This document shows positions 1 through 27,035 of a DNA stretch of 27,035 bases, piece by piece. The notes beneath the pieces are model-generated. The model worked only from the letters and a program-made list of their open reading frames with translations, did not search any database and had not been told where the DNA came from. The stretch lies in the IMG/VR virus record IMGVR_UViG_2617270961_000004. The stretch is one strand, 5' to 3'. A program made the translations under genes and the position numbers. Position 1 is the first letter of the stretch; the number at the start of each line of letters is the position of its first letter. This DNA is from a virus (Duplodnaviria > Heunggongvirae > Uroviricota > Caudoviricetes).

Positions 1-585
1 CTATTCGATAATGGGTCCTGTTGGCCATTCAATATCCGGTGCAGTTGATGTATCAACACGGTTCAGCAATACCCGATACTTTTTCCATGCTTCCAGCAAC
101 GAGATTTCTTCCTCCGTTGCAATTTCCAGATCTGCAGCATCCTGAAGCGGCGCAATATGCTCACTGGCCACCTGCATCAGGCTGTTTTTTGTTTCTTCCG
201 CCTCCCGGATCCGGAACAGTTTTTCTGCTTCCGTATCCTTCACCCAGGCTGTGCCGTTCCACTTCTGATATTCCCCTCCCGGCGATAACCAGGTAACATT
301 TTCCGGTAACGGACCGAGTTCAGAAATAAATAACGCGTCGCCGGAAGCCACGTCATAAACCGTTTTACCCCGATGATTTTCAACGAGATGCCACGATGCC
401 TCATCACTGTTGAAAACAGCCACGAAGCCTGCCGGAATATCTGGCGGTGCAATATCGATACTGTTTGCTGGCAGACCTGTATGAGGCGGAATATATGCGT
501 CACCTTCACCAATAAATTCATTAGTTCCGGCCAGCAGATTATAAATTTTTATGGTCCGTGGTTGTTCACTCATTCTGAATGCCAT
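1..585 (-). CDS. tfa: tail fiber assembly protein Tfa (194 aa)
   Basis: Complete ORF, ATG at 583-585 and stop at 1-3. Length and sequence ([24 protein letters not shown]...) match lambda Tfa as recalled. GAGG Shine-Dalgarno upstream. Start overlaps the stf stop by 1 nt. Confidence 0.9.
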
Positions 586-3365
586 TATGCAAGCCTCACA
601 ATATAGTTAAATGCGATGTTTTTGACGGTGTTTTCCGCGTTACCAGCAGCGTTAACGGTGATGGTGTGTCCATGTGAGCCAATCGCAACCGAGTGCGTAT
701 GAGCACCAATACCCACAGTATGTGCGTGTGCACCTGCGCTTGCAGCAGTACCCGATACAGAGTGCGTATGAGCGCCTGCAGAAGAAGTGTTAACACTGTA
801 TTTAGAATAATCAGATGCTCCACTTCCCGGAGCACCACTGGAACCACCTGAAACAAATGTCATCGAATGGGTATGTGCACCGGCTGAAGCAGCCGTACCG
901 CTAACACTATGGGTATGCGCACCAGTGTTATTCGTGGATTTAGTGCCGTAATCAAACGACGATGTGGTTTTCGTCCCCAAATCCGTACTGGATGCGCTGG
1001 CGCTGTGGGTGTGCGATTTAATGCCGTCCTGTTCCTGAGACAATACGGCCCGACCACTGGCGGGCTTGCCCTTAATCATCCAGCCACGCATATCAGGGAT
1101 CACGCCTGACGGATAAGCCGCTGCAAGTTTCGGGTAAGCAGATTTGTCAAAAGTCTGCCCCTGCATCAGGGCATAACCAGACGGAACGGTATCCGATGGC
1201 CACGGGATTGGTGCGCCAGGCGGATAAAACTGCTCTGATGGCGTATAGAGTGAATAAACTGTACCGTCCGTTAACCCTTCCGGCTTATTAGCAGAATATG
1301 CTGGTGACGTATGAATCGTTACGCTGGCATTACTGGTATAATCCCATTGAATATTTACACCAGTCGCATAATTTCCGATTGCAACGTAAATATCGTAAGT
1401 ATCACCAGATGTATTGACCCAGGCAAAATTTGTAAACCCTGCCGATGTGCGCTGCCATAAAGCACCAGTAATCCCCTTCGGATTACCATTACCTGCACGC
1501 AAAACAAGTTCAGATATACCTGCCTGTTGAGGTGAACCGACGTTATATCCAGCCCCACCAATCAACGTAATTGAAACAACAGAACTCGCCTGCGGCATGG
1601 TTACCGTTGCTAATTTGAACCAACCAGCACCACCGCTGAATGACATAGTTGTTGAGTTAAGCGTACCAATATCTTTCGGTGTCAGTGTTATATCCGCTGA
1701 AAGCGCCTTACCATTCACCTTACGGGCAGAAGGTACCCGACCATTCGCATTGTCATTAGCTGCTTTCACTGCTTTCGATGTCGCAGCAAGCGTTTCAGAT
1801 GCGCTGTTGGTTGCACTACTGAGCTGGACAATTCCTTTTTGTGCTGTCGTAGCGTCCTGAGCGGTATATTTCCCGTTAGCCAGGTCATACGCGGCCTTAA
1901 CGGCTTTTGGCGTTGCCGCCAGTGACTCGGAAGTGCTGTTGGTCGCACTGCTGAGCTGTACTATCCCCTTTTTCGTCGTGCTCGCATCCTCAAGCGCCAC
2001 GGCGGATGCAATATCCTCTGCCCGTTTTGCTGCTGTCTCGGCGCGCGTTGCCGCGGATTCCGCCGTACTTTTGCTCTGAGCTGCCGCCGTCGCACTACCA
2101 GCTGCCTCTGTCGCCTTCGTGGATGCCGTCGTGGCGCTGCCTTTCGCTGCTGATGCCTGTCTGGTCGCCTCATCTTTTGAAGCAGACGCAGATGATGCCG
2201 ATGACGCCGCCGAACTGGCGGACGATGCGGCAGCCGTTTTTGAGGATTCTGCGCTGGTTTCCGACGCTTTCGCGTTCGTCTCGGATGTCTTCGCTGCGGA
2301 AGCAGACCTCGCTGCTGCGCTGGCCTGTTCAGTGGCTTCGCCAGCCTTCGTTGTGGCTGTTGAAGCGGACGATGCGGCGCTTTCTGCCGATTTTCCGGCG
2401 GCGCTAGCACTGGCTGAGGCCTGCCCGGCACTTGTTGACGCGGCACTGGCAGACGACGCAGCCGCTGTTTTTGAGCCTGCCGCAGCCGAGGCGCTCTGTC
2501 CCGCTGCCGTTTCAGAAGACCTGGCGTTTGTCTCAGACGTCTTTGCCGCCTTCGCGGAATTGCCTGCCGCCGTTGCCGAGGAAGCGGCACTACTGGCGCT
2601 TGATGATGCGTTCGTTTCTGATGATTTCGCTGCCTCTTTTGAGGCCGCCGCATCCCGGGCTGAGGTGGCTGCTTCTGACGCCTTCGTGGTCGCGGCGGAT
2701 ACAGAAGTGGCTGCTGATTGTTGTGACGCTGCCGCATTCGTTTCTGACGTTTTCGCCGCAGCGGCACTGGTAGCTGCCGCGCTTTTTGAGGACTCTGCAG
2801 CGGCAGCACTTTTTGAGGCTTCACTGGCCTTTGTTGATGCCGTTCCTGCGCTGGAAGATGCTGACTGAGCCGACGACGCGGCCTGTCCGGCTGACGTGCT
2901 GGCTGCGCGTGCTGAGCCTGCAGCATCAGTCGCACGGGTTGCCGCCTCACTGGCAGATGTGCTGGCATCACTGGCTGACTTCTTTGCGGCTGCCGTGTTC
3001 TGTGCCACCACGGACGCGTTACGCGCCACCTCTTCCACCATCAGCTCAAAACGGCGCAGTGCCTCCGGACGGGCATCATCCTCCGTCATGGCACCGAGAA
3101 AATCATTCAGCGTACCGGGTCGGGAATCTTCATACACTGTGATGGTCCCGGCATGTGACGGCGGGAATCCTTCCACCAACAGAATAACGCTGTACTGACC
3201 GTACTCAACGTCCATACTGTAACGCCCGGCTTCATCCGGATTTTCTGAGGCCAGCGTGTTCACCACCACCGTGGTACTGTTACGTTTTGCTTTCAGCTGG
3301 ATTGTGCAGTTCTGTACCGGTTTTCCTGTGCCGTCTTTCAGTACACCTGAAATCTTTACTGCCAT
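585..3365 (-). CDS. stf: side tail fiber protein Stf (926 aa from ATG at 3363-3365)
   Basis: N-terminus [26 protein letters not shown]... matches lambda Stf as recalled. The track ORF starts 2 codons upstream at a GTG; the ATG at 3365 has a GGGGTG SD. Long Ala/Ser/Thr-rich repetitive middle and a C-terminal His-rich HxH repeat domain (GAHTHS motifs). Confidence 0.9.
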
Positions 3366-3376
3366 ATTCACCCCAC

Positions 3377-3403
3377 AAAAAAGCCCGCCTGAACCGGCGG
3401 GCT
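3377..3403 (-). terminator. rho-independent terminator candidate between lom and stf
   Basis: 8-bp GC-rich inverted repeat (agcccgcc / ggcgggct, 6-nt loop) followed on the minus strand by a run of T, just downstream of the lom stop. Confidence 0.6.
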
Positions 3404-3429
3404 GTCATAACACTGTGTTACCTGGCTAA

Positions 3430-4029
3430 TCAGAATTTATAACCAACACCCACGATGAACCCGTCAGTGCGCCAGTCACCACTGCCGGAGCCTTCATAAG
3501 CGACATCAATGGCCACGGATTCGGTCGGGTTAAACTGCACGCCAGCCCCCCACGCCAGAGACGTGTTGCTGTGGCGACCGTCATCACTTCCGGTCAGCAC
3601 ATCGTGCGTTTTCCCCTTGTTGTCAGTTACGCGGAGATAATCCCCGGAGAAAGTCGACACACGGCTGTAAGCCACGCCTGCCATCGCATACGCGCTGAAC
3701 CATTCATTCACGCGTACAGACGGCCCCGCCATCACGCTGAACCAGCGGTTACGCACGGAATCTTCATGCCAGCGGGTATCGCTGTAATGGGTCAGCTGGC
3801 GATTCTTGTCTCCTGCATAGCTGAACGACGTCACCATCCCCAGTGTGTCCGTAAACTCATAACGGTATTTCACGTTAATCCCGTTCAGATCATCACTGCC
3901 GGGAACGTTCGTCCGGGCATGAAGATACCCCGCGCTCAGCGTGGACTGATGTTCAGACGCCCATGCAGGCGCACCGGATACGGCCAGACAAATGGCTGCG
4001 GACAAAATGGCGGCATAAAGTTTACGCAT
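3430..4029 (-). CDS. lom: Lom outer-membrane protein (Ail/Lom family), 199 aa
   Basis: Signal peptide MRKLYAAILSAAICLAVSGAPAWA, beta-barrel-like alternating pattern, C-terminal ...GVGYKF. Sits between J and stf as in lambda. GAGAGGT SD. Confidence 0.9.
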   Translation of the reverse strand: MRKLYAAILSAAICLAVSGAPAWASEHQSTLSAGYLHARTNVPGSDDLNGINVKYRYEFTDTLGMVTSFSYAGDKNRQLTHYSDTRWHEDSVRNRWFSVMAGPSVRVNEWFSAYAMAGVAYSRVSTFSGDYLRVTDNKGKTHDVLTGSDDGRHSNTSLAWGAGVQFNPTESVAIDVAYEGSGSGDWRTDGFIVGVGYKF

Positions 4030-4052
4030 AATTACCTCTCGCTTTTCTGCAA

Positions 4053-4078
4053 TAAAAAAGGCGTCATTTCTGACGCCC
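4053..4078 (-). terminator. rho-independent terminator candidate downstream of J
   Basis: Perfect 7-bp stem ggcgtca/tgacgcc with a 4-nt loop, followed on the minus strand by TTTTTT; lies between the J stop (4096) and the lom start. Confidence 0.65.
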
Positions 4079-4095
4079 GTTATGGGTTATAAAAT

Positions 4096-7000
4096 TCAGC
4101 TGATACTGATACCTGCTGTGGATTTCTTCATCACCACAACCAGCAGATCGCTGATACTGGTTGTTGGTGTCCAGTTATTCGCTCCTGATGAAGATACGGT
4201 GAATGTCAGTGTCAGCGTCCCCTGTCCGGCAGGCATATCTATAACTGAGGAAAATACGCCCTGAGCATCCGTCGTGGACTGATTAAAAATCTCCTGACCA
4301 TTGCGGGTCACTCTTAACCGGCAGGTTGAATACCAGTATGACTGTTGGTTATTACTGTTGAAATTCTCATGCTTACCACCGCGGAATAACACTGGCGGTA
4401 TCATGACCTGCCGGTCAAATTTCTGATCATCACTGATTCTTACCGTGATGGTGCCACTGGCATAACTGTTCGTGCGGGGGAAAGACTTGCTGACCGTTTT
4501 GACAATATCGCCTTCAATCTGATTGGCTGACAGTTTCCCCTTAATCTGACAGTTTTCATTAATCGTGACATTGTTGAGCGTCCCTGAATTTGCATTCACA
4601 TTACCGCTGATATCCGCATTTTTAGCGGTCAGCTTTCCGTCTGGTGTCAGGGAAAATGCCGGCGGATTTCCACCGCTGGTAATGGTGGGAGCCGTCAGGC
4701 GTTTCAGGAACACGTCGTTCATGAATATCTGATCGCCCTGACCAACAAACATCGGTTTTGTGTTGCCATTCGCAGGATTAACCATCGCAATCCTGTCCGC
4801 CGCCAGCAGCACCTGACTCTGCATGCCGTCAGGGGTATTCTCAATACCGGCACCAATACCCGCGATATAAAGGCGTCCGTCCTGCATCTGCTGCAGCTTC
4901 ACAGCCCACATGCTGTTCAGGTTATTATTTGTATCAACCTGAACCTTCTGTATCTGCTGAATTGCAGCACTCTGGTCTTCCAGTTTCTTATTGACGGTCT
5001 GCGTGATTTCATTGCTGACATCCGTAATGGACGTCCTGATTTCAGCCAGGTCAGGCGCAAGCTGACCGTTATCAATCTGCGTCCACAGCTCCTGAGCCAG
5101 ATGGGTTTTCCCTATCTCGCCTTTGAAAAAATCCAGATAACCGGATGCATCATCACTCGGCTGACCAACAGCCTCCACGAATGCCGATTTGCCAACGGTG
5201 TTCACACTGCGGATATAAAAGTAATAATCATGGCCCGGTTTGATATTGATACTGGCGGCTATCCAGTACAGCGCCGTGCCAAGATAGCGTGCTGTGGTTT
5301 CAACCTGCCTGATATCCGCAATCCGCTTTTCCGAGAACCAGAACTCAAACTGTACCGTCGGATCATAAACCGCAAGATGCGGCGTGGCGGTTATCTGAAA
5401 ATAGCCCGGCGTCAGCTCAATCCGCGACGGCGCTGCCGGTGCGGCAATCCGGAACGATACCGACGCCGGATCGCCCTGCTGCCCCCACGCATTTACTGCC
5501 CGGACTGTCAGCCTGTAGTTCCCCAGCGCCAGTTGTGTGAAGCGGTAAGTGGTTTCCGTCGTCCGGGCCGTGCTGACCAGCCGCTCACTGCCGTCATCCG
5601 CTGTTACGGTCAGACGGAGCAGGAAGCTCACGCCCTTCACCACCTTCGGTGTGTCCCATCGCGCCAGCACCTGATATTCCCCGCTGTCTGCAGTGACTTC
5701 GGCGGTCAGGTGCTGCACTGCTGGCGGCGTGACACCATTCACCGTGCCGCTCTGGTCACCGTCAAAGTGCGCCCCGTTATCCACGATGGCTTCTTTTTCC
5801 GGTACATGCTGCATGGCGGTGATGGCATACGTGCCGTCGTCGTTCTCACGGATACTCACGCAGCGGAACAGGCGCTGGCGCAGCGTCGGCAGCTTCAGCC
5901 CCCACACGCTGTATTCAGCAACGCCGTCAGGAACACGGCTCACTTTCACCTTCACGCCGTCGGTGACGGACTGAACCTCCACGCTGACCGGATTGCCACT
6001 TCCGTCAACCAGGCTTATCAGCGTGGTACCGGAGGATGGCAGCGTGATTTCACGGTCGAGCGTCAGCGTCCGGGTCTGGCTGTTTACCGCCAGCACGCGC
6101 CCGCCGATGCTGATACCGGCATAGTCATCATCACAGATTTCAATGACATCGCCCGGCACATGGCGAAGCCCTTCTGCGCCCACGCTGAAGTCCACGGTCT
6201 GCGTTTCCAGCAGTTCTGTTTTAATCAGCCACAGCCCGGCGCGATGTGCCTGCCCCCGGCTGGTACAGCCAAAGGCATCCATCTTCGTGACATTACGACC
6301 GTAACGGGCAATGGCCTGCGTGTCCTCCACAAGCTCTGTCGCCGTCTCCCAGCCGTTATTCGGGTCAATCCAGTTCACCTCAACGGCATTATGGCGGTCC
6401 TTCAGGGCGCTGAAGCTGTAGCGGAACGGCGCGCCATCATCCGGCATCACCACATTACTGCGGTTATAGGTCCACACCTTATCTGATGGTCGGTCCTGCA
6501 CGAACGTCAGCGTCTGCCCGTTCCATACCGGCATACAGCGCATCGCCGAGCAGAAATCACTGAGCACATCCCACGCCTTGCGCTGTGTGGTCAGGTACGC
6601 ATTACAGGTGATGCGCGGCTCCGTGCCGCCAAAGCCGTCCGGCACTGACTGGTCGCAGTACTGGCCGATGACATACAGCGCCCATTTATCCACATCCGCC
6701 GCACCAAGACGTTTCCCCATGCCGTAGCGCGGATGGGTCAGCATATCCCACAGACACCAGGCCATGTTGTTGCTGTATGCCGGTTTAAACGTTCCGTCCC
6801 AGATACCGCTGTATTGCCGCGTCTGCGGGTTATAGTTCGACGGCACCTGCAGAATGCGCCCGCGCAGATGATAATTACGGCTCACCTGCTGGCTGCCGAA
6901 CTGCTCCGAATCCACCTGCACGCCGACCAGTGCCGTGTTCGGGTAGCCCTGTTTCACATCGATGATTTCGGTGTATGACGACCAGAGCGTTTTGTTCTGC

Positions 7001-7578
7001 AGCTGGTCTGTGGTGCTGTCCGGCGTCATCCTGCGCATCCGGATATTGAACGGGCGCGGCGGCAGGTTACCCACCACCACCGAGGCCAGATACTGCGAGG
7101 TGGTTTTGCCCTTAATGGTGATGTCTTTTTCCGTCACCCAGCCACCATTACGCTGGATCTGAACCAGCAGGCGGACTTCCGACGGATTCCTGTCCCCCTT
7201 TGAGGTGGTTTCCACCAGTGCCTGCACGCCGAAGGTAAAACGCAGTCGGTCAATGTTTGCCGACGTGATGGTCCGGGTGATCGGCGTGTCGTATTTCACT
7301 TCCGTACCCAGCACCGTCTCGGAGCCGGAGGATTCAAATCCCTCCGGCGGTGTCTGCTCCTGCTCACCGGCCCGGAACACCACCGTGACGCCGGAGATAT
7401 TGGTATTCCCCTCACTGTCCAGCACTGGCGTACTGTTCAGCAGCACGCTTTTTAATCCATCCACCGGACCTTCAACCGGCCCTTCGCTGATGGCATCGAT
7501 CACACTCAGCAACTGCGTGGACTTCAGGTTGTCCTTCGCTTCGCGCGGAGTATGCCCCTTACTGCTGCCTTTACCCAT
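4096..7578 (-). CDS. J: tail tip / host specificity protein J (1160 aa)
   Basis: N-terminus [45 protein letters not shown]... and overall length match lambda J as recalled. The C-terminal ~150-200 aa diverge from my recollection of lambda J. Confidence 0.95.
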
Positions 7579-7637
7579 TCCTCACGCTCCATAAACGACA
7601 AAACCGCCCGGAGGCGGTTTCACATAAACGTTTTTCA

Positions 7638-8309
7638 TCATCGACCAATCACCACAACCTGACCACCATCCCCTTCGTCTGCCGTGCTGATCTCCTGAGA
7701 GACCACCCGCGACCCCACGCGCATTTCACCGTACAGAACCGGCAGAACATTGCCCTGGGCAACCATGTTATCCAGTGAGGAGAAATAGGTGTTCTGTTTG
7801 CCGTTATCCGTTGTCTGTGTACGGGGAGTTCTGGCTTTCGGTGCCAGCATCTGCGCCACACCACCGAGCACCATACTGGCACCGAGAGAAAACAGGATGC
7901 CGGTCATACCACCGGCCCCAATGGCTGCCCCCCATGCTGCAAGGGTGGCCCCGGCGGTAAAGAATGATCCGGCAATGGCGGCAGCCCCCAGGACAATCTG
8001 GAATACGCCACCTGACTTGGCCCCGGCGACTCTGGGAACAATATGAATCACAGCGCCATCAGGCAGAGTCTCATGTAACTGCGCCGTTAACCCGGACGTG
8101 CTGACGTCCCGCCCGGCAATCCGTACCTGATACCAGCCGTCGCTCAGTTTCTGACGAAACGCCGGGAGCTGTGTGGCCAGCGCCCGGATGGCTTCAGCCC
8201 CCGTTTTCACACGAAGGTCGATGCGGCGGCCAAATCGTTGTAAATCCCCGTAAAGGCAGATGCGCGCCATGCCCGGTGACGCCAGAGGGAGTGTGTGCGT
8301 CGCTGCCAT
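7638..8309 (-). CDS. I: tail assembly protein I (223 aa)
   Basis: 223 aa, MAATHTLPLASPGMARICLYGDLQRFGRR..., Gly/Ala-rich hydrophobic middle; position between K and J as in lambda. Confidence 0.9.
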   Translation of the reverse strand: MAATHTLPLASPGMARICLYGDLQRFGRRIDLRVKTGAEAIRALATQLPAFRQKLSDGWYQVRIAGRDVSTSGLTAQLHETLPDGAVIHIVPRVAGAKSGGVFQIVLGAAAIAGSFFTAGATLAAWGAAIGAGGMTGILFSLGASMVLGGVAQMLAPKARTPRTQTTDNGKQNTYFSSLDNMVAQGNVLPVLYGEMRVGSRVVSQEISTADEGDGGQVVVIGR

Positions 8310-8950
8310 TTGTCGGTATACCTCTCTCGTTTGCTCAGTTGTTCAGGAATATGGTGCAGCAGCTCGCCGTCACCACAGTAAATGGCGGCATGATTCGGCA
8401 CCGATGAACCAAAACAGCACAGCAGCACATCGCCCGGTTGTGCTGATGACAACGGCACCTGATACAGCCCTGTGGCCTCCAGATTATCCAGATAGAGATT
8501 CTGGCCGTGACGCCACCAGTCATCCCCGCGATGAAAATTCGGCATCTCAATCCCCGCCAGATGATAAGCATCCCGGAACAGCGTGTAACAGTCCGTCACC
8601 CCGTGCTCAAAGCGCCGCCCGGTGAGATGCGGCACACAGCGGAACTTATGAATCGCCCCCCGGCAGACCAGCAACCACGGCAAATCACTCTGCACCTGCA
8701 GCCGCCGGTCAGCCTCACTCAGCCAGGGCAGACCACCGGGGTGGCTGTGGACCAGCGCCACAATCTCACCCTGCATTTCTGCCTGCAGCCAGTCCTCCGG
8801 AGCCATCCGGAAATAATCCTCCGGCTCACCGGAAATATTCACGCAGGGAAAATATCTTTCCCCCTCCGGCGTTCTCACCACGAAGCCGCACGACTCCGCT
8901 GGCGCACATCGCCGGGCGTGCGCCAGAATCGCTGATTCTGTCTCTGTCAT
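8207..8950 (-). CDS. K: tail assembly protein K (MPN/JAMM + NlpC/P60 domains), 247 aa from the ATG 4 nt after the L stop
   Basis: JAMM motif HSHPGGLPWLSEAD and an NlpC/P60-like Cys/His region (GVTDCYTLF...HAAIYCGDGELLHH). The track ORF begins 25 codons upstream inside L and was trimmed. An internal ATG at 8804-8806 would give 199 aa but would cut the MPN domain. The 3' end overlaps the I start by 103 nt. Confidence 0.8.
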   Translation of the reverse strand: MTETESAILAHARRCAPAESCGFVVRTPEGERYFPCVNISGEPEDYFRMAPEDWLQAEMQGEIVALVHSHPGGLPWLSEADRRLQVQSDLPWLLVCRGAIHKFRCVPHLTGRRFEHGVTDCYTLFRDAYHLAGIEMPNFHRGDDWWRHGQNLYLDNLEATGLYQVPLSSAQPGDVLLCCFGSSVPNHAAIYCGDGELLHHIPEQLSKRERYTDKWQRRTHSLWRHRAWRASAFTGIYNDLAAASTFV

Positions 8951-8954
8951 GGGA

Positions 8955-9653
8955 TTACTGCGAAAGTTTGTTAATGGAAAGGAAGCCACCAAAGTTGCCG
9001 ACGTTATTGCGAAACTTACAGCCACTCAGGCATTTGCTGCATTTATCCTTCGTGATATCGGACGTCGGCTGGTCATATTCATCCGCGACAGCCGGACCGC
9101 TATAACCGCACTCGTCACCGCGATAGGTCCAGGTGCAGGTGTTGGCCAGCATGATACGTCCCGGAAAAACAGCGCCATCCGTTTCCGTCGGCGTGGACAG
9201 TACAAAGGAGGCACTCACCGCGCTCAGTTCGCTGCACTGCTCGATGCGCCAGCGGCTGATCACCTCCTGCTCCGGATCGGCGTCACTGTTTCCGTTGACG
9301 AAGTTCACCGCATCCAGAAAACGGGCGTAAACCTTACGCCGGACCACCGTTCCGCCGACAAGACTCTGCAGATCTTCCGCCATCCCGGTGACCATACCGT
9401 ACAGGTTAGAAACCGTCAGCGTGGGGCGCGTACTGGTGCCTTTGCCATTCAGTTCAAAACCGCTCCCCTGAATGGGATACGGCTGATACTGTCGCCCCTG
9501 CCAGGTGACCGGCTCACCTTTTTCGTTCTGCTCATTACAGAAAAAATAACGTTCTCCACCGACCTCTGTCAGGTCGATTTCCCAGAGCACCACGCTGGCC
9601 GACTGCTCCGCACGGGTGCATTCATTCAGTGTTTCCTGCCGGATATCCTGCAT
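8955..9653 (-). CDS. L: tail tip protein L (232 aa)
   Basis: 232 aa, MQDIRQETLNECTRAEQSASVVLWEIDLTEVGGERYFFCNE..., C-terminal Cys cluster. Start overlaps the M stop by 1 nt. Confidence 0.9.
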   Translation of the reverse strand: MQDIRQETLNECTRAEQSASVVLWEIDLTEVGGERYFFCNEQNEKGEPVTWQGRQYQPYPIQGSGFELNGKGTSTRPTLTVSNLYGMVTGMAEDLQSLVGGTVVRRKVYARFLDAVNFVNGNSDADPEQEVISRWRIEQCSELSAVSASFVLSTPTETDGAVFPGRIMLANTCTWTYRGDECGYSGPAVADEYDQPTSDITKDKCSKCLSGCKFRNNVGNFGGFLSINKLSQ

Positions 9654-9982
9654 CAGTTCACCACCTGTTCAAACTCTGCGCTGAACTCAACACGCAGCAT
9701 ACTGACCCGCGACGACCATTTTGCGCAGGTCACCTTTATCTGCCGCCACTCATAAGGCGGCGTCCACAGAAAGGCTTTCCAGCCCCCGTGCTCTTCCAGA
9801 AACGACTCCAGTACCGTGGCCTCCTCACGGGGGACAGAAAGCGTCACGCTGTACGTTTTCAGGTTGGCATTCAGCCCGGCAGGCGCTCGCTGGGAATAGC
9901 CATCACCAAAGCGCACCTTTCTTACAGAAGGGGCCGAAGCCACATCCATACCGGGTTTCACTTTCCAGCGGAAGGTTTTCAT
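9653..9982 (-). CDS. M: tail tip protein M (109 aa)
   Basis: 109 aa, MKTFRWKVKPGMDVASAPSVRKVRFGDGYSQRA...; ATGA overlap with the H stop. Confidence 0.9.
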   Translation of the reverse strand: MKTFRWKVKPGMDVASAPSVRKVRFGDGYSQRAPAGLNANLKTYSVTLSVPREEATVLESFLEEHGGWKAFLWTPPYEWRQIKVTCAKWSSRVSMLRVEFSAEFEQVVN

Positions 9983-12540
9983 CGTCCACCTCCGGAGAAC
10001 AGGCCACCATCACGCATCTGTGTCTGAATTTCATCACGGGCCCCCTTGCGGGCCATGTCATACACCGCCTTCAGAGCAGCCGGACCTATCTGCCCGTTCG
10101 TGCCGTCGTTGTTAATCACCACATGGTTATTCTGCTCAAACGTCCCGGACACCTGCGACCGGCTGTCAGCCAGACTGCCCGGTGTACCGACATAACCACC
10201 GGTGGCATAGCCGCGCATCAGCCGGTAGAGATTCCCCACGCCAATCCGGCTGGTTGCCTCCTTCGTGAAGACAAATTCACCACGGTGAACAATCCCCGCT
10301 GGCTCATATTTGCCGCCGGTTCCCGTAAATCCCCCGGTCGCAAAATGGAATTTCGCCGCAGCGGCCTGAATGGCTGTACCGCCTGACGCGGATGCTCCAC
10401 CACTGGCAGCACCGCCAATGGCGCTGCCGATACTCCCGACAATCCCCACCATTGCCTGCTTAAGCAGAATTTCTGTCATCATGGACAGCACGGAACGGGT
10501 GAAGCTGCGCCAGTTCTGCTCACTGCCGGTCAGCATCGCCGCCATATTCTGTGCAATACCATCAAAGGTCTGCGTGGCTGCACTTTTAACCTGCGACATA
10601 CTGTCCGTGGCGCTCTCTTCCCACTCACTCCAGCCGGACTTCAGGCCTGCCATCCAGCTCCCGCGAAGCTGGTCTTCAGCCGCCCAGGTCTTTTTCTGCT
10701 CTGACATGACGTTATTCAGCGCCAGCGGATTATCGCCATACTGTTCCTTCAGGCGCTGTTCCGTGGCTTCCCGTTCTGCCTGCCGGTCAGTCAGCCCCCG
10801 GCTTTTCGCATCAATGGCGGCCCGTTTTGCCCGTTGCTGCTGTGCGAATTTATCCGCCTGCTGCGCCAGCGCGTTCAGGCGCTCCTGATACGTAACCTTG
10901 TCGCCAAGTGCAGCCAGCTGGCGTTTGTACTCCAGCGTCTCATCTTTATGCGCCAGCAGGGATTTCTCCTGTGCAGACAGCTGGCGACGTTGCGCCGCCT
11001 CCTCCAGTACCGCGAACTGACTCTCCGCCTTCCACAAATCCCGGCGCTGCTGGCTGATTTTCTCATTCGCTCCGGCATGCTTCTCCAGCGTCCGGAGTTC
11101 TGCCTGAAGCGTCAGCAGGGCAGCATGAGCACTGTCTTCCTGACGATCGCCCGCAGACACCTTCACGCCGGACTGTTTCGGCTTTTTCAGCGTCGCTTCA
11201 TAATCCTTTTTCGCCGCCGCCATCAGCGTGTTGTAATCCGCCTGCAGGATTTTCCCGTCTTTCAGTGCCTTGCTCAGTTCTTCCTGACGGGCGGTATATT
11301 TCTCCAGCGGCGTCTGCAGCCGTTCGTAAGCCTTCTGCGCCTCTTCGGTATATTTCAGCCGTGACGCTTCGGTATCGCTCTGCTGCTGCGCATTTTTGTC
11401 CTGTTGAGTCTGCTGCTCAGCCTTCTTTCGGGCGGCTTCAAGCGCAAGACGGGCCTTTTCACGATCATCCCAGTAACGCGCCCGCGCTTCATCGTTAACA
11501 AAATAATCATCCTTGCGCAGATTCCAGATGTCGTCTGCTTTCTTAAACGCAGCCTCTGCCTTAATCAGCATCTCCTGCGCGGTATCAGGACGACCAATAT
11601 CCAGCACCGCATCCCACATGGATTTGAATGCCCGCGCTGTCCTGTCTGCCCAGGTCTCCAGCGTGCCCATGTTCTCTTTCAGGCGGCGGATCTGGTCATC
11701 AAACCCTTTCGTTGCGGCTTCGTCCGCCGCCTGCAATGCCCCGGCTTCATCGCCGGAACGCTGCAACTGAGCAACATACGCAATCTGCTCCGCCGTCACG
11801 TTATGGAACTGGCGCGCCATCGCCGTCAGCCCCGACGTCGGGTCAGTGGTCAGCTTCCCGAAGGCTTCAGCGACCTTGTCCACCTCCACACCGGATGCAG
11901 AAGAGAAACGCGCCACACTCTGGCTGATGGACGCAATCTGAGCCTCACCGCTTACCCCCGCCTTAACCAGTGCACTGAGTGACTCGCTGGTCTGGTTAAA
12001 CGTCAGCCCTGCCGCCTGCCCGGCTCTGGACAGGACCAGCATACGATCTGCCGTCAGACCCGACTGATTACCGGAAAGGACCAGCGTTTTGTTGAAATCG
12101 GACAGGGTTGAGTTACCCTGATACCAGGCATACGCCAGCGCACCGGTCGCCACCGCCAGCGAGGTGGCCCCGACCATCGGCAGGGTGATCGCACCGGCAA
12201 GCCCCCGGAACATGGGGATCATCCCGCCGAAGGAGTCCTTAACCTGACCACCCTGTTGCAGCAGGATCAGCCACGGGCTTTGCCCGCCTGCAAGCTGCGT
12301 GGCCACGTCGGTGAACTGTGCAGGCAGCATACGCATGGCGGCTTTATACTGCCCGACGGAAATCCCCGCTTTCTGTGCAGCCAGCGCCTGTCGGCTCAGC
12401 GACTGTTCAACGACTGCCGCTGTTTTTTTCGCATCAGTTTCCGTACCGAAAAAATGACGCCTGACTCTGGCCATCTGCTCGTCAAATCTGGCCGCATCCA
12501 GACTTAAATCAACGACCAGATCGCCTACCGGTTCAGCCAT
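9979..12540 (-). CDS. H: tail tape measure protein H (853 aa)
   Basis: 853 aa, MAEPVGDLVVDLSLDAARFDEQMARVRRHF..., long coiled-coil-like Ala/Gln/Glu/Lys-rich middle and Gly-rich C-terminus; length matches lambda H. Confidence 0.95.
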   Translation of the reverse strand: MAEPVGDLVVDLSLDAARFDEQMARVRRHFFGTETDAKKTAAVVEQSLSRQALAAQKAGISVGQYKAAMRMLPAQFTDVATQLAGGQSPWLILLQQGGQVKDSFGGMIPMFRGLAGAITLPMVGATSLAVATGALAYAWYQGNSTLSDFNKTLVLSGNQSGLTADRMLVLSRAGQAAGLTFNQTSESLSALVKAGVSGEAQIASISQSVARFSSASGVEVDKVAEAFGKLTTDPTSGLTAMARQFHNVTAEQIAYVAQLQRSGDEAGALQAADEAATKGFDDQIRRLKENMGTLETWADRTARAFKSMWDAVLDIGRPDTAQEMLIKAEAAFKKADDIWNLRKDDYFVNDEARARYWDDREKARLALEAARKKAEQQTQQDKNAQQQSDTEASRLKYTEEAQKAYERLQTPLEKYTARQEELSKALKDGKILQADYNTLMAAAKKDYEATLKKPKQSGVKVSAGDRQEDSAHAALLTLQAELRTLEKHAGANEKISQQRRDLWKAESQFAVLEEAAQRRQLSAQEKSLLAHKDETLEYKRQLAALGDKVTYQERLNALAQQADKFAQQQRAKRAAIDAKSRGLTDRQAEREATEQRLKEQYGDNPLALNNVMSEQKKTWAAEDQLRGSWMAGLKSGWSEWEESATDSMSQVKSAATQTFDGIAQNMAAMLTGSEQNWRSFTRSVLSMMTEILLKQAMVGIVGSIGSAIGGAASGGASASGGTAIQAAAAKFHFATGGFTGTGGKYEPAGIVHRGEFVFTKEATSRIGVGNLYRLMRGYATGGYVGTPGSLADSRSQVSGTFEQNNHVVINNDGTNGQIGPAALKAVYDMARKGARDEIQTQMRDGGLFSGGGR

Positions 12541-13371
12541 ACCGGACTCCTCCTGCGATCCCTTCTGATACTGTCATCAGCATTACGTCATCCTCCGTCA
12601 TGTCCGCCACATCCGGGGAAGCGGGGATAACTTCATTCCCGTCCGGGCCAAAACGAACGCCTCCGGCAAGCCCTGCCGCTTTCTGCATCAGCACATCATC
12701 TTCAGGCTCTTCGTCAGCCTCGCGCCGGTTCAGCAGACTGAAATCCAGCGGATGCATATCCGGATCGCTGAAAAACAGGCTGAGCACGGTGTACGTCAGC
12801 CCGGAAAAGTGCATATCCAGCAGAACATCATGAAAATAATGGGTACTGTAAAAGCGGTGCCAGTCGGCATACTCCGTGGATGACATCCCGGCAAGCATGG
12901 CACGCCAGTCGGGTCGCCCCATCTCTCGCGCCAGTTTCAGGGCAAAACTCAGCTCACCATCGAACACTTTCCCGCAGAAACAGGCTCTGCAGGCCCGGCG
13001 TCCTCTGTCTGTTCAGGAGCATCATTCACCACAAACTCATACATACCGGACAGCCGGTACACCACGTTTTCAGCATGAGAAATTGCCTCCGTGGGCCAGG
13101 TGGTAAGCACTTCCTGCTCAATCTGTTTAACGGCTTCATTCATAGAAGGCAGCTTTGTCTTCTGCGGATGGTTATGCCACAGGGACATCGCCACCAGAAA
13201 AGCACCGGTTCTGACGAGATCTTCCACGCTCACCTGTCGATTGAGACTGGATCCCGCCTGTTCTGCCTGTCGTTTCAGCAGGGCGAGATGCTCAATCCGC
13301 TGCAGGGCTGACAGTTCAGAAAGCGTGACGCTCATACCGTTATATTCAAATGATTCGGTTTTCAGGAACAT
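12533..13371 (-). CDS. T: tail assembly chaperone G-T fusion (gpGT) made by programmed -1 frameshift; T-frame segment is 12533-12960
   Basis: The T-frame ORF (144 codons, ...DGELSFALKLAREMGRPDW...) has no ATG of its own; the track start is a GTG. It is entered from G by a -1 slip at GGGAAAG (minus strand, plus coordinates 12954-12960). Its end overlaps the H start by 8 nt. Confidence 0.8.
12949..13371 (-). CDS. G: tail assembly chaperone G (140 aa)
   Basis: 140 aa, MFLKTESFEYNGMSVTLSELSALQRIEHLALLKRQ...; ends ...SAGKCSMVS with the slippery heptamer 6 codons before the stop. Confidence 0.9.
   Translation of the reverse strand: MFLKTESFEYNGMSVTLSELSALQRIEHLALLKRQAEQAGSSLNRQVSVEDLVRTGAFLVAMSLWHNHPQKTKLPSMNEAVKQIEQEVLTTWPTEAISHAENVVYRLSGMYEFVVNDAPEQTEDAGPAEPVSAGKCSMVS
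12954..12960 (-). other. programmed -1 ribosomal frameshift slippery heptamer G GGA AAG (G to G-T)
   Basis: Read directly: plus-strand ctttccc is the reverse complement of GGGAAAG, in the G frame as G|GGA|AAG. The -1 frame continues open for 144 codons (T). Confidence 0.85.
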
Positions 13372-13386
13372 CGCTGACTCTCCGGA

Positions 13387-14127
13387 TTAACTGTCGGTGA
13401 CGGTGATTCCTGCAACCACAGCAAGTTCACCATTACCGGATACAACCGGAATGTTGACCTTGCCTGCAGCAACACCTTTCACGGTGATGGTCATACCACT
13501 GACCGACACGGTGGCTTTTGTTTTATCCGCAGACACCGCACGGAAGCTCTTGTCGGTTGCGCCTTCCGGCTGGAATGCCACGGTCAGCGTGATGCTCCGC
13601 CCTTTCACCACCGAAGTGCTGGCAGGCGTCACGGTCATGCCGGTTGCCGCTGTTACCGTGCTGCGATCTTCTGCCATCGACGGACGTCCCACGTTGGTGA
13701 CTTTCACCGTGCGGGTGATCACTTCCTTCGCCGTCACCGCCTTACCGATACTGCTGACCCAGCCGCGGAACACATCGACCGTGCCGTTCGGGAAGCGGAT
13801 TTTATAGGCACGGGTATCCCCTTTATTAAACCACGCCAGCAGCGCCTGCTGCCCCTGCTCTCCGGGCATCCACGCCAGCGTGAAGCTGGTATCTCCGGCA
13901 GATTTCTGCCCCTGCCCGGTCGCAGTCCAGTCCGCATTTTCATCATCGAGATAGCTGTCGTCATAGGACTCAGCGGTCAGTTCGCCGGGCGTCAGGTCTT
14001 TAACTTTTGCCAGACGCGACCAGTCAACGTCTGAAAGCGGATTCGCATAAGGGCCACCGCTCCCCTTATAAACCAACAGGGTGGTCCCGGCACCTTTCAC
14101 CGGCATTGTAGGATTTGGTACAGGCAT
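13387..14127 (-). CDS. V: major tail tube protein V (246 aa), with C-terminal Ig-like domain
   Basis: Track ORF trimmed by 10 codons to the ATG at 14125-14127 (GAGGA SD 8 nt upstream), giving [16 protein letters not shown]... and 246 aa as in lambda V. Confidence 0.9.
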
Positions 14128-14134
14128 AGCGTCC

Positions 14135-14530
14135 TCACATTTCATAGGTAATGACATACGTCAGATCGGCTGAACTCCACAGGCCCGCATCATCGTCGCG
14201 CCGGTAGTCATAGCCACTGGCCACCATACTGGTGATCAAATCTGACAGCGCCGGGATATCGCTCATCACCGGATAAATCCGGGACTCCATCCACGAATCC
14301 AGCTCTGAATCCGGCACCTGAGCAGGCAGGAAAACTTCAATATGCAGCTCCGCCTGCCAGGTATCGCTGTCCAGCTCTTCGCCCGTGTATTCAGCGCCGG
14401 TGAGATAAACGGCAATTGCCGGAAAATCTTCCTCATCAAAAACAGCGGGGCGACCATCAAAAAGCGTCGCCCCGGTGTCATGCTTCTCCAGTGCATCCAG
14501 TACGGCTGCACGGAGTTCAGTATGTTTCAT
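14135..14530 (-). CDS. U: tail terminator protein U (131 aa)
   Basis: 131 aa, [36 protein letters not shown]...; ordered between Z and V. Confidence 0.9.
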
Positions 14531-15105
14531 CGCTTTATTACCATCCTCAGTTGATGCTGCAGCGCATAGCCCAGCTCTTTCGGAAGACGTTCACGCCGTA
14601 TCCGCTCAATATTTTGTTTAAACGCCGTGGTCAGCGGCACCGCCATCGGGATTTTCACCACATCAATGGGGTAACGGTTTTTCCCGGCCACACGCTGCAT
14701 GACATGCCACCGGCCATTTTTCAGTTGCTGAATAAACGCGCCGGGAATACGACGGTTACCCACCACAAGCACGCTGCCGCCACCTTTCAGGGATGAACGC
14801 TGCCCCTTTTTACGACGCCTGCGGCGCGAAAGGACAACCCGCGCATTACCCAGCTTGATTACGGGCAAATCCCCCCGGTTAACTTTGATTCTGGCCTGCG
14901 GATTTTTGACCGTGGCCCTTTTCAGCCTGGCCCTTTCCTTTACCAGTTTCCGGCGTACCTTTGTCTCACGGGCAACCTGTGACGCCGACTGCGATATCGC
15001 GGATGACGCAACGCGGTTAATGGCCATTGCGGCGGCACCGGGCACCGCCGTTCTGCTGATACGGCTGAGGTTTTCAACGGCCTGCTCAAGACCTTTTATG
15101 GCCAT
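14527..15105 (-). CDS. Z: tail completion protein Z (192 aa)
   Basis: 192 aa, MAIKGLEQAVENLSRISRTAVPGAAAMAINRVASS..., Arg/Lys-rich middle; 4-nt overlap with the U start. Confidence 0.9.
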   Translation of the reverse strand: MAIKGLEQAVENLSRISRTAVPGAAAMAINRVASSAISQSASQVARETKVRRKLVKERARLKRATVKNPQARIKVNRGDLPVIKLGNARVVLSRRRRRKKGQRSSLKGGGSVLVVGNRRIPGAFIQQLKNGRWHVMQRVAGKNRYPIDVVKIPMAVPLTTAFKQNIERIRRERLPKELGYALQHQLRMVIKR

Positions 15106-15116
15106 TCATCCCCCTT

Positions 15117-15470
15117 TCAGCGGCGACGGTTAACGGCAGGCGGTACGCCCCGCCCAAGCCAGAGATGACAGCTTCCGCCATCATCCGGCGAAATCCGGTC
15201 TATCCAGAAGTTTTCCTCACCGATGGTCAGCGTGTCGCCGCGCCGCAGCTGCCGCACATCATCAGTCCGGACAAACAGGGACGGGCTGGAGCCTTCAACG
15301 CGCACGCCCTGTCCGGCATAGCTGATATTTTCAGGGTCATCAAAAACACCACGTATCACAGCACCGGACTGCTCACCGGATGTCATGGTGGCTGACGTTC
15401 CCATGTACCCGCGTATCGTTTCATCGGCGCAGGCAATGGCAGCATCGAACAGGTTATCGAAATCAGCCAC
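15117..15470 (-). CDS. FII: head-tail connector protein FII (117 aa)
   Basis: 117 aa, MADFDNLFDAAIACADETIRGYMGTSATMTSGEQ...; length and position match lambda FII. Confidence 0.9.
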   Translation of the reverse strand: MADFDNLFDAAIACADETIRGYMGTSATMTSGEQSGAVIRGVFDDPENISYAGQGVRVEGSSPSLFVRTDDVRQLRRGDTLTIGEENFWIDRISPDDGGSCHLWLGRGVPPAVNRRR

Positions 15471-15481
15471 AGCGCCTCCCG

Positions 15482-15877
15482 TTATTGCATTCTGGCCAGG
15501 CCGCGCTCTGTCATTTCAGCTGCCACACCGGCAGAGACACGAAACGCCGTTCCCGGCAGCACAAATGCCACAGCCTCATCCCGCGTGGCGTGAAGTGCAT
15601 CAGTATGCAGCGTCACCAGTGCCACAACCGTGACCAGATCAGCCGTATCAGTCACGGTATCCGGCTGCGCTGATACAACCTCATTTTCATGCACGGTCAG
15701 CACATTTTCCGGGCTGACAGACGTGTCCTGACCGGCTGCGTCATCCGTGTCATCAAGCTCCTCTTCCAGCTCTGCCACACGGAGCGCCAGTTCTTCTTTC
15801 GTCCCCATCAGGCTGACATCACGGTTCAGTTGCTCACCCAGCGAACGGAGACGGGCAATCAGTTCATCTTTCGTCAT
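15482..15877 (-). CDS. FI: DNA packaging / head completion protein FI (131 aa)
   Basis: Track ORF trimmed by 13 codons to the ATG at 15875-15877 (GGAGGAG SD), giving MTKDELIARLRSLGEQLNRDVSL... as in lambda FI. Confidence 0.85.
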   Translation of the reverse strand: MTKDELIARLRSLGEQLNRDVSLMGTKEELALRVAELEEELDDTDDAAGQDTSVSPENVLTVHENEVVSAQPDTVTDTADLVTVVALVTLHTDALHATRDEAVAFVLPGTAFRVSAGVAAEMTERGLARMQ

Positions 15878-15918
15878 GGACTCCTCCACAGAGAGAAAAT
15901 GGCCCCGAAGGGCCATGA

Positions 15919-16944
15919 TTACGCCAGTTGAACGGACACGAACTCATCAGGATCAGCCAGCAGCATCAGCGGTGCTGACTGAATCATGGTGAACTCTCGC
16001 GCCGGATCGCCGGATGTCTTCCAGTTTTTCGGATAACGGGGAGACGCATTAATACCCTCACTCAATGCATCCGCATCCTGAATACAGCCATAGGTGCGCA
16101 GACCGCGTGCATGAGTGTTACCCAGCACCATCGTGTTGTCCGGCAGGAAGTTCTTTTTGACGCCGTTTTCCACGTACTGTCCGGAATACACGACGATGGC
16201 CACATCGCCATACATTCCCTTATAAGACACCGCTTTGCCCAGGTCTTTTACCGCTGTCTCCAGTTCGGAATGAGAGCCGCGACGGGTATCCAGCTTCTCC
16301 CTGACGGCTTTGAAGGAACGGAACAGCGCCCAGCCTTTCGGGTCAAACACGATGATATTCACCACACCGCTGGCGTTCAGCGCGTAGGCTTCGATATCGT
16401 CGATCGGGTCATACGTGGACTTGTCGCGCTTGCTCCACCCCGTGCTGCCGGACTGCGTGATGTTATTCGCTTCACTGCGACCCATATCCACCTCAACCGG
16501 ATCGAAGGCTTCACCGGTCATGGTGTATTTGCCCTTAAGCACGGCAGAAACTGCCTGCATCTCTTCGACCTGAGCAATGGCCAGCTCTTCGTCACGCATG
16601 TTCTGCATGATGATGCGACGGCGGCGGTAAGCCGGGTCCGCCAGATTCTGCGGATCTTCATCCGGCAGGCGACGCAGGGTCATCTGCGGATTCACTTCAT
16701 GCTTCGGCTTGACATATCCCGGCGTAAATTCAGAGGTGGAGCCGCCACGGGAACGGATAACCTCACCGGAAACAATCGGCGAAACGTACAGCGCCATGTT
16801 TACCAGTCCCGGAATTTGTGAGAGATAGACTTTCTCCGTAGTGAAGGGATAGCTCTCACGGAAAAAGAGACGCAGAAACAGCGGATCAAACTTAAATTTC
16901 TGCTCATTTGCCGCCAGCAGCTGGGCGGTTGTGTACATCGACAT
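15919..16944 (-). CDS. E: major capsid protein E (341 aa)
   Basis: Trimmed to the ATG at 16942-16944 (MSMYTTAQLLAANEQKFKFDPLFLRLFFRE...); 341 aa as in lambda E. The track ORF started 9 codons upstream at a GTG. Confidence 0.9.
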   Translation of the reverse strand: MSMYTTAQLLAANEQKFKFDPLFLRLFFRESYPFTTEKVYLSQIPGLVNMALYVSPIVSGEVIRSRGGSTSEFTPGYVKPKHEVNPQMTLRRLPDEDPQNLADPAYRRRRIIMQNMRDEELAIAQVEEMQAVSAVLKGKYTMTGEAFDPVEVDMGRSEANNITQSGSTGWSKRDKSTYDPIDDIEAYALNASGVVNIIVFDPKGWALFRSFKAVREKLDTRRGSHSELETAVKDLGKAVSYKGMYGDVAIVVYSGQYVENGVKKNFLPDNTMVLGNTHARGLRTYGCIQDADALSEGINASPRYPKNWKTSGDPAREFTMIQSAPLMLLADPDEFVSVQLA

Positions 16945-16999
16945 AAAAAAATCCCGTAAAAAAAGCCGCACAGGCGGCCTTTAGTGATGAAGGGTCAGG

Positions 17000-17332
17000 T
17001 TAAACGATGCTGATTGCCGTTCCGGCAAACGCGGTCCGTTTTTTCGCCTCGTCGCTGGCAGCCTCCGGCCAGAGCACATCCTCATAACGGAACGTGCCGG
17101 ACTTGTAGAACGTCAGCGTGGTGCTGGTCTGGTCAGCAGCAACAGCAAGAATGCCAACGGCAGCACCGTCGGTGGTGCCATCCCACGCAACCAGCTTACG
17201 GGTGGAGGTATCCGGCATCAACGGAGTCATTGCTGGCGTTTTCTTACTCAATCCGCCGGGCGCGGTTGCGGTATGAGCCGGGTCACTGTTGCCCAGCGGC
17301 TGGTAATGGGTAAAGGTTTCTTTGCTCGTCAT
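17000..17332 (-). CDS. D: head decoration protein D (110 aa)
   Basis: Trimmed to the ATG at 17330-17332 (AAGGGA SD), giving [27 protein letters not shown]...; 110 aa as in lambda D. Confidence 0.9.
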
Positions 17333-17341
17333 AAACATCCC

Positions 17342-17947
17342 TTACACTGGTGTGTTCAGCAAATCGTTAACGGCATCAGATGCCGGGTTACCTGCAGCCA
17401 GCGGTGCCGGTGCCCCCTGCATCAGACGATCCAGCGCAGTGTCACTGCGCGCCTGTGCACTCTGTGGTGCTGCGGCCAGAATACGGCGGGCCGTTTCCAC
17501 GGTCATACCGGGGGTTTCGGCCAGCACGCATGCCTGTTCTTCGCGTCCGTGAGCCTCCTCACAGTTGAGGATCCCCATAATGCGACTGTTTTCTGCCGCA
17601 ACCGCTGCGGTGATCTGCGCGTTCACGTCCGGCTGCGCAGCGCTGGCGTTCTCGCCCTCCGTCGCTTGCACCACGCCAGTAACGTCAGCCTGCGAAGCAG
17701 TGGCTGAAACAGTTGTTGATTGAGTCTCTTTGGTCATTCGCCCTCCTGAGAGACGGGATTTACGTGCATCCAGTGCATCACGCATGACGGTGATCGCATC
17801 GGTACTGTTCACAAGTTCATCAGCCAGTCCGGCATCAATGGCCTCCTGACCGCTGTACACTGCAGCCTCGGTATCCAGCACAGCCTGCACGGACAGGCCG
17901 GTATATGCCGACACCTTCTGTGCAAACATCCGGCGGGTTGCATCCAT
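17342..17947 (-). CDS. Nu3: capsid scaffolding protein Nu3 (in-frame internal start within C; 201 codons)
   Basis: In-frame ATG at 17945-17947 (MDATRRMFAQKV...) sharing the C stop; the position matches where lambda Nu3 begins relative to the C stop, as recalled. No strong SD, so moderate confidence. Confidence 0.55.
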   Translation of the reverse strand: MDATRRMFAQKVSAYTGLSVQAVLDTEAAVYSGQEAIDAGLADELVNSTDAITVMRDALDARKSRLSGGRMTKETQSTTVSATASQADVTGVVQATEGENASAAQPDVNAQITAAVAAENSRIMGILNCEEAHGREEQACVLAETPGMTVETARRILAAAPQSAQARSDTALDRLMQGAPAPLAAGNPASDAVNDLLNTPV

Positions 17948-18641
17948 CCGGGACTGCAGTGTTTCCCGGACATCATCCGGTAGATGGCTGTAGGGGTTGC
18001 CATCCACCTTATGGCTGCCGCTGTAAATCAGCGTGATTTCCACGCCCTGTTTCTCCAGCGCAGCACCGTAATTACTGTGAGCCATCATGACGCCGATGGA
18101 GCCTGTCCGGGCGGTCTGCGTGACCAGACGCCGGGAGGCGGCGCTGGCAAGCAGCTGACCTGCACTGCAGTTCATGTCGTTGGCCAGCGCCCATACCGGT
18201 TTTATGTCTCGCACACGGGCGATGATGTCAGCACAGTCAAATGCTCCCGCCACCATCCCGCCCGGTGTGTCCATATCCAGCAGAATGCCGTCCACCATCG
18301 GATCGCTGGCAGCCTGTTGCAGACGGGCGATAATGCCGTTGTAACCGGTCATCCCCGAATACGGCTGCAGCGCCCGCGTCCGGCTGACCAGCGTGCCGGA
18401 CACCGGCAGCACGGCGATGCCGTTCATGACCTGATAACTGCGGGCCTGTCGTGGTCCGTCATCATCAACGGATAACGCCAGCGCCGCGGGTGCCTCTCCG
18501 GCAGTCAGGCTGTCGCCGGACACCGCATCCGTCAGGCGGCTGATCCCAAGCTGGCCTGCAAGCGCACAAAAGAAAACCCGCGCATAGGCGGGTTCAAGCA
18601 TCAGCGGCTCATTAAAGGCCATACTGGCAATATGCGGGAGA

Positions 18642-18661
<20 letters not shown>
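17342..18661 (-). CDS. C: prohead protease / scaffold protein C (439 aa), GTG start
   Basis: Begins (V/M)TAELRNLPHIASMAFNEPLMLEPAYARVFF... at the GTG at 18659-18661, preceded by GAGGAGGAG and overlapping the B stop by 20 nt. ClpP/SppA-like S49 protease region in the middle. The track ORF runs 45 codons further upstream inside B. Confidence 0.85.
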
Positions 18662-22341
<3,680 letters not shown>

Positions 22342-22367
<26 letters not shown>

Positions 22368-22887
22368 TCAGCAACCCCGGTATCAGTTCATCCAGCGCGG
22401 CTGCTTTGTTCATGGCTTTGATGATATCCCGTTTCAGGAAATCAACATGTCGGTTTTCCAGTTCCGGAAAACGCCGCTGCACCGACAGGGGGATCCCGTC
22501 GAGAATACTGGCAATTTCACCTGCGATCCGCGACAGCACGAAAGTACAGAATGCGGTTTCCACCACTTCAGCGGAGTCTCTGGCATTCTTCAGTTCCTGT
22601 GCGTCGGCCTGCGCACGCGTAAGTCGATGGCGTTCGTACTCAATAGTCCCTGGCTGGAGATCTGCCTCGCTGGCCTGCCGCAGTTCTTCAACCTCCCGGC
22701 GCAGCTTTTCGTTCTCAATTTCAGCATCCCTTTTGGCATACCATTTTATGACGGCGGCAGAGTCATAAAGCACCTCATTACCCTTGCCACCGCCTCGCAG
22801 AACGGGCATTCCCTGTTCCTGCCAGTTCTGAATGGTACGGATACTCGCACCGAAAATGTCAGCCAGCTGCTTTTTGTTGACTTCCAT
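22342..22887 (-). CDS. Nu1: terminase small subunit Nu1 (181 aa)
   Basis: 181 aa, MEVNKKQLADIFGASIRTIQNWQEQGMPVLRGGGKGNEVLYD... (winged-HTH N-terminus); lies immediately inside cos. Confidence 0.95.
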
Positions 22888-23065
22888 TGTTCATTCCACG
22901 GACAAAAACAGAGAAAGGAAACGACAGAGGCCAAAAAGCTCGCTTTCAGCACCTGTCGTTTCCTTTCTTTTCAGGGGGTATTTTAAATAAAAACATTAAG
23001 TTACGACGAAGAAGAACGGAAACACCTTAAACCGGAAAATTTTCATAAATAGCGAAAACCCGCGA
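22888..23065 (-). promoter_or_regulatory. cosB region (terminase small-subunit binding R-site repeats)
   Basis: Inverted copies of an 11-bp element (ggaaacgacag at 22917-22927 and ctgtcgtttcc at 22954-22964) and a further gaacggaaacac near 23028, between the Nu1 start and cosN. The sequence reads as the reverse complement of the lambda left end as recalled. Confidence 0.7.
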
Positions 23066-23077
23066 GGTCGCCGCCCC
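23066..23077 (-). other. cosN, 12-nt cohesive-end site (GGGCGGCGACCT on the minus strand)
   Basis: Plus strand aggtcgccgccc is the exact reverse complement of the lambda cohesive end GGGCGGCGACCT. It is flanked by sequence matching the lambda left end (22888-23065) and right end (cgtaacctgtcggatc..ccggaaaggacccg at 23078-23108). Confidence 0.9.
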
Positions 23078-23275
23078 GTAACCTGTCGGATCGCCGGAAA
23101 GGACCCGCAAAATGATAATAATTATCATCTGCATGTCACAACGTGCATCTACGCCATCAAACCACGTCAAATAATCAATTATGACGCAGGTATCATATTA
23201 ATTGATCTGCATCAACTTAACGTAAAAACAACTTCAGACAATACAAATCAGCGACACTGAATACGGGACAACCTC

Positions 23276-23509
23276 ATGTCAACGAAGAACAGAACCCGCA
23301 GAACAACAACCCGCAACATCCGCTTTCCTAACCCAATGATTGAACAAATTAACATCGCTCTTGATCAAAAAGGGTCCGGGAATTTCTCAGCCTGGGTCAT
23401 TGAAGCCTGCCGCCGGAGACTGTGCTCAGAAAAAAGAGTTTCTCCTGAAGCAAACAAAGAAAAGAGTGACATTACTGAATTGCTCAGAAAACAGATCAGA
23501 CCAGATTGA
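23276..23509 (+). CDS. small basic putative ribbon-helix-helix (Arc/CopG-like) DNA-binding protein, 77 aa
   Basis: AT-rich ORF on the strand opposite the phage late genes. Basic N-terminus (MSTKNRTRRTTTRN), then a beta-strand-like IRFPNPMIEQINIAL and helix SAWVIEACRRRL resembling the RHH fold. Weak SD; family assignment is inference. Confidence 0.5.
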   Translation: MSTKNRTRRTTTRNIRFPNPMIEQINIALDQKGSGNFSAWVIEACRRRLCSEKRVSPEANKEKSDITELLRKQIRPD

Positions 23510-23565
23510 AGCAATTTAGATAATCGTGCAGACTACACCCCTCATATCACATGGAAGGTACTACA

Positions 23566-23976
23566 ATGGCTCAGGTTGCCATTTTTAAACAAATATTCGA
23601 TAAAGTGCGAAATAATTTAAACTATCACTGGTTTTATTCTGAACTAAAACGTCACAATGTCTCACATTACATTTACTATTTAGCCACAGAGAATATTCAT
23701 CTTGTTCTTGAAAACGATAATACGGTTTTAATAAAAGGACAGGGTAAGGTTGTAAATGTAAGATTTTCAAAAAATAAATGCCTTATAGAAGCCACCTTAA
23801 AGGGATTCAAATCAGGAGAGTTATCATTTTACGAATACAGGAAAAATCTTGCTACAGCAGGGGTTTTCAGATGGATTACAAATATCCACGAAAACAAAAG
23901 GTATTACTATACCTTTGATAATTCATTACTCTTTACTGAGAACATTCAGAACACTACACAAATATTTCCGCACTAA
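23566..23976 (+). CDS. hypothetical protein, 136 aa; tentatively DUF1398 / YbcV-like prophage protein
   Basis: AT-rich ORF with a GGAAGG SD 7 nt upstream of the ATG at 23566; the track ORF starts 5 codons earlier at an ATG with no SD. No signal peptide or transmembrane segment. The length equals that recalled for the E. coli DLP12 YbcV protein, which lies next to lysis genes in that prophage; the identity is unverified. Confidence 0.55.
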
Positions 23977-24263
23977 ATCATAACGTCCGGTTTCTTCCGT
24001 GCCAGAACCGGACTCGCTGGCATGATGAAATATGTGTACCCGGTAACCCCGGTGTGCATCGTTTTTGATTATTCCCACACACTCGCGCAGAAGGAGTTCC
24101 CCGTCGGGCTACGGTCTCTGTTAATACGGGAATACGGCGACGATACAGCGCATGATGTGTCAGGCTTGAATACCTTTATCCTTTAAAAGGGATATCAGTT
24201 AAGTTATCCCGTGTAGGGTATAAGCCATTATCAAACTCTGTAGGAAGTGGCTTTTGTAATGGC

Positions 24264-24290
24264 AATAAAAAGCCCCGCGAATGCGAGGCT
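24264..24290 (-). terminator. rho-independent terminator candidate downstream of Rz
   Basis: Hairpin agccccgc-gaat-gcgaggct (7 bp, one mismatch) followed on the minus strand by TTTTATT; positioned ~170 nt after the Rz stop. Confidence 0.5.
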
Positions 24291-24463
24291 AAATCCTGGT
24301 ATTTGTAATGACTGGCTCTTATCTCAACGCAGCCCCTTACCGCGCGCAAAATGCTCAATATCAAGCATCAGCAATGAGATGTTTAATCTGGATTCACTCC
24401 AGAAGTGAGCACCACCCTGTCTACAGAGCCAGATGTGAAGGATGATGAGTAAAATTATCGCTA

Positions 24464-24931
24464 TCATCGAAGGCATTGCGTCCTGATGTATTCCTGAAGC
24501 GTTCTCAGTGCTGTTTGGTCGCGGATAATTCCGTCCCGGATACCGAGAACGTTTCGTCCAGCAACTGGAGAGAGTTCGACGGTGGCATCATTGCCCATGC
24601 CGGAGGCGCTGGAGGTTTCGACTGAGGATGGCACAGGGCATTTTCCTTTGACGAGCACCCGACCACCATTATCAAGCTTGCGCCGAAGAGCATCATTTTC
24701 AGCTTTCGCATCAGCTAACTCCTTCGTGTATTTATCATCGAGTGCATCAGCATCACGCTGGCGCTGCTGCATGTCAGTAATGGTGGCGTTCGCCTTCTCC
24801 AGTTCACTGGCCTTGTTATCGCGCTGTTCTTTGTAGGCGATTGCATTATCACGGTAATGATTAACAGCCCATGACAGGCAGACGATGATGCAGATAACCA
24901 GAGCGGAGATAATCGCGGTTACCCTGCTCAT
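24464..24931 (-). CDS. Rz: spanin inner-membrane subunit Rz (i-spanin), 155 aa
   Basis: [38 protein letters not shown]...: N-terminal transmembrane helix then a coiled-coil periplasmic domain. ATG at 24929-24931 overlaps the R stop as ATGA; the track ORF starts 4 codons upstream at a GTG. Confidence 0.85.
24505..24711 (-). CDS. Rz1: spanin outer-membrane lipoprotein subunit Rz1 (o-spanin), 68 aa, embedded in Rz in the +1 frame
   Basis: [21 protein letters not shown]...: signal peptide plus lipobox (VVGC), Pro-rich mature part ([13 protein letters not shown]); AAGGAG SD 7 nt upstream. Fully nested inside Rz as in lambda. Confidence 0.75.
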
Positions 24932-25425
24932 TGTTGCCCCCACAAACAGACCTCACGCTCAATCTCACGACGAGTCATCAGGCCTTTCCATTGCTTACCG
25001 CCAGCGTATGCCCAGCGACGTAGCTGGTCACATGCGCCCTTGATATCGCCCTGGTTTATTTTGCGAAGAAGAGTAGATGTTCTGAAATTGCCTGCGCCCA
25101 CGTTATAGACGAACGAGTAAAGAGCGCCGCGCGTTGTTTCCGGTATATCGACTTTGATGTACGGGTTAATTTGTCTGGCTACCGTGGCAAGGTCTTTATT
25201 CAGGAGGGCTTTGCATTCTGCTTCGGTATACGTTTTACCGGGAATGATGTCTTTTCCTGTATGCCCGTGACATACAGTCCATACGCCAACGATATCTTTG
25301 TATGGTATGTAGCTGACACCTTCCAGACCATCGTTACCACTTGGGCCAGTGATTAACACTGATGCTATAGCAATTGCTCCGCCACCAATAGCAGCAGCAA
25401 CGGCTTTTCGTAATGATGGAGGCAT
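24928..25425 (-). CDS. R: SAR endolysin (phage-21 R-type lysozyme, T4-lysozyme-like GH24), 165 aa
   Basis: N-terminal signal-anchor-release segment ([20 protein letters not shown]) followed by the lysozyme catalytic region ([23 protein letters not shown]). Length and sequence match phage 21 R as recalled; this is not the lambda R transglycosylase. Confidence 0.9.
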
Positions 25426-25640
25426 TATTCACCTCTCGCAGCCTTGCGCTTATCTTCTTTAATCTTGAAATAAAGGTTTGTCAGGTACGTCAGCAGGCCA
25501 AATACCAAGCTACCCAGCACACCTATTGCTGCCCACTGTGAGGGCGTGACTTTATCGAGCAGCTGTAAAAACCAGTAGCCAGCACTGCCTGCGGAGGTGC
25601 CGTAGGCAATGCCCGTTGTTAACTTATCCATGGATTTCAT
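25425..25640 (-). CDS. S: pinholin S21-type (class II holin), 71 aa, dual-start motif
   Basis: [28 protein letters not shown]...[23 protein letters not shown]...: two transmembrane domains, Met1-Lys-Ser-Met4 dual start (antiholin/holin), charged C-terminus. GGAGGTGAGG SD. Stop overlaps the R start by 1 nt. Confidence 0.9.
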
Positions 25641-25735
25641 AGCCTCACCTCCGCAAATAACGGATGGTGTACACGGTTCGGAACGAAGAGGAAAGGTATA
25701 GAAGTTACATTAGCGTAAGGCTTGAACATCTATTC

Positions 25736-25766
25736 AAAAAGAAAAACGCCGCGATTATTCTGGCGT
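25736..25766 (-). terminator. weak terminator-like hairpin plus T-tract between the AraC-like gene and S
   Basis: 5-bp stem acgcc/ggcgt with an 11-nt loop, followed on the minus strand by TTTTTCTTTT; ~60 nt after the AraC-like stop and ~100 nt before the S start. The stem is weak, so low confidence. Confidence 0.3.
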
Positions 25767-25827
25767 AGCTGAAAGCATCATACAATTATCAAATACGAAA
25801 ATTACAAAATCATTAAAACGCATCACG

Positions 25828-26568
25828 TTACATCATGTCTTTTTCTAAAAAAAATCTTGATGAATATTGATGGGGAGGAACACCAAAATACCTTCTGAAA
25901 ACACTTACAAAATATGACGTGTTTTCATAACCGCATATCTCAGCAACTTTTCCAACAGAATATAAATTGTAGCTTAATAACCTTTCCGCCATCACCATTC
26001 GCTCTTCAAGAATTAACTTACTAAATGATAAGCCTTCGTGCTTTAATTTTCTTTTTAACAGACTTTCACTCAGATACAGTCTTGAAGATATATCACAAAG
26101 TCTCCATGCTGCAGATATATCCGTGTGAACAATAGCCTTAACTTTACTTCCTAAACTATTAAGACATCCAAATAAAAAACTTTGCACTATTTTCTCTGAA
26201 GATAAGATAGCAAGACATGCAAGTGATATTTGATTTCTAACAAAATCCACAGTTCTGCCATCACAATTCAAGCATGCAATCAAGTTCTTTAACAATGAAA
26301 AATCTTCACATTCCACCATCACGTATGCCGGATAAAACCTTCTTACAGAAAAAGGTGAGAGTGTGTTGCTTTTAAAGAAATCATTAACTGTTTTCTCTTC
26401 AACATCTACGATCATTACATGATCTATATTTGATGAAAAAAAATCTTTTAAATTGTAATCAATGAGAACAGCACTTCCTTTTTTAAACAAAATATCTTCT
26501 TTACCAATTCGGACATCAAACGAGTTCAACACCAAAATGATAGAACATATGTATGGCATATTATCCAC
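25828..26568 (-). CDS. AraC/XylS-family transcriptional regulator (GadX/YdeO/AppY-like subfamily), 246 aa
   Basis: C-terminal AraC-type HTH (LYLSESLLKRKLKHEGLSFSKLILEERM...VGKVAEICGYENTSYFVSVFRRYFGVPPHQY). Strongly AT-rich compared with the flanking phage genes. GGTGG SD. Subfamily assignment is from recalled similarity to E. coli YdeO. Confidence 0.85.
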   Translation of the reverse strand: MDNMPYICSIILVLNSFDVRIGKEDILFKKGSAVLIDYNLKDFFSSNIDHVMIVDVEEKTVNDFFKSNTLSPFSVRRFYPAYVMVECEDFSLLKNLIACLNCDGRTVDFVRNQISLACLAILSSEKIVQSFLFGCLNSLGSKVKAIVHTDISAAWRLCDISSRLYLSESLLKRKLKHEGLSFSKLILEERMVMAERLLSYNLYSVGKVAEICGYENTSYFVSVFRRYFGVPPHQYSSRFFLEKDMM

Positions 26569-26780
26569 CTGATATCATTGGGGTTACACCAGGTAAGTAT
26601 AGGTGGAAAATCAATATTCGCCAGTTCAACAATAAGGAAAATTTCATTGCATCACAAGTATAAAATTATGTATTTAACTCACAAAGACAAATTATTAAAC
26701 CAATCCGTTATATTATATATAGCTGCGTGGAATCATAATATTATATATTTTGACTGGCATGTTTACCAACTTTAAGTTGC

Positions 26781-27035
26781 GGTAATGACTCCAACTTATT
26801 GATAGTGTTTTATGTTCAGATAATGCCCGATGACTTTGTCATGCAGCTCCACCGATTTTGAGAACGACAGCGACTTCCGTCCCAGCCGTGCCAGGTGCTG
26901 CCTCAGATTCAGGTTATGCCGCTCAATTCGCTGCGTATATCGCTTGCTGATTACGTGCAGCTTTCCCTTCAGGCGGGATTCATACAGCGGCCAGCCATCC
27001 GTCATCCATATCACCACGTCAAAGGGTGACAGCAG
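26781..27035 (-). mobile_element. IS1 insertion sequence, right-end 255 bp (truncated by window edge)
   Basis: Terminal inverted repeat ggtaatgactccaacttattgatagtg beginning at 26781, followed by sequence matching the insB 3' end of IS1 as recalled. The rest of the element lies outside the window. Confidence 0.9.
26796..27035 (-). CDS. insB: IS1 transposase InsB, C-terminal part (partial; 5' end outside window)
   Basis: Translation ...[76 protein letters not shown] matches the InsB C-terminus; the reading frame stays open to the window end. Confidence 0.85.

Follow-up and report, generated by a model that had tools for sequence, protein, structure and literature searches.

Which outer-membrane protein serves as the receptor for the tail tip encoded by this prophage, and does the departure of its J protein from that of phage lambda go along with a departure from the lambda receptor LamB? 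The window, i.e. the whole stretch of 27,035 nucleotides analysed here (IMG/VR record IMGVR_UViG_2617270961_000004), spans the late arm of a lambda-like prophage, whose genes follow one another on the minus strand in the order Nu1, A, W, B, C/Nu3, D, E, FI, FII, Z, U, V, G/T, H, M, L, K, I, J, lom, stf and tfa. The tail genes around J fit the lambda succession H-M-L-K-I-J-lom-stf-tfa, and the order of the open reading frames corresponds to that annotated for phage PhiR30_1. Along J, Pfam profiles were assigned to FNIII-A_GpJ (residues 86–207), Phage-tail_3 (330–496), Ig_J (610–714), Ig_J_second (716–818), Phage_Tail_Tip (872–1000) and Ig_GpJ_C (1036–1160), all six far above their cut-offs. This order of a hub, two FNIII/Ig domains, a tail-tip fibre and an Ig-like receptor-binding domain (RBD) identifies the protein as a lambda-type tip attachment protein. 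The terminal profile, PF12421, was matched with E = 4.9e-36 and 124 bits compared to a cut-off of 26.2; the family is named ‘Tip attachment protein J, C-terminal receptor binding domain’. On the basis of this match, the RBD of the window is an allele of the Ig-like domain of lambda and not an unrelated module. The features discussed are compiled in Table 1. An open reading frame of 60 residues on the plus strand opposite the 3′ end of J (4082–4264) was discounted as a side product of listing all six frames.

Table 1. Position of features at the 3′ end of J and in its neighbourhood, in window coordinates.
Feature	Position	Strand	Description
J, tip attachment / central tail fibre protein	4096..7578	−	intact 1160-aa ORF, phage-21-type overall; ORF list and translation
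Second divergent block, 21-type alpha-helical shaft	4742..5160	−	J residues ~806–925, 28 residues longer than in lambda
Lambda-like island	4562..4741	−	~90% DNA identity to lambda; encodes the lower central straight fibre
Lambda-divergent DNA cassette	4096..4561	−	J residues ~1006–1160 and stop codon
A8-identical segment	4099..4602	−	J residues 993–1160: predicted OmpC-binding RBD and last turns of the beta-prism fibre
PF12421 Ig_GpJ_C, Ig-like C-terminal RBD	4099..4473	−	J residues 1036–1160; hmmscan
Terminator-like hairpin and T-run	4059..4078	−	18 nt downstream of the J stop codon; consensus scan
lom, Ail/Lom outer-membrane protein	3430..4029	−	199 aa; Pfam Ail_Lom, E = 2.9e-121
stf, side tail fibre	585–3371	−	928 aa
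tfa	1–585	−	

The J protein of the window is 84% identical to that of lambda (1132 residues; J02459, P03749), but the identity is very unevenly spread along the chain. Residues 1–805 are nearly invariant (792/805, 98.4%), residues 806–925 retain 43 of 120 positions (36%) and contain a 28-residue insertion, residues 926–1007 return to 87% (71/82), and the last 153 residues (1008–1160) fall to 67 identities in 158 aligned columns (42%), with three indels of four residues fewer, five more and one fewer relative to lambda. A tblastn search with the last 154 residues yielded a similar value (42.7%). The C-terminal divergence described in the earlier note is therefore real and far beyond chance, and the peptide quoted there, which ends in FDRQVM, was located at J residues 1013–1059 (window 4542–4402, minus strand). 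High identity to the LamB-binding domain of lambda, which would speak against a changed receptor, was looked for in the same alignment and the 42% given above was found; the window J does not belong to the LamB-binding allele, which in lambda J spans residues ~980–1132 including the receptor-contacting loops. The boundaries drawn in the earlier note have to be shifted. A lambda-like stretch of about 950 residues holds for residues 1–805 but not for the 36% block that follows, and the C-terminal divergence starts near residue 1006–1008 rather than at 960.

The same mosaic is visible in the DNA. The window is lambda-like from ~8100 down to ~5160, diverges over the shaft block, resembles lambda again in the island, and from ~4561 diverges once more, across the stop codon of J, the spacer behind it and the greater part of lom, as far as ~3511. 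In a sliding 60-nt comparison the matches drop from 51–55 to 24–37 per 60 at ~4561, and the G+C content of the 3′ cassette of J amounts to 46.8% compared to 59.0% in the lambda-like 5′ 2.4 kb of the gene. The previously delimited interval, 4096–4700, accordingly contains the divergent cassette but overshoots it by about 140 nt into the island, which probably constitutes the upstream recombination flank of the receptor-binding cassette. The second divergent block corresponds to the alpha-helical shaft of lambda J, helices 809–861 (PMC11101478), and its insertion comprises exactly four heptads. A J of the same length and with the same longer shaft is found in phage 21 (OL657228, central tail fiber; 1160 residues), which aligns with that of the window without gaps at 95% identity and nearly identically in the shaft block; by length and shaft the window J is thus of the phage-21 type. 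The last 154 residues of the phage 21 protein are, however, only 81% identical, and the differences cluster in the Ig-like domain. Conversely, the J protein of PhiR30_1 (1132 residues) has the RBD of the window but not the longer 21-type shaft, which indicates that shaft type and receptor-binding allele assort independently.

The decisive evidence for the receptor came from the Protein Data Bank. A phmmer search with the last 201 residues of J revealed 200 identities to chain 9wca_J, designated ‘A8 gpJ 713’, which is also present in entry 9wcb. The only mismatch, N992, faces a lambda-derived serine (S964) at the junction of a chimera; with a longer query the chain was found to resemble lambda as far as lambda S964 and to agree with the window in all 168 positions thereafter (chain residues 261 to 428). 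The published supplementary DNA termed ‘GpJ A8’ (PMC11338833), despite OCR damage of the text, matches the 3′ end of the window J in 485 of 501 bases. Judged by sequence identity, the window J carries the A8-type OmpC-binding receptor-binding allele. Entry 9wca is entitled ‘Closed state of A8 gpJ 713 central tail fiber’ and 9wcb ‘Open state of A8 gpJ 713 central tail fiber with OmpC G17 from E. coli EDL933’ (both released on 2026-01-28), and a search with the K-12 OmpC sequence established that the latter also holds three chains named ‘Outer membrane porin C’. From the Foldseek run, entry titles, dates and percent identities were used and TM-scores disregarded. An AlphaFold2 model calculated from the single sequence of the last 201 residues (mean pLDDT 51) was too poor to serve as evidence for the fold.

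In the A8 gpJ, residues 1–964 of lambda gpJ are followed by the C-terminal part of a natural gpJ, which Brödel et al. (Nature 2024, PMC11338833) had amplified from an E. coli strain, and the engineered junction falls within the stretch corresponding to the lambda-like island. A lamB deletion strain served for the screening of the gpJ chimeras, and MG1655 lacking both lamB and ompC and supplied with 23 plasmid-borne OmpC variants for the subsequent tests (PMC11338833). A8 delivered DNA into the double deletion strain only by way of plasmid-borne OmpC variants and reached ~90% of the cells at an MOI of ~20 with the OmpC of MG1655 and of EDL933 alike (PMC11338833). A8, a second chimera termed 1A2 or both worked on 21 of the 23 variants (PMC11338833); recognition depends on the OmpC allele, so that OmpC use alone does not predict the host strains. 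The experiments of others with the identical domain sequence hence document OmpC-dependent and LamB-independent entry (PMC11338833). We conclude, with a probability of roughly 0.9, that the 3′ end of J encodes a natural allele of the lambda-type Ig-like RBD which recognizes the trimeric porin OmpC and not LamB. While the earlier note rightly suspected a receptor other than LamB, as the 168 identical residues of an OmpC-directed segment suggest, it left that receptor unnamed; the evidence points to OmpC, which, by identity of the domain, is almost certainly the receptor of the window J.

The functional and structural data on OmpC refer to a chimera with the lambda shaft and not to the native shaft with its 28 additional residues; OmpC use of this prophage in the manner of A8 would thus follow from the identical domain. 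A native J might, in addition to or instead of OmpC, use a different protein of the outer membrane, for instance OmpF or a further porin, the chimera data being only partly predictive. The shaft, as transmitter of the binding signal, indeed differs from that of the chimera, and lambda J can acquire dual LamB/OmpF use by point mutations (PMC11101478; PMC13190303). We nevertheless consider this option improbable, as the transplanted RBD alone determined the specificity (PMC11338833), and the natural occurrence of the same RBD on both shaft types argues for shaft and RBD as functionally independent modules. OmpC use by the native protein is made likelier by the same RBD on the lambda-length J of PhiR30_1 and by phage Chlobot, isolated from puddle water, whose J is identical in 1154 of 1160 residues (99.5%); the native architecture of 21-type shaft and A8-type RBD therefore works in a viable phage. 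A literature search for the receptor of phage 21 or of natural phages with the A8-type allele (the PhiR panel, Chlobot, Turner and Stx1a phages) retrieved nothing usable, and adsorption or plating data for a natural phage with exactly this J were not found in the literature.

It is also quite improbable that the prophage is defective and its RBD devoid of a current function. Near its right end (26796–27017) the window contains a fragment of an IS1 transposase, and inducibility is not readable from the window alone. However, J is intact over its 1160 residues, the open reading frames run uninterrupted in lambda order from Nu1/A to stf/tfa as in PhiR30_1, and more than 90% of the first 25 kb aligns at ~96–97% identity with phages that have been isolated (Kati, Chlobot, PhiR30_1). 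An intact gene set of this kind makes a dead prophage unlikely. Finally, continued use of LamB, with the sequence differences reflecting neutral drift or adaptation to LamB variants, would be compatible with the common Pfam family and the conserved scaffold motifs GDIVK, FDRQ, DMPAG and the C-terminal KK..GIS, but it is highly improbable in view of the 42% identity to the LamB binder with its three indels, the function of the identical A8 sequence in lamB-deleted strains with an efficiency that varies with the supplied OmpC (PMC11338833), and the solved open-state complex with OmpC (9wcb).

A mechanism for OmpC recognition by the window J can be outlined in analogy to lambda. The C-terminal part of lambda J consists of two FNIII domains, an alpha-helical shaft, a beta-sheet prism fibre and the Ig-like RBD (Ge and Wang, Nat Commun 2024, PMC11101478), and four loops at the bottom of the RBD enter the extracellular lumen of the LamB trimer (PMC11101478). 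Upon LamB binding, the bottoms of the three RBDs spread and the prism twists (PMC11101478); the shaft helices then flip and partly refold, the FNIII strings detach and the tail tip opens (PMC11101478). In the window J, three RBD copies would be placed at the tip of a trimeric central tail fibre, and their bottom loops are expected to enter the extracellular mouth of the OmpC trimer. Binding might spread the bottom of the RBDs and thereby twist the beta-prism fibre, and the twist might in turn flip the alpha-helical shaft and open the tail tip for DNA ejection. A lambda-type switch triggered by OmpC is the best-supported mechanism because closed and open-with-OmpC entries exist for A8 which match those states.

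At the protein level the RBD recurs with 98–100% identity in many Stx1a- and Stx2a-converting phages, in phage Turner and in PhiR30_1, while other groups of RBD alleles are ~78%, ~60% and ~45% identical to it. The 505-nt 3′ end of J had a match in 2,725 of 5,426 complete E. coli genomes; the best match was at least 99% identical in 323 records and 95–99% identical in 1,184, i.e. ~1,500 records at 95% DNA identity or more. We propose that the RBD allele is exchanged among lambdoid phages as a cassette of about 460 nt; its upstream flank would be the conserved sequence encoding the fibre, and its downstream flank the last J codons, which are also conserved, or lom. The closest phage overall, Kati (97.4% identity over 94% of the first 25 kb of the window), matches the RBD and lom segment (3430–4560) only from the last J codons into lom; Kati, PhiR34_1 and mEp460 have the lom allele in common with the window, but not the RBD. 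A co-adapted module of the RBD allele and the adjacent non-lambda lom was considered and rejected. The lom allele (~95% DNA identity) adjoins other J C-termini in Kati, PhiR34_1, PhiR42_1 and mEp460, and phage 21 has no lom at all, which implies that RBD and lom do not form a fixed module.

Downstream of J, the non-lambda DNA continues from the receptor-binding cassette into lom without a break (3511–4095). The window Lom is 46% identical to that of lambda; most of its gene is of non-lambda type, and the DNA becomes lambda-like again below ~3510. A terminator is annotated in phage 21 at the site equivalent to the hairpin behind J, and a second terminator-like, G+C-rich hairpin with a T-run directly follows lom (3382–3403, minus strand). 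The side tail fibre Stf has a long low-complexity middle part rich in alanine, serine and threonine and a histidine-rich C-terminus of the GAHTHS type, the C-terminus being 67% identical to lambda orf-314, the distal part of lambda Stf. Lambda Stf binds OmpC. It is conceivable, although doubtful, that the side fibres of this prophage also use OmpC, such that one porin would serve reversible and irreversible adsorption, and that the additional shaft length adjusts how far the tip reaches or how force is passed on in the opening switch. The host range depends, in addition, on the side tail fibres Stf/Tfa and on the O-antigen. Three records of the PhiR panel with the A8-type allele (PV340557 PhiR29_2, PV340558 PhiR30_1 and PV340577 PhiR70_1) list E. 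coli C and not K-12 as host, which contrasts with the recognition of MG1655 OmpC by A8; several PhiR phages with other alleles list K-12 MG1655 or ECOR13.

Towards the right end, the window contains two small open reading frames on the plus strand (23276–23976) with the domains DUF3950 (77 residues) and DUF1398 (141 residues), located between Nu1 and the lysis genes in a stretch of 38–40% G+C. Beyond the S-R-Rz-like lysis frames (~24464–25640), an AraC-family regulator of 246 residues (HTH_18 / HTH_AraC; 25828–26568, minus strand) resides in a low-G+C stretch (~36%) and resembles a moron-type cargo gene. The IS1 fragment mentioned above is likewise encoded on the minus strand and covers profile positions 59–131 of DDE_Tnp_IS1.

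The RBD of the window is already known, as it represents a widespread allele which was functionally characterized and structurally solved by others. The domain has been exploited for engineered DNA delivery and its structure determined with the receptor, and the present assignment therefore adds no new biology. It permits, however, a confident receptor call for this prophage, OmpC and not LamB, which by identity would extend to the many E. coli prophages and Stx1a/Stx2a-converting phages with the same allele and may be used for predicting which strains can be lysogenised. Such a prediction is helped by the reliable expression of OmpC in the gut, where lamB expression is selected against (PMC11338833).

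Among the known J tips, the A8 chimera is the closest relative in its RBD, but it is an engineered protein with a lambda-length shaft, whereas the window encodes a natural, full-length J whose shaft is of the 21 type and exceeds that of lambda by 28 residues. The 1A2 chimera likewise turns lambda to OmpC by a natural gpJ C-terminus (PMC11338833). It represents another allele than that of the window, its supplementary DNA giving 317 matches and 155 mismatches in the alignment to the window, and a blastn search with this OCR-damaged and possibly recoded DNA found no match among phages. Functionally, 1A2 is efficient on the OmpC of EDL933 but not on that of MG1655, whereas A8 works on both (PMC11338833). 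The classical OmpC-using lambdoid tip is that of phage 434, whose host range (h434), as summarized where it is cited in PMC11101478, is transferred by a J swap that moves lambda from LamB to OmpC. Lambda J itself (P03749; PDB 8xcj/8xck) belongs to the same PF12421 family and shares with the window J the fibre layout of FNIII domains, helical shaft, beta-prism and RBD, and probably the same closed-to-open trigger; the two differ in the receptor, which in lambda is LamB.

Follow-up and report, generated by a model that had tools for sequence, protein, structure and literature searches.

Two ynfO/ydfO-like genes beside cos in a lambda-like prophage: a probable DNA-binding protein and an apparently separable cargo gene

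Layout of the cos-proximal locus

The 27,035-nucleotide stretch of DNA analyzed here (the window) corresponds, in reverse orientation, to the late region of a lambda-like prophage. The packaging genes Nu1 (22342-22887, 52.9% GC) and A (20442-22367, 54.1% GC) and the lysis genes Rz (24464-24943), R (24928-25425) and S (25425-25640) all lie on the minus strand. Between the two groups is a 12-nt cosN cohesive end (23065-23076), outside both genes considered below and an exact match to the reverse complement of lambda GGGCGGCGACCT. Nearby, the heptamer AGGACCC (23100-23106) resembles cosQ in sequence, and we take it to be lambda cosQ GGGTCCT on the opposite strand. Two small plus-strand genes are found 200 nt from cosN: ORF1, a ynfO-like gene of the DUF3950 family (23276-23509, 77 aa, 44.4% GC), and ORF2, a ydfO-like gene of the DUF1398 family (23566-23976, 136 aa, 31.6% GC), with 56 nt from the ORF1 stop to the ORF2 start. 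The original prediction, made from the sequence alone, of two small genes of these lengths and this spacing beside cos, more AT-rich than the phage backbone (54.1% GC over the whole window), is thus borne out. Its description of the pair as divergent from the late operon holds for Nu1 and A but not for Rz, R and S, with which the two genes converge; with respect to the single late transcript as a whole, the pair is better called antisense than divergent. If translation began instead at an in-frame ATG farther upstream (23551), the ORF2 product would have 141 aa. A Shine-Dalgarno sequence, GGAAGG, stands 7 nt ahead of the ATG at 23566, and the RefSeq annotation of a 99.9% identical genome has the 136-aa form.

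Several candidate control elements flank the pair. On the 5' side of ORF1, a perfect 8-bp inverted repeat, ATCAATTA-N17-TAATTGAT (23174-23206), could be an operator or part of a promoter region; identical copies occur in lambda, Qin and DLP12, and the repeat is missing from BP-4795-type phages. No plus-strand sigma-70 promoter passed a scan of the region, nor did a scan for canonical terminators return any, and an Rfam scan of the ORF1/ORF2 region gave no RNA family. Directly after the ORF2 stop codon comes a G+C-rich hairpin lacking a U tract (23985-24013). The terminator scan made no call there; the surrounding segment (23960-24060) folds at -30.7 kcal/mol (z -3.0), and the hairpin is possibly a non-canonical transcript end. 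Beyond it, a conserved flank (24034-24153) is common to BP-4795 (88.5%, blastn) and to the lambda segment upstream of bor, and marks the far edge of the cargo slot. In HK630, an annotated promoter feature falls in the lambda segment homologous to this flank.

Sites for two host regulators can also be recognized. The window's sole Fur-box-like site (23108-23126) matches GATAATGATAATCATTATC at 16 of 19 positions, with 0 such sites expected in shuffles, and overlaps the -10 element of a minus-strand promoter-like sequence, GTGACA-16-TATCAT (23139-23112), that points toward cos and Nu1. Both Qin and DLP12 have a strong Fur site between cos and the DUF3950 gene; that at Qin nohA is bound by Fur in vitro, while DLP12 nohB has a strong predicted cluster (PMC2189734). 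The site in the window is the conserved counterpart of these, and the terminase genes of lambda-type prophages may possess an iron-regulated, Q-independent promoter. As for the second regulator, a gSELEX table places a PdhR site, AACAGGTCAGACCAGAT, between K-12 ynfO and ydfO, and PdhR binding is recorded near both K-12 copies of the locus, with mRNA of the DLP12 DUF1398 gene ybcV down 10-fold in a pdhR mutant (PMC7660256). The candidate counterpart here, AACAGATCAGACCAGAT (23490-23506), agrees with the PdhR consensus at 9 of 14 positions.

Other features of the window may be recorded alongside. The heptamer ACCCGCA occurs three times in ~215 nt (23100-23112; 23291-23319), with one copy overlapping cosQ and two within the first 45 nt of ORF1, where they encode Thr-Arg repeats of the basic arm; the repetition is probably coincidental, because the cosQ-side copy is not kept in lambda, Qin or DLP12. 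A 50-aa minus-strand ORF (24271-24476), annotated "hypothetical protein" in the near-identical genome EC291, overlaps the end of Rz and is followed on the late strand by a terminator-like hairpin and T run (24290-24271). In lambda this position is taken by bor, which is absent here. Upstream of the holin gene, a second AT-rich block (25640-27035, 30-37% GC) corresponds to the Q-to-S cargo slot, where stx sits in Stx phages. It encodes a 246-aa AraC-family HTH protein (25828-26568, minus strand), after which EC291 has genes for a YbgA-family protein and a lipocalin. Toward the other end of the window, a Caudo_TAP protein is encoded at 1-585, and Rfam IS009 (RF02111) is matched at 220 bits at 44-242 on the minus strand, inside the tail-fibre-assembly gene region.

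The two proteins and their families

ORF1 matches DUF3950 (PF13132) at 74.7 bits (cut-off 25, E 5e-21), the NCBIfam YlcI/YnfO family NF041551 at 32.2 bits (cut-off 30) and phrog_949 at E 5.9e-33. A possible cf-PICI link, through a weak DUF3950-like match in the 16.5-kb element vB_KppS-Ant, was set aside; the match falls inside another annotated gene. The product is very basic (pI 10.6), differs from YnfO at two of the first 52 residues and ends in a Qin-type C-terminal tail of 25 aa, within which a helix is predicted at 63-73. Over the N-terminal 52 codons, dN/dS is 0.05-0.14 at dS 0.7-1.4 among lambda-type and Stx-type phages. In the structure model (pLDDT 65), the N-terminal arm is extended and helices span residues 19-32 and 37-52; the model's best compact structural neighbours are ribbon-helix-helix (RHH) antitoxins. 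Sequence-profile tests of ORF1, on the other hand, were not significant. The suggestion that ORF1 is RHH-like therefore stands as plausible, on weak evidence for the fold and with a strand register to Arc, described below, and not as a profile match; ORF1 is probably an Arc-like RHH DNA-binding protein.

ORF2 was likewise suspected at the outset of being a DUF1398 protein, and it is one: it scores 147.1 bits against PF07166 (cut-off 22, E 3e-43) over the full 119-position model. It is 76% identical to E. coli YdfO over its whole length, with a phmmer E-value of 2.9e-67 to 2HH8, the NMR structure of YdfO, and 100% identical to the allele carried by phages PhiR49_1, Kati, Chlobot and ev099. Pairs at dS 0.36-0.67 give dN/dS of 0.18-0.37. 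ORF2 has the YdfO fold, and its model is an orphan alpha/beta fold of two helix-helix-strand-strand-strand units. An internal duplication in DUF1398 was considered and rejected at the sequence level, the two halves aligning no better than shuffles (z 0.9). The search for structural neighbours of ORF2 returned no fold other than YdfO's own and none that is toxin-like. The family is small, with 189 clusters among 1.84 billion representatives at single-sequence sensitivity, and those of its distant members that are named by source are all from Enterobacteriaceae.

No signal peptide, catalytic feature or toxin feature was found in ORF2, nor any membrane segment, the maximum Kyte-Doolittle hydropathy over 19 residues being 0.39. 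Its product is accordingly predicted to be a soluble, basic, cytoplasmic protein. The labels "putative envelope protein" and "head protein" attached to homologues of lambdap78, the lambda DUF1398 gene, trace to an old lambda record, to RefSeq and to PHROG phrog_413. They are unsupported: ORF2 is without a hydrophobic segment or signal sequence, and knock-down of lambdap78 leaves plating unaffected. Scans against Pfam and NCBIfam gave nothing besides the two DUF families, and PADLOC-DB 2.0 had no family for ORF1 and only an insignificant Csx23 match for ORF2 (E 0.023).

Conservation, linkage and host data

With dN/dS well below 1 for both, ORF1 and ORF2 are, by their codon-level conservation, real genes rather than chance ORFs. 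The 1.2-kb segment that contains them is matched in 4772 of 5426 complete E. coli genomes; in 2641 of these the match spans 80% or more of the segment. In the best of them, at 99.9% identity, the two genes carry the annotations "YlcI/YnfO family protein" and "DUF1398 domain-containing protein." The original prediction had allowed that the ORFs might prove non-conserved, and both are conserved and under purifying selection. It had also called the locus undescribed, which it is not: the genes are homologues of the known ynfO and ydfO, their families have entries in Pfam and NCBIfam, and the structure of YdfO has been solved.

Do the two genes form one module? Their distributions argue otherwise. 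DUF3950 is matched in 155 phage records out of 50,697 (almost exclusively from lambda-like and Stx phages of E. coli), as against 43 for DUF1398; in complete E. coli genomes the respective counts are 9549 and 3860 places. Stx-converting and other HK97-type phages carry DUF3950 solo, on the anti-late strand. In the HNH-type phages it points away from the HNH endonuclease gene, the first of the packaging module, at a distance of ~40 nt. This position, at the junction between lysis genes and first packaging gene and on the opposite strand, is the same in EC291, Qin, DLP12, a lambda-type phage and HNH-type Stx phages. The distance from DUF3950 start to HNH start codon is a constant 40-41 nt (L013 3459-3501, L014 425-467, L017 3959-4001 and L020-L025), so that the promoters of each would have to lie within the coding sequence of the other.

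DUF1398, for its part, also occurs elsewhere. Distant members are solo in the chromosomes of Pseudocitrobacter and relatives, with no DUF3950 sequence within 5 kb. Guilt by association is of no help with these, their neighbours being mutually unrelated (one has porin and metal genes beside it, another an aryl-polyene-type cluster). BP-4795 keeps the counterparts of 23276-23416, the ORF1 N-terminal segment, and of 24034-24153, the flank on the Rz side, and has no DUF1398 gene between them. Since both flanks are present there without it, ORF2 appears to be an AT-rich, moron-like insertion, its 31.6% GC set against 54.1% for the window; the idea of an accessory-gene slot at this place is upheld in this respect. 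Clusters that seem to show DUF3950-DUF1398 fusions (P0014, 233 aa) we take to be a gene-calling artefact in which the ynfO TGA stop is translated as W; ynfO and ydfO share a frame in the Qin-type sequence concerned, whereas ORF1 and ORF2 are in different frames in the window. From these comparisons, the best reading is that DUF3950 and DUF1398 are two separable accessory genes and not a coupled module, with DUF3950 apparently the constant element of the lysis/packaging junction and DUF1398 an optional cargo.

Lambda itself and DLP12 have homologues of both genes at the same place (a ylcI-like ORF, and lambdap78 or ybcV, respectively). In these two, however, a gene on the opposite strand splits DUF3950 from DUF1398: lambda has an extra 613 bp between them with lambdap79 on the late strand, and the DLP12 equivalent is ybcW. 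Lambda-type phage E26-Berryhill is 95.7% identical to window 22900-23438, and lambda-type sequence is 82% identical to 23493-24152. The intervening 54 bp (23439-23492) are Qin-type sequence that replaces lambda's 613 bp (L002 558-1170). The lambda DUF3950 protein, at 64 aa, is shorter than the 77-aa ORF1, and lambda, unlike the window, has bor downstream. According to a 2026 preprint, lambdap79 is the trigger of the Vulcan NADase defence, and Vulcan escape phages drop the gene by recombining with Qin (bioRxiv 10.64898/2026.09.04.749371). Such recombination yields the arrangement present in this window, whose phage, judged by its gene content, would not carry the Vulcan trigger. Natural variation at the slot may thus reflect selection by host immunity, as the locus borders that trigger and escape phages acquire the same arrangement from Qin.

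Data from the host side concern the relatives of ORF2. CRISPRi knock-down of lambdap78 does not reduce plating on K-12 (PMC10695390), and viability is retained both in a ybcV::Kan deletion strain and in an ASKA clone that over-expresses ybcV. The homologues of ORF2 in lambda and DLP12 are dispensable, and ORF2 itself is read as dispensable for lytic growth. The strong "induction" reported for ydfO and ybcV may be antisense late transcription, because the assays concerned were without established strand-specificity. The statement that YdfO over-expression protects against oxidative stress (PMC4077768) we set aside as a mix-up of gene names. The paper cited for it, PMC3105296, covers YfdK, YfdO and YfdS of prophage CPS-53 and leaves ydfO unmentioned. 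The "ydfO" of the SrsR paper is likewise yfdO. Between them, these two slips of ydfO for yfdO have given YdfO a false "oxidative stress" role.

Candidate roles and closest known systems

In our view, the balance of probability just favours reading the lambda-family ynfO/ydfO locus as a small DNA-binding regulator and an inserted cargo gene, that is, as separable accessory ("moron") genes. On this account, ORF1 and ORF2 would occupy the cargo slot that separates the lysis cassette from cos. ORF1, most likely a dimeric RHH transcription regulator, would be expressed in the lysogen from a promoter of its own that does not depend on Q-driven late transcription, and would control that promoter and its neighbours, including the downstream cargo gene where one is present. 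The ORF2 product would most likely bind a host protein or ligand and so adjust the physiology of the lysogen. The host-regulator sites described above, Fur beside cos and the candidate PdhR site at the ORF1/ORF2 junction, are close by.

A narrower proposal, a reasonable rival although we consider it unlikely, is that ORF1 regulates the packaging module, keeping terminase expression off in the lysogen or tuning it, and that ORF2 is unrelated cargo. The constancy of DUF3950 in position and orientation across non-homologous Nu1/A and HNH-TerS-TerL modules speaks for it, as do the strong purifying selection on a DNA-binding-like domain and the promoter-like site, overlapped by the Fur box, that reads from the intergenic region into cos and Nu1. 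Yet the intergenic DNA is unrelated between the two contexts: upstream of DUF3950 no shared operator is found, the homology of lambda-type and HNH-type sequences beginning exactly at the ORF1 ATG, and ORF1 therefore has no common target across packaging modules. With matches in only 155 phage records, DUF3950 is no partner of either terminase type in general, and its shared position could be a mere recombination joint. Lambda cos function, moreover, requires only cosQ, cosN and cosB.

It is decidedly unlikely that the Qin-type pair is a working two-protein unit in which the ORF1 tail restrains the DUF1398 protein, whose release blocks superinfecting phages or counters host immunity. Release would then come when late antisense transcription silences ORF1, or directly upon injection, this end of the genome being the first to enter. 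Such a unit would constitute a new mechanism of phage exclusion or counter-defence, present in about half of E. coli genomes and at the locus of the Vulcan trigger lambdap79.

The original prediction leaned toward an autoregulated toxin-antitoxin-like, superinfection-exclusion or defence module, and this we now regard as very improbable. An abortive-infection or exclusion pair of this kind would have ORF1 as RHH antitoxin and autorepressor, its tail neutralizing the effector ORF2. Shared strand and close spacing fit, as do the RHH-like N-terminal domain with its helix-bearing tail, the antitoxins among the structural neighbours of the model and a location in a prophage cargo slot; the longer Qin-type tail, furthermore, coincides with an adjoining DUF1398 gene. 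The two families, however, are unlinked in most of their occurrences (155 as against 43 phage records, and DUF1398 solo in chromosomes), and an opposite-strand gene intervenes in lambda and DLP12. Solo DUF3950 proteins have tails too, of varied length (75 aa in BP-4795, for example). ORF2 matches no toxin or defence family and no fold beyond its own, PADLOC gives no significant match for either gene, and ybcV can be deleted or over-expressed with the cells remaining viable.

Very doubtful indeed is the idea that the two are early genes, first to be injected, which serve in anti-defence or take-over. Lambda DNA enters the cell right end first, so that an inward promoter ~100-200 bp from the leading end would become available before any other, and ORF1 and ORF2 have the position and inward orientation to suit. 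That the neighbouring lambdap79 triggers Vulcan shows this end of the genome to be visible to defence systems (bioRxiv 10.64898/2026.09.04.749371). Against this, neither protein is similar to known anti-defence proteins, knock-down of lambdap78 causes no plating defect on K-12, the genes are kept in cryptic prophages that no longer infect, and DUF1398 is also present at non-phage chromosomal sites. Finally, that the genes are functionless, decaying remnants, as their AT-richness, poor annotation and want of a lytic-growth phenotype might suggest, is hardly credible, being contradicted by dN/dS well below 1 at substantial dS and by ORFs that are intact in viable phages and at thousands of sites across E. 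coli genomes.

The locus itself is an ordinary one: it is annotated in RefSeq, and both phage lambda and most E. coli genomes have it. What lends it value is its status as a "known unknown": in a model organism and in a model phage alike, two prophage genes that are very common, one of them with an orphan structure already solved, still await a function. The comparative results narrow what there is to test, namely the two genes separately and not as a toxin-antitoxin pair.

Among known systems, the closest to ORF1 include the RHH antitoxins of type II toxin-antitoxin systems (ParD, MazE6, TacA) and the Arc and Mnt proteins of phage P22. The latter are small basic proteins with an N-terminal arm, a beta-strand and two helices, a layout that ORF1 may share; the Arc strand F-N-L-R-W-P can be set in register with N-I-R-F-P of ORF1, which also has a glycine at the inter-helix turn. 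The sequence similarity to Arc is nevertheless not significant (hhalign probability 2.7%), and, unlike for Arc and Mnt, no antirepressor gene was found near ORF1 in the window. For ORF2, the natural comparison is with the lambda morons bor and lom, likewise non-essential, compositionally deviant inserts among conserved late segments, with bor in lambda even occupying the same slot on the anti-late strand. Here the likeness is one of genomic setting, as the products of bor and lom are outer-membrane proteins whose phenotypes are known, in contrast to ORF2 with its lack of signal peptide and membrane segment. The nearest relative of the locus as a whole is the K-12 Qin pair ynfO (b4533) and ydfO (b1549), which has the same families, order and strand, a spacing of 57 nt against 56 nt here, and a like position between nohA (the Nu1 homologue) with cos and the lysis genes. 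Qin is colinear with window 22900-24014 at 89.6% nucleotide identity. The two differ in that ORF2 represents another allele, 76% identical to Qin YdfO at dS 0.67, and in that Qin is a cryptic prophage, whereas the window holds an apparently complete lambda-like late region.

Follow-up and report, generated by a model that had tools for sequence, protein, structure and literature searches.

The approximately 0.5 kb separating the Rz gene from a convergent DUF1398 gene in a lambda-like E. coli prophage (positions 23977-24463 of the 27,035-nt stretch analysed, hereafter the window) consists, judged by its sequence organization, of a pair of conserved arms that frame an accessory-gene bay with no cargo in it, and is neither the wreck of a gene nor a gene-free region. 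The best explanation overall, which is considered rather probable, is that of an empty, mosaic accessory-gene bay located between the lysis cassette and cos and operating by the mechanism proposed below. The finding is largely ordinary, the gene content being that of a lambdoid mosaic junction, each piece of which occurs in hundreds to thousands of genomes. A small open reading frame (ORF) following Rz and a conserved 107-nt non-coding element, termed element E, are the two items of note and are worth an experiment.

Genomic Context and Organization of the Interval

The late operon of this prophage lies on the minus strand and includes a pinholin-type holin (25640-25425), a SAR-type endolysin (25425-24928), and the Rz i-spanin gene (24464-24943; PF03245, E 6.8e-29; phrog_13), in which Rz1 (24505-24711) is embedded. 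On the other side of the interval, convergent with the late operon, is a plus-strand gene of the DUF1398 (YbcV/lambdap78-like) type at 23551-23976 (PF07166, E 3.3e-43), for which PGAP sets the start at 23566, giving a product of 136 aa. A DUF3950/YlcI-like gene (23276-23509, plus strand) is located next to it, and cos, Nu1, and A (minus strand) lie beyond these two genes. Following Rz on the minus strand, the interval comprises the small ORF, the terminator T1, the remnant of a second hairpin, a linker, element E, and an inverted repeat. The same 1.1 kb is found at no less than 99.5% identity in many complete E. coli genomes, 718 E. coli genomes have a match spanning at least 80% of it, and every block of the interval is intact and identical in hundreds of genomes.

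Several of these elements had been recognized in a sequence-only reading of the window, which described the region as lacking any convincing gene at the place where lambda carries bor. The inverted repeat placed there directly after the stop of the 136-aa gene is real, with a 13-nt loop and a stem of 8 bp instead of the reported 7 (23985-24013), and both the 54-codon plus-strand ORF at 24022-24186 and the terminator-like minus-strand hairpin at 24290-24264 are located as described. It is also correct that the region offers no ORF of at least 60 aa that is credible, the sole candidate being a TTG-initiated ORF of 62 aa (24176-24364, minus strand) without a family match. The claim that no convincing gene exists does not survive, however, as a 50-aa minus-strand ORF (24476-24324) matching phrog_11822 sits mostly inside the interval; it was overlooked because it falls below the 60-aa cut applied at the time. 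The other ORFs of the gap, comprising the 62-aa minus-strand ORF, plus-strand ORFs of 53 and 45 aa, and a 50-aa minus-strand ORF at 23926-24078, gave no match in Pfam or PHROGs.

Mosaic Origin and the Cargo Slot

The identification of the interval with the bor slot of lambda holds. The layout corresponds to Rz-bor-lambdap78 in lambda and rzpD-borD-ybcV in DLP12, with the same lysis cassette, slot, convergent DUF1398 gene, and cos. Window positions 24152-23493 align with lambda 46868-47527, which covers lambdap78 and 174 nt of its 3' flank, and the 82% identity extends over the DUF1398 gene, the inverted repeat, and element E (82-83% in the case of DLP12), while the 5' half of Rz is of the lambda type down to 24684. 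In blastn comparisons, homology to lambda and DLP12 ends at 24684 within Rz and resumes only at 24152. The 3' half of Rz is an HK620/Sf6-type allele, positions 24931-24175 are 96% identical to P22-like loci, and homology of the HK620/Sf6/CUS-3 type covers approximately 24265-24463, with that of the mEp460/Ayreon type covering 24048-24463. The slot of lambda is occupied by bor, encoded on the strand opposite to the late genes, and by the promoter region next to bor; the window has neither, and what it carries in their place, a small ORF on the late strand and a terminator, derives from a different phage lineage.

The synteny with the bor locus, namely a position between Rz and the DUF1398/DUF3950 genes near cos, and the retention of element E, which in lambda lies beyond the promoter of bor, are what could be expected if the interval had arisen from bor or some other cargo gene by pseudogenisation, an explanation that is nevertheless regarded as extremely improbable. 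A tblastn search of the whole window with lambda Bor, a lipoprotein of approximately 97 aa, gave a best E value of 4.5, with none of the weak matches falling in the interval, and a sensitive blastn search with bor-region DNA returned a sole match, in the flank already shared with lambda. Homology to lambda is lost at 24152-24154, before the bor-proximal promoter region (approximately 115 nt in lambda, TGTTTAGGGTTTGTTTA) is reached; the TGTTTA-N5-TGTTTA motif of that region fits the PhoP-box consensus. Additionally, only the 50-aa small ORF in the gap matches Pfam or PHROGs, and blocks that are intact and identical in hundreds of genomes are unlike wreckage. The earlier suggestion of a decayed cargo gene is thus not borne out, as no remnant of Bor is present, the 54-codon frame is not conserved, and alignment to related prophages indicates that the slot holds other intact genes or none, with no gene among them of which the interval could be the remnant.

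The diversity of this slot is evident from approximately 100 related loci, in which the alignments break exactly after T1, at 24262-24267. The cargo that follows T1 in these relatives includes genes for Rha (203-229 aa), for a 95-aa product that the Ayreon record calls a "late gene regulator", for Phage_gp49_66 (gp66 in Sf6), for a Tad2-like protein, and for T5orf172/MUG113, all on the late strand; in P22-like phages, a DUF2560 gene and the small terminase gene come directly after T1, likewise on the late strand. The presence of a Tad2-like (anti-Thoeris) gene among others makes the site just after T1 a place to seek accessory or anti-defence genes. In lambda, 434, and the Stx phages, bor and approximately 115 nt of promoter-proximal DNA separate the core of element E from Rz, while in the phage L238 element E comes immediately after the stop codon of an Rha gene that lies on the late strand. 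Because the element comes after the bor promoter in one case and the Rha stop in the other, its core marks the border of this cargo bay on the cos side. In relatives, further late genes lie beyond T1, and an antiterminated polymerase must therefore be presumed to read through it, as would be expected from the known biology of Q antitermination in lambda. The earlier suggestion that the interval is a long 3' UTR of the lysis operon comes close but is inexact on two counts: the first 150 nt hold a small ORF coupled to Rz, and the whole appears to be an internal stretch of the late transcript and not its end.

The Small ORF Following Rz

The small ORF consists of 50 codons (24324-24476, minus strand), is annotated by PGAP as a CDS (WP_001139678.1), and corresponds to gene 65 of Sf6. 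It matches phrog_11822 end to end, with residues 1-50 on profile positions 1-50 (E 1.8e-36). An AGGA motif is situated 4 nt ahead of its first ATG, and codon 4 is also an ATG (24467-24465), which overlaps the Rz stop TGA (24466-24464) as ATGA and leaves 47 codons. No promoter-like site was detected on the minus strand at 24476-24600, and the start of the ORF lies inside Rz. The position is a fixed one: in Sf6, Ayreon, Kati, and Klebsiella phages, the ORF begins at, or within approximately 10 nt of, the stop of the last spanin gene, and the gene preceding it may be any of three unrelated ones, namely Rz (PF03245), DUF2514, or a 60-aa gene. The post-Rz ORF of Sf6 (gene 65), HK620, CUS-3, and mEp460 is 92-100% identical to that of the window, shares the overlap with the Rz stop, and is likewise followed by a hairpin.

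ORFs of the phrog_11822 type form 65 protein clusters of 62-100% identity, and an exhaustive profile search recovered 25 representatives from Klebsiella, Kluyvera, Citrobacter, and uncultured phages. The module is present in 1954 of the 5426 complete E. coli genomes, such that a cut at 60 aa misses a small ORF that ends the lysis cassette in approximately one-third of them and that occurs in Klebsiella, Kluyvera, and Citrobacter prophages as well. A scan of one genome per species gave matches only in E. coli, E. albertii, and contaminated-looking MAG bins, within the limited reach of the exact-word patterns employed. Sequence searches of NCBIfam, PADLOC, and PDB with the small ORF returned no match, and an AlphaFold model built from a shallow alignment consists of a single long helix with a pLDDT of 68, too weak to justify a fold search.

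The encoded sequence has a hydrophobic helix at its N-terminus and an ARxKGLR motif at its C-terminus, and both an IWLCR motif and one Trp are invariant. The frame is open in all 25 distinct copies, and no other frame is open in all of them. Relatives of 45 codons from six diverged lineages with available DNA also keep the frame open, at equal length and with zero indels; the chance of a frame staying open at the divergence of the Klebsiella copies is approximately 0.25 per lineage, and one Klebsiella phage copy contains an in-frame stop. The Klebsiella phage relatives have approximately 70% nucleotide identity. Fourteen residues are invariant, distributed over the N-terminal hydrophobic part, IWLCR, the Trp, a Ser, and part of ARxKGLR, and eight of them are encoded by more than one synonymous codon, with Arg14 appearing as AGA, CGA, CGG, and CGT across the six diverged lineages. 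In codons 2-9, the variable columns are distributed 7:2:8 over the three codon positions, with T at the second position in 83%, a period-3 pattern that is, at the sequence level, the signature of a hydrophobic (TM-type) helix. Beyond codon 14, substitutions show no preference for any codon position (18:18:15 in codons 15-38). Pairwise dN/dS is 0.4-0.9 among the diverged lineages and 0.8-1.7 among the E. coli copies, in which the polymorphic sites are distributed 14:8:11 by codon position, and the E. coli copies, taken alone, offer poor sequence evidence of coding.

The latter part of the ORF also carries a pronounced RNA pairing pattern. RNAalifold, applied to an ungapped alignment that was not fitted to a structure, predicts four hairpins with 32 pairs within the last two-thirds of the ORF; 93.5% of cells are paired, compared with 37-43% when the structure is slid, and 8 pairs have changed on both sides. 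The covariation score of 0.249 was reached by none of 500 shuffles, and the consensus fold reaches -29.4 for the late strand compared with -9.7 for its complement. These observations lend themselves to a different explanation, in which the small ORF is not a protein gene and the approximately 215 nt from the Rz stop to T1 form a structured non-coding RNA ending at T1, either a tail of the 3'-UTR type or an sRNA released by processing of the late lysis mRNA, the open frame being a by-product of structural constraint. In addition to the hairpins and their strand preference, this explanation could account for the exchanges of M/A with H/R, which are explained by pairing (ATGCTC/GAGCAT versus GCGCTC/GAGCGC), and for the dN/dS near 1 and the nearly even distribution of sites among the E. 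coli copies, and the invariant 12-nt loop AUCUGGCUCUGU could serve as a seed. RNA structure does not, however, explain the period-3 pattern of codons 2-9, and the four codons used for Arg14 across diverged lineages, the coupling of the start to the stop of three unrelated upstream genes, the identical length in six lineages, and the lack of any Rfam family match all count against a purely non-coding role, which is consequently considered unlikely. Translation of the small ORF, on the other hand, is held to be quite probable. Constraints at the protein and RNA levels can coexist, and we read the pattern of substitutions as pointing to a bipartite constraint, in which the first 14 codons are maintained at the protein level and the rest largely at the RNA level, with a conserved C-terminal motif.

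The Terminator T1, the Second Hairpin, and the Linker

The small ORF is followed by a predicted intrinsic terminator, T1 (24264-24290, minus strand), with the sequence AGCCTCGC-ATTC-GCGGGGCT and then T5, forming an 8-bp stem with six G-C pairs and a 4-nt loop. By its sequence, T1 is a canonical intrinsic terminator; it folds at -15.2 kcal/mol (z -2.8), its stem variants retain pairing, and its counterpart is annotated as a terminator in the records of the phages Ayreon and epsilon34. The terminator scan yielded two matches including T1, compared with an average of 1.8 in shuffles.

Almost no variation is seen in the stop codon of the small ORF or in the 13 nt behind it (TGAGATAAGAGCC), and the hairpin that comes after them is framed by CATTAC...GATAATG. 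Its stem differs among Sf6-, Klebsiella-, and window-type copies with pairing kept; in a hand-made alignment, on which this covariation rests, 97.6% of cells are paired versus 32-53% when slid, and three of nine inner pairs have changed on both sides. Two such hairpin units are present in the window type, the U-tract terminator T1 as unit 1 and a second hairpin as unit 2; copies of the Sf6 type have only one, which lacks a U tract. In many relatives the ancestral post-ORF hairpin is devoid of a U tract, and the designation of terminator therefore fits only the T1 type.

The second hairpin survives in the window as a remnant (24224-24263, minus strand) of the form CATTACAAA-AGCCACTT-CCTACA-GAGT^TT-GATAATGG, with which a direct repeat (D1) and an inverted repeat (I3) are associated. 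A 4-nt deletion between 24235 and 24236 takes most of its 3' arm. This deletion (GAGT^TT versus GAGTGGCTTT) occurs in the window alone among approximately 105 copies representing 53 distinct sequences, and copies at other loci that have the second hairpin keep an intact GAGTGGCTTTGATAATGG. The CATTACAAA motif flanks T1 on both sides (24253-24261 and 24302-24310).

The linker (24155-24223, minus strand; fold z -2.4) is delimited by the block boundaries obtained with blastn. Within it is a small hairpin at 24190-24211 (GGGATA-N10-TATCCC, then U4). In P22-like phages, the block 24175-24260 immediately precedes the DUF2560 gene, and in the window the joint with the lambda-type flank falls at 24152-24175.

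Element E and the Inverted Repeat

Element E is a conserved non-coding element of 107 nt (24048-24154, minus strand) whose consensus fold is a long imperfect hairpin of 27 pairs on the strand of the late transcript. A covariance model built from 31 variants detects it in eight contexts, once in each and invariably in the direction of the late genes, namely in the window, lambda (46866-46971), DLP12, 434, two Stx phages, L104, and L238. Copies are present in 933W, in 432 phage records, and in 3084 of the 5426 complete E. coli genomes, with up to six copies each, and is nearly always unannotated. Codon periodicity was absent from all six frames in 25 gap-free variants, and indels of 1, 2, and 9 nt are found among the copies.

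The consensus fold has an energy of -23.4 on the late strand versus -10.7 on the other strand. With a structure derived from the same alignment on which it was scored, and with copies at least 79% identical, 97.7% of cells are paired compared with 24-68% when slid, 15 G-U pair types are seen versus 3 A-C, and only 3 of the 27 pairs have changed on both sides. Taken at the sequence level, this pattern speaks for an extended hairpin in the late mRNA. Folded individually, the copy in the window is no more stable than shuffled sequences (z +0.3), and the one in lambda gives a good fold for either strand.

The inverted repeat (23985-24013) consists of 8-bp arms, GTCCGGTT at 23985-23992 and AACCGGAC at 24006-24013, and folds with an unremarkable energy (z -1.2). 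Both its core, CCGGT...ACCGG, and the neighbouring TTTCTTCC are retained in lambda, DLP12, 434, and the Stx phages, and the inverted repeat therefore belongs to the same conserved block as element E, with a variable spacer between them. In relatives, the stem shrinks to 5-6 bp and has no U tract, and what flanks the conserved core differs in 434 and the Stx phages, being the DUF3950 gene or the small-terminase side. Because the single-sequence energies of the inverted repeat and of the window's copy of element E match those of shuffles, the structural case for element E and for the inverted repeat is a wholly comparative one.

Two reading frames over element E were considered as genes and rejected. 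The 54-codon plus-strand ORF has no family match in Pfam or PHROGs, is broken by 1-nt indels in lambda and DLP12, has both ends outside element E, and lacks codon periodicity, and is regarded as a chance frame over the element. The late-strand ORF of 67-81 aa that covers element E in Stx phages, where it is in one instance labelled "Rz-like spanin", is frame-shifted in both the window and lambda.

A search of Rfam 15 over 23900-24600 at gathering thresholds gave no family match, and in a permissive search the best sub-threshold hits, AbsR28 (18 bits) and STnc560 (16.8 bits), both align only with the terminator. The small regulatory RNA locus suggested earlier is one possibility. Base-pair-preserving variation occurs on the late strand in three stretches; no conserved promoter was found before these stretches, and their upstream neighbour changes from phage to phage. 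It is possible, though put forward tentatively, that element E (equivalent to lambda 46866-46971), and perhaps also the unit formed by the ORF and T1, are functional RNA structures of the lambdoid late transcript. Such RNAs could act as a determinant of processing or stability, or as a source of a late-phase sRNA. Neither the element nor the ORF-plus-T1 unit has ever been annotated as RNA or placed in Rfam.

Proposed Mechanism and an Alternative for the Non-coding Blocks

The mosaic joints, the small-ORF family with its fixed place, T1, the RNA pairing pattern, and the diversity of cargo are demonstrated by sequence comparison, and the mechanism built upon them is inferred, as it is drawn from anatomy and known lambdoid biology. 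Recombination would have joined a lambda-type right flank, comprising the DUF1398 gene, the inverted repeat, and element E, to a lysis-cassette end of the HK620/Sf6/mEp460 type, which would have donated the 3' half of Rz, the small ORF, T1, and hairpin 2, and bor would have been lost along with the promoter next to it in the same event. In the lytic cycle, minus-strand transcription would cover the full interval as part of the Q-antiterminated late mRNA, and the small ORF would be translated by coupling to Rz into a 47-aa single-pass membrane peptide that may act with or alongside the lysis proteins. T1 would stop polymerase lacking Q modification, such that the convergent, prophage-expressed DUF1398 and YlcI genes would not be run over. 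The hairpins, including those in the small ORF and element E, may shape the processing or stability of the late mRNA, and at the DNA level they and their flanks would provide conserved arms for the exchange of cargo by homologous recombination.

The conserved non-coding blocks, namely element E, the inverted repeat, hairpin 2, and the linker, can alternatively be viewed as boundary DNA without RNA function, in which similarity is kept by the recombinants that form there or by recent spread together with neighbouring modules, the interval being simply junction DNA. This is a possibility to which a minor but real share of credence is given. The mosaic joints fall exactly at block edges (24262-24267, 24152-24175, and 23985), the Sf6 record carries bsq features that annotate boundary sequences, and the 80-100% identity of the copies results in low covariation power; furthermore, element E of the window does not surpass shuffles and that of lambda folds equally well on both strands. 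As few pairs of element E are double-changed and its structure comes from the alignment being scored, there is also room for a DNA-level inverted repeat or for hitch-hiking with a recombination arm. Boundary DNA alone, however, does not readily account for the fact that, in each of the three structured segments, pairs are preserved among variants at a much higher rate than in slid controls, or for an excess of G-U types (40) over A-C types (11) on the late strand, the structures having been predicted on that strand or, for the hairpin, drawn by hand. When the strands were folded separately for element E and the ORF segment, the late-strand consensus was two- to three-fold stronger, and the orientation of element E relative to the late operon is constant in its eight contexts.

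Comparison with Known Systems

Lambdoid morons and boundary sequences are arrangements in which unrelated accessory genes alternate between short conserved flanks, with a terminator at the edge of the insert. The interval differs from a classical moron in that its bay is empty and the small ORF has no promoter of its own, being coupled to Rz. Compared with Sf6, in which a single ancestral hairpin without a U tract is followed by gene 66, the window has T1, a damaged hairpin 2, and no cargo.

The lambda sib RNase III hairpin and tR'/6S RNA are examples of structured elements of phage transcripts and of 3'-UTR-derived sRNAs. The interval resembles sib-type transcript elements in having long hairpins in a polycistronic phage RNA and a terminator-ended tail after the last lysis gene, but is unrelated to sib and tR'/6S RNA in sequence or in Rfam assignment. 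Prophage sRNAs of pathogenic E. coli were considered as a possible identity and rejected. Pas sRNA genes adjoin Q and the holin/lysozyme operon, a different locus (bioRxiv 10.64898/2026.05.13.724894), AgvB/AsxR also belong to other loci, and no Rfam family reaches threshold in the interval. ECs0822 is absent from the supplements of Tree et al. (PMC4104026), and a literature search for RNA downstream of Rz or for borD/ybcV sRNAs yielded nothing usable. Lambda itself bears the unannotated 107-nt element with its RNA-type pairing variation, and if the element is functional, this could easily be tested there.

Accessory Genes at the Site Downstream of the Small ORF

The site following the terminator of the small ORF (the 50-codon reading frame directly after Rz) looks like a hot spot for accessory or anti-defence genes. 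In three E. coli prophages (L105-L107), a Tad2-like gene of 159 aa (PF11195, Thoeris anti-defence) lies at positions 1435-1914 of each locus, about 80 nt past the small ORF and directly after the terminator, a position that corresponds to the empty slot of the window. The same position is occupied in two further loci, L101 and L103, by T5orf172/MUG113 and Phage_gp49_66 genes.

In lambda, where this slot carries bor, approximately 115 nt separate the bor start codon from element E, the conserved non-coding element of 107 nt, and this region (L085 1760-1870; lambda about 46760-46870) contains the direct repeat TGTTTAGGGTTTGTTTA, which agrees with the PhoP-box consensus. The bor-proximal region is present in DLP12 and the Stx phages as in lambda and is absent from the window.

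Element E and the Adjoining Hairpin

The core of element E occurs twice in one viral contig (L123), at 5136-5156 and 6086-6106, 950 nt apart, with differences between the two copies confined to the cos-distal edge; this pair may represent a bay holding cargo between duplicated arms. Late-strand ORFs have been annotated over element E in the Stx1 phage L115 (81 aa, 1295-1540) and in the Stx phage L117 (67 aa, 1371-1574), one of the two being labeled "Rz-like spanin"; these calls are probably spurious, because the frame is broken in both lambda and the window.

The second hairpin after the terminator has lost 4 nt (GGCT, late strand) at window 24235/24236, a deletion found only in the window among about 105 copies compared (53 distinct sequences). 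The interval 23500-24600 measures 1101 nt in the window versus 1105 nt in the closest complete E. coli genomes, a difference of 4 bases.

Lysis Cassette and Upstream Region

Judged from its sequence, the lysis cassette of the window (24928-25640, minus strand) looks to be of the phage-21 type, comprising a pinholin-like S of 71 aa and an endolysin whose N-terminus carries a hydrophobic, SAR-like segment rich in Gly and Ala. The small ORF family is also found behind lambda-type holin and lysozyme cassettes and is therefore not tied to a single lysis type. In Klebsiella phage ST13-OXA48phi12.5 (L089), the small ORF (1536-1680) contains an in-frame TAG and the adjoining Rz region is also disrupted; this end of the lysis cassette appears to be decaying.

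Upstream of the holin lies an AraC-family regulator gene (25828-26568, minus strand) that matches YdeO best, at 127 bits, far short of the cutoff of 348 bits, and is related to GadX and HilD as well; the region is likely a moron in the Q-to-S slot. The adjoining 73-aa ORF (26796-27017, minus strand) looks like a putative IS1 transposase fragment, and IS1 is found nearby in related genomes. The sole Rfam family across the whole window is IS009, matched at full length at 44-242 (minus strand; 220 bits versus a gathering score of 117), within the tail-fibre end of the prophage.

Follow-up and report, generated by a model that had tools for sequence, protein, structure and literature searches.

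A lambda-type head and packaging module paired with a pinholin/SAR-endolysin lysis cassette in the late region of a lambda-family Escherichia coli prophage

How a late operon that resembles that of phage lambda comes to carry lysis genes of another type, and where along the DNA the two kinds of module meet, are the questions raised by a stretch of phage DNA of 27,035 nucleotides (hereafter the window, meaning this stretch at its full length). A sequence-only reading of it had assigned the head, tail and terminase genes to the lambda type and the lysis genes to the phage 21 type, and had located a modular recombination joint in the interval that separates cos from the lysis genes and also carries an AT-rich cassette. 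The reference sequences used for comparison were lambda (PV340536, 36 kb, most of the genome), phage 21 (OL657228, complete genome) and phage 434 (OL657227, a 5.2-kb stretch comprising the lysis region); phage 21 is the prototype of phages lysing with a pinholin and a signal-anchor-release (SAR) endolysin. Gene-by-gene alignment and a percent-identity plot against lambda and phage 21 confirmed the mosaic and located its breakpoints, which turned out to be several.

The window is almost certainly the late region of an intact-looking lambda-family Escherichia coli prophage, with modules drawn from the common lambdoid gene pool (Table 1). There is equally little room for doubt as to how these modules are paired: packaging and head genes of the lambda type, together with cos, are combined with a tail type common to lambda and phage 21, with an S-R pair of the pinholin/SAR-endolysin type known from phages 21 and 434 and from K-12 DLP12 (essD/rrrD), and with a third allele made up of the C-terminal half of Rz, mature Rz1 and a small open reading frame (ORF). 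Nothing in the window sequence contradicts this mosaic lambda-family reading.

Table 1. Features of the window, listed from the upstream side of the lysis genes towards the tail fibre gene
Feature	Position	Strand	Evidence or remark
Late operon, lambda-like	whole window	all long ORFs (-)	ORF listing
IS1 end	26781-27035	(-)	PF03400; terminal repeat GGTAATGACTCC... from 26781; InsB C-terminus 26796-27017; runs off the window
AraC-family (YdeO-like) regulator, AT-rich	25828-26568	(-)	PF12833 and PF00165; phrog_1450; bounds the lysis module on its upstream side
S, class II holin (pinholin), S21 type, 71 aa	25425-25640	(-)	PF04971 and reference alignments
S dual start	Met1 at 25640; Met4 at 25631	(-)	Met1, antiholin S71 form with extra Lys2; Met4, S68 form
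R, SAR endolysin, GH24 lysozyme, 165 aa	24928-25425	(-)	PF00959 and R21/RrrD alignments
Rz, i-spanin, 155 aa	24464-24931	(-)	PF03245; ATG at 24931, four-base ATGA overlap with the R stop codon
Rz1, o-spanin lipoprotein, 68 aa	24505-24711	(-)	wholly embedded, +1 frame of Rz; PF06085, 76 bits
Small ORF, 50 aa, or 47 aa from the ATG at 24467	24324-24476	(-)	directly after Rz; ATG overlaps the Rz stop codon as ATGA
Intrinsic-terminator-like hairpin and T run	24271-24290	(-)	downstream of the small ORF; pattern scan only
Conserved 108-bp island	24045-24152		blastn; lambda ~80%, phage 21 91.7%, phage 434 92.6%
DUF1398/YbcV-like gene, AT-rich (34% GC)	23551-23976	(+)	PF07166; the AT-rich cassette of the sequence-only reading
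DUF3950/YlcI-YnfO family small gene	23276-23509	(+)	PF13132; NF041551
cosN	23065-23076	(-)	exact match to the lambda cohesive-end sequence GGGCGGCGACCT
Packaging and head: Nu1, A, W, B, C/Nu3, D, E, FI, FII	15117-22887	(-)	lambda type
Tail, Z to I	7638-15105	(-)	aa identity 88-100% to lambda, 86-100% to phage 21; nt identity 90-100% to both
J, central tail fibre	4096-7578	(-)	95.3% aa to phage 21 J, 83.6% to lambda J

Holin and endolysin of the lysis cassette

The product of S matches the Pfam family of the bacteriophage P21 holin S (PF04971) with 120.9 bits against a cutoff of 26, over profile positions 1-63 of 64, and is 87% identical to the S protein of phage 21 and 99% identical (70 of 71 residues) to that of phage 434; among the NCBIfam models there is none for it. 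Its N-terminus, MKSMDK, is the same as in the S proteins of phages 21 and 434, whose annotations give both an S71 and an S68 product, and the Met1/Met4 dual start, Lys2 included, is thus present in the window as well. The first transmembrane domain is rich in Gly, Ala and Ser and SAR-like, the second is strongly hydrophobic (Kyte-Doolittle peak at residues ~36-56), the C-terminal tail is charged, and residues 12-26 are identical to those of S21. Compared with the S protein of lambda by BLASTP, S gave no alignment even at E<=100.

The endolysin gene R belongs to the phage lysozyme family (PF00959, 155.7 bits) and its product is 96.4% identical to R21. In searches of the PDB, the matches were 4ZPU, listed as RrrD (E = 3e-109), followed by 3HDE (2e-108) and 3HDF (4e-92), both listed as “Lysozyme” and which we take to be the structures of R21; identity to the DLP12 protein RrrD (4ZPU) is ~98%, and residues 1-60 are identical in that alignment, the SAR helix being part of this stretch. 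This Gly/Ala-rich N-terminal helix spans residues ~8-26, with a moderate Kyte-Doolittle peak, and the catalytic triad E35/D44/T50 is present in the translation. The lambda counterparts of the two proteins, a class I holin (S105/S107) and a transglycosylase, have no detectable similarity to them: BLASTP of R against lambda R returned noise only (E = 3.3), and blastn and tblastn of the window against lambda found no similarity past position 24931, i.e., none in S-R. The sequence-only reading had predicted a 71-residue pinholin with dual start and a SAR endolysin, both of the phage 21 type and distinct from the lambda holin and transglycosylase, and both parts of that prediction stand, the two ORFs lying at the stated coordinates, on the minus strand; S and R do not align better to lambda than to phage 21.

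Gene order and overlaps in the cassette are those of phage 21, where, according to its annotation, the stop codon of S and the start codon of R likewise have one base in common and R and Rz share the same four-base overlap. In phage 434, the corresponding genes are annotated as antiholin, holin class II, SAR endolysin, i-spanin and o-spanin. The Pfam scores of the four lysis genes of the window, S, R, Rz and Rz1, all exceed the respective thresholds by a wide margin. In terms of annotation, S and R of the window are to be named pinholin/antiholin and SAR endolysin, instead of lambda-type holin and transglycosylase.

The pathway used by pinholins and SAR endolysins is described in PMC6139136 and PMC9636201; literature searches returned such reviews of the pathway and no paper specific to this prophage. 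As the proteins of the window are 87-99% identical to the studied S21/R21 pair and to its 434 and DLP12 relatives, the pinholin/SAR-endolysin pathway is expected to operate for this S-R pair too. Late transcription would then give rise to the S71 antiholin and the S68 pinholin from the dual start, both accumulating in the inner membrane, while R would be exported in a Sec-dependent manner and kept inactive in the same membrane by its SAR helix. At the time set for triggering, S68 would assemble into small heptameric pinholes, ~2 nm wide, that depolarise the membrane without releasing cytoplasmic endolysin; with the collapse of the proton motive force, the SAR helix of R would exit the membrane, and the released enzyme would refold into its active form and degrade the murein. 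The Rz-Rz1 spanin would act last, by fusing or disrupting the outer membrane. The 9 of 71 residues at which S differs from S21 could alter the timing of lysis.

Virion modules and the breakpoints between cos and S

From J through cos and ~360 bp past cosN (positions 5082-23438), the window is colinear with lambda and 97.3% identical to it at the nucleotide level, so that its structural genes are not as diverged from that phage as S and R. Amino acid identity to lambda reaches 98.9% for Nu1, 99.7% for A, 100% for W, 99.6% for B, 97.1% for C, 94.6% for D, 96.6% for E, 88.3% for FI and 95.7% for FII; over the whole set, Nu1 through FII, the range is 88-100% to lambda versus 40-67% to phage 21. 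At the nucleotide level, the head and packaging genes are 93-100% identical to lambda versus 61-86% to phage 21, these values referring to the aligned part of the bins, in several of which phage 21 coverage is partial. The tail genes from Z to I are similar to both phages and are thus non-discriminating; only across the head and packaging half is lambda clearly the closer of the two. In phage 21, the likeness to the window extends over the tail from Z to J (86-100% amino acid identity), and the nucleotide profile shows that the C-terminal third of J (~4096-5081) is of the phage 21 type and not of the lambda type. The side tail fibres and lom also differ from those of lambda, as does the J C-terminus. 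The earlier assignment of head, tail and terminase genes to lambda therefore holds for the head and terminase, but the tail is of a type shared by both phages and J is closer to phage 21.

The lambda-type DNA does not end at cosN, and the 362 bp proximal to cos, starting from position 23077 where the end of the phage 434 record aligns, are also 96% identical to 434, the virion genes of which are presumably lambda-like. Breakpoints beyond this point were read from a per-base identity profile, in bins of 100 bp, against lambda and phage 21, complemented with an alignment of Rz in bins of 30 nt. The simplest arrangement, and the one proposed by the sequence-only reading, would be a single modular joint in the AT-rich interval between cos and Rz, with everything on the virion side derived from lambda and everything from Rz through S derived from phage 21. 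Such a joint would account for the fall in lambda identity from 97% to ~82% at 23438-23493, where the AT-rich stretch begins. However, lambda has a diverged homologue of the AT-rich DUF1398 gene, the ORF annotated YbcV, with 76% amino acid identity; the gene lies in a segment (23493-24152) that is 82% identical to lambda at the nucleotide level, and phage 21, like 434, does not have it. Moreover, the segment from 24153 to ~24690 matches neither lambda nor phage 21, the N-terminal half of Rz matches both phages equally, and lambda homology comes to an end only at 24931, at the start of Rz. The single-joint arrangement was thus rejected and is highly improbable.

Instead, the identity profile displays at least five breakpoints, at ~23438/23493, 24152/24153, ~24690, 24931/24932 and 25651-25671, and the boundary between lambda-type and 21-type DNA is the junction of the R and Rz genes, 24931/24932. 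From 24932 to 25651-25671, a segment containing R and S, there is no lambda match; taken from 24684, the cassette is 88.5% identical to phage 21 at the nucleotide level and 92.9% identical to phage 434 (24684-25651). Of the earlier proposal, the juxtaposition of lambda-type head and packaging genes and a 21-type S-R pair is thus upheld, but neither the single joint nor its location in the AT-rich cassette survives. The lysis cassette is itself a mosaic rather than purely of the phage 21 type; it is closer to phage 434 than to phage 21 and should not be labelled wholly “21-type”.

Spanin genes and the small ORF that follows them

Rz has its transmembrane domain at residues 1-25, as expected of an i-spanin, in which an N-terminal domain of this kind precedes a periplasmic coiled-coil region; its 155 residues are counted from the ATG at 24931, the ORF lister starting the frame at an upstream GTG (24943). 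The embedded Rz1 carries the lipobox VVGC. The first ~83 residues of Rz are near-identical to those of lambda, 21 and 434, and at the nucleotide level this half of the gene (~24691-24931) is 88-89% identical to lambda and phage 21 alike (88.7% for lambda), phage 21 being indistinguishable from lambda in bins of 30 nt. The last ~72 residues are only ~30% identical. The sequence-only reading had noticed that the C-terminal half of Rz departs from lambda, which is correct; as the Rz proteins of 21 and 434 are nearly the same as that of lambda, this half departs equally from all three. Rz1 is 47% identical to the Rz1 proteins of 21 and 434: the start of the signal peptide and a PPxPPAW motif are conserved, and the mature part has diverged from lambda, 21 and 434. 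Two cysteines are conserved in Rz and one is kept in mature Rz1.

In the binned alignment, the nucleotide break inside Rz falls near 24690; as the start codon of Rz1 (24711) precedes it by ~20 nt, the C-terminal part of Rz and the mature part of Rz1 were exchanged together, as a unit. Such a joint exchange would fit the established interaction between the C-termini of the two spanin proteins. The whole segment from 24153 to ~24690, comprising the C-terminal ~72 codons of Rz, mature Rz1 and the 50-residue ORF, has no match in lambda, 21 or 434, and replaces bor, which is present in lambda and lies downstream of Rz in 21 and downstream of the lysis genes in 434. Its left edge is marked by the conserved 108-bp island, located just upstream of bor in both 21 and 434. 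At the nucleotide level, the C-terminal half of Rz and Rz1 match those of phage Kati and of Salmonella phage SPN9CC, which is P22-like, with 93-100% identity.

The small ORF sits where lambda, 21 and 434 have bor, the latter being encoded on the opposite strand, and has one N-terminal hydrophobic helix. It belongs to phrog_11822, to which no function is assigned, has no NCBIfam model, and is annotated as a hypothetical protein in the RefSeq record of strain EC291. By tblastn, it adjoins Rz in 44 phage records, including those of Sf6 (gene 65), HK620, CUS-3, epsilon34 (gene 67), mEp460, mEp043 and mEp213. This raises the question as to whether it should be counted as a true fifth lysis gene, coding for a small membrane protein that travels with this allele of Rz-C and Rz1 and modulates the function of the spanin or the holin; we consider this quite unlikely. 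In a pattern scan of 22800-27035 for promoters and terminators, counts were not above those of shuffled sequence, and the hairpin that follows the small ORF is the only candidate that could plausibly be a terminator. Scanned against Rfam along its full length, the window matched IS009 only, within the tail-fibre-assembly region, and the lysis region gave no match.

In terms of origin, mosaic boundaries at or near gene or domain borders are standard in lambdoid phages. The arrangement in the window may have arisen by homologous recombination within conserved stretches, namely the N-terminal half of Rz, the 108-bp island upstream of bor and the DNA proximal to cos, and the mutually interacting C-terminal half of Rz and mature Rz1 would have travelled together.

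Relatives of the prophage and the region upstream of S

Two relatives are essentially the same element as the window. Phage Kati (PP925833) matches the window at 98.9% identity over 20468-25651 and, at 97.4% identity, spans 94% of positions 1-25000, and a prophage of E. coli EC291 (NZ_AP027445), in which RefSeq names genes nohD, rrrD and essD, is colinear and 99.8% identical over 17889-26780. These copies bear on the possibility that the junction between lambda-type and 21-type genes is an artefact, either a chimera of the assembly or the chance adjacency of unrelated remnants, for example a DLP12-like lysis fragment lying beside a lambda-like prophage. The ~98% identity of R to DLP12 RrrD (PDB 4ZPU) and the nearby IS1 would be in keeping with such an origin. 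However, the contiguous series Nu1-cos-DUF3950-DUF1398-small ORF-Rz-R-S is found in Kati, an isolated phage, at 98.9% identity and in complete E. coli chromosomes at 99.8%, the lysis ORFs are all intact with canonical overlaps, and cosN is exact. DLP12 itself is a defective remnant devoid of a virion module; in comparison, the cassette of the window sits in a complete late operon. The independent colinear copies rule out an assembly chimera, and the artefact explanation as a whole, rejected on the basis of these near-identical copies, has a vanishingly small probability.

The pairing of modules is widely distributed. Of the best 25 phage records with lambda-type virion genes, 13 extend into 21-type R, whereas the matches of lambda and DE3 end at 24931. 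As for the stretch running from cos to the AraC-like gene (22888-27035), 311 of 5426 complete E. coli genomes carry 80% of it or more. The mosaic is thus already known and an ordinary instance of the documented modular mosaicism of lambdoid phages, the same pairing being found in many sequenced phages and in hundreds of E. coli genomes. As a textbook example it is a clean one, its boundaries coinciding with those of genes or domains, and apart from correct annotation it has little importance.

Among the reference phages, resemblance to the window is thus distributed unevenly. Phage 434 shares the S-R part of the cassette but differs in having a lambda/21-type C-terminal half of Rz and Rz1, and phage 21 likewise has another Rz C-terminus and Rz1. 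Upstream of S, alignments to 434 and Kati end at 25651, and homology to 21, 434 and Kati taken together ends at 25651-25671. What lies on the other side differs from one phage to the next: there are tRNA genes in phage 21 and, in the Q-to-S interval of phage 434, a porin gene disrupted by IS5 in place of the AraC-like gene, and Kati diverges from the window. Beyond ~25671, across the AraC-like gene and IS1, the profile in bins of 100 bp shows no lambda or phage 21 match.

IS1 is absent from otherwise 99.8% identical prophages, and the colinear match to EC291 accordingly ends at 26780. Lying between the Q/pR' region, which is outside the window, and S, it might lower late transcription in this prophage. 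Taken further, the cassette could be present in a prophage that is lysis-defective or cryptic, with IS1 upstream of S uncoupling the late operon from pR'/Q and leaving a mosaic without current function. The position of the element is compatible with such uncoupling, since IS1 starts at 26781, between the AraC-like gene and the place where related prophages have YbgA, a lipocalin and the Q gene. However, Q-modified RNA polymerase is established in lambda to read through terminators, the viable phage 434 has IS5 in the equivalent Q-to-S interval, and all late ORFs in the window are intact, the region past IS1 lying outside it. A defective or cryptic state is thus unlikely, and the late region is best regarded as that of an intact-looking prophage.

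The AraC-like gene scores 127 bits against the YdeO model, below the cutoff of that model. It is a moron, located upstream of S.

The slot beside Rz

In phages lambda, 21 and 434, the slot beside the i-spanin gene Rz is held by bor; here, it is occupied by a small ORF whose ATG at 24467 overlaps the Rz stop codon (ATGA) and whose product contains a single, N-terminal hydrophobic helix. This ORF is assigned to phrog_11822, a family labelled as being of unknown function, and Rz-adjacent copies of it occur in 44 phage records, including Sf6 (gene 65), HK620, CUS-3, epsilon34 (gene 67), mEp460 and others. A short conserved island is found directly upstream of bor in phages 21 and 434; the window retains the island, with 92-93% identity to these two phages and about 80% to lambda, but lacks bor. 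Recombination on the left-hand side, in the replacement of bor and of the C-terminal half of Rz, probably took place at this island.

Features of the window (dash, minus strand)
Feature	Coordinates	Strand	Remarks
IS009 (RF02111) Rfam match	44-242	-	220 bits vs gathering score 117
Side tail fibre and lom-position genes	585-4029	-	
J C-terminal third (receptor-binding end)	4096-5081	-	phage-21-type, not lambda-type
Conserved island, 108 bp	24045-24152		conserved with 21, 434, lambda
Terminator-like hairpin	24271-24290		3' of small ORF
Small ORF	24324-24476	-	50 aa; 47 aa if started at the ATG
AraC-family regulator gene	25828-26568	-	immediately 5' of S (pinholin gene)
IS1 copy, one end	26781-27035	-	terminal repeat from 26781; extends past window edge

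The AraC-family gene and IS1

The AraC-family gene is AT-rich (GC 31-40%); its product is YdeO-like, with a score below the equivalog cutoff, and falls into phrog_1450, also labelled as unknown function. Related prophages display the gene order Q, lipocalin, YbgA, AraC-family gene and essD, the RefSeq name for S homologues. The gene looks like a moron, comparable in kind to AraC-like regulators of prophages, AppY and PatE for example. IS1 is inserted upstream of it, with the InsB C-terminus encoded at 26796-27017, and may be polar on late transcription; prophages otherwise 99.8% identical carry no IS1 at 26781.

The tail tip and tail fibres

Over the whole protein, J shares 95% amino acid identity with phage 21 J and 84% with lambda J, and within 4051-5081 the lambda alignment covers only 375 bp at 77% nucleotide identity. 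The phage-21-type C-terminal third of J suggests that the host-range determinants differ from those of lambda. The 928-aa side tail fibre is mosaic, matching lambda Stf (80%) over its N-terminal 354 aa only, and the lom-position gene (3430-4029) encodes an Ail/OmpX-family product with only 46% identity to lambda Lom. The IS009 match falls within the tail-fibre-assembly (tfa) gene.

Follow-up and report, generated by a model that had tools for sequence, protein, structure and literature searches.

Several AraC-family regulators carried by prophages, AppY, PatE and the pair PsrA and PsrB, are already known to plug into the acid-resistance network of Escherichia coli. The portions of the published record considered here describe PatE as an activator of gadE, gadBC and hdeAB that also down-regulates LEE genes, and describe Z0321 (PatE) as RpoS-dependent. 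In these accounts, PatE and PsrB activate gadE and hdeA by way of the same hdeA region, and PsrB binds both that region and the gadE promoter. Through GadE/YhiF, PsrA and PsrB are reported to act on the acid-stress island and to repress type III secretion, and the expression of psrA and gadE is tied to the control of xenogeneic silencing.

Our comparison sequences for PatE and PsrA came from the genome of E. coli O157:H7 Sakai. We took ECs0287 to be Z0321/PatE because the Sakai prophage Sp1 has no other AraC-type gene, and we took Sp1 to correspond to OI-8/CP-933H; these assignments are our own inference. PsrA (ECs1087, in Sp4) was re-extended to 237 aa before it was compared.

The window, by which we mean the whole stretch of 27,035 nucleotides that we analyzed, holds the late half of a lambdoid prophage on its minus strand. 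Read from right to left, it contains the end of an IS1 element, the regulator gene, the lysis genes S, R and Rz, and then the terminase, head, tail and tail-fibre genes. The lysis cassette begins with a holin S of the phage 21 type (25425..25640, minus strand; Pfam Phage_holin_2_1, E = 2e-35), which is called essD in relatives. It continues with an RrrD-like endolysin R, a lysozyme (24928..25425, minus strand; Pfam Phage_lysozyme, E = 9e-46), and the spanin Rz (24464..24943, minus strand; Pfam Phage_lysis, E = 7e-29), within which the ORF list places an embedded Rz1-like lipoprotein frame (24505..24711). The regulator gene is on the same strand as S, R, Rz and the structural genes and lies 187 bp upstream of S. 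The interval 25641-26780 is exactly the DNA from the S start codon to the IS1 end, and the regulator frame, which is intact, is its sole long ORF.

The original prediction was of a 246 aa AraC/XylS protein encoded on the late-gene strand. The strand and the domain were right, but the length needs correcting. The longest ORF (25828..26568, minus strand) does yield 246 aa from a GTG start. Nevertheless, translation almost certainly begins at the ATG at 26559, judging from three features of the sequence and its annotation: RefSeq gives 243 aa in a 99.9%-identical genome; YdeO, GadW, AppY, PatE and PsrA each have M-x-x-x-C-S at the N-terminus; and the GTG of the longer reading falls within the Shine-Dalgarno sequence AGGTGG (26565..26570, minus strand), which ends 5 nt before the ATG and is conserved in relatives as CAGGTGG. 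We therefore place the gene at 25828..26559 on the minus strand, a call that draws on the ORF, Pfam, RefSeq and the aligned N-termini.

An AraC helix-turn-helix (HTH) domain is indeed found by HMM search. Both Pfam families exceed their gathering cut-offs, HTH_18 with 54.9 bits against 33.6 and HTH_AraC with 43.2 against 26.6, and the match spans residues 161-237. Pfam, sequence identity and structural modeling together delimit a C-terminal DNA-binding domain with two helix-turn-helix motifs at residues 133-236 (25852..26163, minus strand). In the AlphaFold model (pLDDT about 80), this is preceded by a predicted N-terminal regulatory domain at residues 1-132 (26164..26559, minus strand), with a beta-rich part, strands being placed at residues 3-54 and 79-82, and helices that follow before the double HTH. 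[quoted passage not shown] The PHROGs assignment, phrog_1450, is to a family of unknown function.

Structure comparison gave a similar picture. With Foldseek, the virulence regulators Rns, CsvR and ToxT, whose structures are solved, matched the model over both domains with E values of 1e-9 to 1e-5, and a sequence search of the PDB agreed with these matches. They are the best full-length structural matches and have the beta-rich N-terminal part and the double HTH in common with the regulator; they differ from it in sequence, at 15-20% identity, and in domain orientation, with an rmsd of about 15 Å. The DNA-binding domain of GadX (3mkl) superposes on the helical domain of the model with an rmsd of 2.1 Å at 39% identity.

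The closest characterized relative is PatE. The regulator and ECs0287 are 53% identical over the full length. Identity rises to 70% in the DNA-binding domain and drops to 39% in the N-terminal one; both proteins have SESLLKRKLK as their first recognition helix. The two proteins are also alike in size, at about 245 aa, and in being encoded by AT-rich, prophage-borne genes that share an upstream TGGCA-N17/18-TATACT element and an AGGTGG/GGGGGG ribosome-binding site. They differ in setting: patE sits in a decayed prophage remnant, with pin and tail-fibre fragments as neighbors, instead of an intact slot between Q and S. Identity to PsrA is 47% over the 159 aligned residues; the DNA-binding domains are 55% identical and the N-terminal domains 26%. 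In both comparisons, the N-terminal domain has diverged far more than the DNA-binding domain. In a neighbor-joining tree, the regulator grouped with PatE at 100% bootstrap support and this pair was joined by PsrA at 99%, making PsrA and PsrB (ECs1087; z1789 and z2104) a sister clade; the whole PatE/Psr group stood apart from the YdeO, GadX/EnvY and GadW/AppY branches. On these sequence comparisons, the regulator is a member of the prophage-specific PatE/PsrA/PsrB clade.

The broader label of the original prediction, "YdeO/GadX/AppY-like," is apt only at the level of the AraC subfamily. YdeO, GadW, GadX, AppY and EnvY, chromosomal and DLP12 regulators of K-12, belong to this subfamily and have the same two-domain layout, and as a group they control genes for acid resistance and related stresses; AppY is prophage-borne as well. 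YdeO, GadW and AppY share the N-terminal M-x-x-x-C-S, whereas GadX and EnvY lack it. Full-length identity to the regulator is 33% for GadW, 32% for YdeO and 31% for AppY, and 29-33% across YdeO, GadW, AppY and EnvY; GadX aligns in the DNA-binding domain only, at about 40%. In that domain, identity to GadX, GadW and YdeO is 39-45%.

How widely is the clade distributed? A large protein database held few clusters of it, most of them nameless, and every named source was E. coli. A pattern-based scan of one genome per species returned a single close copy. The 3.2-kb contig that carries it is binned as 'Candidatus Nanosynbacter' but almost certainly represents E. coli phage DNA placed in the wrong bin. 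The other two matches in the scan were weak generic AraC domains. As far as a pattern-based scan can tell, the clade therefore seems confined to E. coli. A literature search on this regulator subfamily found no publication, nor any paper citing the RefSeq accessions of its alleles.

Within E. coli the gene is common. Of 5426 complete genomes, 1043 (about 19%) carry it at a nucleotide identity of at least 80%, and it occurs as three alleles. Some matches to the regulator are labeled 'plasmid'; these are very large records of 280 kb to 4.9 Mb, several of them chromosome-sized. In relatives that are uninterrupted, the order is Q, blc (a lipocalin gene on the opposite strand), ybgA (DUF523/DUF1722), the AraC gene, S, R and Rz, so that regulator, blc and ybgA form a three-gene cargo block. 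We saw this order in E. coli EC291, in strain S1-ISR-02-A (an 87% allele), in a Qin-like prophage of E. coli B ATCC 11303 (an 89% allele) and in the isolated phages IdasGreatGrand and Lambda_2G7a. A study of infant-gut coliphages lists blc among lambda morons, and one of the genomes from that study labels the regulator gene 'putative transcription regulator'. In IMG/VR, 251 contigs encode a relative; among the best 80 of these 251 (84-99% identical), S lies about 190 bp downstream in 79 and Q-blc-ybgA upstream in 73. The predicted position, directly upstream of S in the cargo slot between Q and S, is thus borne out by relatives and viral contigs alike.

The same slot is used by other cargo. 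It is occupied by stx in Stx phages. In DLP12 of K-12 the order is quuD – nmpC – essD, with the same S/R/Rz family and no regulator; the gene is therefore absent from a related phage with the same flanking genes, as is expected of a moron. Both stx and the nmpC/lc porin gene (DLP12/PA-2) lie in the same place between Q and S as the regulator, a position from which a gene is read by the late transcript on induction. The regulator differs from them in being a transcription factor with its own terminator and in having blc and ybgA alongside. Relatives with 64% and 56% identity lie directly after two other Q families, the 56% one also directly before a P21-type holin, and in Sakai Sp4 psrA likewise follows Q in this slot of the late operon, although there tRNA genes and effector/pch loci come next, not S directly. 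Because these relatives and psrA sit downstream of Q, we conclude that the PatE/Psr-type clade as a whole characteristically resides in the Q–S slot.

The base composition of the gene is foreign to the phage. The regulator gene and its upstream spacer have 32% GC, compared with 49-52% for S/R/Rz, 43-48% for blc, ybgA and Q, and 56% for the structural genes (positions 1-23000 of the window). This marked deviation from the surrounding phage genes, another property of morons, agrees with the predicted AT-richness; psrA, at 42% GC, is less extreme. The regulator gene is accessory cargo and not a core phage gene, as had been supposed: nmpC has its place in DLP12, and most complete E. coli genomes do without it.

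Upstream of the gene, the window ends within IS1. The IS1 end, encoding the C-terminus of InsB (26781..27035, minus strand; Pfam DDE_Tnp_IS1, E = 7e-39), runs off the window, and 26780 is the last position reached by E. coli matches to the non-IS part. The insertion site is in the spacer between ybgA and the AraC gene, 221 bp upstream of the ATG, and the insertion removes any distal regulatory DNA of the regulator gene. In strain ET650, an IS1 occupies precisely this position, with a duplication of 9 bp, TTAAGTTGC, and ybgA-blc-Q lies beyond it; because of this, ybgA-blc-Q would be expected past IS1 here too, beyond the end of the window. A composite IS1 transposon carrying the regulator was also considered and rejected: such an arrangement is seen only in ET650, and in the window S directly follows the gene.

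Downstream, a weak terminator-like hairpin had been predicted between the regulator and S. It exists, and it proves to be a degraded form of a conserved terminator. The element, a hairpin followed by a T-run, lies at 25736..25766 on the minus strand (hairpin part 25742..25766) in alignment with relatives. Its common form, found in other alleles, is ACGCCAG-AATAATCG-CTGGCGT followed by TTTTCTTTTT, with a 7-bp stem and a folding energy of -11.3 kcal/mol. The intact stem sequence contains CGCTGGCG; the window carries the 1-nt-deletion allele, in which the loss of one T leaves a 5-bp outer stem and two inner pairs (-7.3 kcal/mol). The stem is intact in 61 of the 80 viral contigs and carries the deletion in 18, as it does in EC291. 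In the 56% relative, another stem takes this place and is just as strong. A consensus terminator scan of 25300-27035 found 0 sites, and the fold of the 190-nt intergenic RNA was no better than that of shuffled sequences (z = -0.17). The 1-nt deletion explains why the hairpin appeared weak and was missed by the consensus scan; the terminator was recognized only by comparison with relatives. The cargo gene consequently has a terminator of its own, as morons do, conserved as hairpin and T-run across alleles and weakened in this window.

A candidate proximal promoter lies at 26596..26624 on the minus strand. It consists of a -35-like CTGGCG (26619-26624), a 17-nt spacer and a -10 element, TATACT (26596-26601), about 35 nt before the ATG. 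In an alignment of six sequences, TATACT is present in five (the window, the S1-ISR allele, the 64% and 56% relatives and patE of Sakai), and psrA has TATAAT. The -35 elements of relatives are TTGGCA or TTGGTA at N17-18 from TATACT; by comparison, the CTGGCG of the window is poor, and the consensus promoter scan did not pick up the proximal element in this allele. Conservation of the -10 and the -35-like element across the clade, patE included, marks this as a candidate promoter. The scan did return promoter-like hits farther upstream (26769..26740, 26760..26732 and 26684..26657), with 4 found against 5.5 expected from shuffles. We prefer the proximal element because these distal hits are at the shuffle level and are conserved among close alleles only. 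An Rfam search detected no RNA family in or near the regulator region. The predicted layout of promoter, gene and terminator fits that of a classical moron.

The sequences of the alleles also carry a record of selection. Among the three alleles, dN/dS is 0.21-0.27 overall (about 0.2) and 0.11-0.14 in the DNA-binding domain; the gene is under purifying selection, which is strongest in that domain. More than 1000 genomes retain an unbroken reading frame, and so do phages that form plaques or can be induced. Between the window and the E. coli B allele, synonymous divergence is 0.10 in the N-terminal domain and 0.78 in the DNA-binding domain. Because the two domains differ in this way, the data point to recombination inside the regulator gene and suggest domain shuffling.

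These results bear on whether the gene does anything at all. It could be silent or inert cargo, fully silenced by H-NS in the lysogen and expressed merely as a passenger of the late transcript in a cell already doomed, with no regulatory effect. A GC content of 32%, the weak -35 of this allele and a consensus scan with promoter-like sites no more frequent than in shuffled sequence would all sit well with such a gene. Purifying selection that peaks in the DNA-binding domain argues against it, however, as does the intact frame in all those genomes and in active phages, and the terminator and the -10 are conserved across relatives that have diverged by 50%. Moreover, patE and psrA are expressed and have phenotypes, according to the parts of the literature considered here. 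We regard inert cargo as unlikely. The regulator might instead be directed at the phage, acting on ybgA/blc, the lysis cassette or the choice between lysis and lysogeny rather than on host regulons. AraC-family proteins often regulate adjacent genes, and linkage of the regulator is tight, both to S (about 190 bp away in 79 of the 80 contigs) and, for this lineage, to ybgA and blc. Yet the 64% and 56% relatives and psrA have no adjoining ybgA/blc, phages with the same S/R/Rz and Q manage without the regulator gene, and a search for repeats around the gene gave no operator-like sites. The characterized members of the clade, furthermore, act on host promoters, and we consider a phage-directed role distinctly improbable.

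If the regulator does act on the host, it could do so simply as an orthologue or functional duplicate of YdeO, GadX, GadW or AppY. Its best NCBIfam match is to YdeO (NF007407, E = 7e-37), and the motif M-x-x-x-C-S-V-I and a recognition helix SESLLKxKL are held in common. The scores, though, fall far below the equivalog cut-offs, at 127.4 bits against 348 for YdeO and 84.3 bits against 500 for GadX (NF007432), the latter over the C-terminal part only. Identity is just 31-33%, and the tree places the regulator with PatE/Psr at 99-100% support, apart from the YdeO, GadX/EnvY and GadW/AppY branches. Orthology in the strict sense is already refuted by these data, and of the readings weighed here we give the idea of a functional duplicate hardly any credence.

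The reading that we favor, with a probability of about 0.6, is that the regulator is a moron that a DLP12/lambda-like temperate phage carries between Q and S, equipped with its own promoter-like element and terminator and acting on the host. As to what it acts on, its most likely function is to bind the same acid-fitness-island promoters as PatE and PsrB, which we rate at somewhat better than even odds by analogy with these relatives. We judge shared targets likely because the PatE and PsrA groups have targets in common although their two DNA-binding domains match at only 51%, while that of the regulator is 70% and 55% identical to theirs. AraC-family specificity can change with few residues. 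The N-terminal domain, only 39% identical to that of PatE, suggests that input signals or partners may differ.

Under this preferred reading, the gene's own proximal promoter would drive the regulator in the lysogen. H-NS bound to this AT-rich DNA would probably keep expression low, and stationary phase or stress would raise it, as for patE, with the terminator keeping lysogen transcription out of S, R and Rz. The protein would then bind the AT-rich gadE and hdeAB promoters of the acid-fitness island of the host, like PatE and PsrB. Glutamate-dependent acid resistance would rise as a result, and in LEE-positive hosts type III secretion would fall by way of GadE. Once the prophage is induced, RNA polymerase modified by Q would continue through the entire cassette and on into S, R and Rz. 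The original prediction had guessed at a rewiring of host acid-resistance or virulence (LEE) regulons; that guess is consistent with what is published for PatE, PsrA and PsrB, the evidence coming from these relatives.

A more far-reaching version goes beyond a redundant copy of PatE. In it, the alleles would sense different signals, the phages of commensal strains would give their lysogens an advantage in acid passage or colonisation, and the weakened terminator would couple the regulator to low-level expression of holin and endolysin. This version starts from the strong divergence of the N-terminal domain and from the domain shuffling suggested by the allele comparison. We view it as a long shot. 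The alleles include those of E. coli B and of infant-gut lambda-like phages.

Overall, the regulator is neither a surprise nor a new mechanism, and we see it as a sensible candidate that can be tested. It extends the picture of prophage-borne acid-resistance regulators from O157:H7 to a subfamily often met in E. coli of commensal or laboratory origin and in gut phages that can be induced, and it could contribute to the passage of lysogens through the stomach and to their colonisation.

The regulator gene (window 25828-26559, minus strand), which encodes an AraC/XylS-family protein, appears to exist as mosaic alleles. Compared with the allele carried by E. coli B (ATCC 11303; L003 6010-6723), synonymous divergence is 0.10 in the N-terminal domain and 0.78 in the DNA-binding domain, and this disparity between the two halves of one gene suggests a recombination breakpoint within it. 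The family also bears on the annotation of psrA (ECs_1087), the prophage Sp4 relative in E. coli O157:H7 Sakai (NC_002695.2, 23678-24391), which is annotated as 195 aa. Its open reading frame runs 42 codons further upstream, to MVVVCSVIMV…, in agreement with the N-terminus conserved across the whole family; because of this match, the deposited start looks too short. A copy 98% identical to the regulator gene lies on a 3.2-kb contig (JARKOR010000151.1) from a Saccharibacteria metagenome bin, labeled 'Candidatus Nanosynbacter'; this contig is almost certainly mis-binned.

Elsewhere in the window, between Rz and the terminase genes, there is another AT-rich island (23276-23976; GC 32-35%). Its two genes, on the opposite (plus) strand, encode a YlcI/DUF3950 protein (23276-23509) and a DUF1398/YbcV-like protein (23551-23976), and the island looks like a further cargo block. 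Embedded in the spanin gene Rz is an open reading frame (24505-24711, minus strand) with a lipoprotein signal at its start, the expected Rz1 o-spanin. A small hypothetical protein is annotated nearby in RefSeq relatives. At the prophage's tail-fibre end, the Rfam family IS009 (RF02111) matches window 44-242 on the minus strand, scoring 220 bits against a gathering score of 117.

Beside the regulator gene, window 26781-27035 holds the end of an IS1. Its insertion site is identical to that of an IS1 in E. coli ET650 (L011 7537-9934), and in that strain the 9-bp duplication TTAAGTTGC can be seen. Of the 255 positions open to comparison, 21 differ between the two copies at this shared site, which means either that a hot spot was hit independently in each case or that IS1 conversion took place. 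ET650 has another IS1 just downstream of the regulator gene, where it has replaced the lysis and structural genes, so that there the gene is flanked by IS1 on both sides in a composite-transposon-like arrangement.

Follow-up and report, generated by a model that had tools for sequence, protein, structure and literature searches.

The last 255 bases of the window, the 27,035-nt stretch of phage DNA analyzed here, are one end of an ordinary IS1, on its IRR side. We propose that an IS1A-type element has transposed into a lambda-like prophage without blocking late transcription; its target was an AT-rich (27–32% GC) spacer within the cargo ("moron") segment that separates the lysis genes from the late promoter/terminator. 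On the evidence below, this is the reading that we consider probable. The copy itself is ordinary.

Results and Discussion

Positions 26781–27035, on the minus strand, constitute the IRR-proximal 255 nt of an IS1A-type element. They match the complete 768-bp IS1A-family copies of E. coli LF3-1 and PSJ-32-1 at 255 of 255 bases. The end opens at 26781 with the terminal repeat GGTAATGACTCCAACTTATTGATAG, and its first 25 nt are identical to those that start the complete IS1A copies at loci L002 and L021. The right terminal inverted repeat, GGTAATGACTCCAACTTATTGAT (26781–26803), has the length of about 23 bp and the start GGT(G/A)ATG typical of the IS1 family; its 23-nt extent is what we take to be that of IS1 in general, not a computed boundary. 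The last 79 codons of insB and the stop codon (26796–26798) occupy 26796–27035 on the minus strand, ending about 15 bp from the IRR, and the encoded 79 residues match Pfam DDE_Tnp_IS1 (PF03400) over profile positions 53–131 of 131 with an E value of 1.8e-43. This transposase frame runs toward lower coordinates, a direction shared with the AraC-like gene and all of the late genes. The first-pass annotation had recognized an IS1 end at 26781–27035, and the complete identity, the terminal repeat and the Pfam match confirm that assignment.

The truncation of the element is an assembly break, not biology. Over its final 11,208 bases, the window is identical, as the reverse complement, to the end of contig JNSA01000011.1 (95,213 bp; GCA_000704985.1). 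Contig and window end on the same base, and the record holds no sequence past 27035; the IS1 is cut there because the draft contig breaks within a repeat. The same IS1 junction recurs in three further samples, one represented by an NCBI draft genome, one by an ENA metagenome assembly and one by a Logan run assembly. Their contigs end 28, 77 and 102 bases inside this IS1, and a fourth contig breaks one base short of the last flank base, at window position 26779. Since the junction is common to four independent assemblies, an assembly chimera is ruled out as its source: the junction is genuine and belongs to a lineage. Most draft contigs with this exact regulator allele also carry the insertion. 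Among 5,426 complete E. coli genomes, the junction is found only in strain ET650, where the IS1 is of a different isoform, and the source lineage is absent from this set. An exact-match scan of GTDB species-representative genomes with the 31-nt left junction gave no match, as expected for a collection that holds one genome per species. When the other IS1 end was sought through the ybgA-like protein, the representative (P0001, 99% identical) was found only in other, Qin-type prophage contexts.

The region containing the AraC-like and holin genes is present in 843 of the 5,426 complete genomes, and in most of these the match ends exactly at the IS1 boundary. The IS-free relative EC291 (locus L001) displays the empty site as ...CAACTTTAAGTTGCATCTCAATTG... 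and gives the gene order around it. In the direction of late transcription, its order is rusA, ylcG, Q (125 aa), a blc-like lipocalin gene on the opposite strand, a YbgA-family gene (319-aa product, DUF523+DUF1722), a 351-bp spacer, the AraC-like gene, essD/S, rrrD/R, Rz, nohD/Nu1 and the large terminase gene. The order Q-blc-ybgA-AraC-S is also found in two isolated phages, Escherichia phage IdasGreatGrand and phage 1H12, whose regulators are 98.4% and 81.9% identical, respectively. In EC291 and both phages, the Q-to-S interval spans about 3.1 kb and holds three cargo genes.

The IS1 is located in the 351-bp spacer between the ybgA-like and AraC-like genes, where the GC content is 32% (27% around the target), compared with 54% for the whole window. 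In the relatives, the ybgA-like stop codon precedes the target by 131 bp, and the S start codon follows it after 1.14 kb; farther upstream, the Q stop codon is 1.96 kb away and a tR'-like terminator about 1.8 kb. The target sequence itself, TTAAGTTGC (26772–26780), abuts the IRR; it is single-copy in the EC291 empty site and duplicated in ET650. The Q protein of the relatives belongs to PF06530 and matches the structures of the Q21 antiterminator as a distant relative (E 1.9e-8). A terminator-like hairpin with a T run (L001 12245–12222) follows the Q stop codon at a distance of about 100 nt, and a plausible promoter, TTGCTG-17-TAACAT, read by eye, precedes this hairpin. From their position, we regard this promoter and hairpin as a candidate for the expected pR'/tR' arrangement. 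Q and the hairpin lie 1.8–2.0 kb past the IS1 site in EC291, ET650, PSJ-32-1, IdasGreatGrand and 1H12, that is, outside the window.

By comparison with these relatives, the IS1 has neither Q nor pR' as its site: it lies within the late transcription unit, in the leader that bears the cargo. It had been proposed that the element precedes the AraC-like gene and the lysis genes and lies between S and the expected Q/late promoter, and this position stands. The more specific suggestion, that the insertion falls at the expected place of Q and the late promoter, was mistaken: the site is the ybgA/AraC spacer, about 1.96 kb past Q in relatives, and because the Q-to-S interval holds three cargo genes, Q and pR' are about 2 kb farther away than had been assumed.

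In the late-operon leader of this phage group, the blc-type outer-membrane lipocalin gene (L001 11664–12188, plus strand) is antisense to late transcription and scores 315 bits against its NCBIfam model (cut-off 267), and the YbgA-family gene (L001 10512–11471, minus strand) is TudS-related. Together they are unusual cargo for a phage.

A complete insertion at this site is found in E. coli ET650, whose 768-bp IS1 (L003 9182–9949) sits at the very same nucleotide as the window's copy and reads in the same direction. The 9-bp sequence TTAAGTTGC is directly repeated on either side of it, and intact ybgA-like, blc and Q genes lie beyond. The ET650 element is another isoform, with 21 mismatches in 255 comparable bases, and its flanks are nearly identical to those of the window. 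The two copies may be independent hits on one site, or they may descend from one insertion that was later converted by another IS1. In the window, the IRR-side copy of the duplication is the one at 26772–26780, and the second copy would fall past the contig end. A second, inverted IS1 in ET650 (L003 7442–8208) is bordered on one side by the 3' flank of the AraC-like gene and on the other by the tail-fibre-assembly gene; everything between the 3' side of the regulator and tfa, and with it every lysis and morphogenesis gene, is missing from this strain, which has kept the regulator between the two IS1 copies.

We would expect the source genome of the window likewise to contain a complete 768-bp IS1 with the ybgA-blc-Q segment beyond it. 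In a simple insertion, the IRL end of the element, ...AAGTTGGCAGCATCACC, would be followed by TTAAGTTGCATCTCAATTG and the ybgA-like gene, and the far flank would read TTAAGTTGC-ATCTCAATTG before the ybgA-like gene.

The spacer has been struck repeatedly. At least nine independent IS1 events, in both orientations, are found in or near the 351-bp ybgA/AraC spacer in E. coli genomes (mapped on EC291 coordinates, L001 10298–10995; loci L021, L022, L023, L024, L002 and L004). PSJ-32-1 carries an IS1 at L001 10298–10306 with the target duplication ACCAATCTG, and the Qin-type prophage of H2 carries one at about 10322–10330 with the duplication CTGCGTGCA. In MB1 and three other strains, an IS1 at about 10302 is joined to host DNA near ybhB, and the regulator and all late genes are lost; in MLI104K1, with the IS1 at about 10485, ybgA is deleted. 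The insertions in MINF_9A (10956–10964) and LF3-1 (10988–10995) lie inside ybgA. AMSCJX03 and 19M19 have an IS1 upstream of the regulator in the opposite orientation, placed there without mapping to the nucleotide. These events mark the spacer, as judged from the genome comparison, as an IS1 hot spot.

A divergent IS1-family element also occurs inside the AraC-like ORF itself, after codon 7, in Qin-type prophages from metagenomes (L015 about 2036–2801, also L016–L018). Its end reads GGTGATGCCTCTAATTAG..., and it has Pfam matches to both InsA and InsB; blastn detected no similarity between this element and IS1A.

The same events bear on whether the side of the prophage beyond the contig end is intact. 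The IS1 end in the window could mark an IS1-mediated deletion or inversion that detached the Q side (ybgA, blc, Q and perhaps the early region) and left the prophage structurally defective. Within the spacer, two of the five events in complete genomes are accompanied by adjacent deletions and join the IS1 to noncollinear DNA: the MB1 group, with its loss of the late and AraC-like genes, and MLI104K1, with its loss of ybgA. These two events, and the loss of the whole lysis and morphogenesis block to the second, inverted IS1 of ET650, make rearrangement on the unseen side a real possibility, and the contig end hides exactly that side. Conversely, the other three of the five (ET650, PSJ-32-1 and H2) are simple insertions, each with a 9-bp duplication and undamaged flanks, and the late genes visible over 27 kb are intact and phage-like, which argues against an old, decaying remnant. 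We therefore regard such a rearrangement as a serious possibility but a good deal less likely than a simple insertion. It is also the realistic route by which this prophage might be defective, at that same minority chance. On the simple-insertion reading, the main long-term effect of the IS1 copy would be to serve as a substrate for IS1-mediated deletions like those in ET650, MB1 and MLI104K1.

The gene immediately downstream of the element, at 25828–26568 on the minus strand, encodes an AraC/XylS-family regulator and is part of the cargo of the late-operon leader (32% GC; ORF and Pfam evidence). The product has 243 aa if translated from ATG 26559, or 246 aa from GTG 26568. Its C-terminal double helix-turn-helix is recognized by both HTH_18 (E 1.1e-14; 54.9 bits, cut-off 33.6) and HTH_AraC (E 3.9e-11; 43.2 bits, cut-off 26.6). 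Against the YdeO equivalog model NF007407, the protein aligns over residues 1–236 with 127.5 bits; it is not YdeO, because this score is below the cut-off of 348. The alignment identifies the regulator, at the level of sequence, as a distant, end-to-end relative of YdeO. The first-pass annotation had given the distance from the IS1 end to this gene as 212 bp, which is correct for the start at GTG 26568; it becomes 221 bp with ATG 26559, the start used by RefSeq in identical genes of relatives.

Between the IS1 and the AraC-like gene, 221 nt of the AT-rich spacer remain (26560–26780, minus strand), which we examined by promoter scan and by homologue comparison. Two promoter-like matches were found, TTGGTA-18-TATAAT at 26769–26740 and TTGTGA-16-TATACT at 26684–26657; as consensus matches, such assignments are no commoner than in shuffled sequence. 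The better of the two, TTGGTA-18-TATAAT, begins 11 bp from the IS1 and is not conserved in the 1H12 homologue. Conservation of the spacer with this divergent homologue is confined to about 150 proximal nt, which the IS1 leaves intact. The promoter scan revealed no hybrid outward promoter spanning the IS1/flank junction; by eye, a TTGGAG in the IS1 end has no acceptable –10 hexamer at 16–18 nt. Rfam and tRNA scans found nothing in window positions 23000–27035.

Within IS1, the sole promoter-like site is the IS1 promoter in the IRL. That promoter is weak and self-repressed. There is no terminator-like site between the IS1 transposase frame and the AraC-like gene, and weak read-out from the transposase frame into the gene is possible. 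An effect of the IS1 on expression of the AraC-like gene is likewise possible. Under the simple-insertion reading, the gene would at most have an altered upstream context, with IS1 DNA starting 11 bp upstream of one promoter-like –35 hexamer.

It has to be considered whether the insertion is adaptive, relieving the silencing of a YdeO/PsrB-like regulator or otherwise altering its expression, with the recurrent hits partly selected. Insertions of IS1 and IS5 upstream of flhDC are well known. At bgl, IS1 and IS5 activate the operon from upstream (PMC11043490), and the window resembles bgl in having an IS1 in AT-rich DNA shortly upstream of the promoter region and an AT-rich downstream gene (PMC11043490, PMC9678765). 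The region here is 27–32% GC, and the regulator's class has reported H-NS-dependent regulation: the relatives AppY, PatE and PsrB control acid-resistance genes, and H-NS is one of the global regulators on which appY expression depends (PMC10057817, PMC10877973). Like AppY, PatE and PsrA/PsrB, and in contrast to the chromosomal YdeO, the window's regulator is prophage-borne; its alignment with the YdeO model runs from end to end, at a score (127 bits) below the equivalog cut-off of 348 (PMC10057817, PMC10877973). The at least nine independent events in both orientations, and the presence of the insertion in most draft contigs with the exact regulator allele, would also fit selection. The locus differs from bgl and flhDC, however, in that other IS events there destroy or delete the gene: the positions are scattered and include the deletion of the regulator in MB1 and the element inside its ORF at L015–L018, and an IS1 lies near this region in only about 1–2% of the 843 complete genomes.

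IS1 prefers AT-rich DNA. This target preference fits the events better than selection does, because their positions are scattered, both orientations occur, some are destructive and only about 1–2% of the genomes are affected. We therefore consider an adaptive origin improbable. By analogy with bgl and flhDC, the spacer might act as a recurrent landing pad on which insertions switch the regulator on or off, one of them being carried by the window's lineage and fixed in many isolates, but we hold this to be equally doubtful.

The late region on the visible side is complete. The lysis cassette (24464–25640, minus strand; ORFs and Pfam) comprises holin S (25425–25640), lysozyme R (24928–25425) and Rz (24464–24943), with an Rz1-like lipoprotein ORF (lipobox VVGC) out of frame within Rz at 24505–24711 on the minus strand. 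It is followed on the same strand by Nu1/A and the head and tail genes, which is the order of a lambdoid late operon. The full-length ORFs are Nu1, A, W, B, C, D, E, FI, FII, Z, U, V, G/T, H, M, L, K, I, J, lom, stf and tfa, in addition to S, R and Rz; ORFs were assigned to these genes by length, on the known map of lambda. Gene calls in the late region include Nu1, GpA, gpW, portal, S49 peptidase, D and E. Isolated lambdoid phages (Kati, PhiR70_1, Chlobot, mEp332 and others) cover 86–92% of the last 25 kb of the window at 96–98% identity. Judged by its genes, the visible side of the prophage is not defective.

Several smaller features accompany these genes. In relatives, RefSeq annotates a 50-aa ORF just downstream of Rz, at a position equivalent to 24324–24476. 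Between Rz and cos/Nu1, plus-strand cargo at 23276–23976 comprises a DUF3950 gene (YlcI/YnfO family, 77 aa) and a DUF1398 gene (a 141-aa ORF, 136 aa as annotated in relatives), the latter in a low-GC stretch (31–37%) at about 23400–24000. At the start of the window, inside the tail-fibre-assembly gene, positions 44–242 on the minus strand are a full-length match to Rfam IS009 (RF02111; 220 bits, gathering score 117), which despite its name is a candidate small RNA and not an insertion sequence.

IS1 insertions are classically polar on ordinary operons. The present copy is located between the candidate pR'/tR' and S, and the first-pass annotation had suggested that it could cut the late genes off from Q-dependent transcription; in the strongest form of this idea, S, R, Rz and the morphogenesis genes would be uncoupled from Q, and neither lysis nor particles would result. 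Several observations make such a block unlikely. Q proteins render RNA polymerase terminator-resistant over the whole late operon, to intrinsic and Rho-dependent termination alike, and Q-lambda has been described as a proven polarity suppressor (PMC12360218). A simple scan of both strands of IS1A found no intrinsic-terminator-like hairpin. Even without an IS, the leader of phages isolated as viable particles measures 3.1 kb and has an antisense gene in it, and the late genes of the window are full-length and without decay. Furthermore, Stx2a phages with IS629 downstream of stx2 were assembled from induced cultures prepared for phage sequencing, that is, IS-bearing phages were recovered after induction (PMC4587872). 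Taken together, strong polarity seems to us a poor explanation, and a transcriptional block by the IS1 is unlikely, as far as the analogy with known Q proteins goes.

We propose instead that the simple insertion makes the Q-to-S leader about 3.9 kb long, up from about 3.1 kb, and that Q-modified polymerase would read through the IS1 and continue late transcription, as expected from general knowledge of Q proteins. The 777 bp added to a genome of about 46–48 kb would presumably still be within lambda packaging limits. The IS1 thus probably does not disable the phage.

Mobile elements in this part of lambdoid genomes have precedents. DLP12 of K-12 reportedly carries an IS5 in nmpC, within its Q-to-S cargo region. 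The IS629 downstream of stx2 in Stx2a phages is likewise a mobile element among cargo, between the late promoter and the lysis genes (PMC4587872). Both involve other IS families, whereas the window's IS1 is intergenic and disrupts no gene; moreover, DLP12 is grossly deleted, in contrast to the complete late region of the window. Compared with IS1 of the IS1A/IS1R type from Escherichia coli and Shigella, the window's element agrees in its terminal repeat, the C-terminus of insB and all 255 visible bases, as well as in its AT-rich target and in the 9-bp duplication seen at the same site in ET650. No difference is visible over the one third of the element that the record includes before the contig end.

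Conclusions

The window ends in a routine IS1 copy in a prophage, which in itself matters little. As its apparent partial state is a draft break, no biology is to be read into the truncation. An insertion sequence in the leader of a late operon is, on its own, no evidence of a defective prophage. The IS1 hot spot upstream of the AraC-like gene, for its part, seeds deletions and may explain the decay of prophages at this locus. If insertions there did switch the regulator, which we consider improbable, they would bring lineage-specific changes in acid-stress or virulence regulation.
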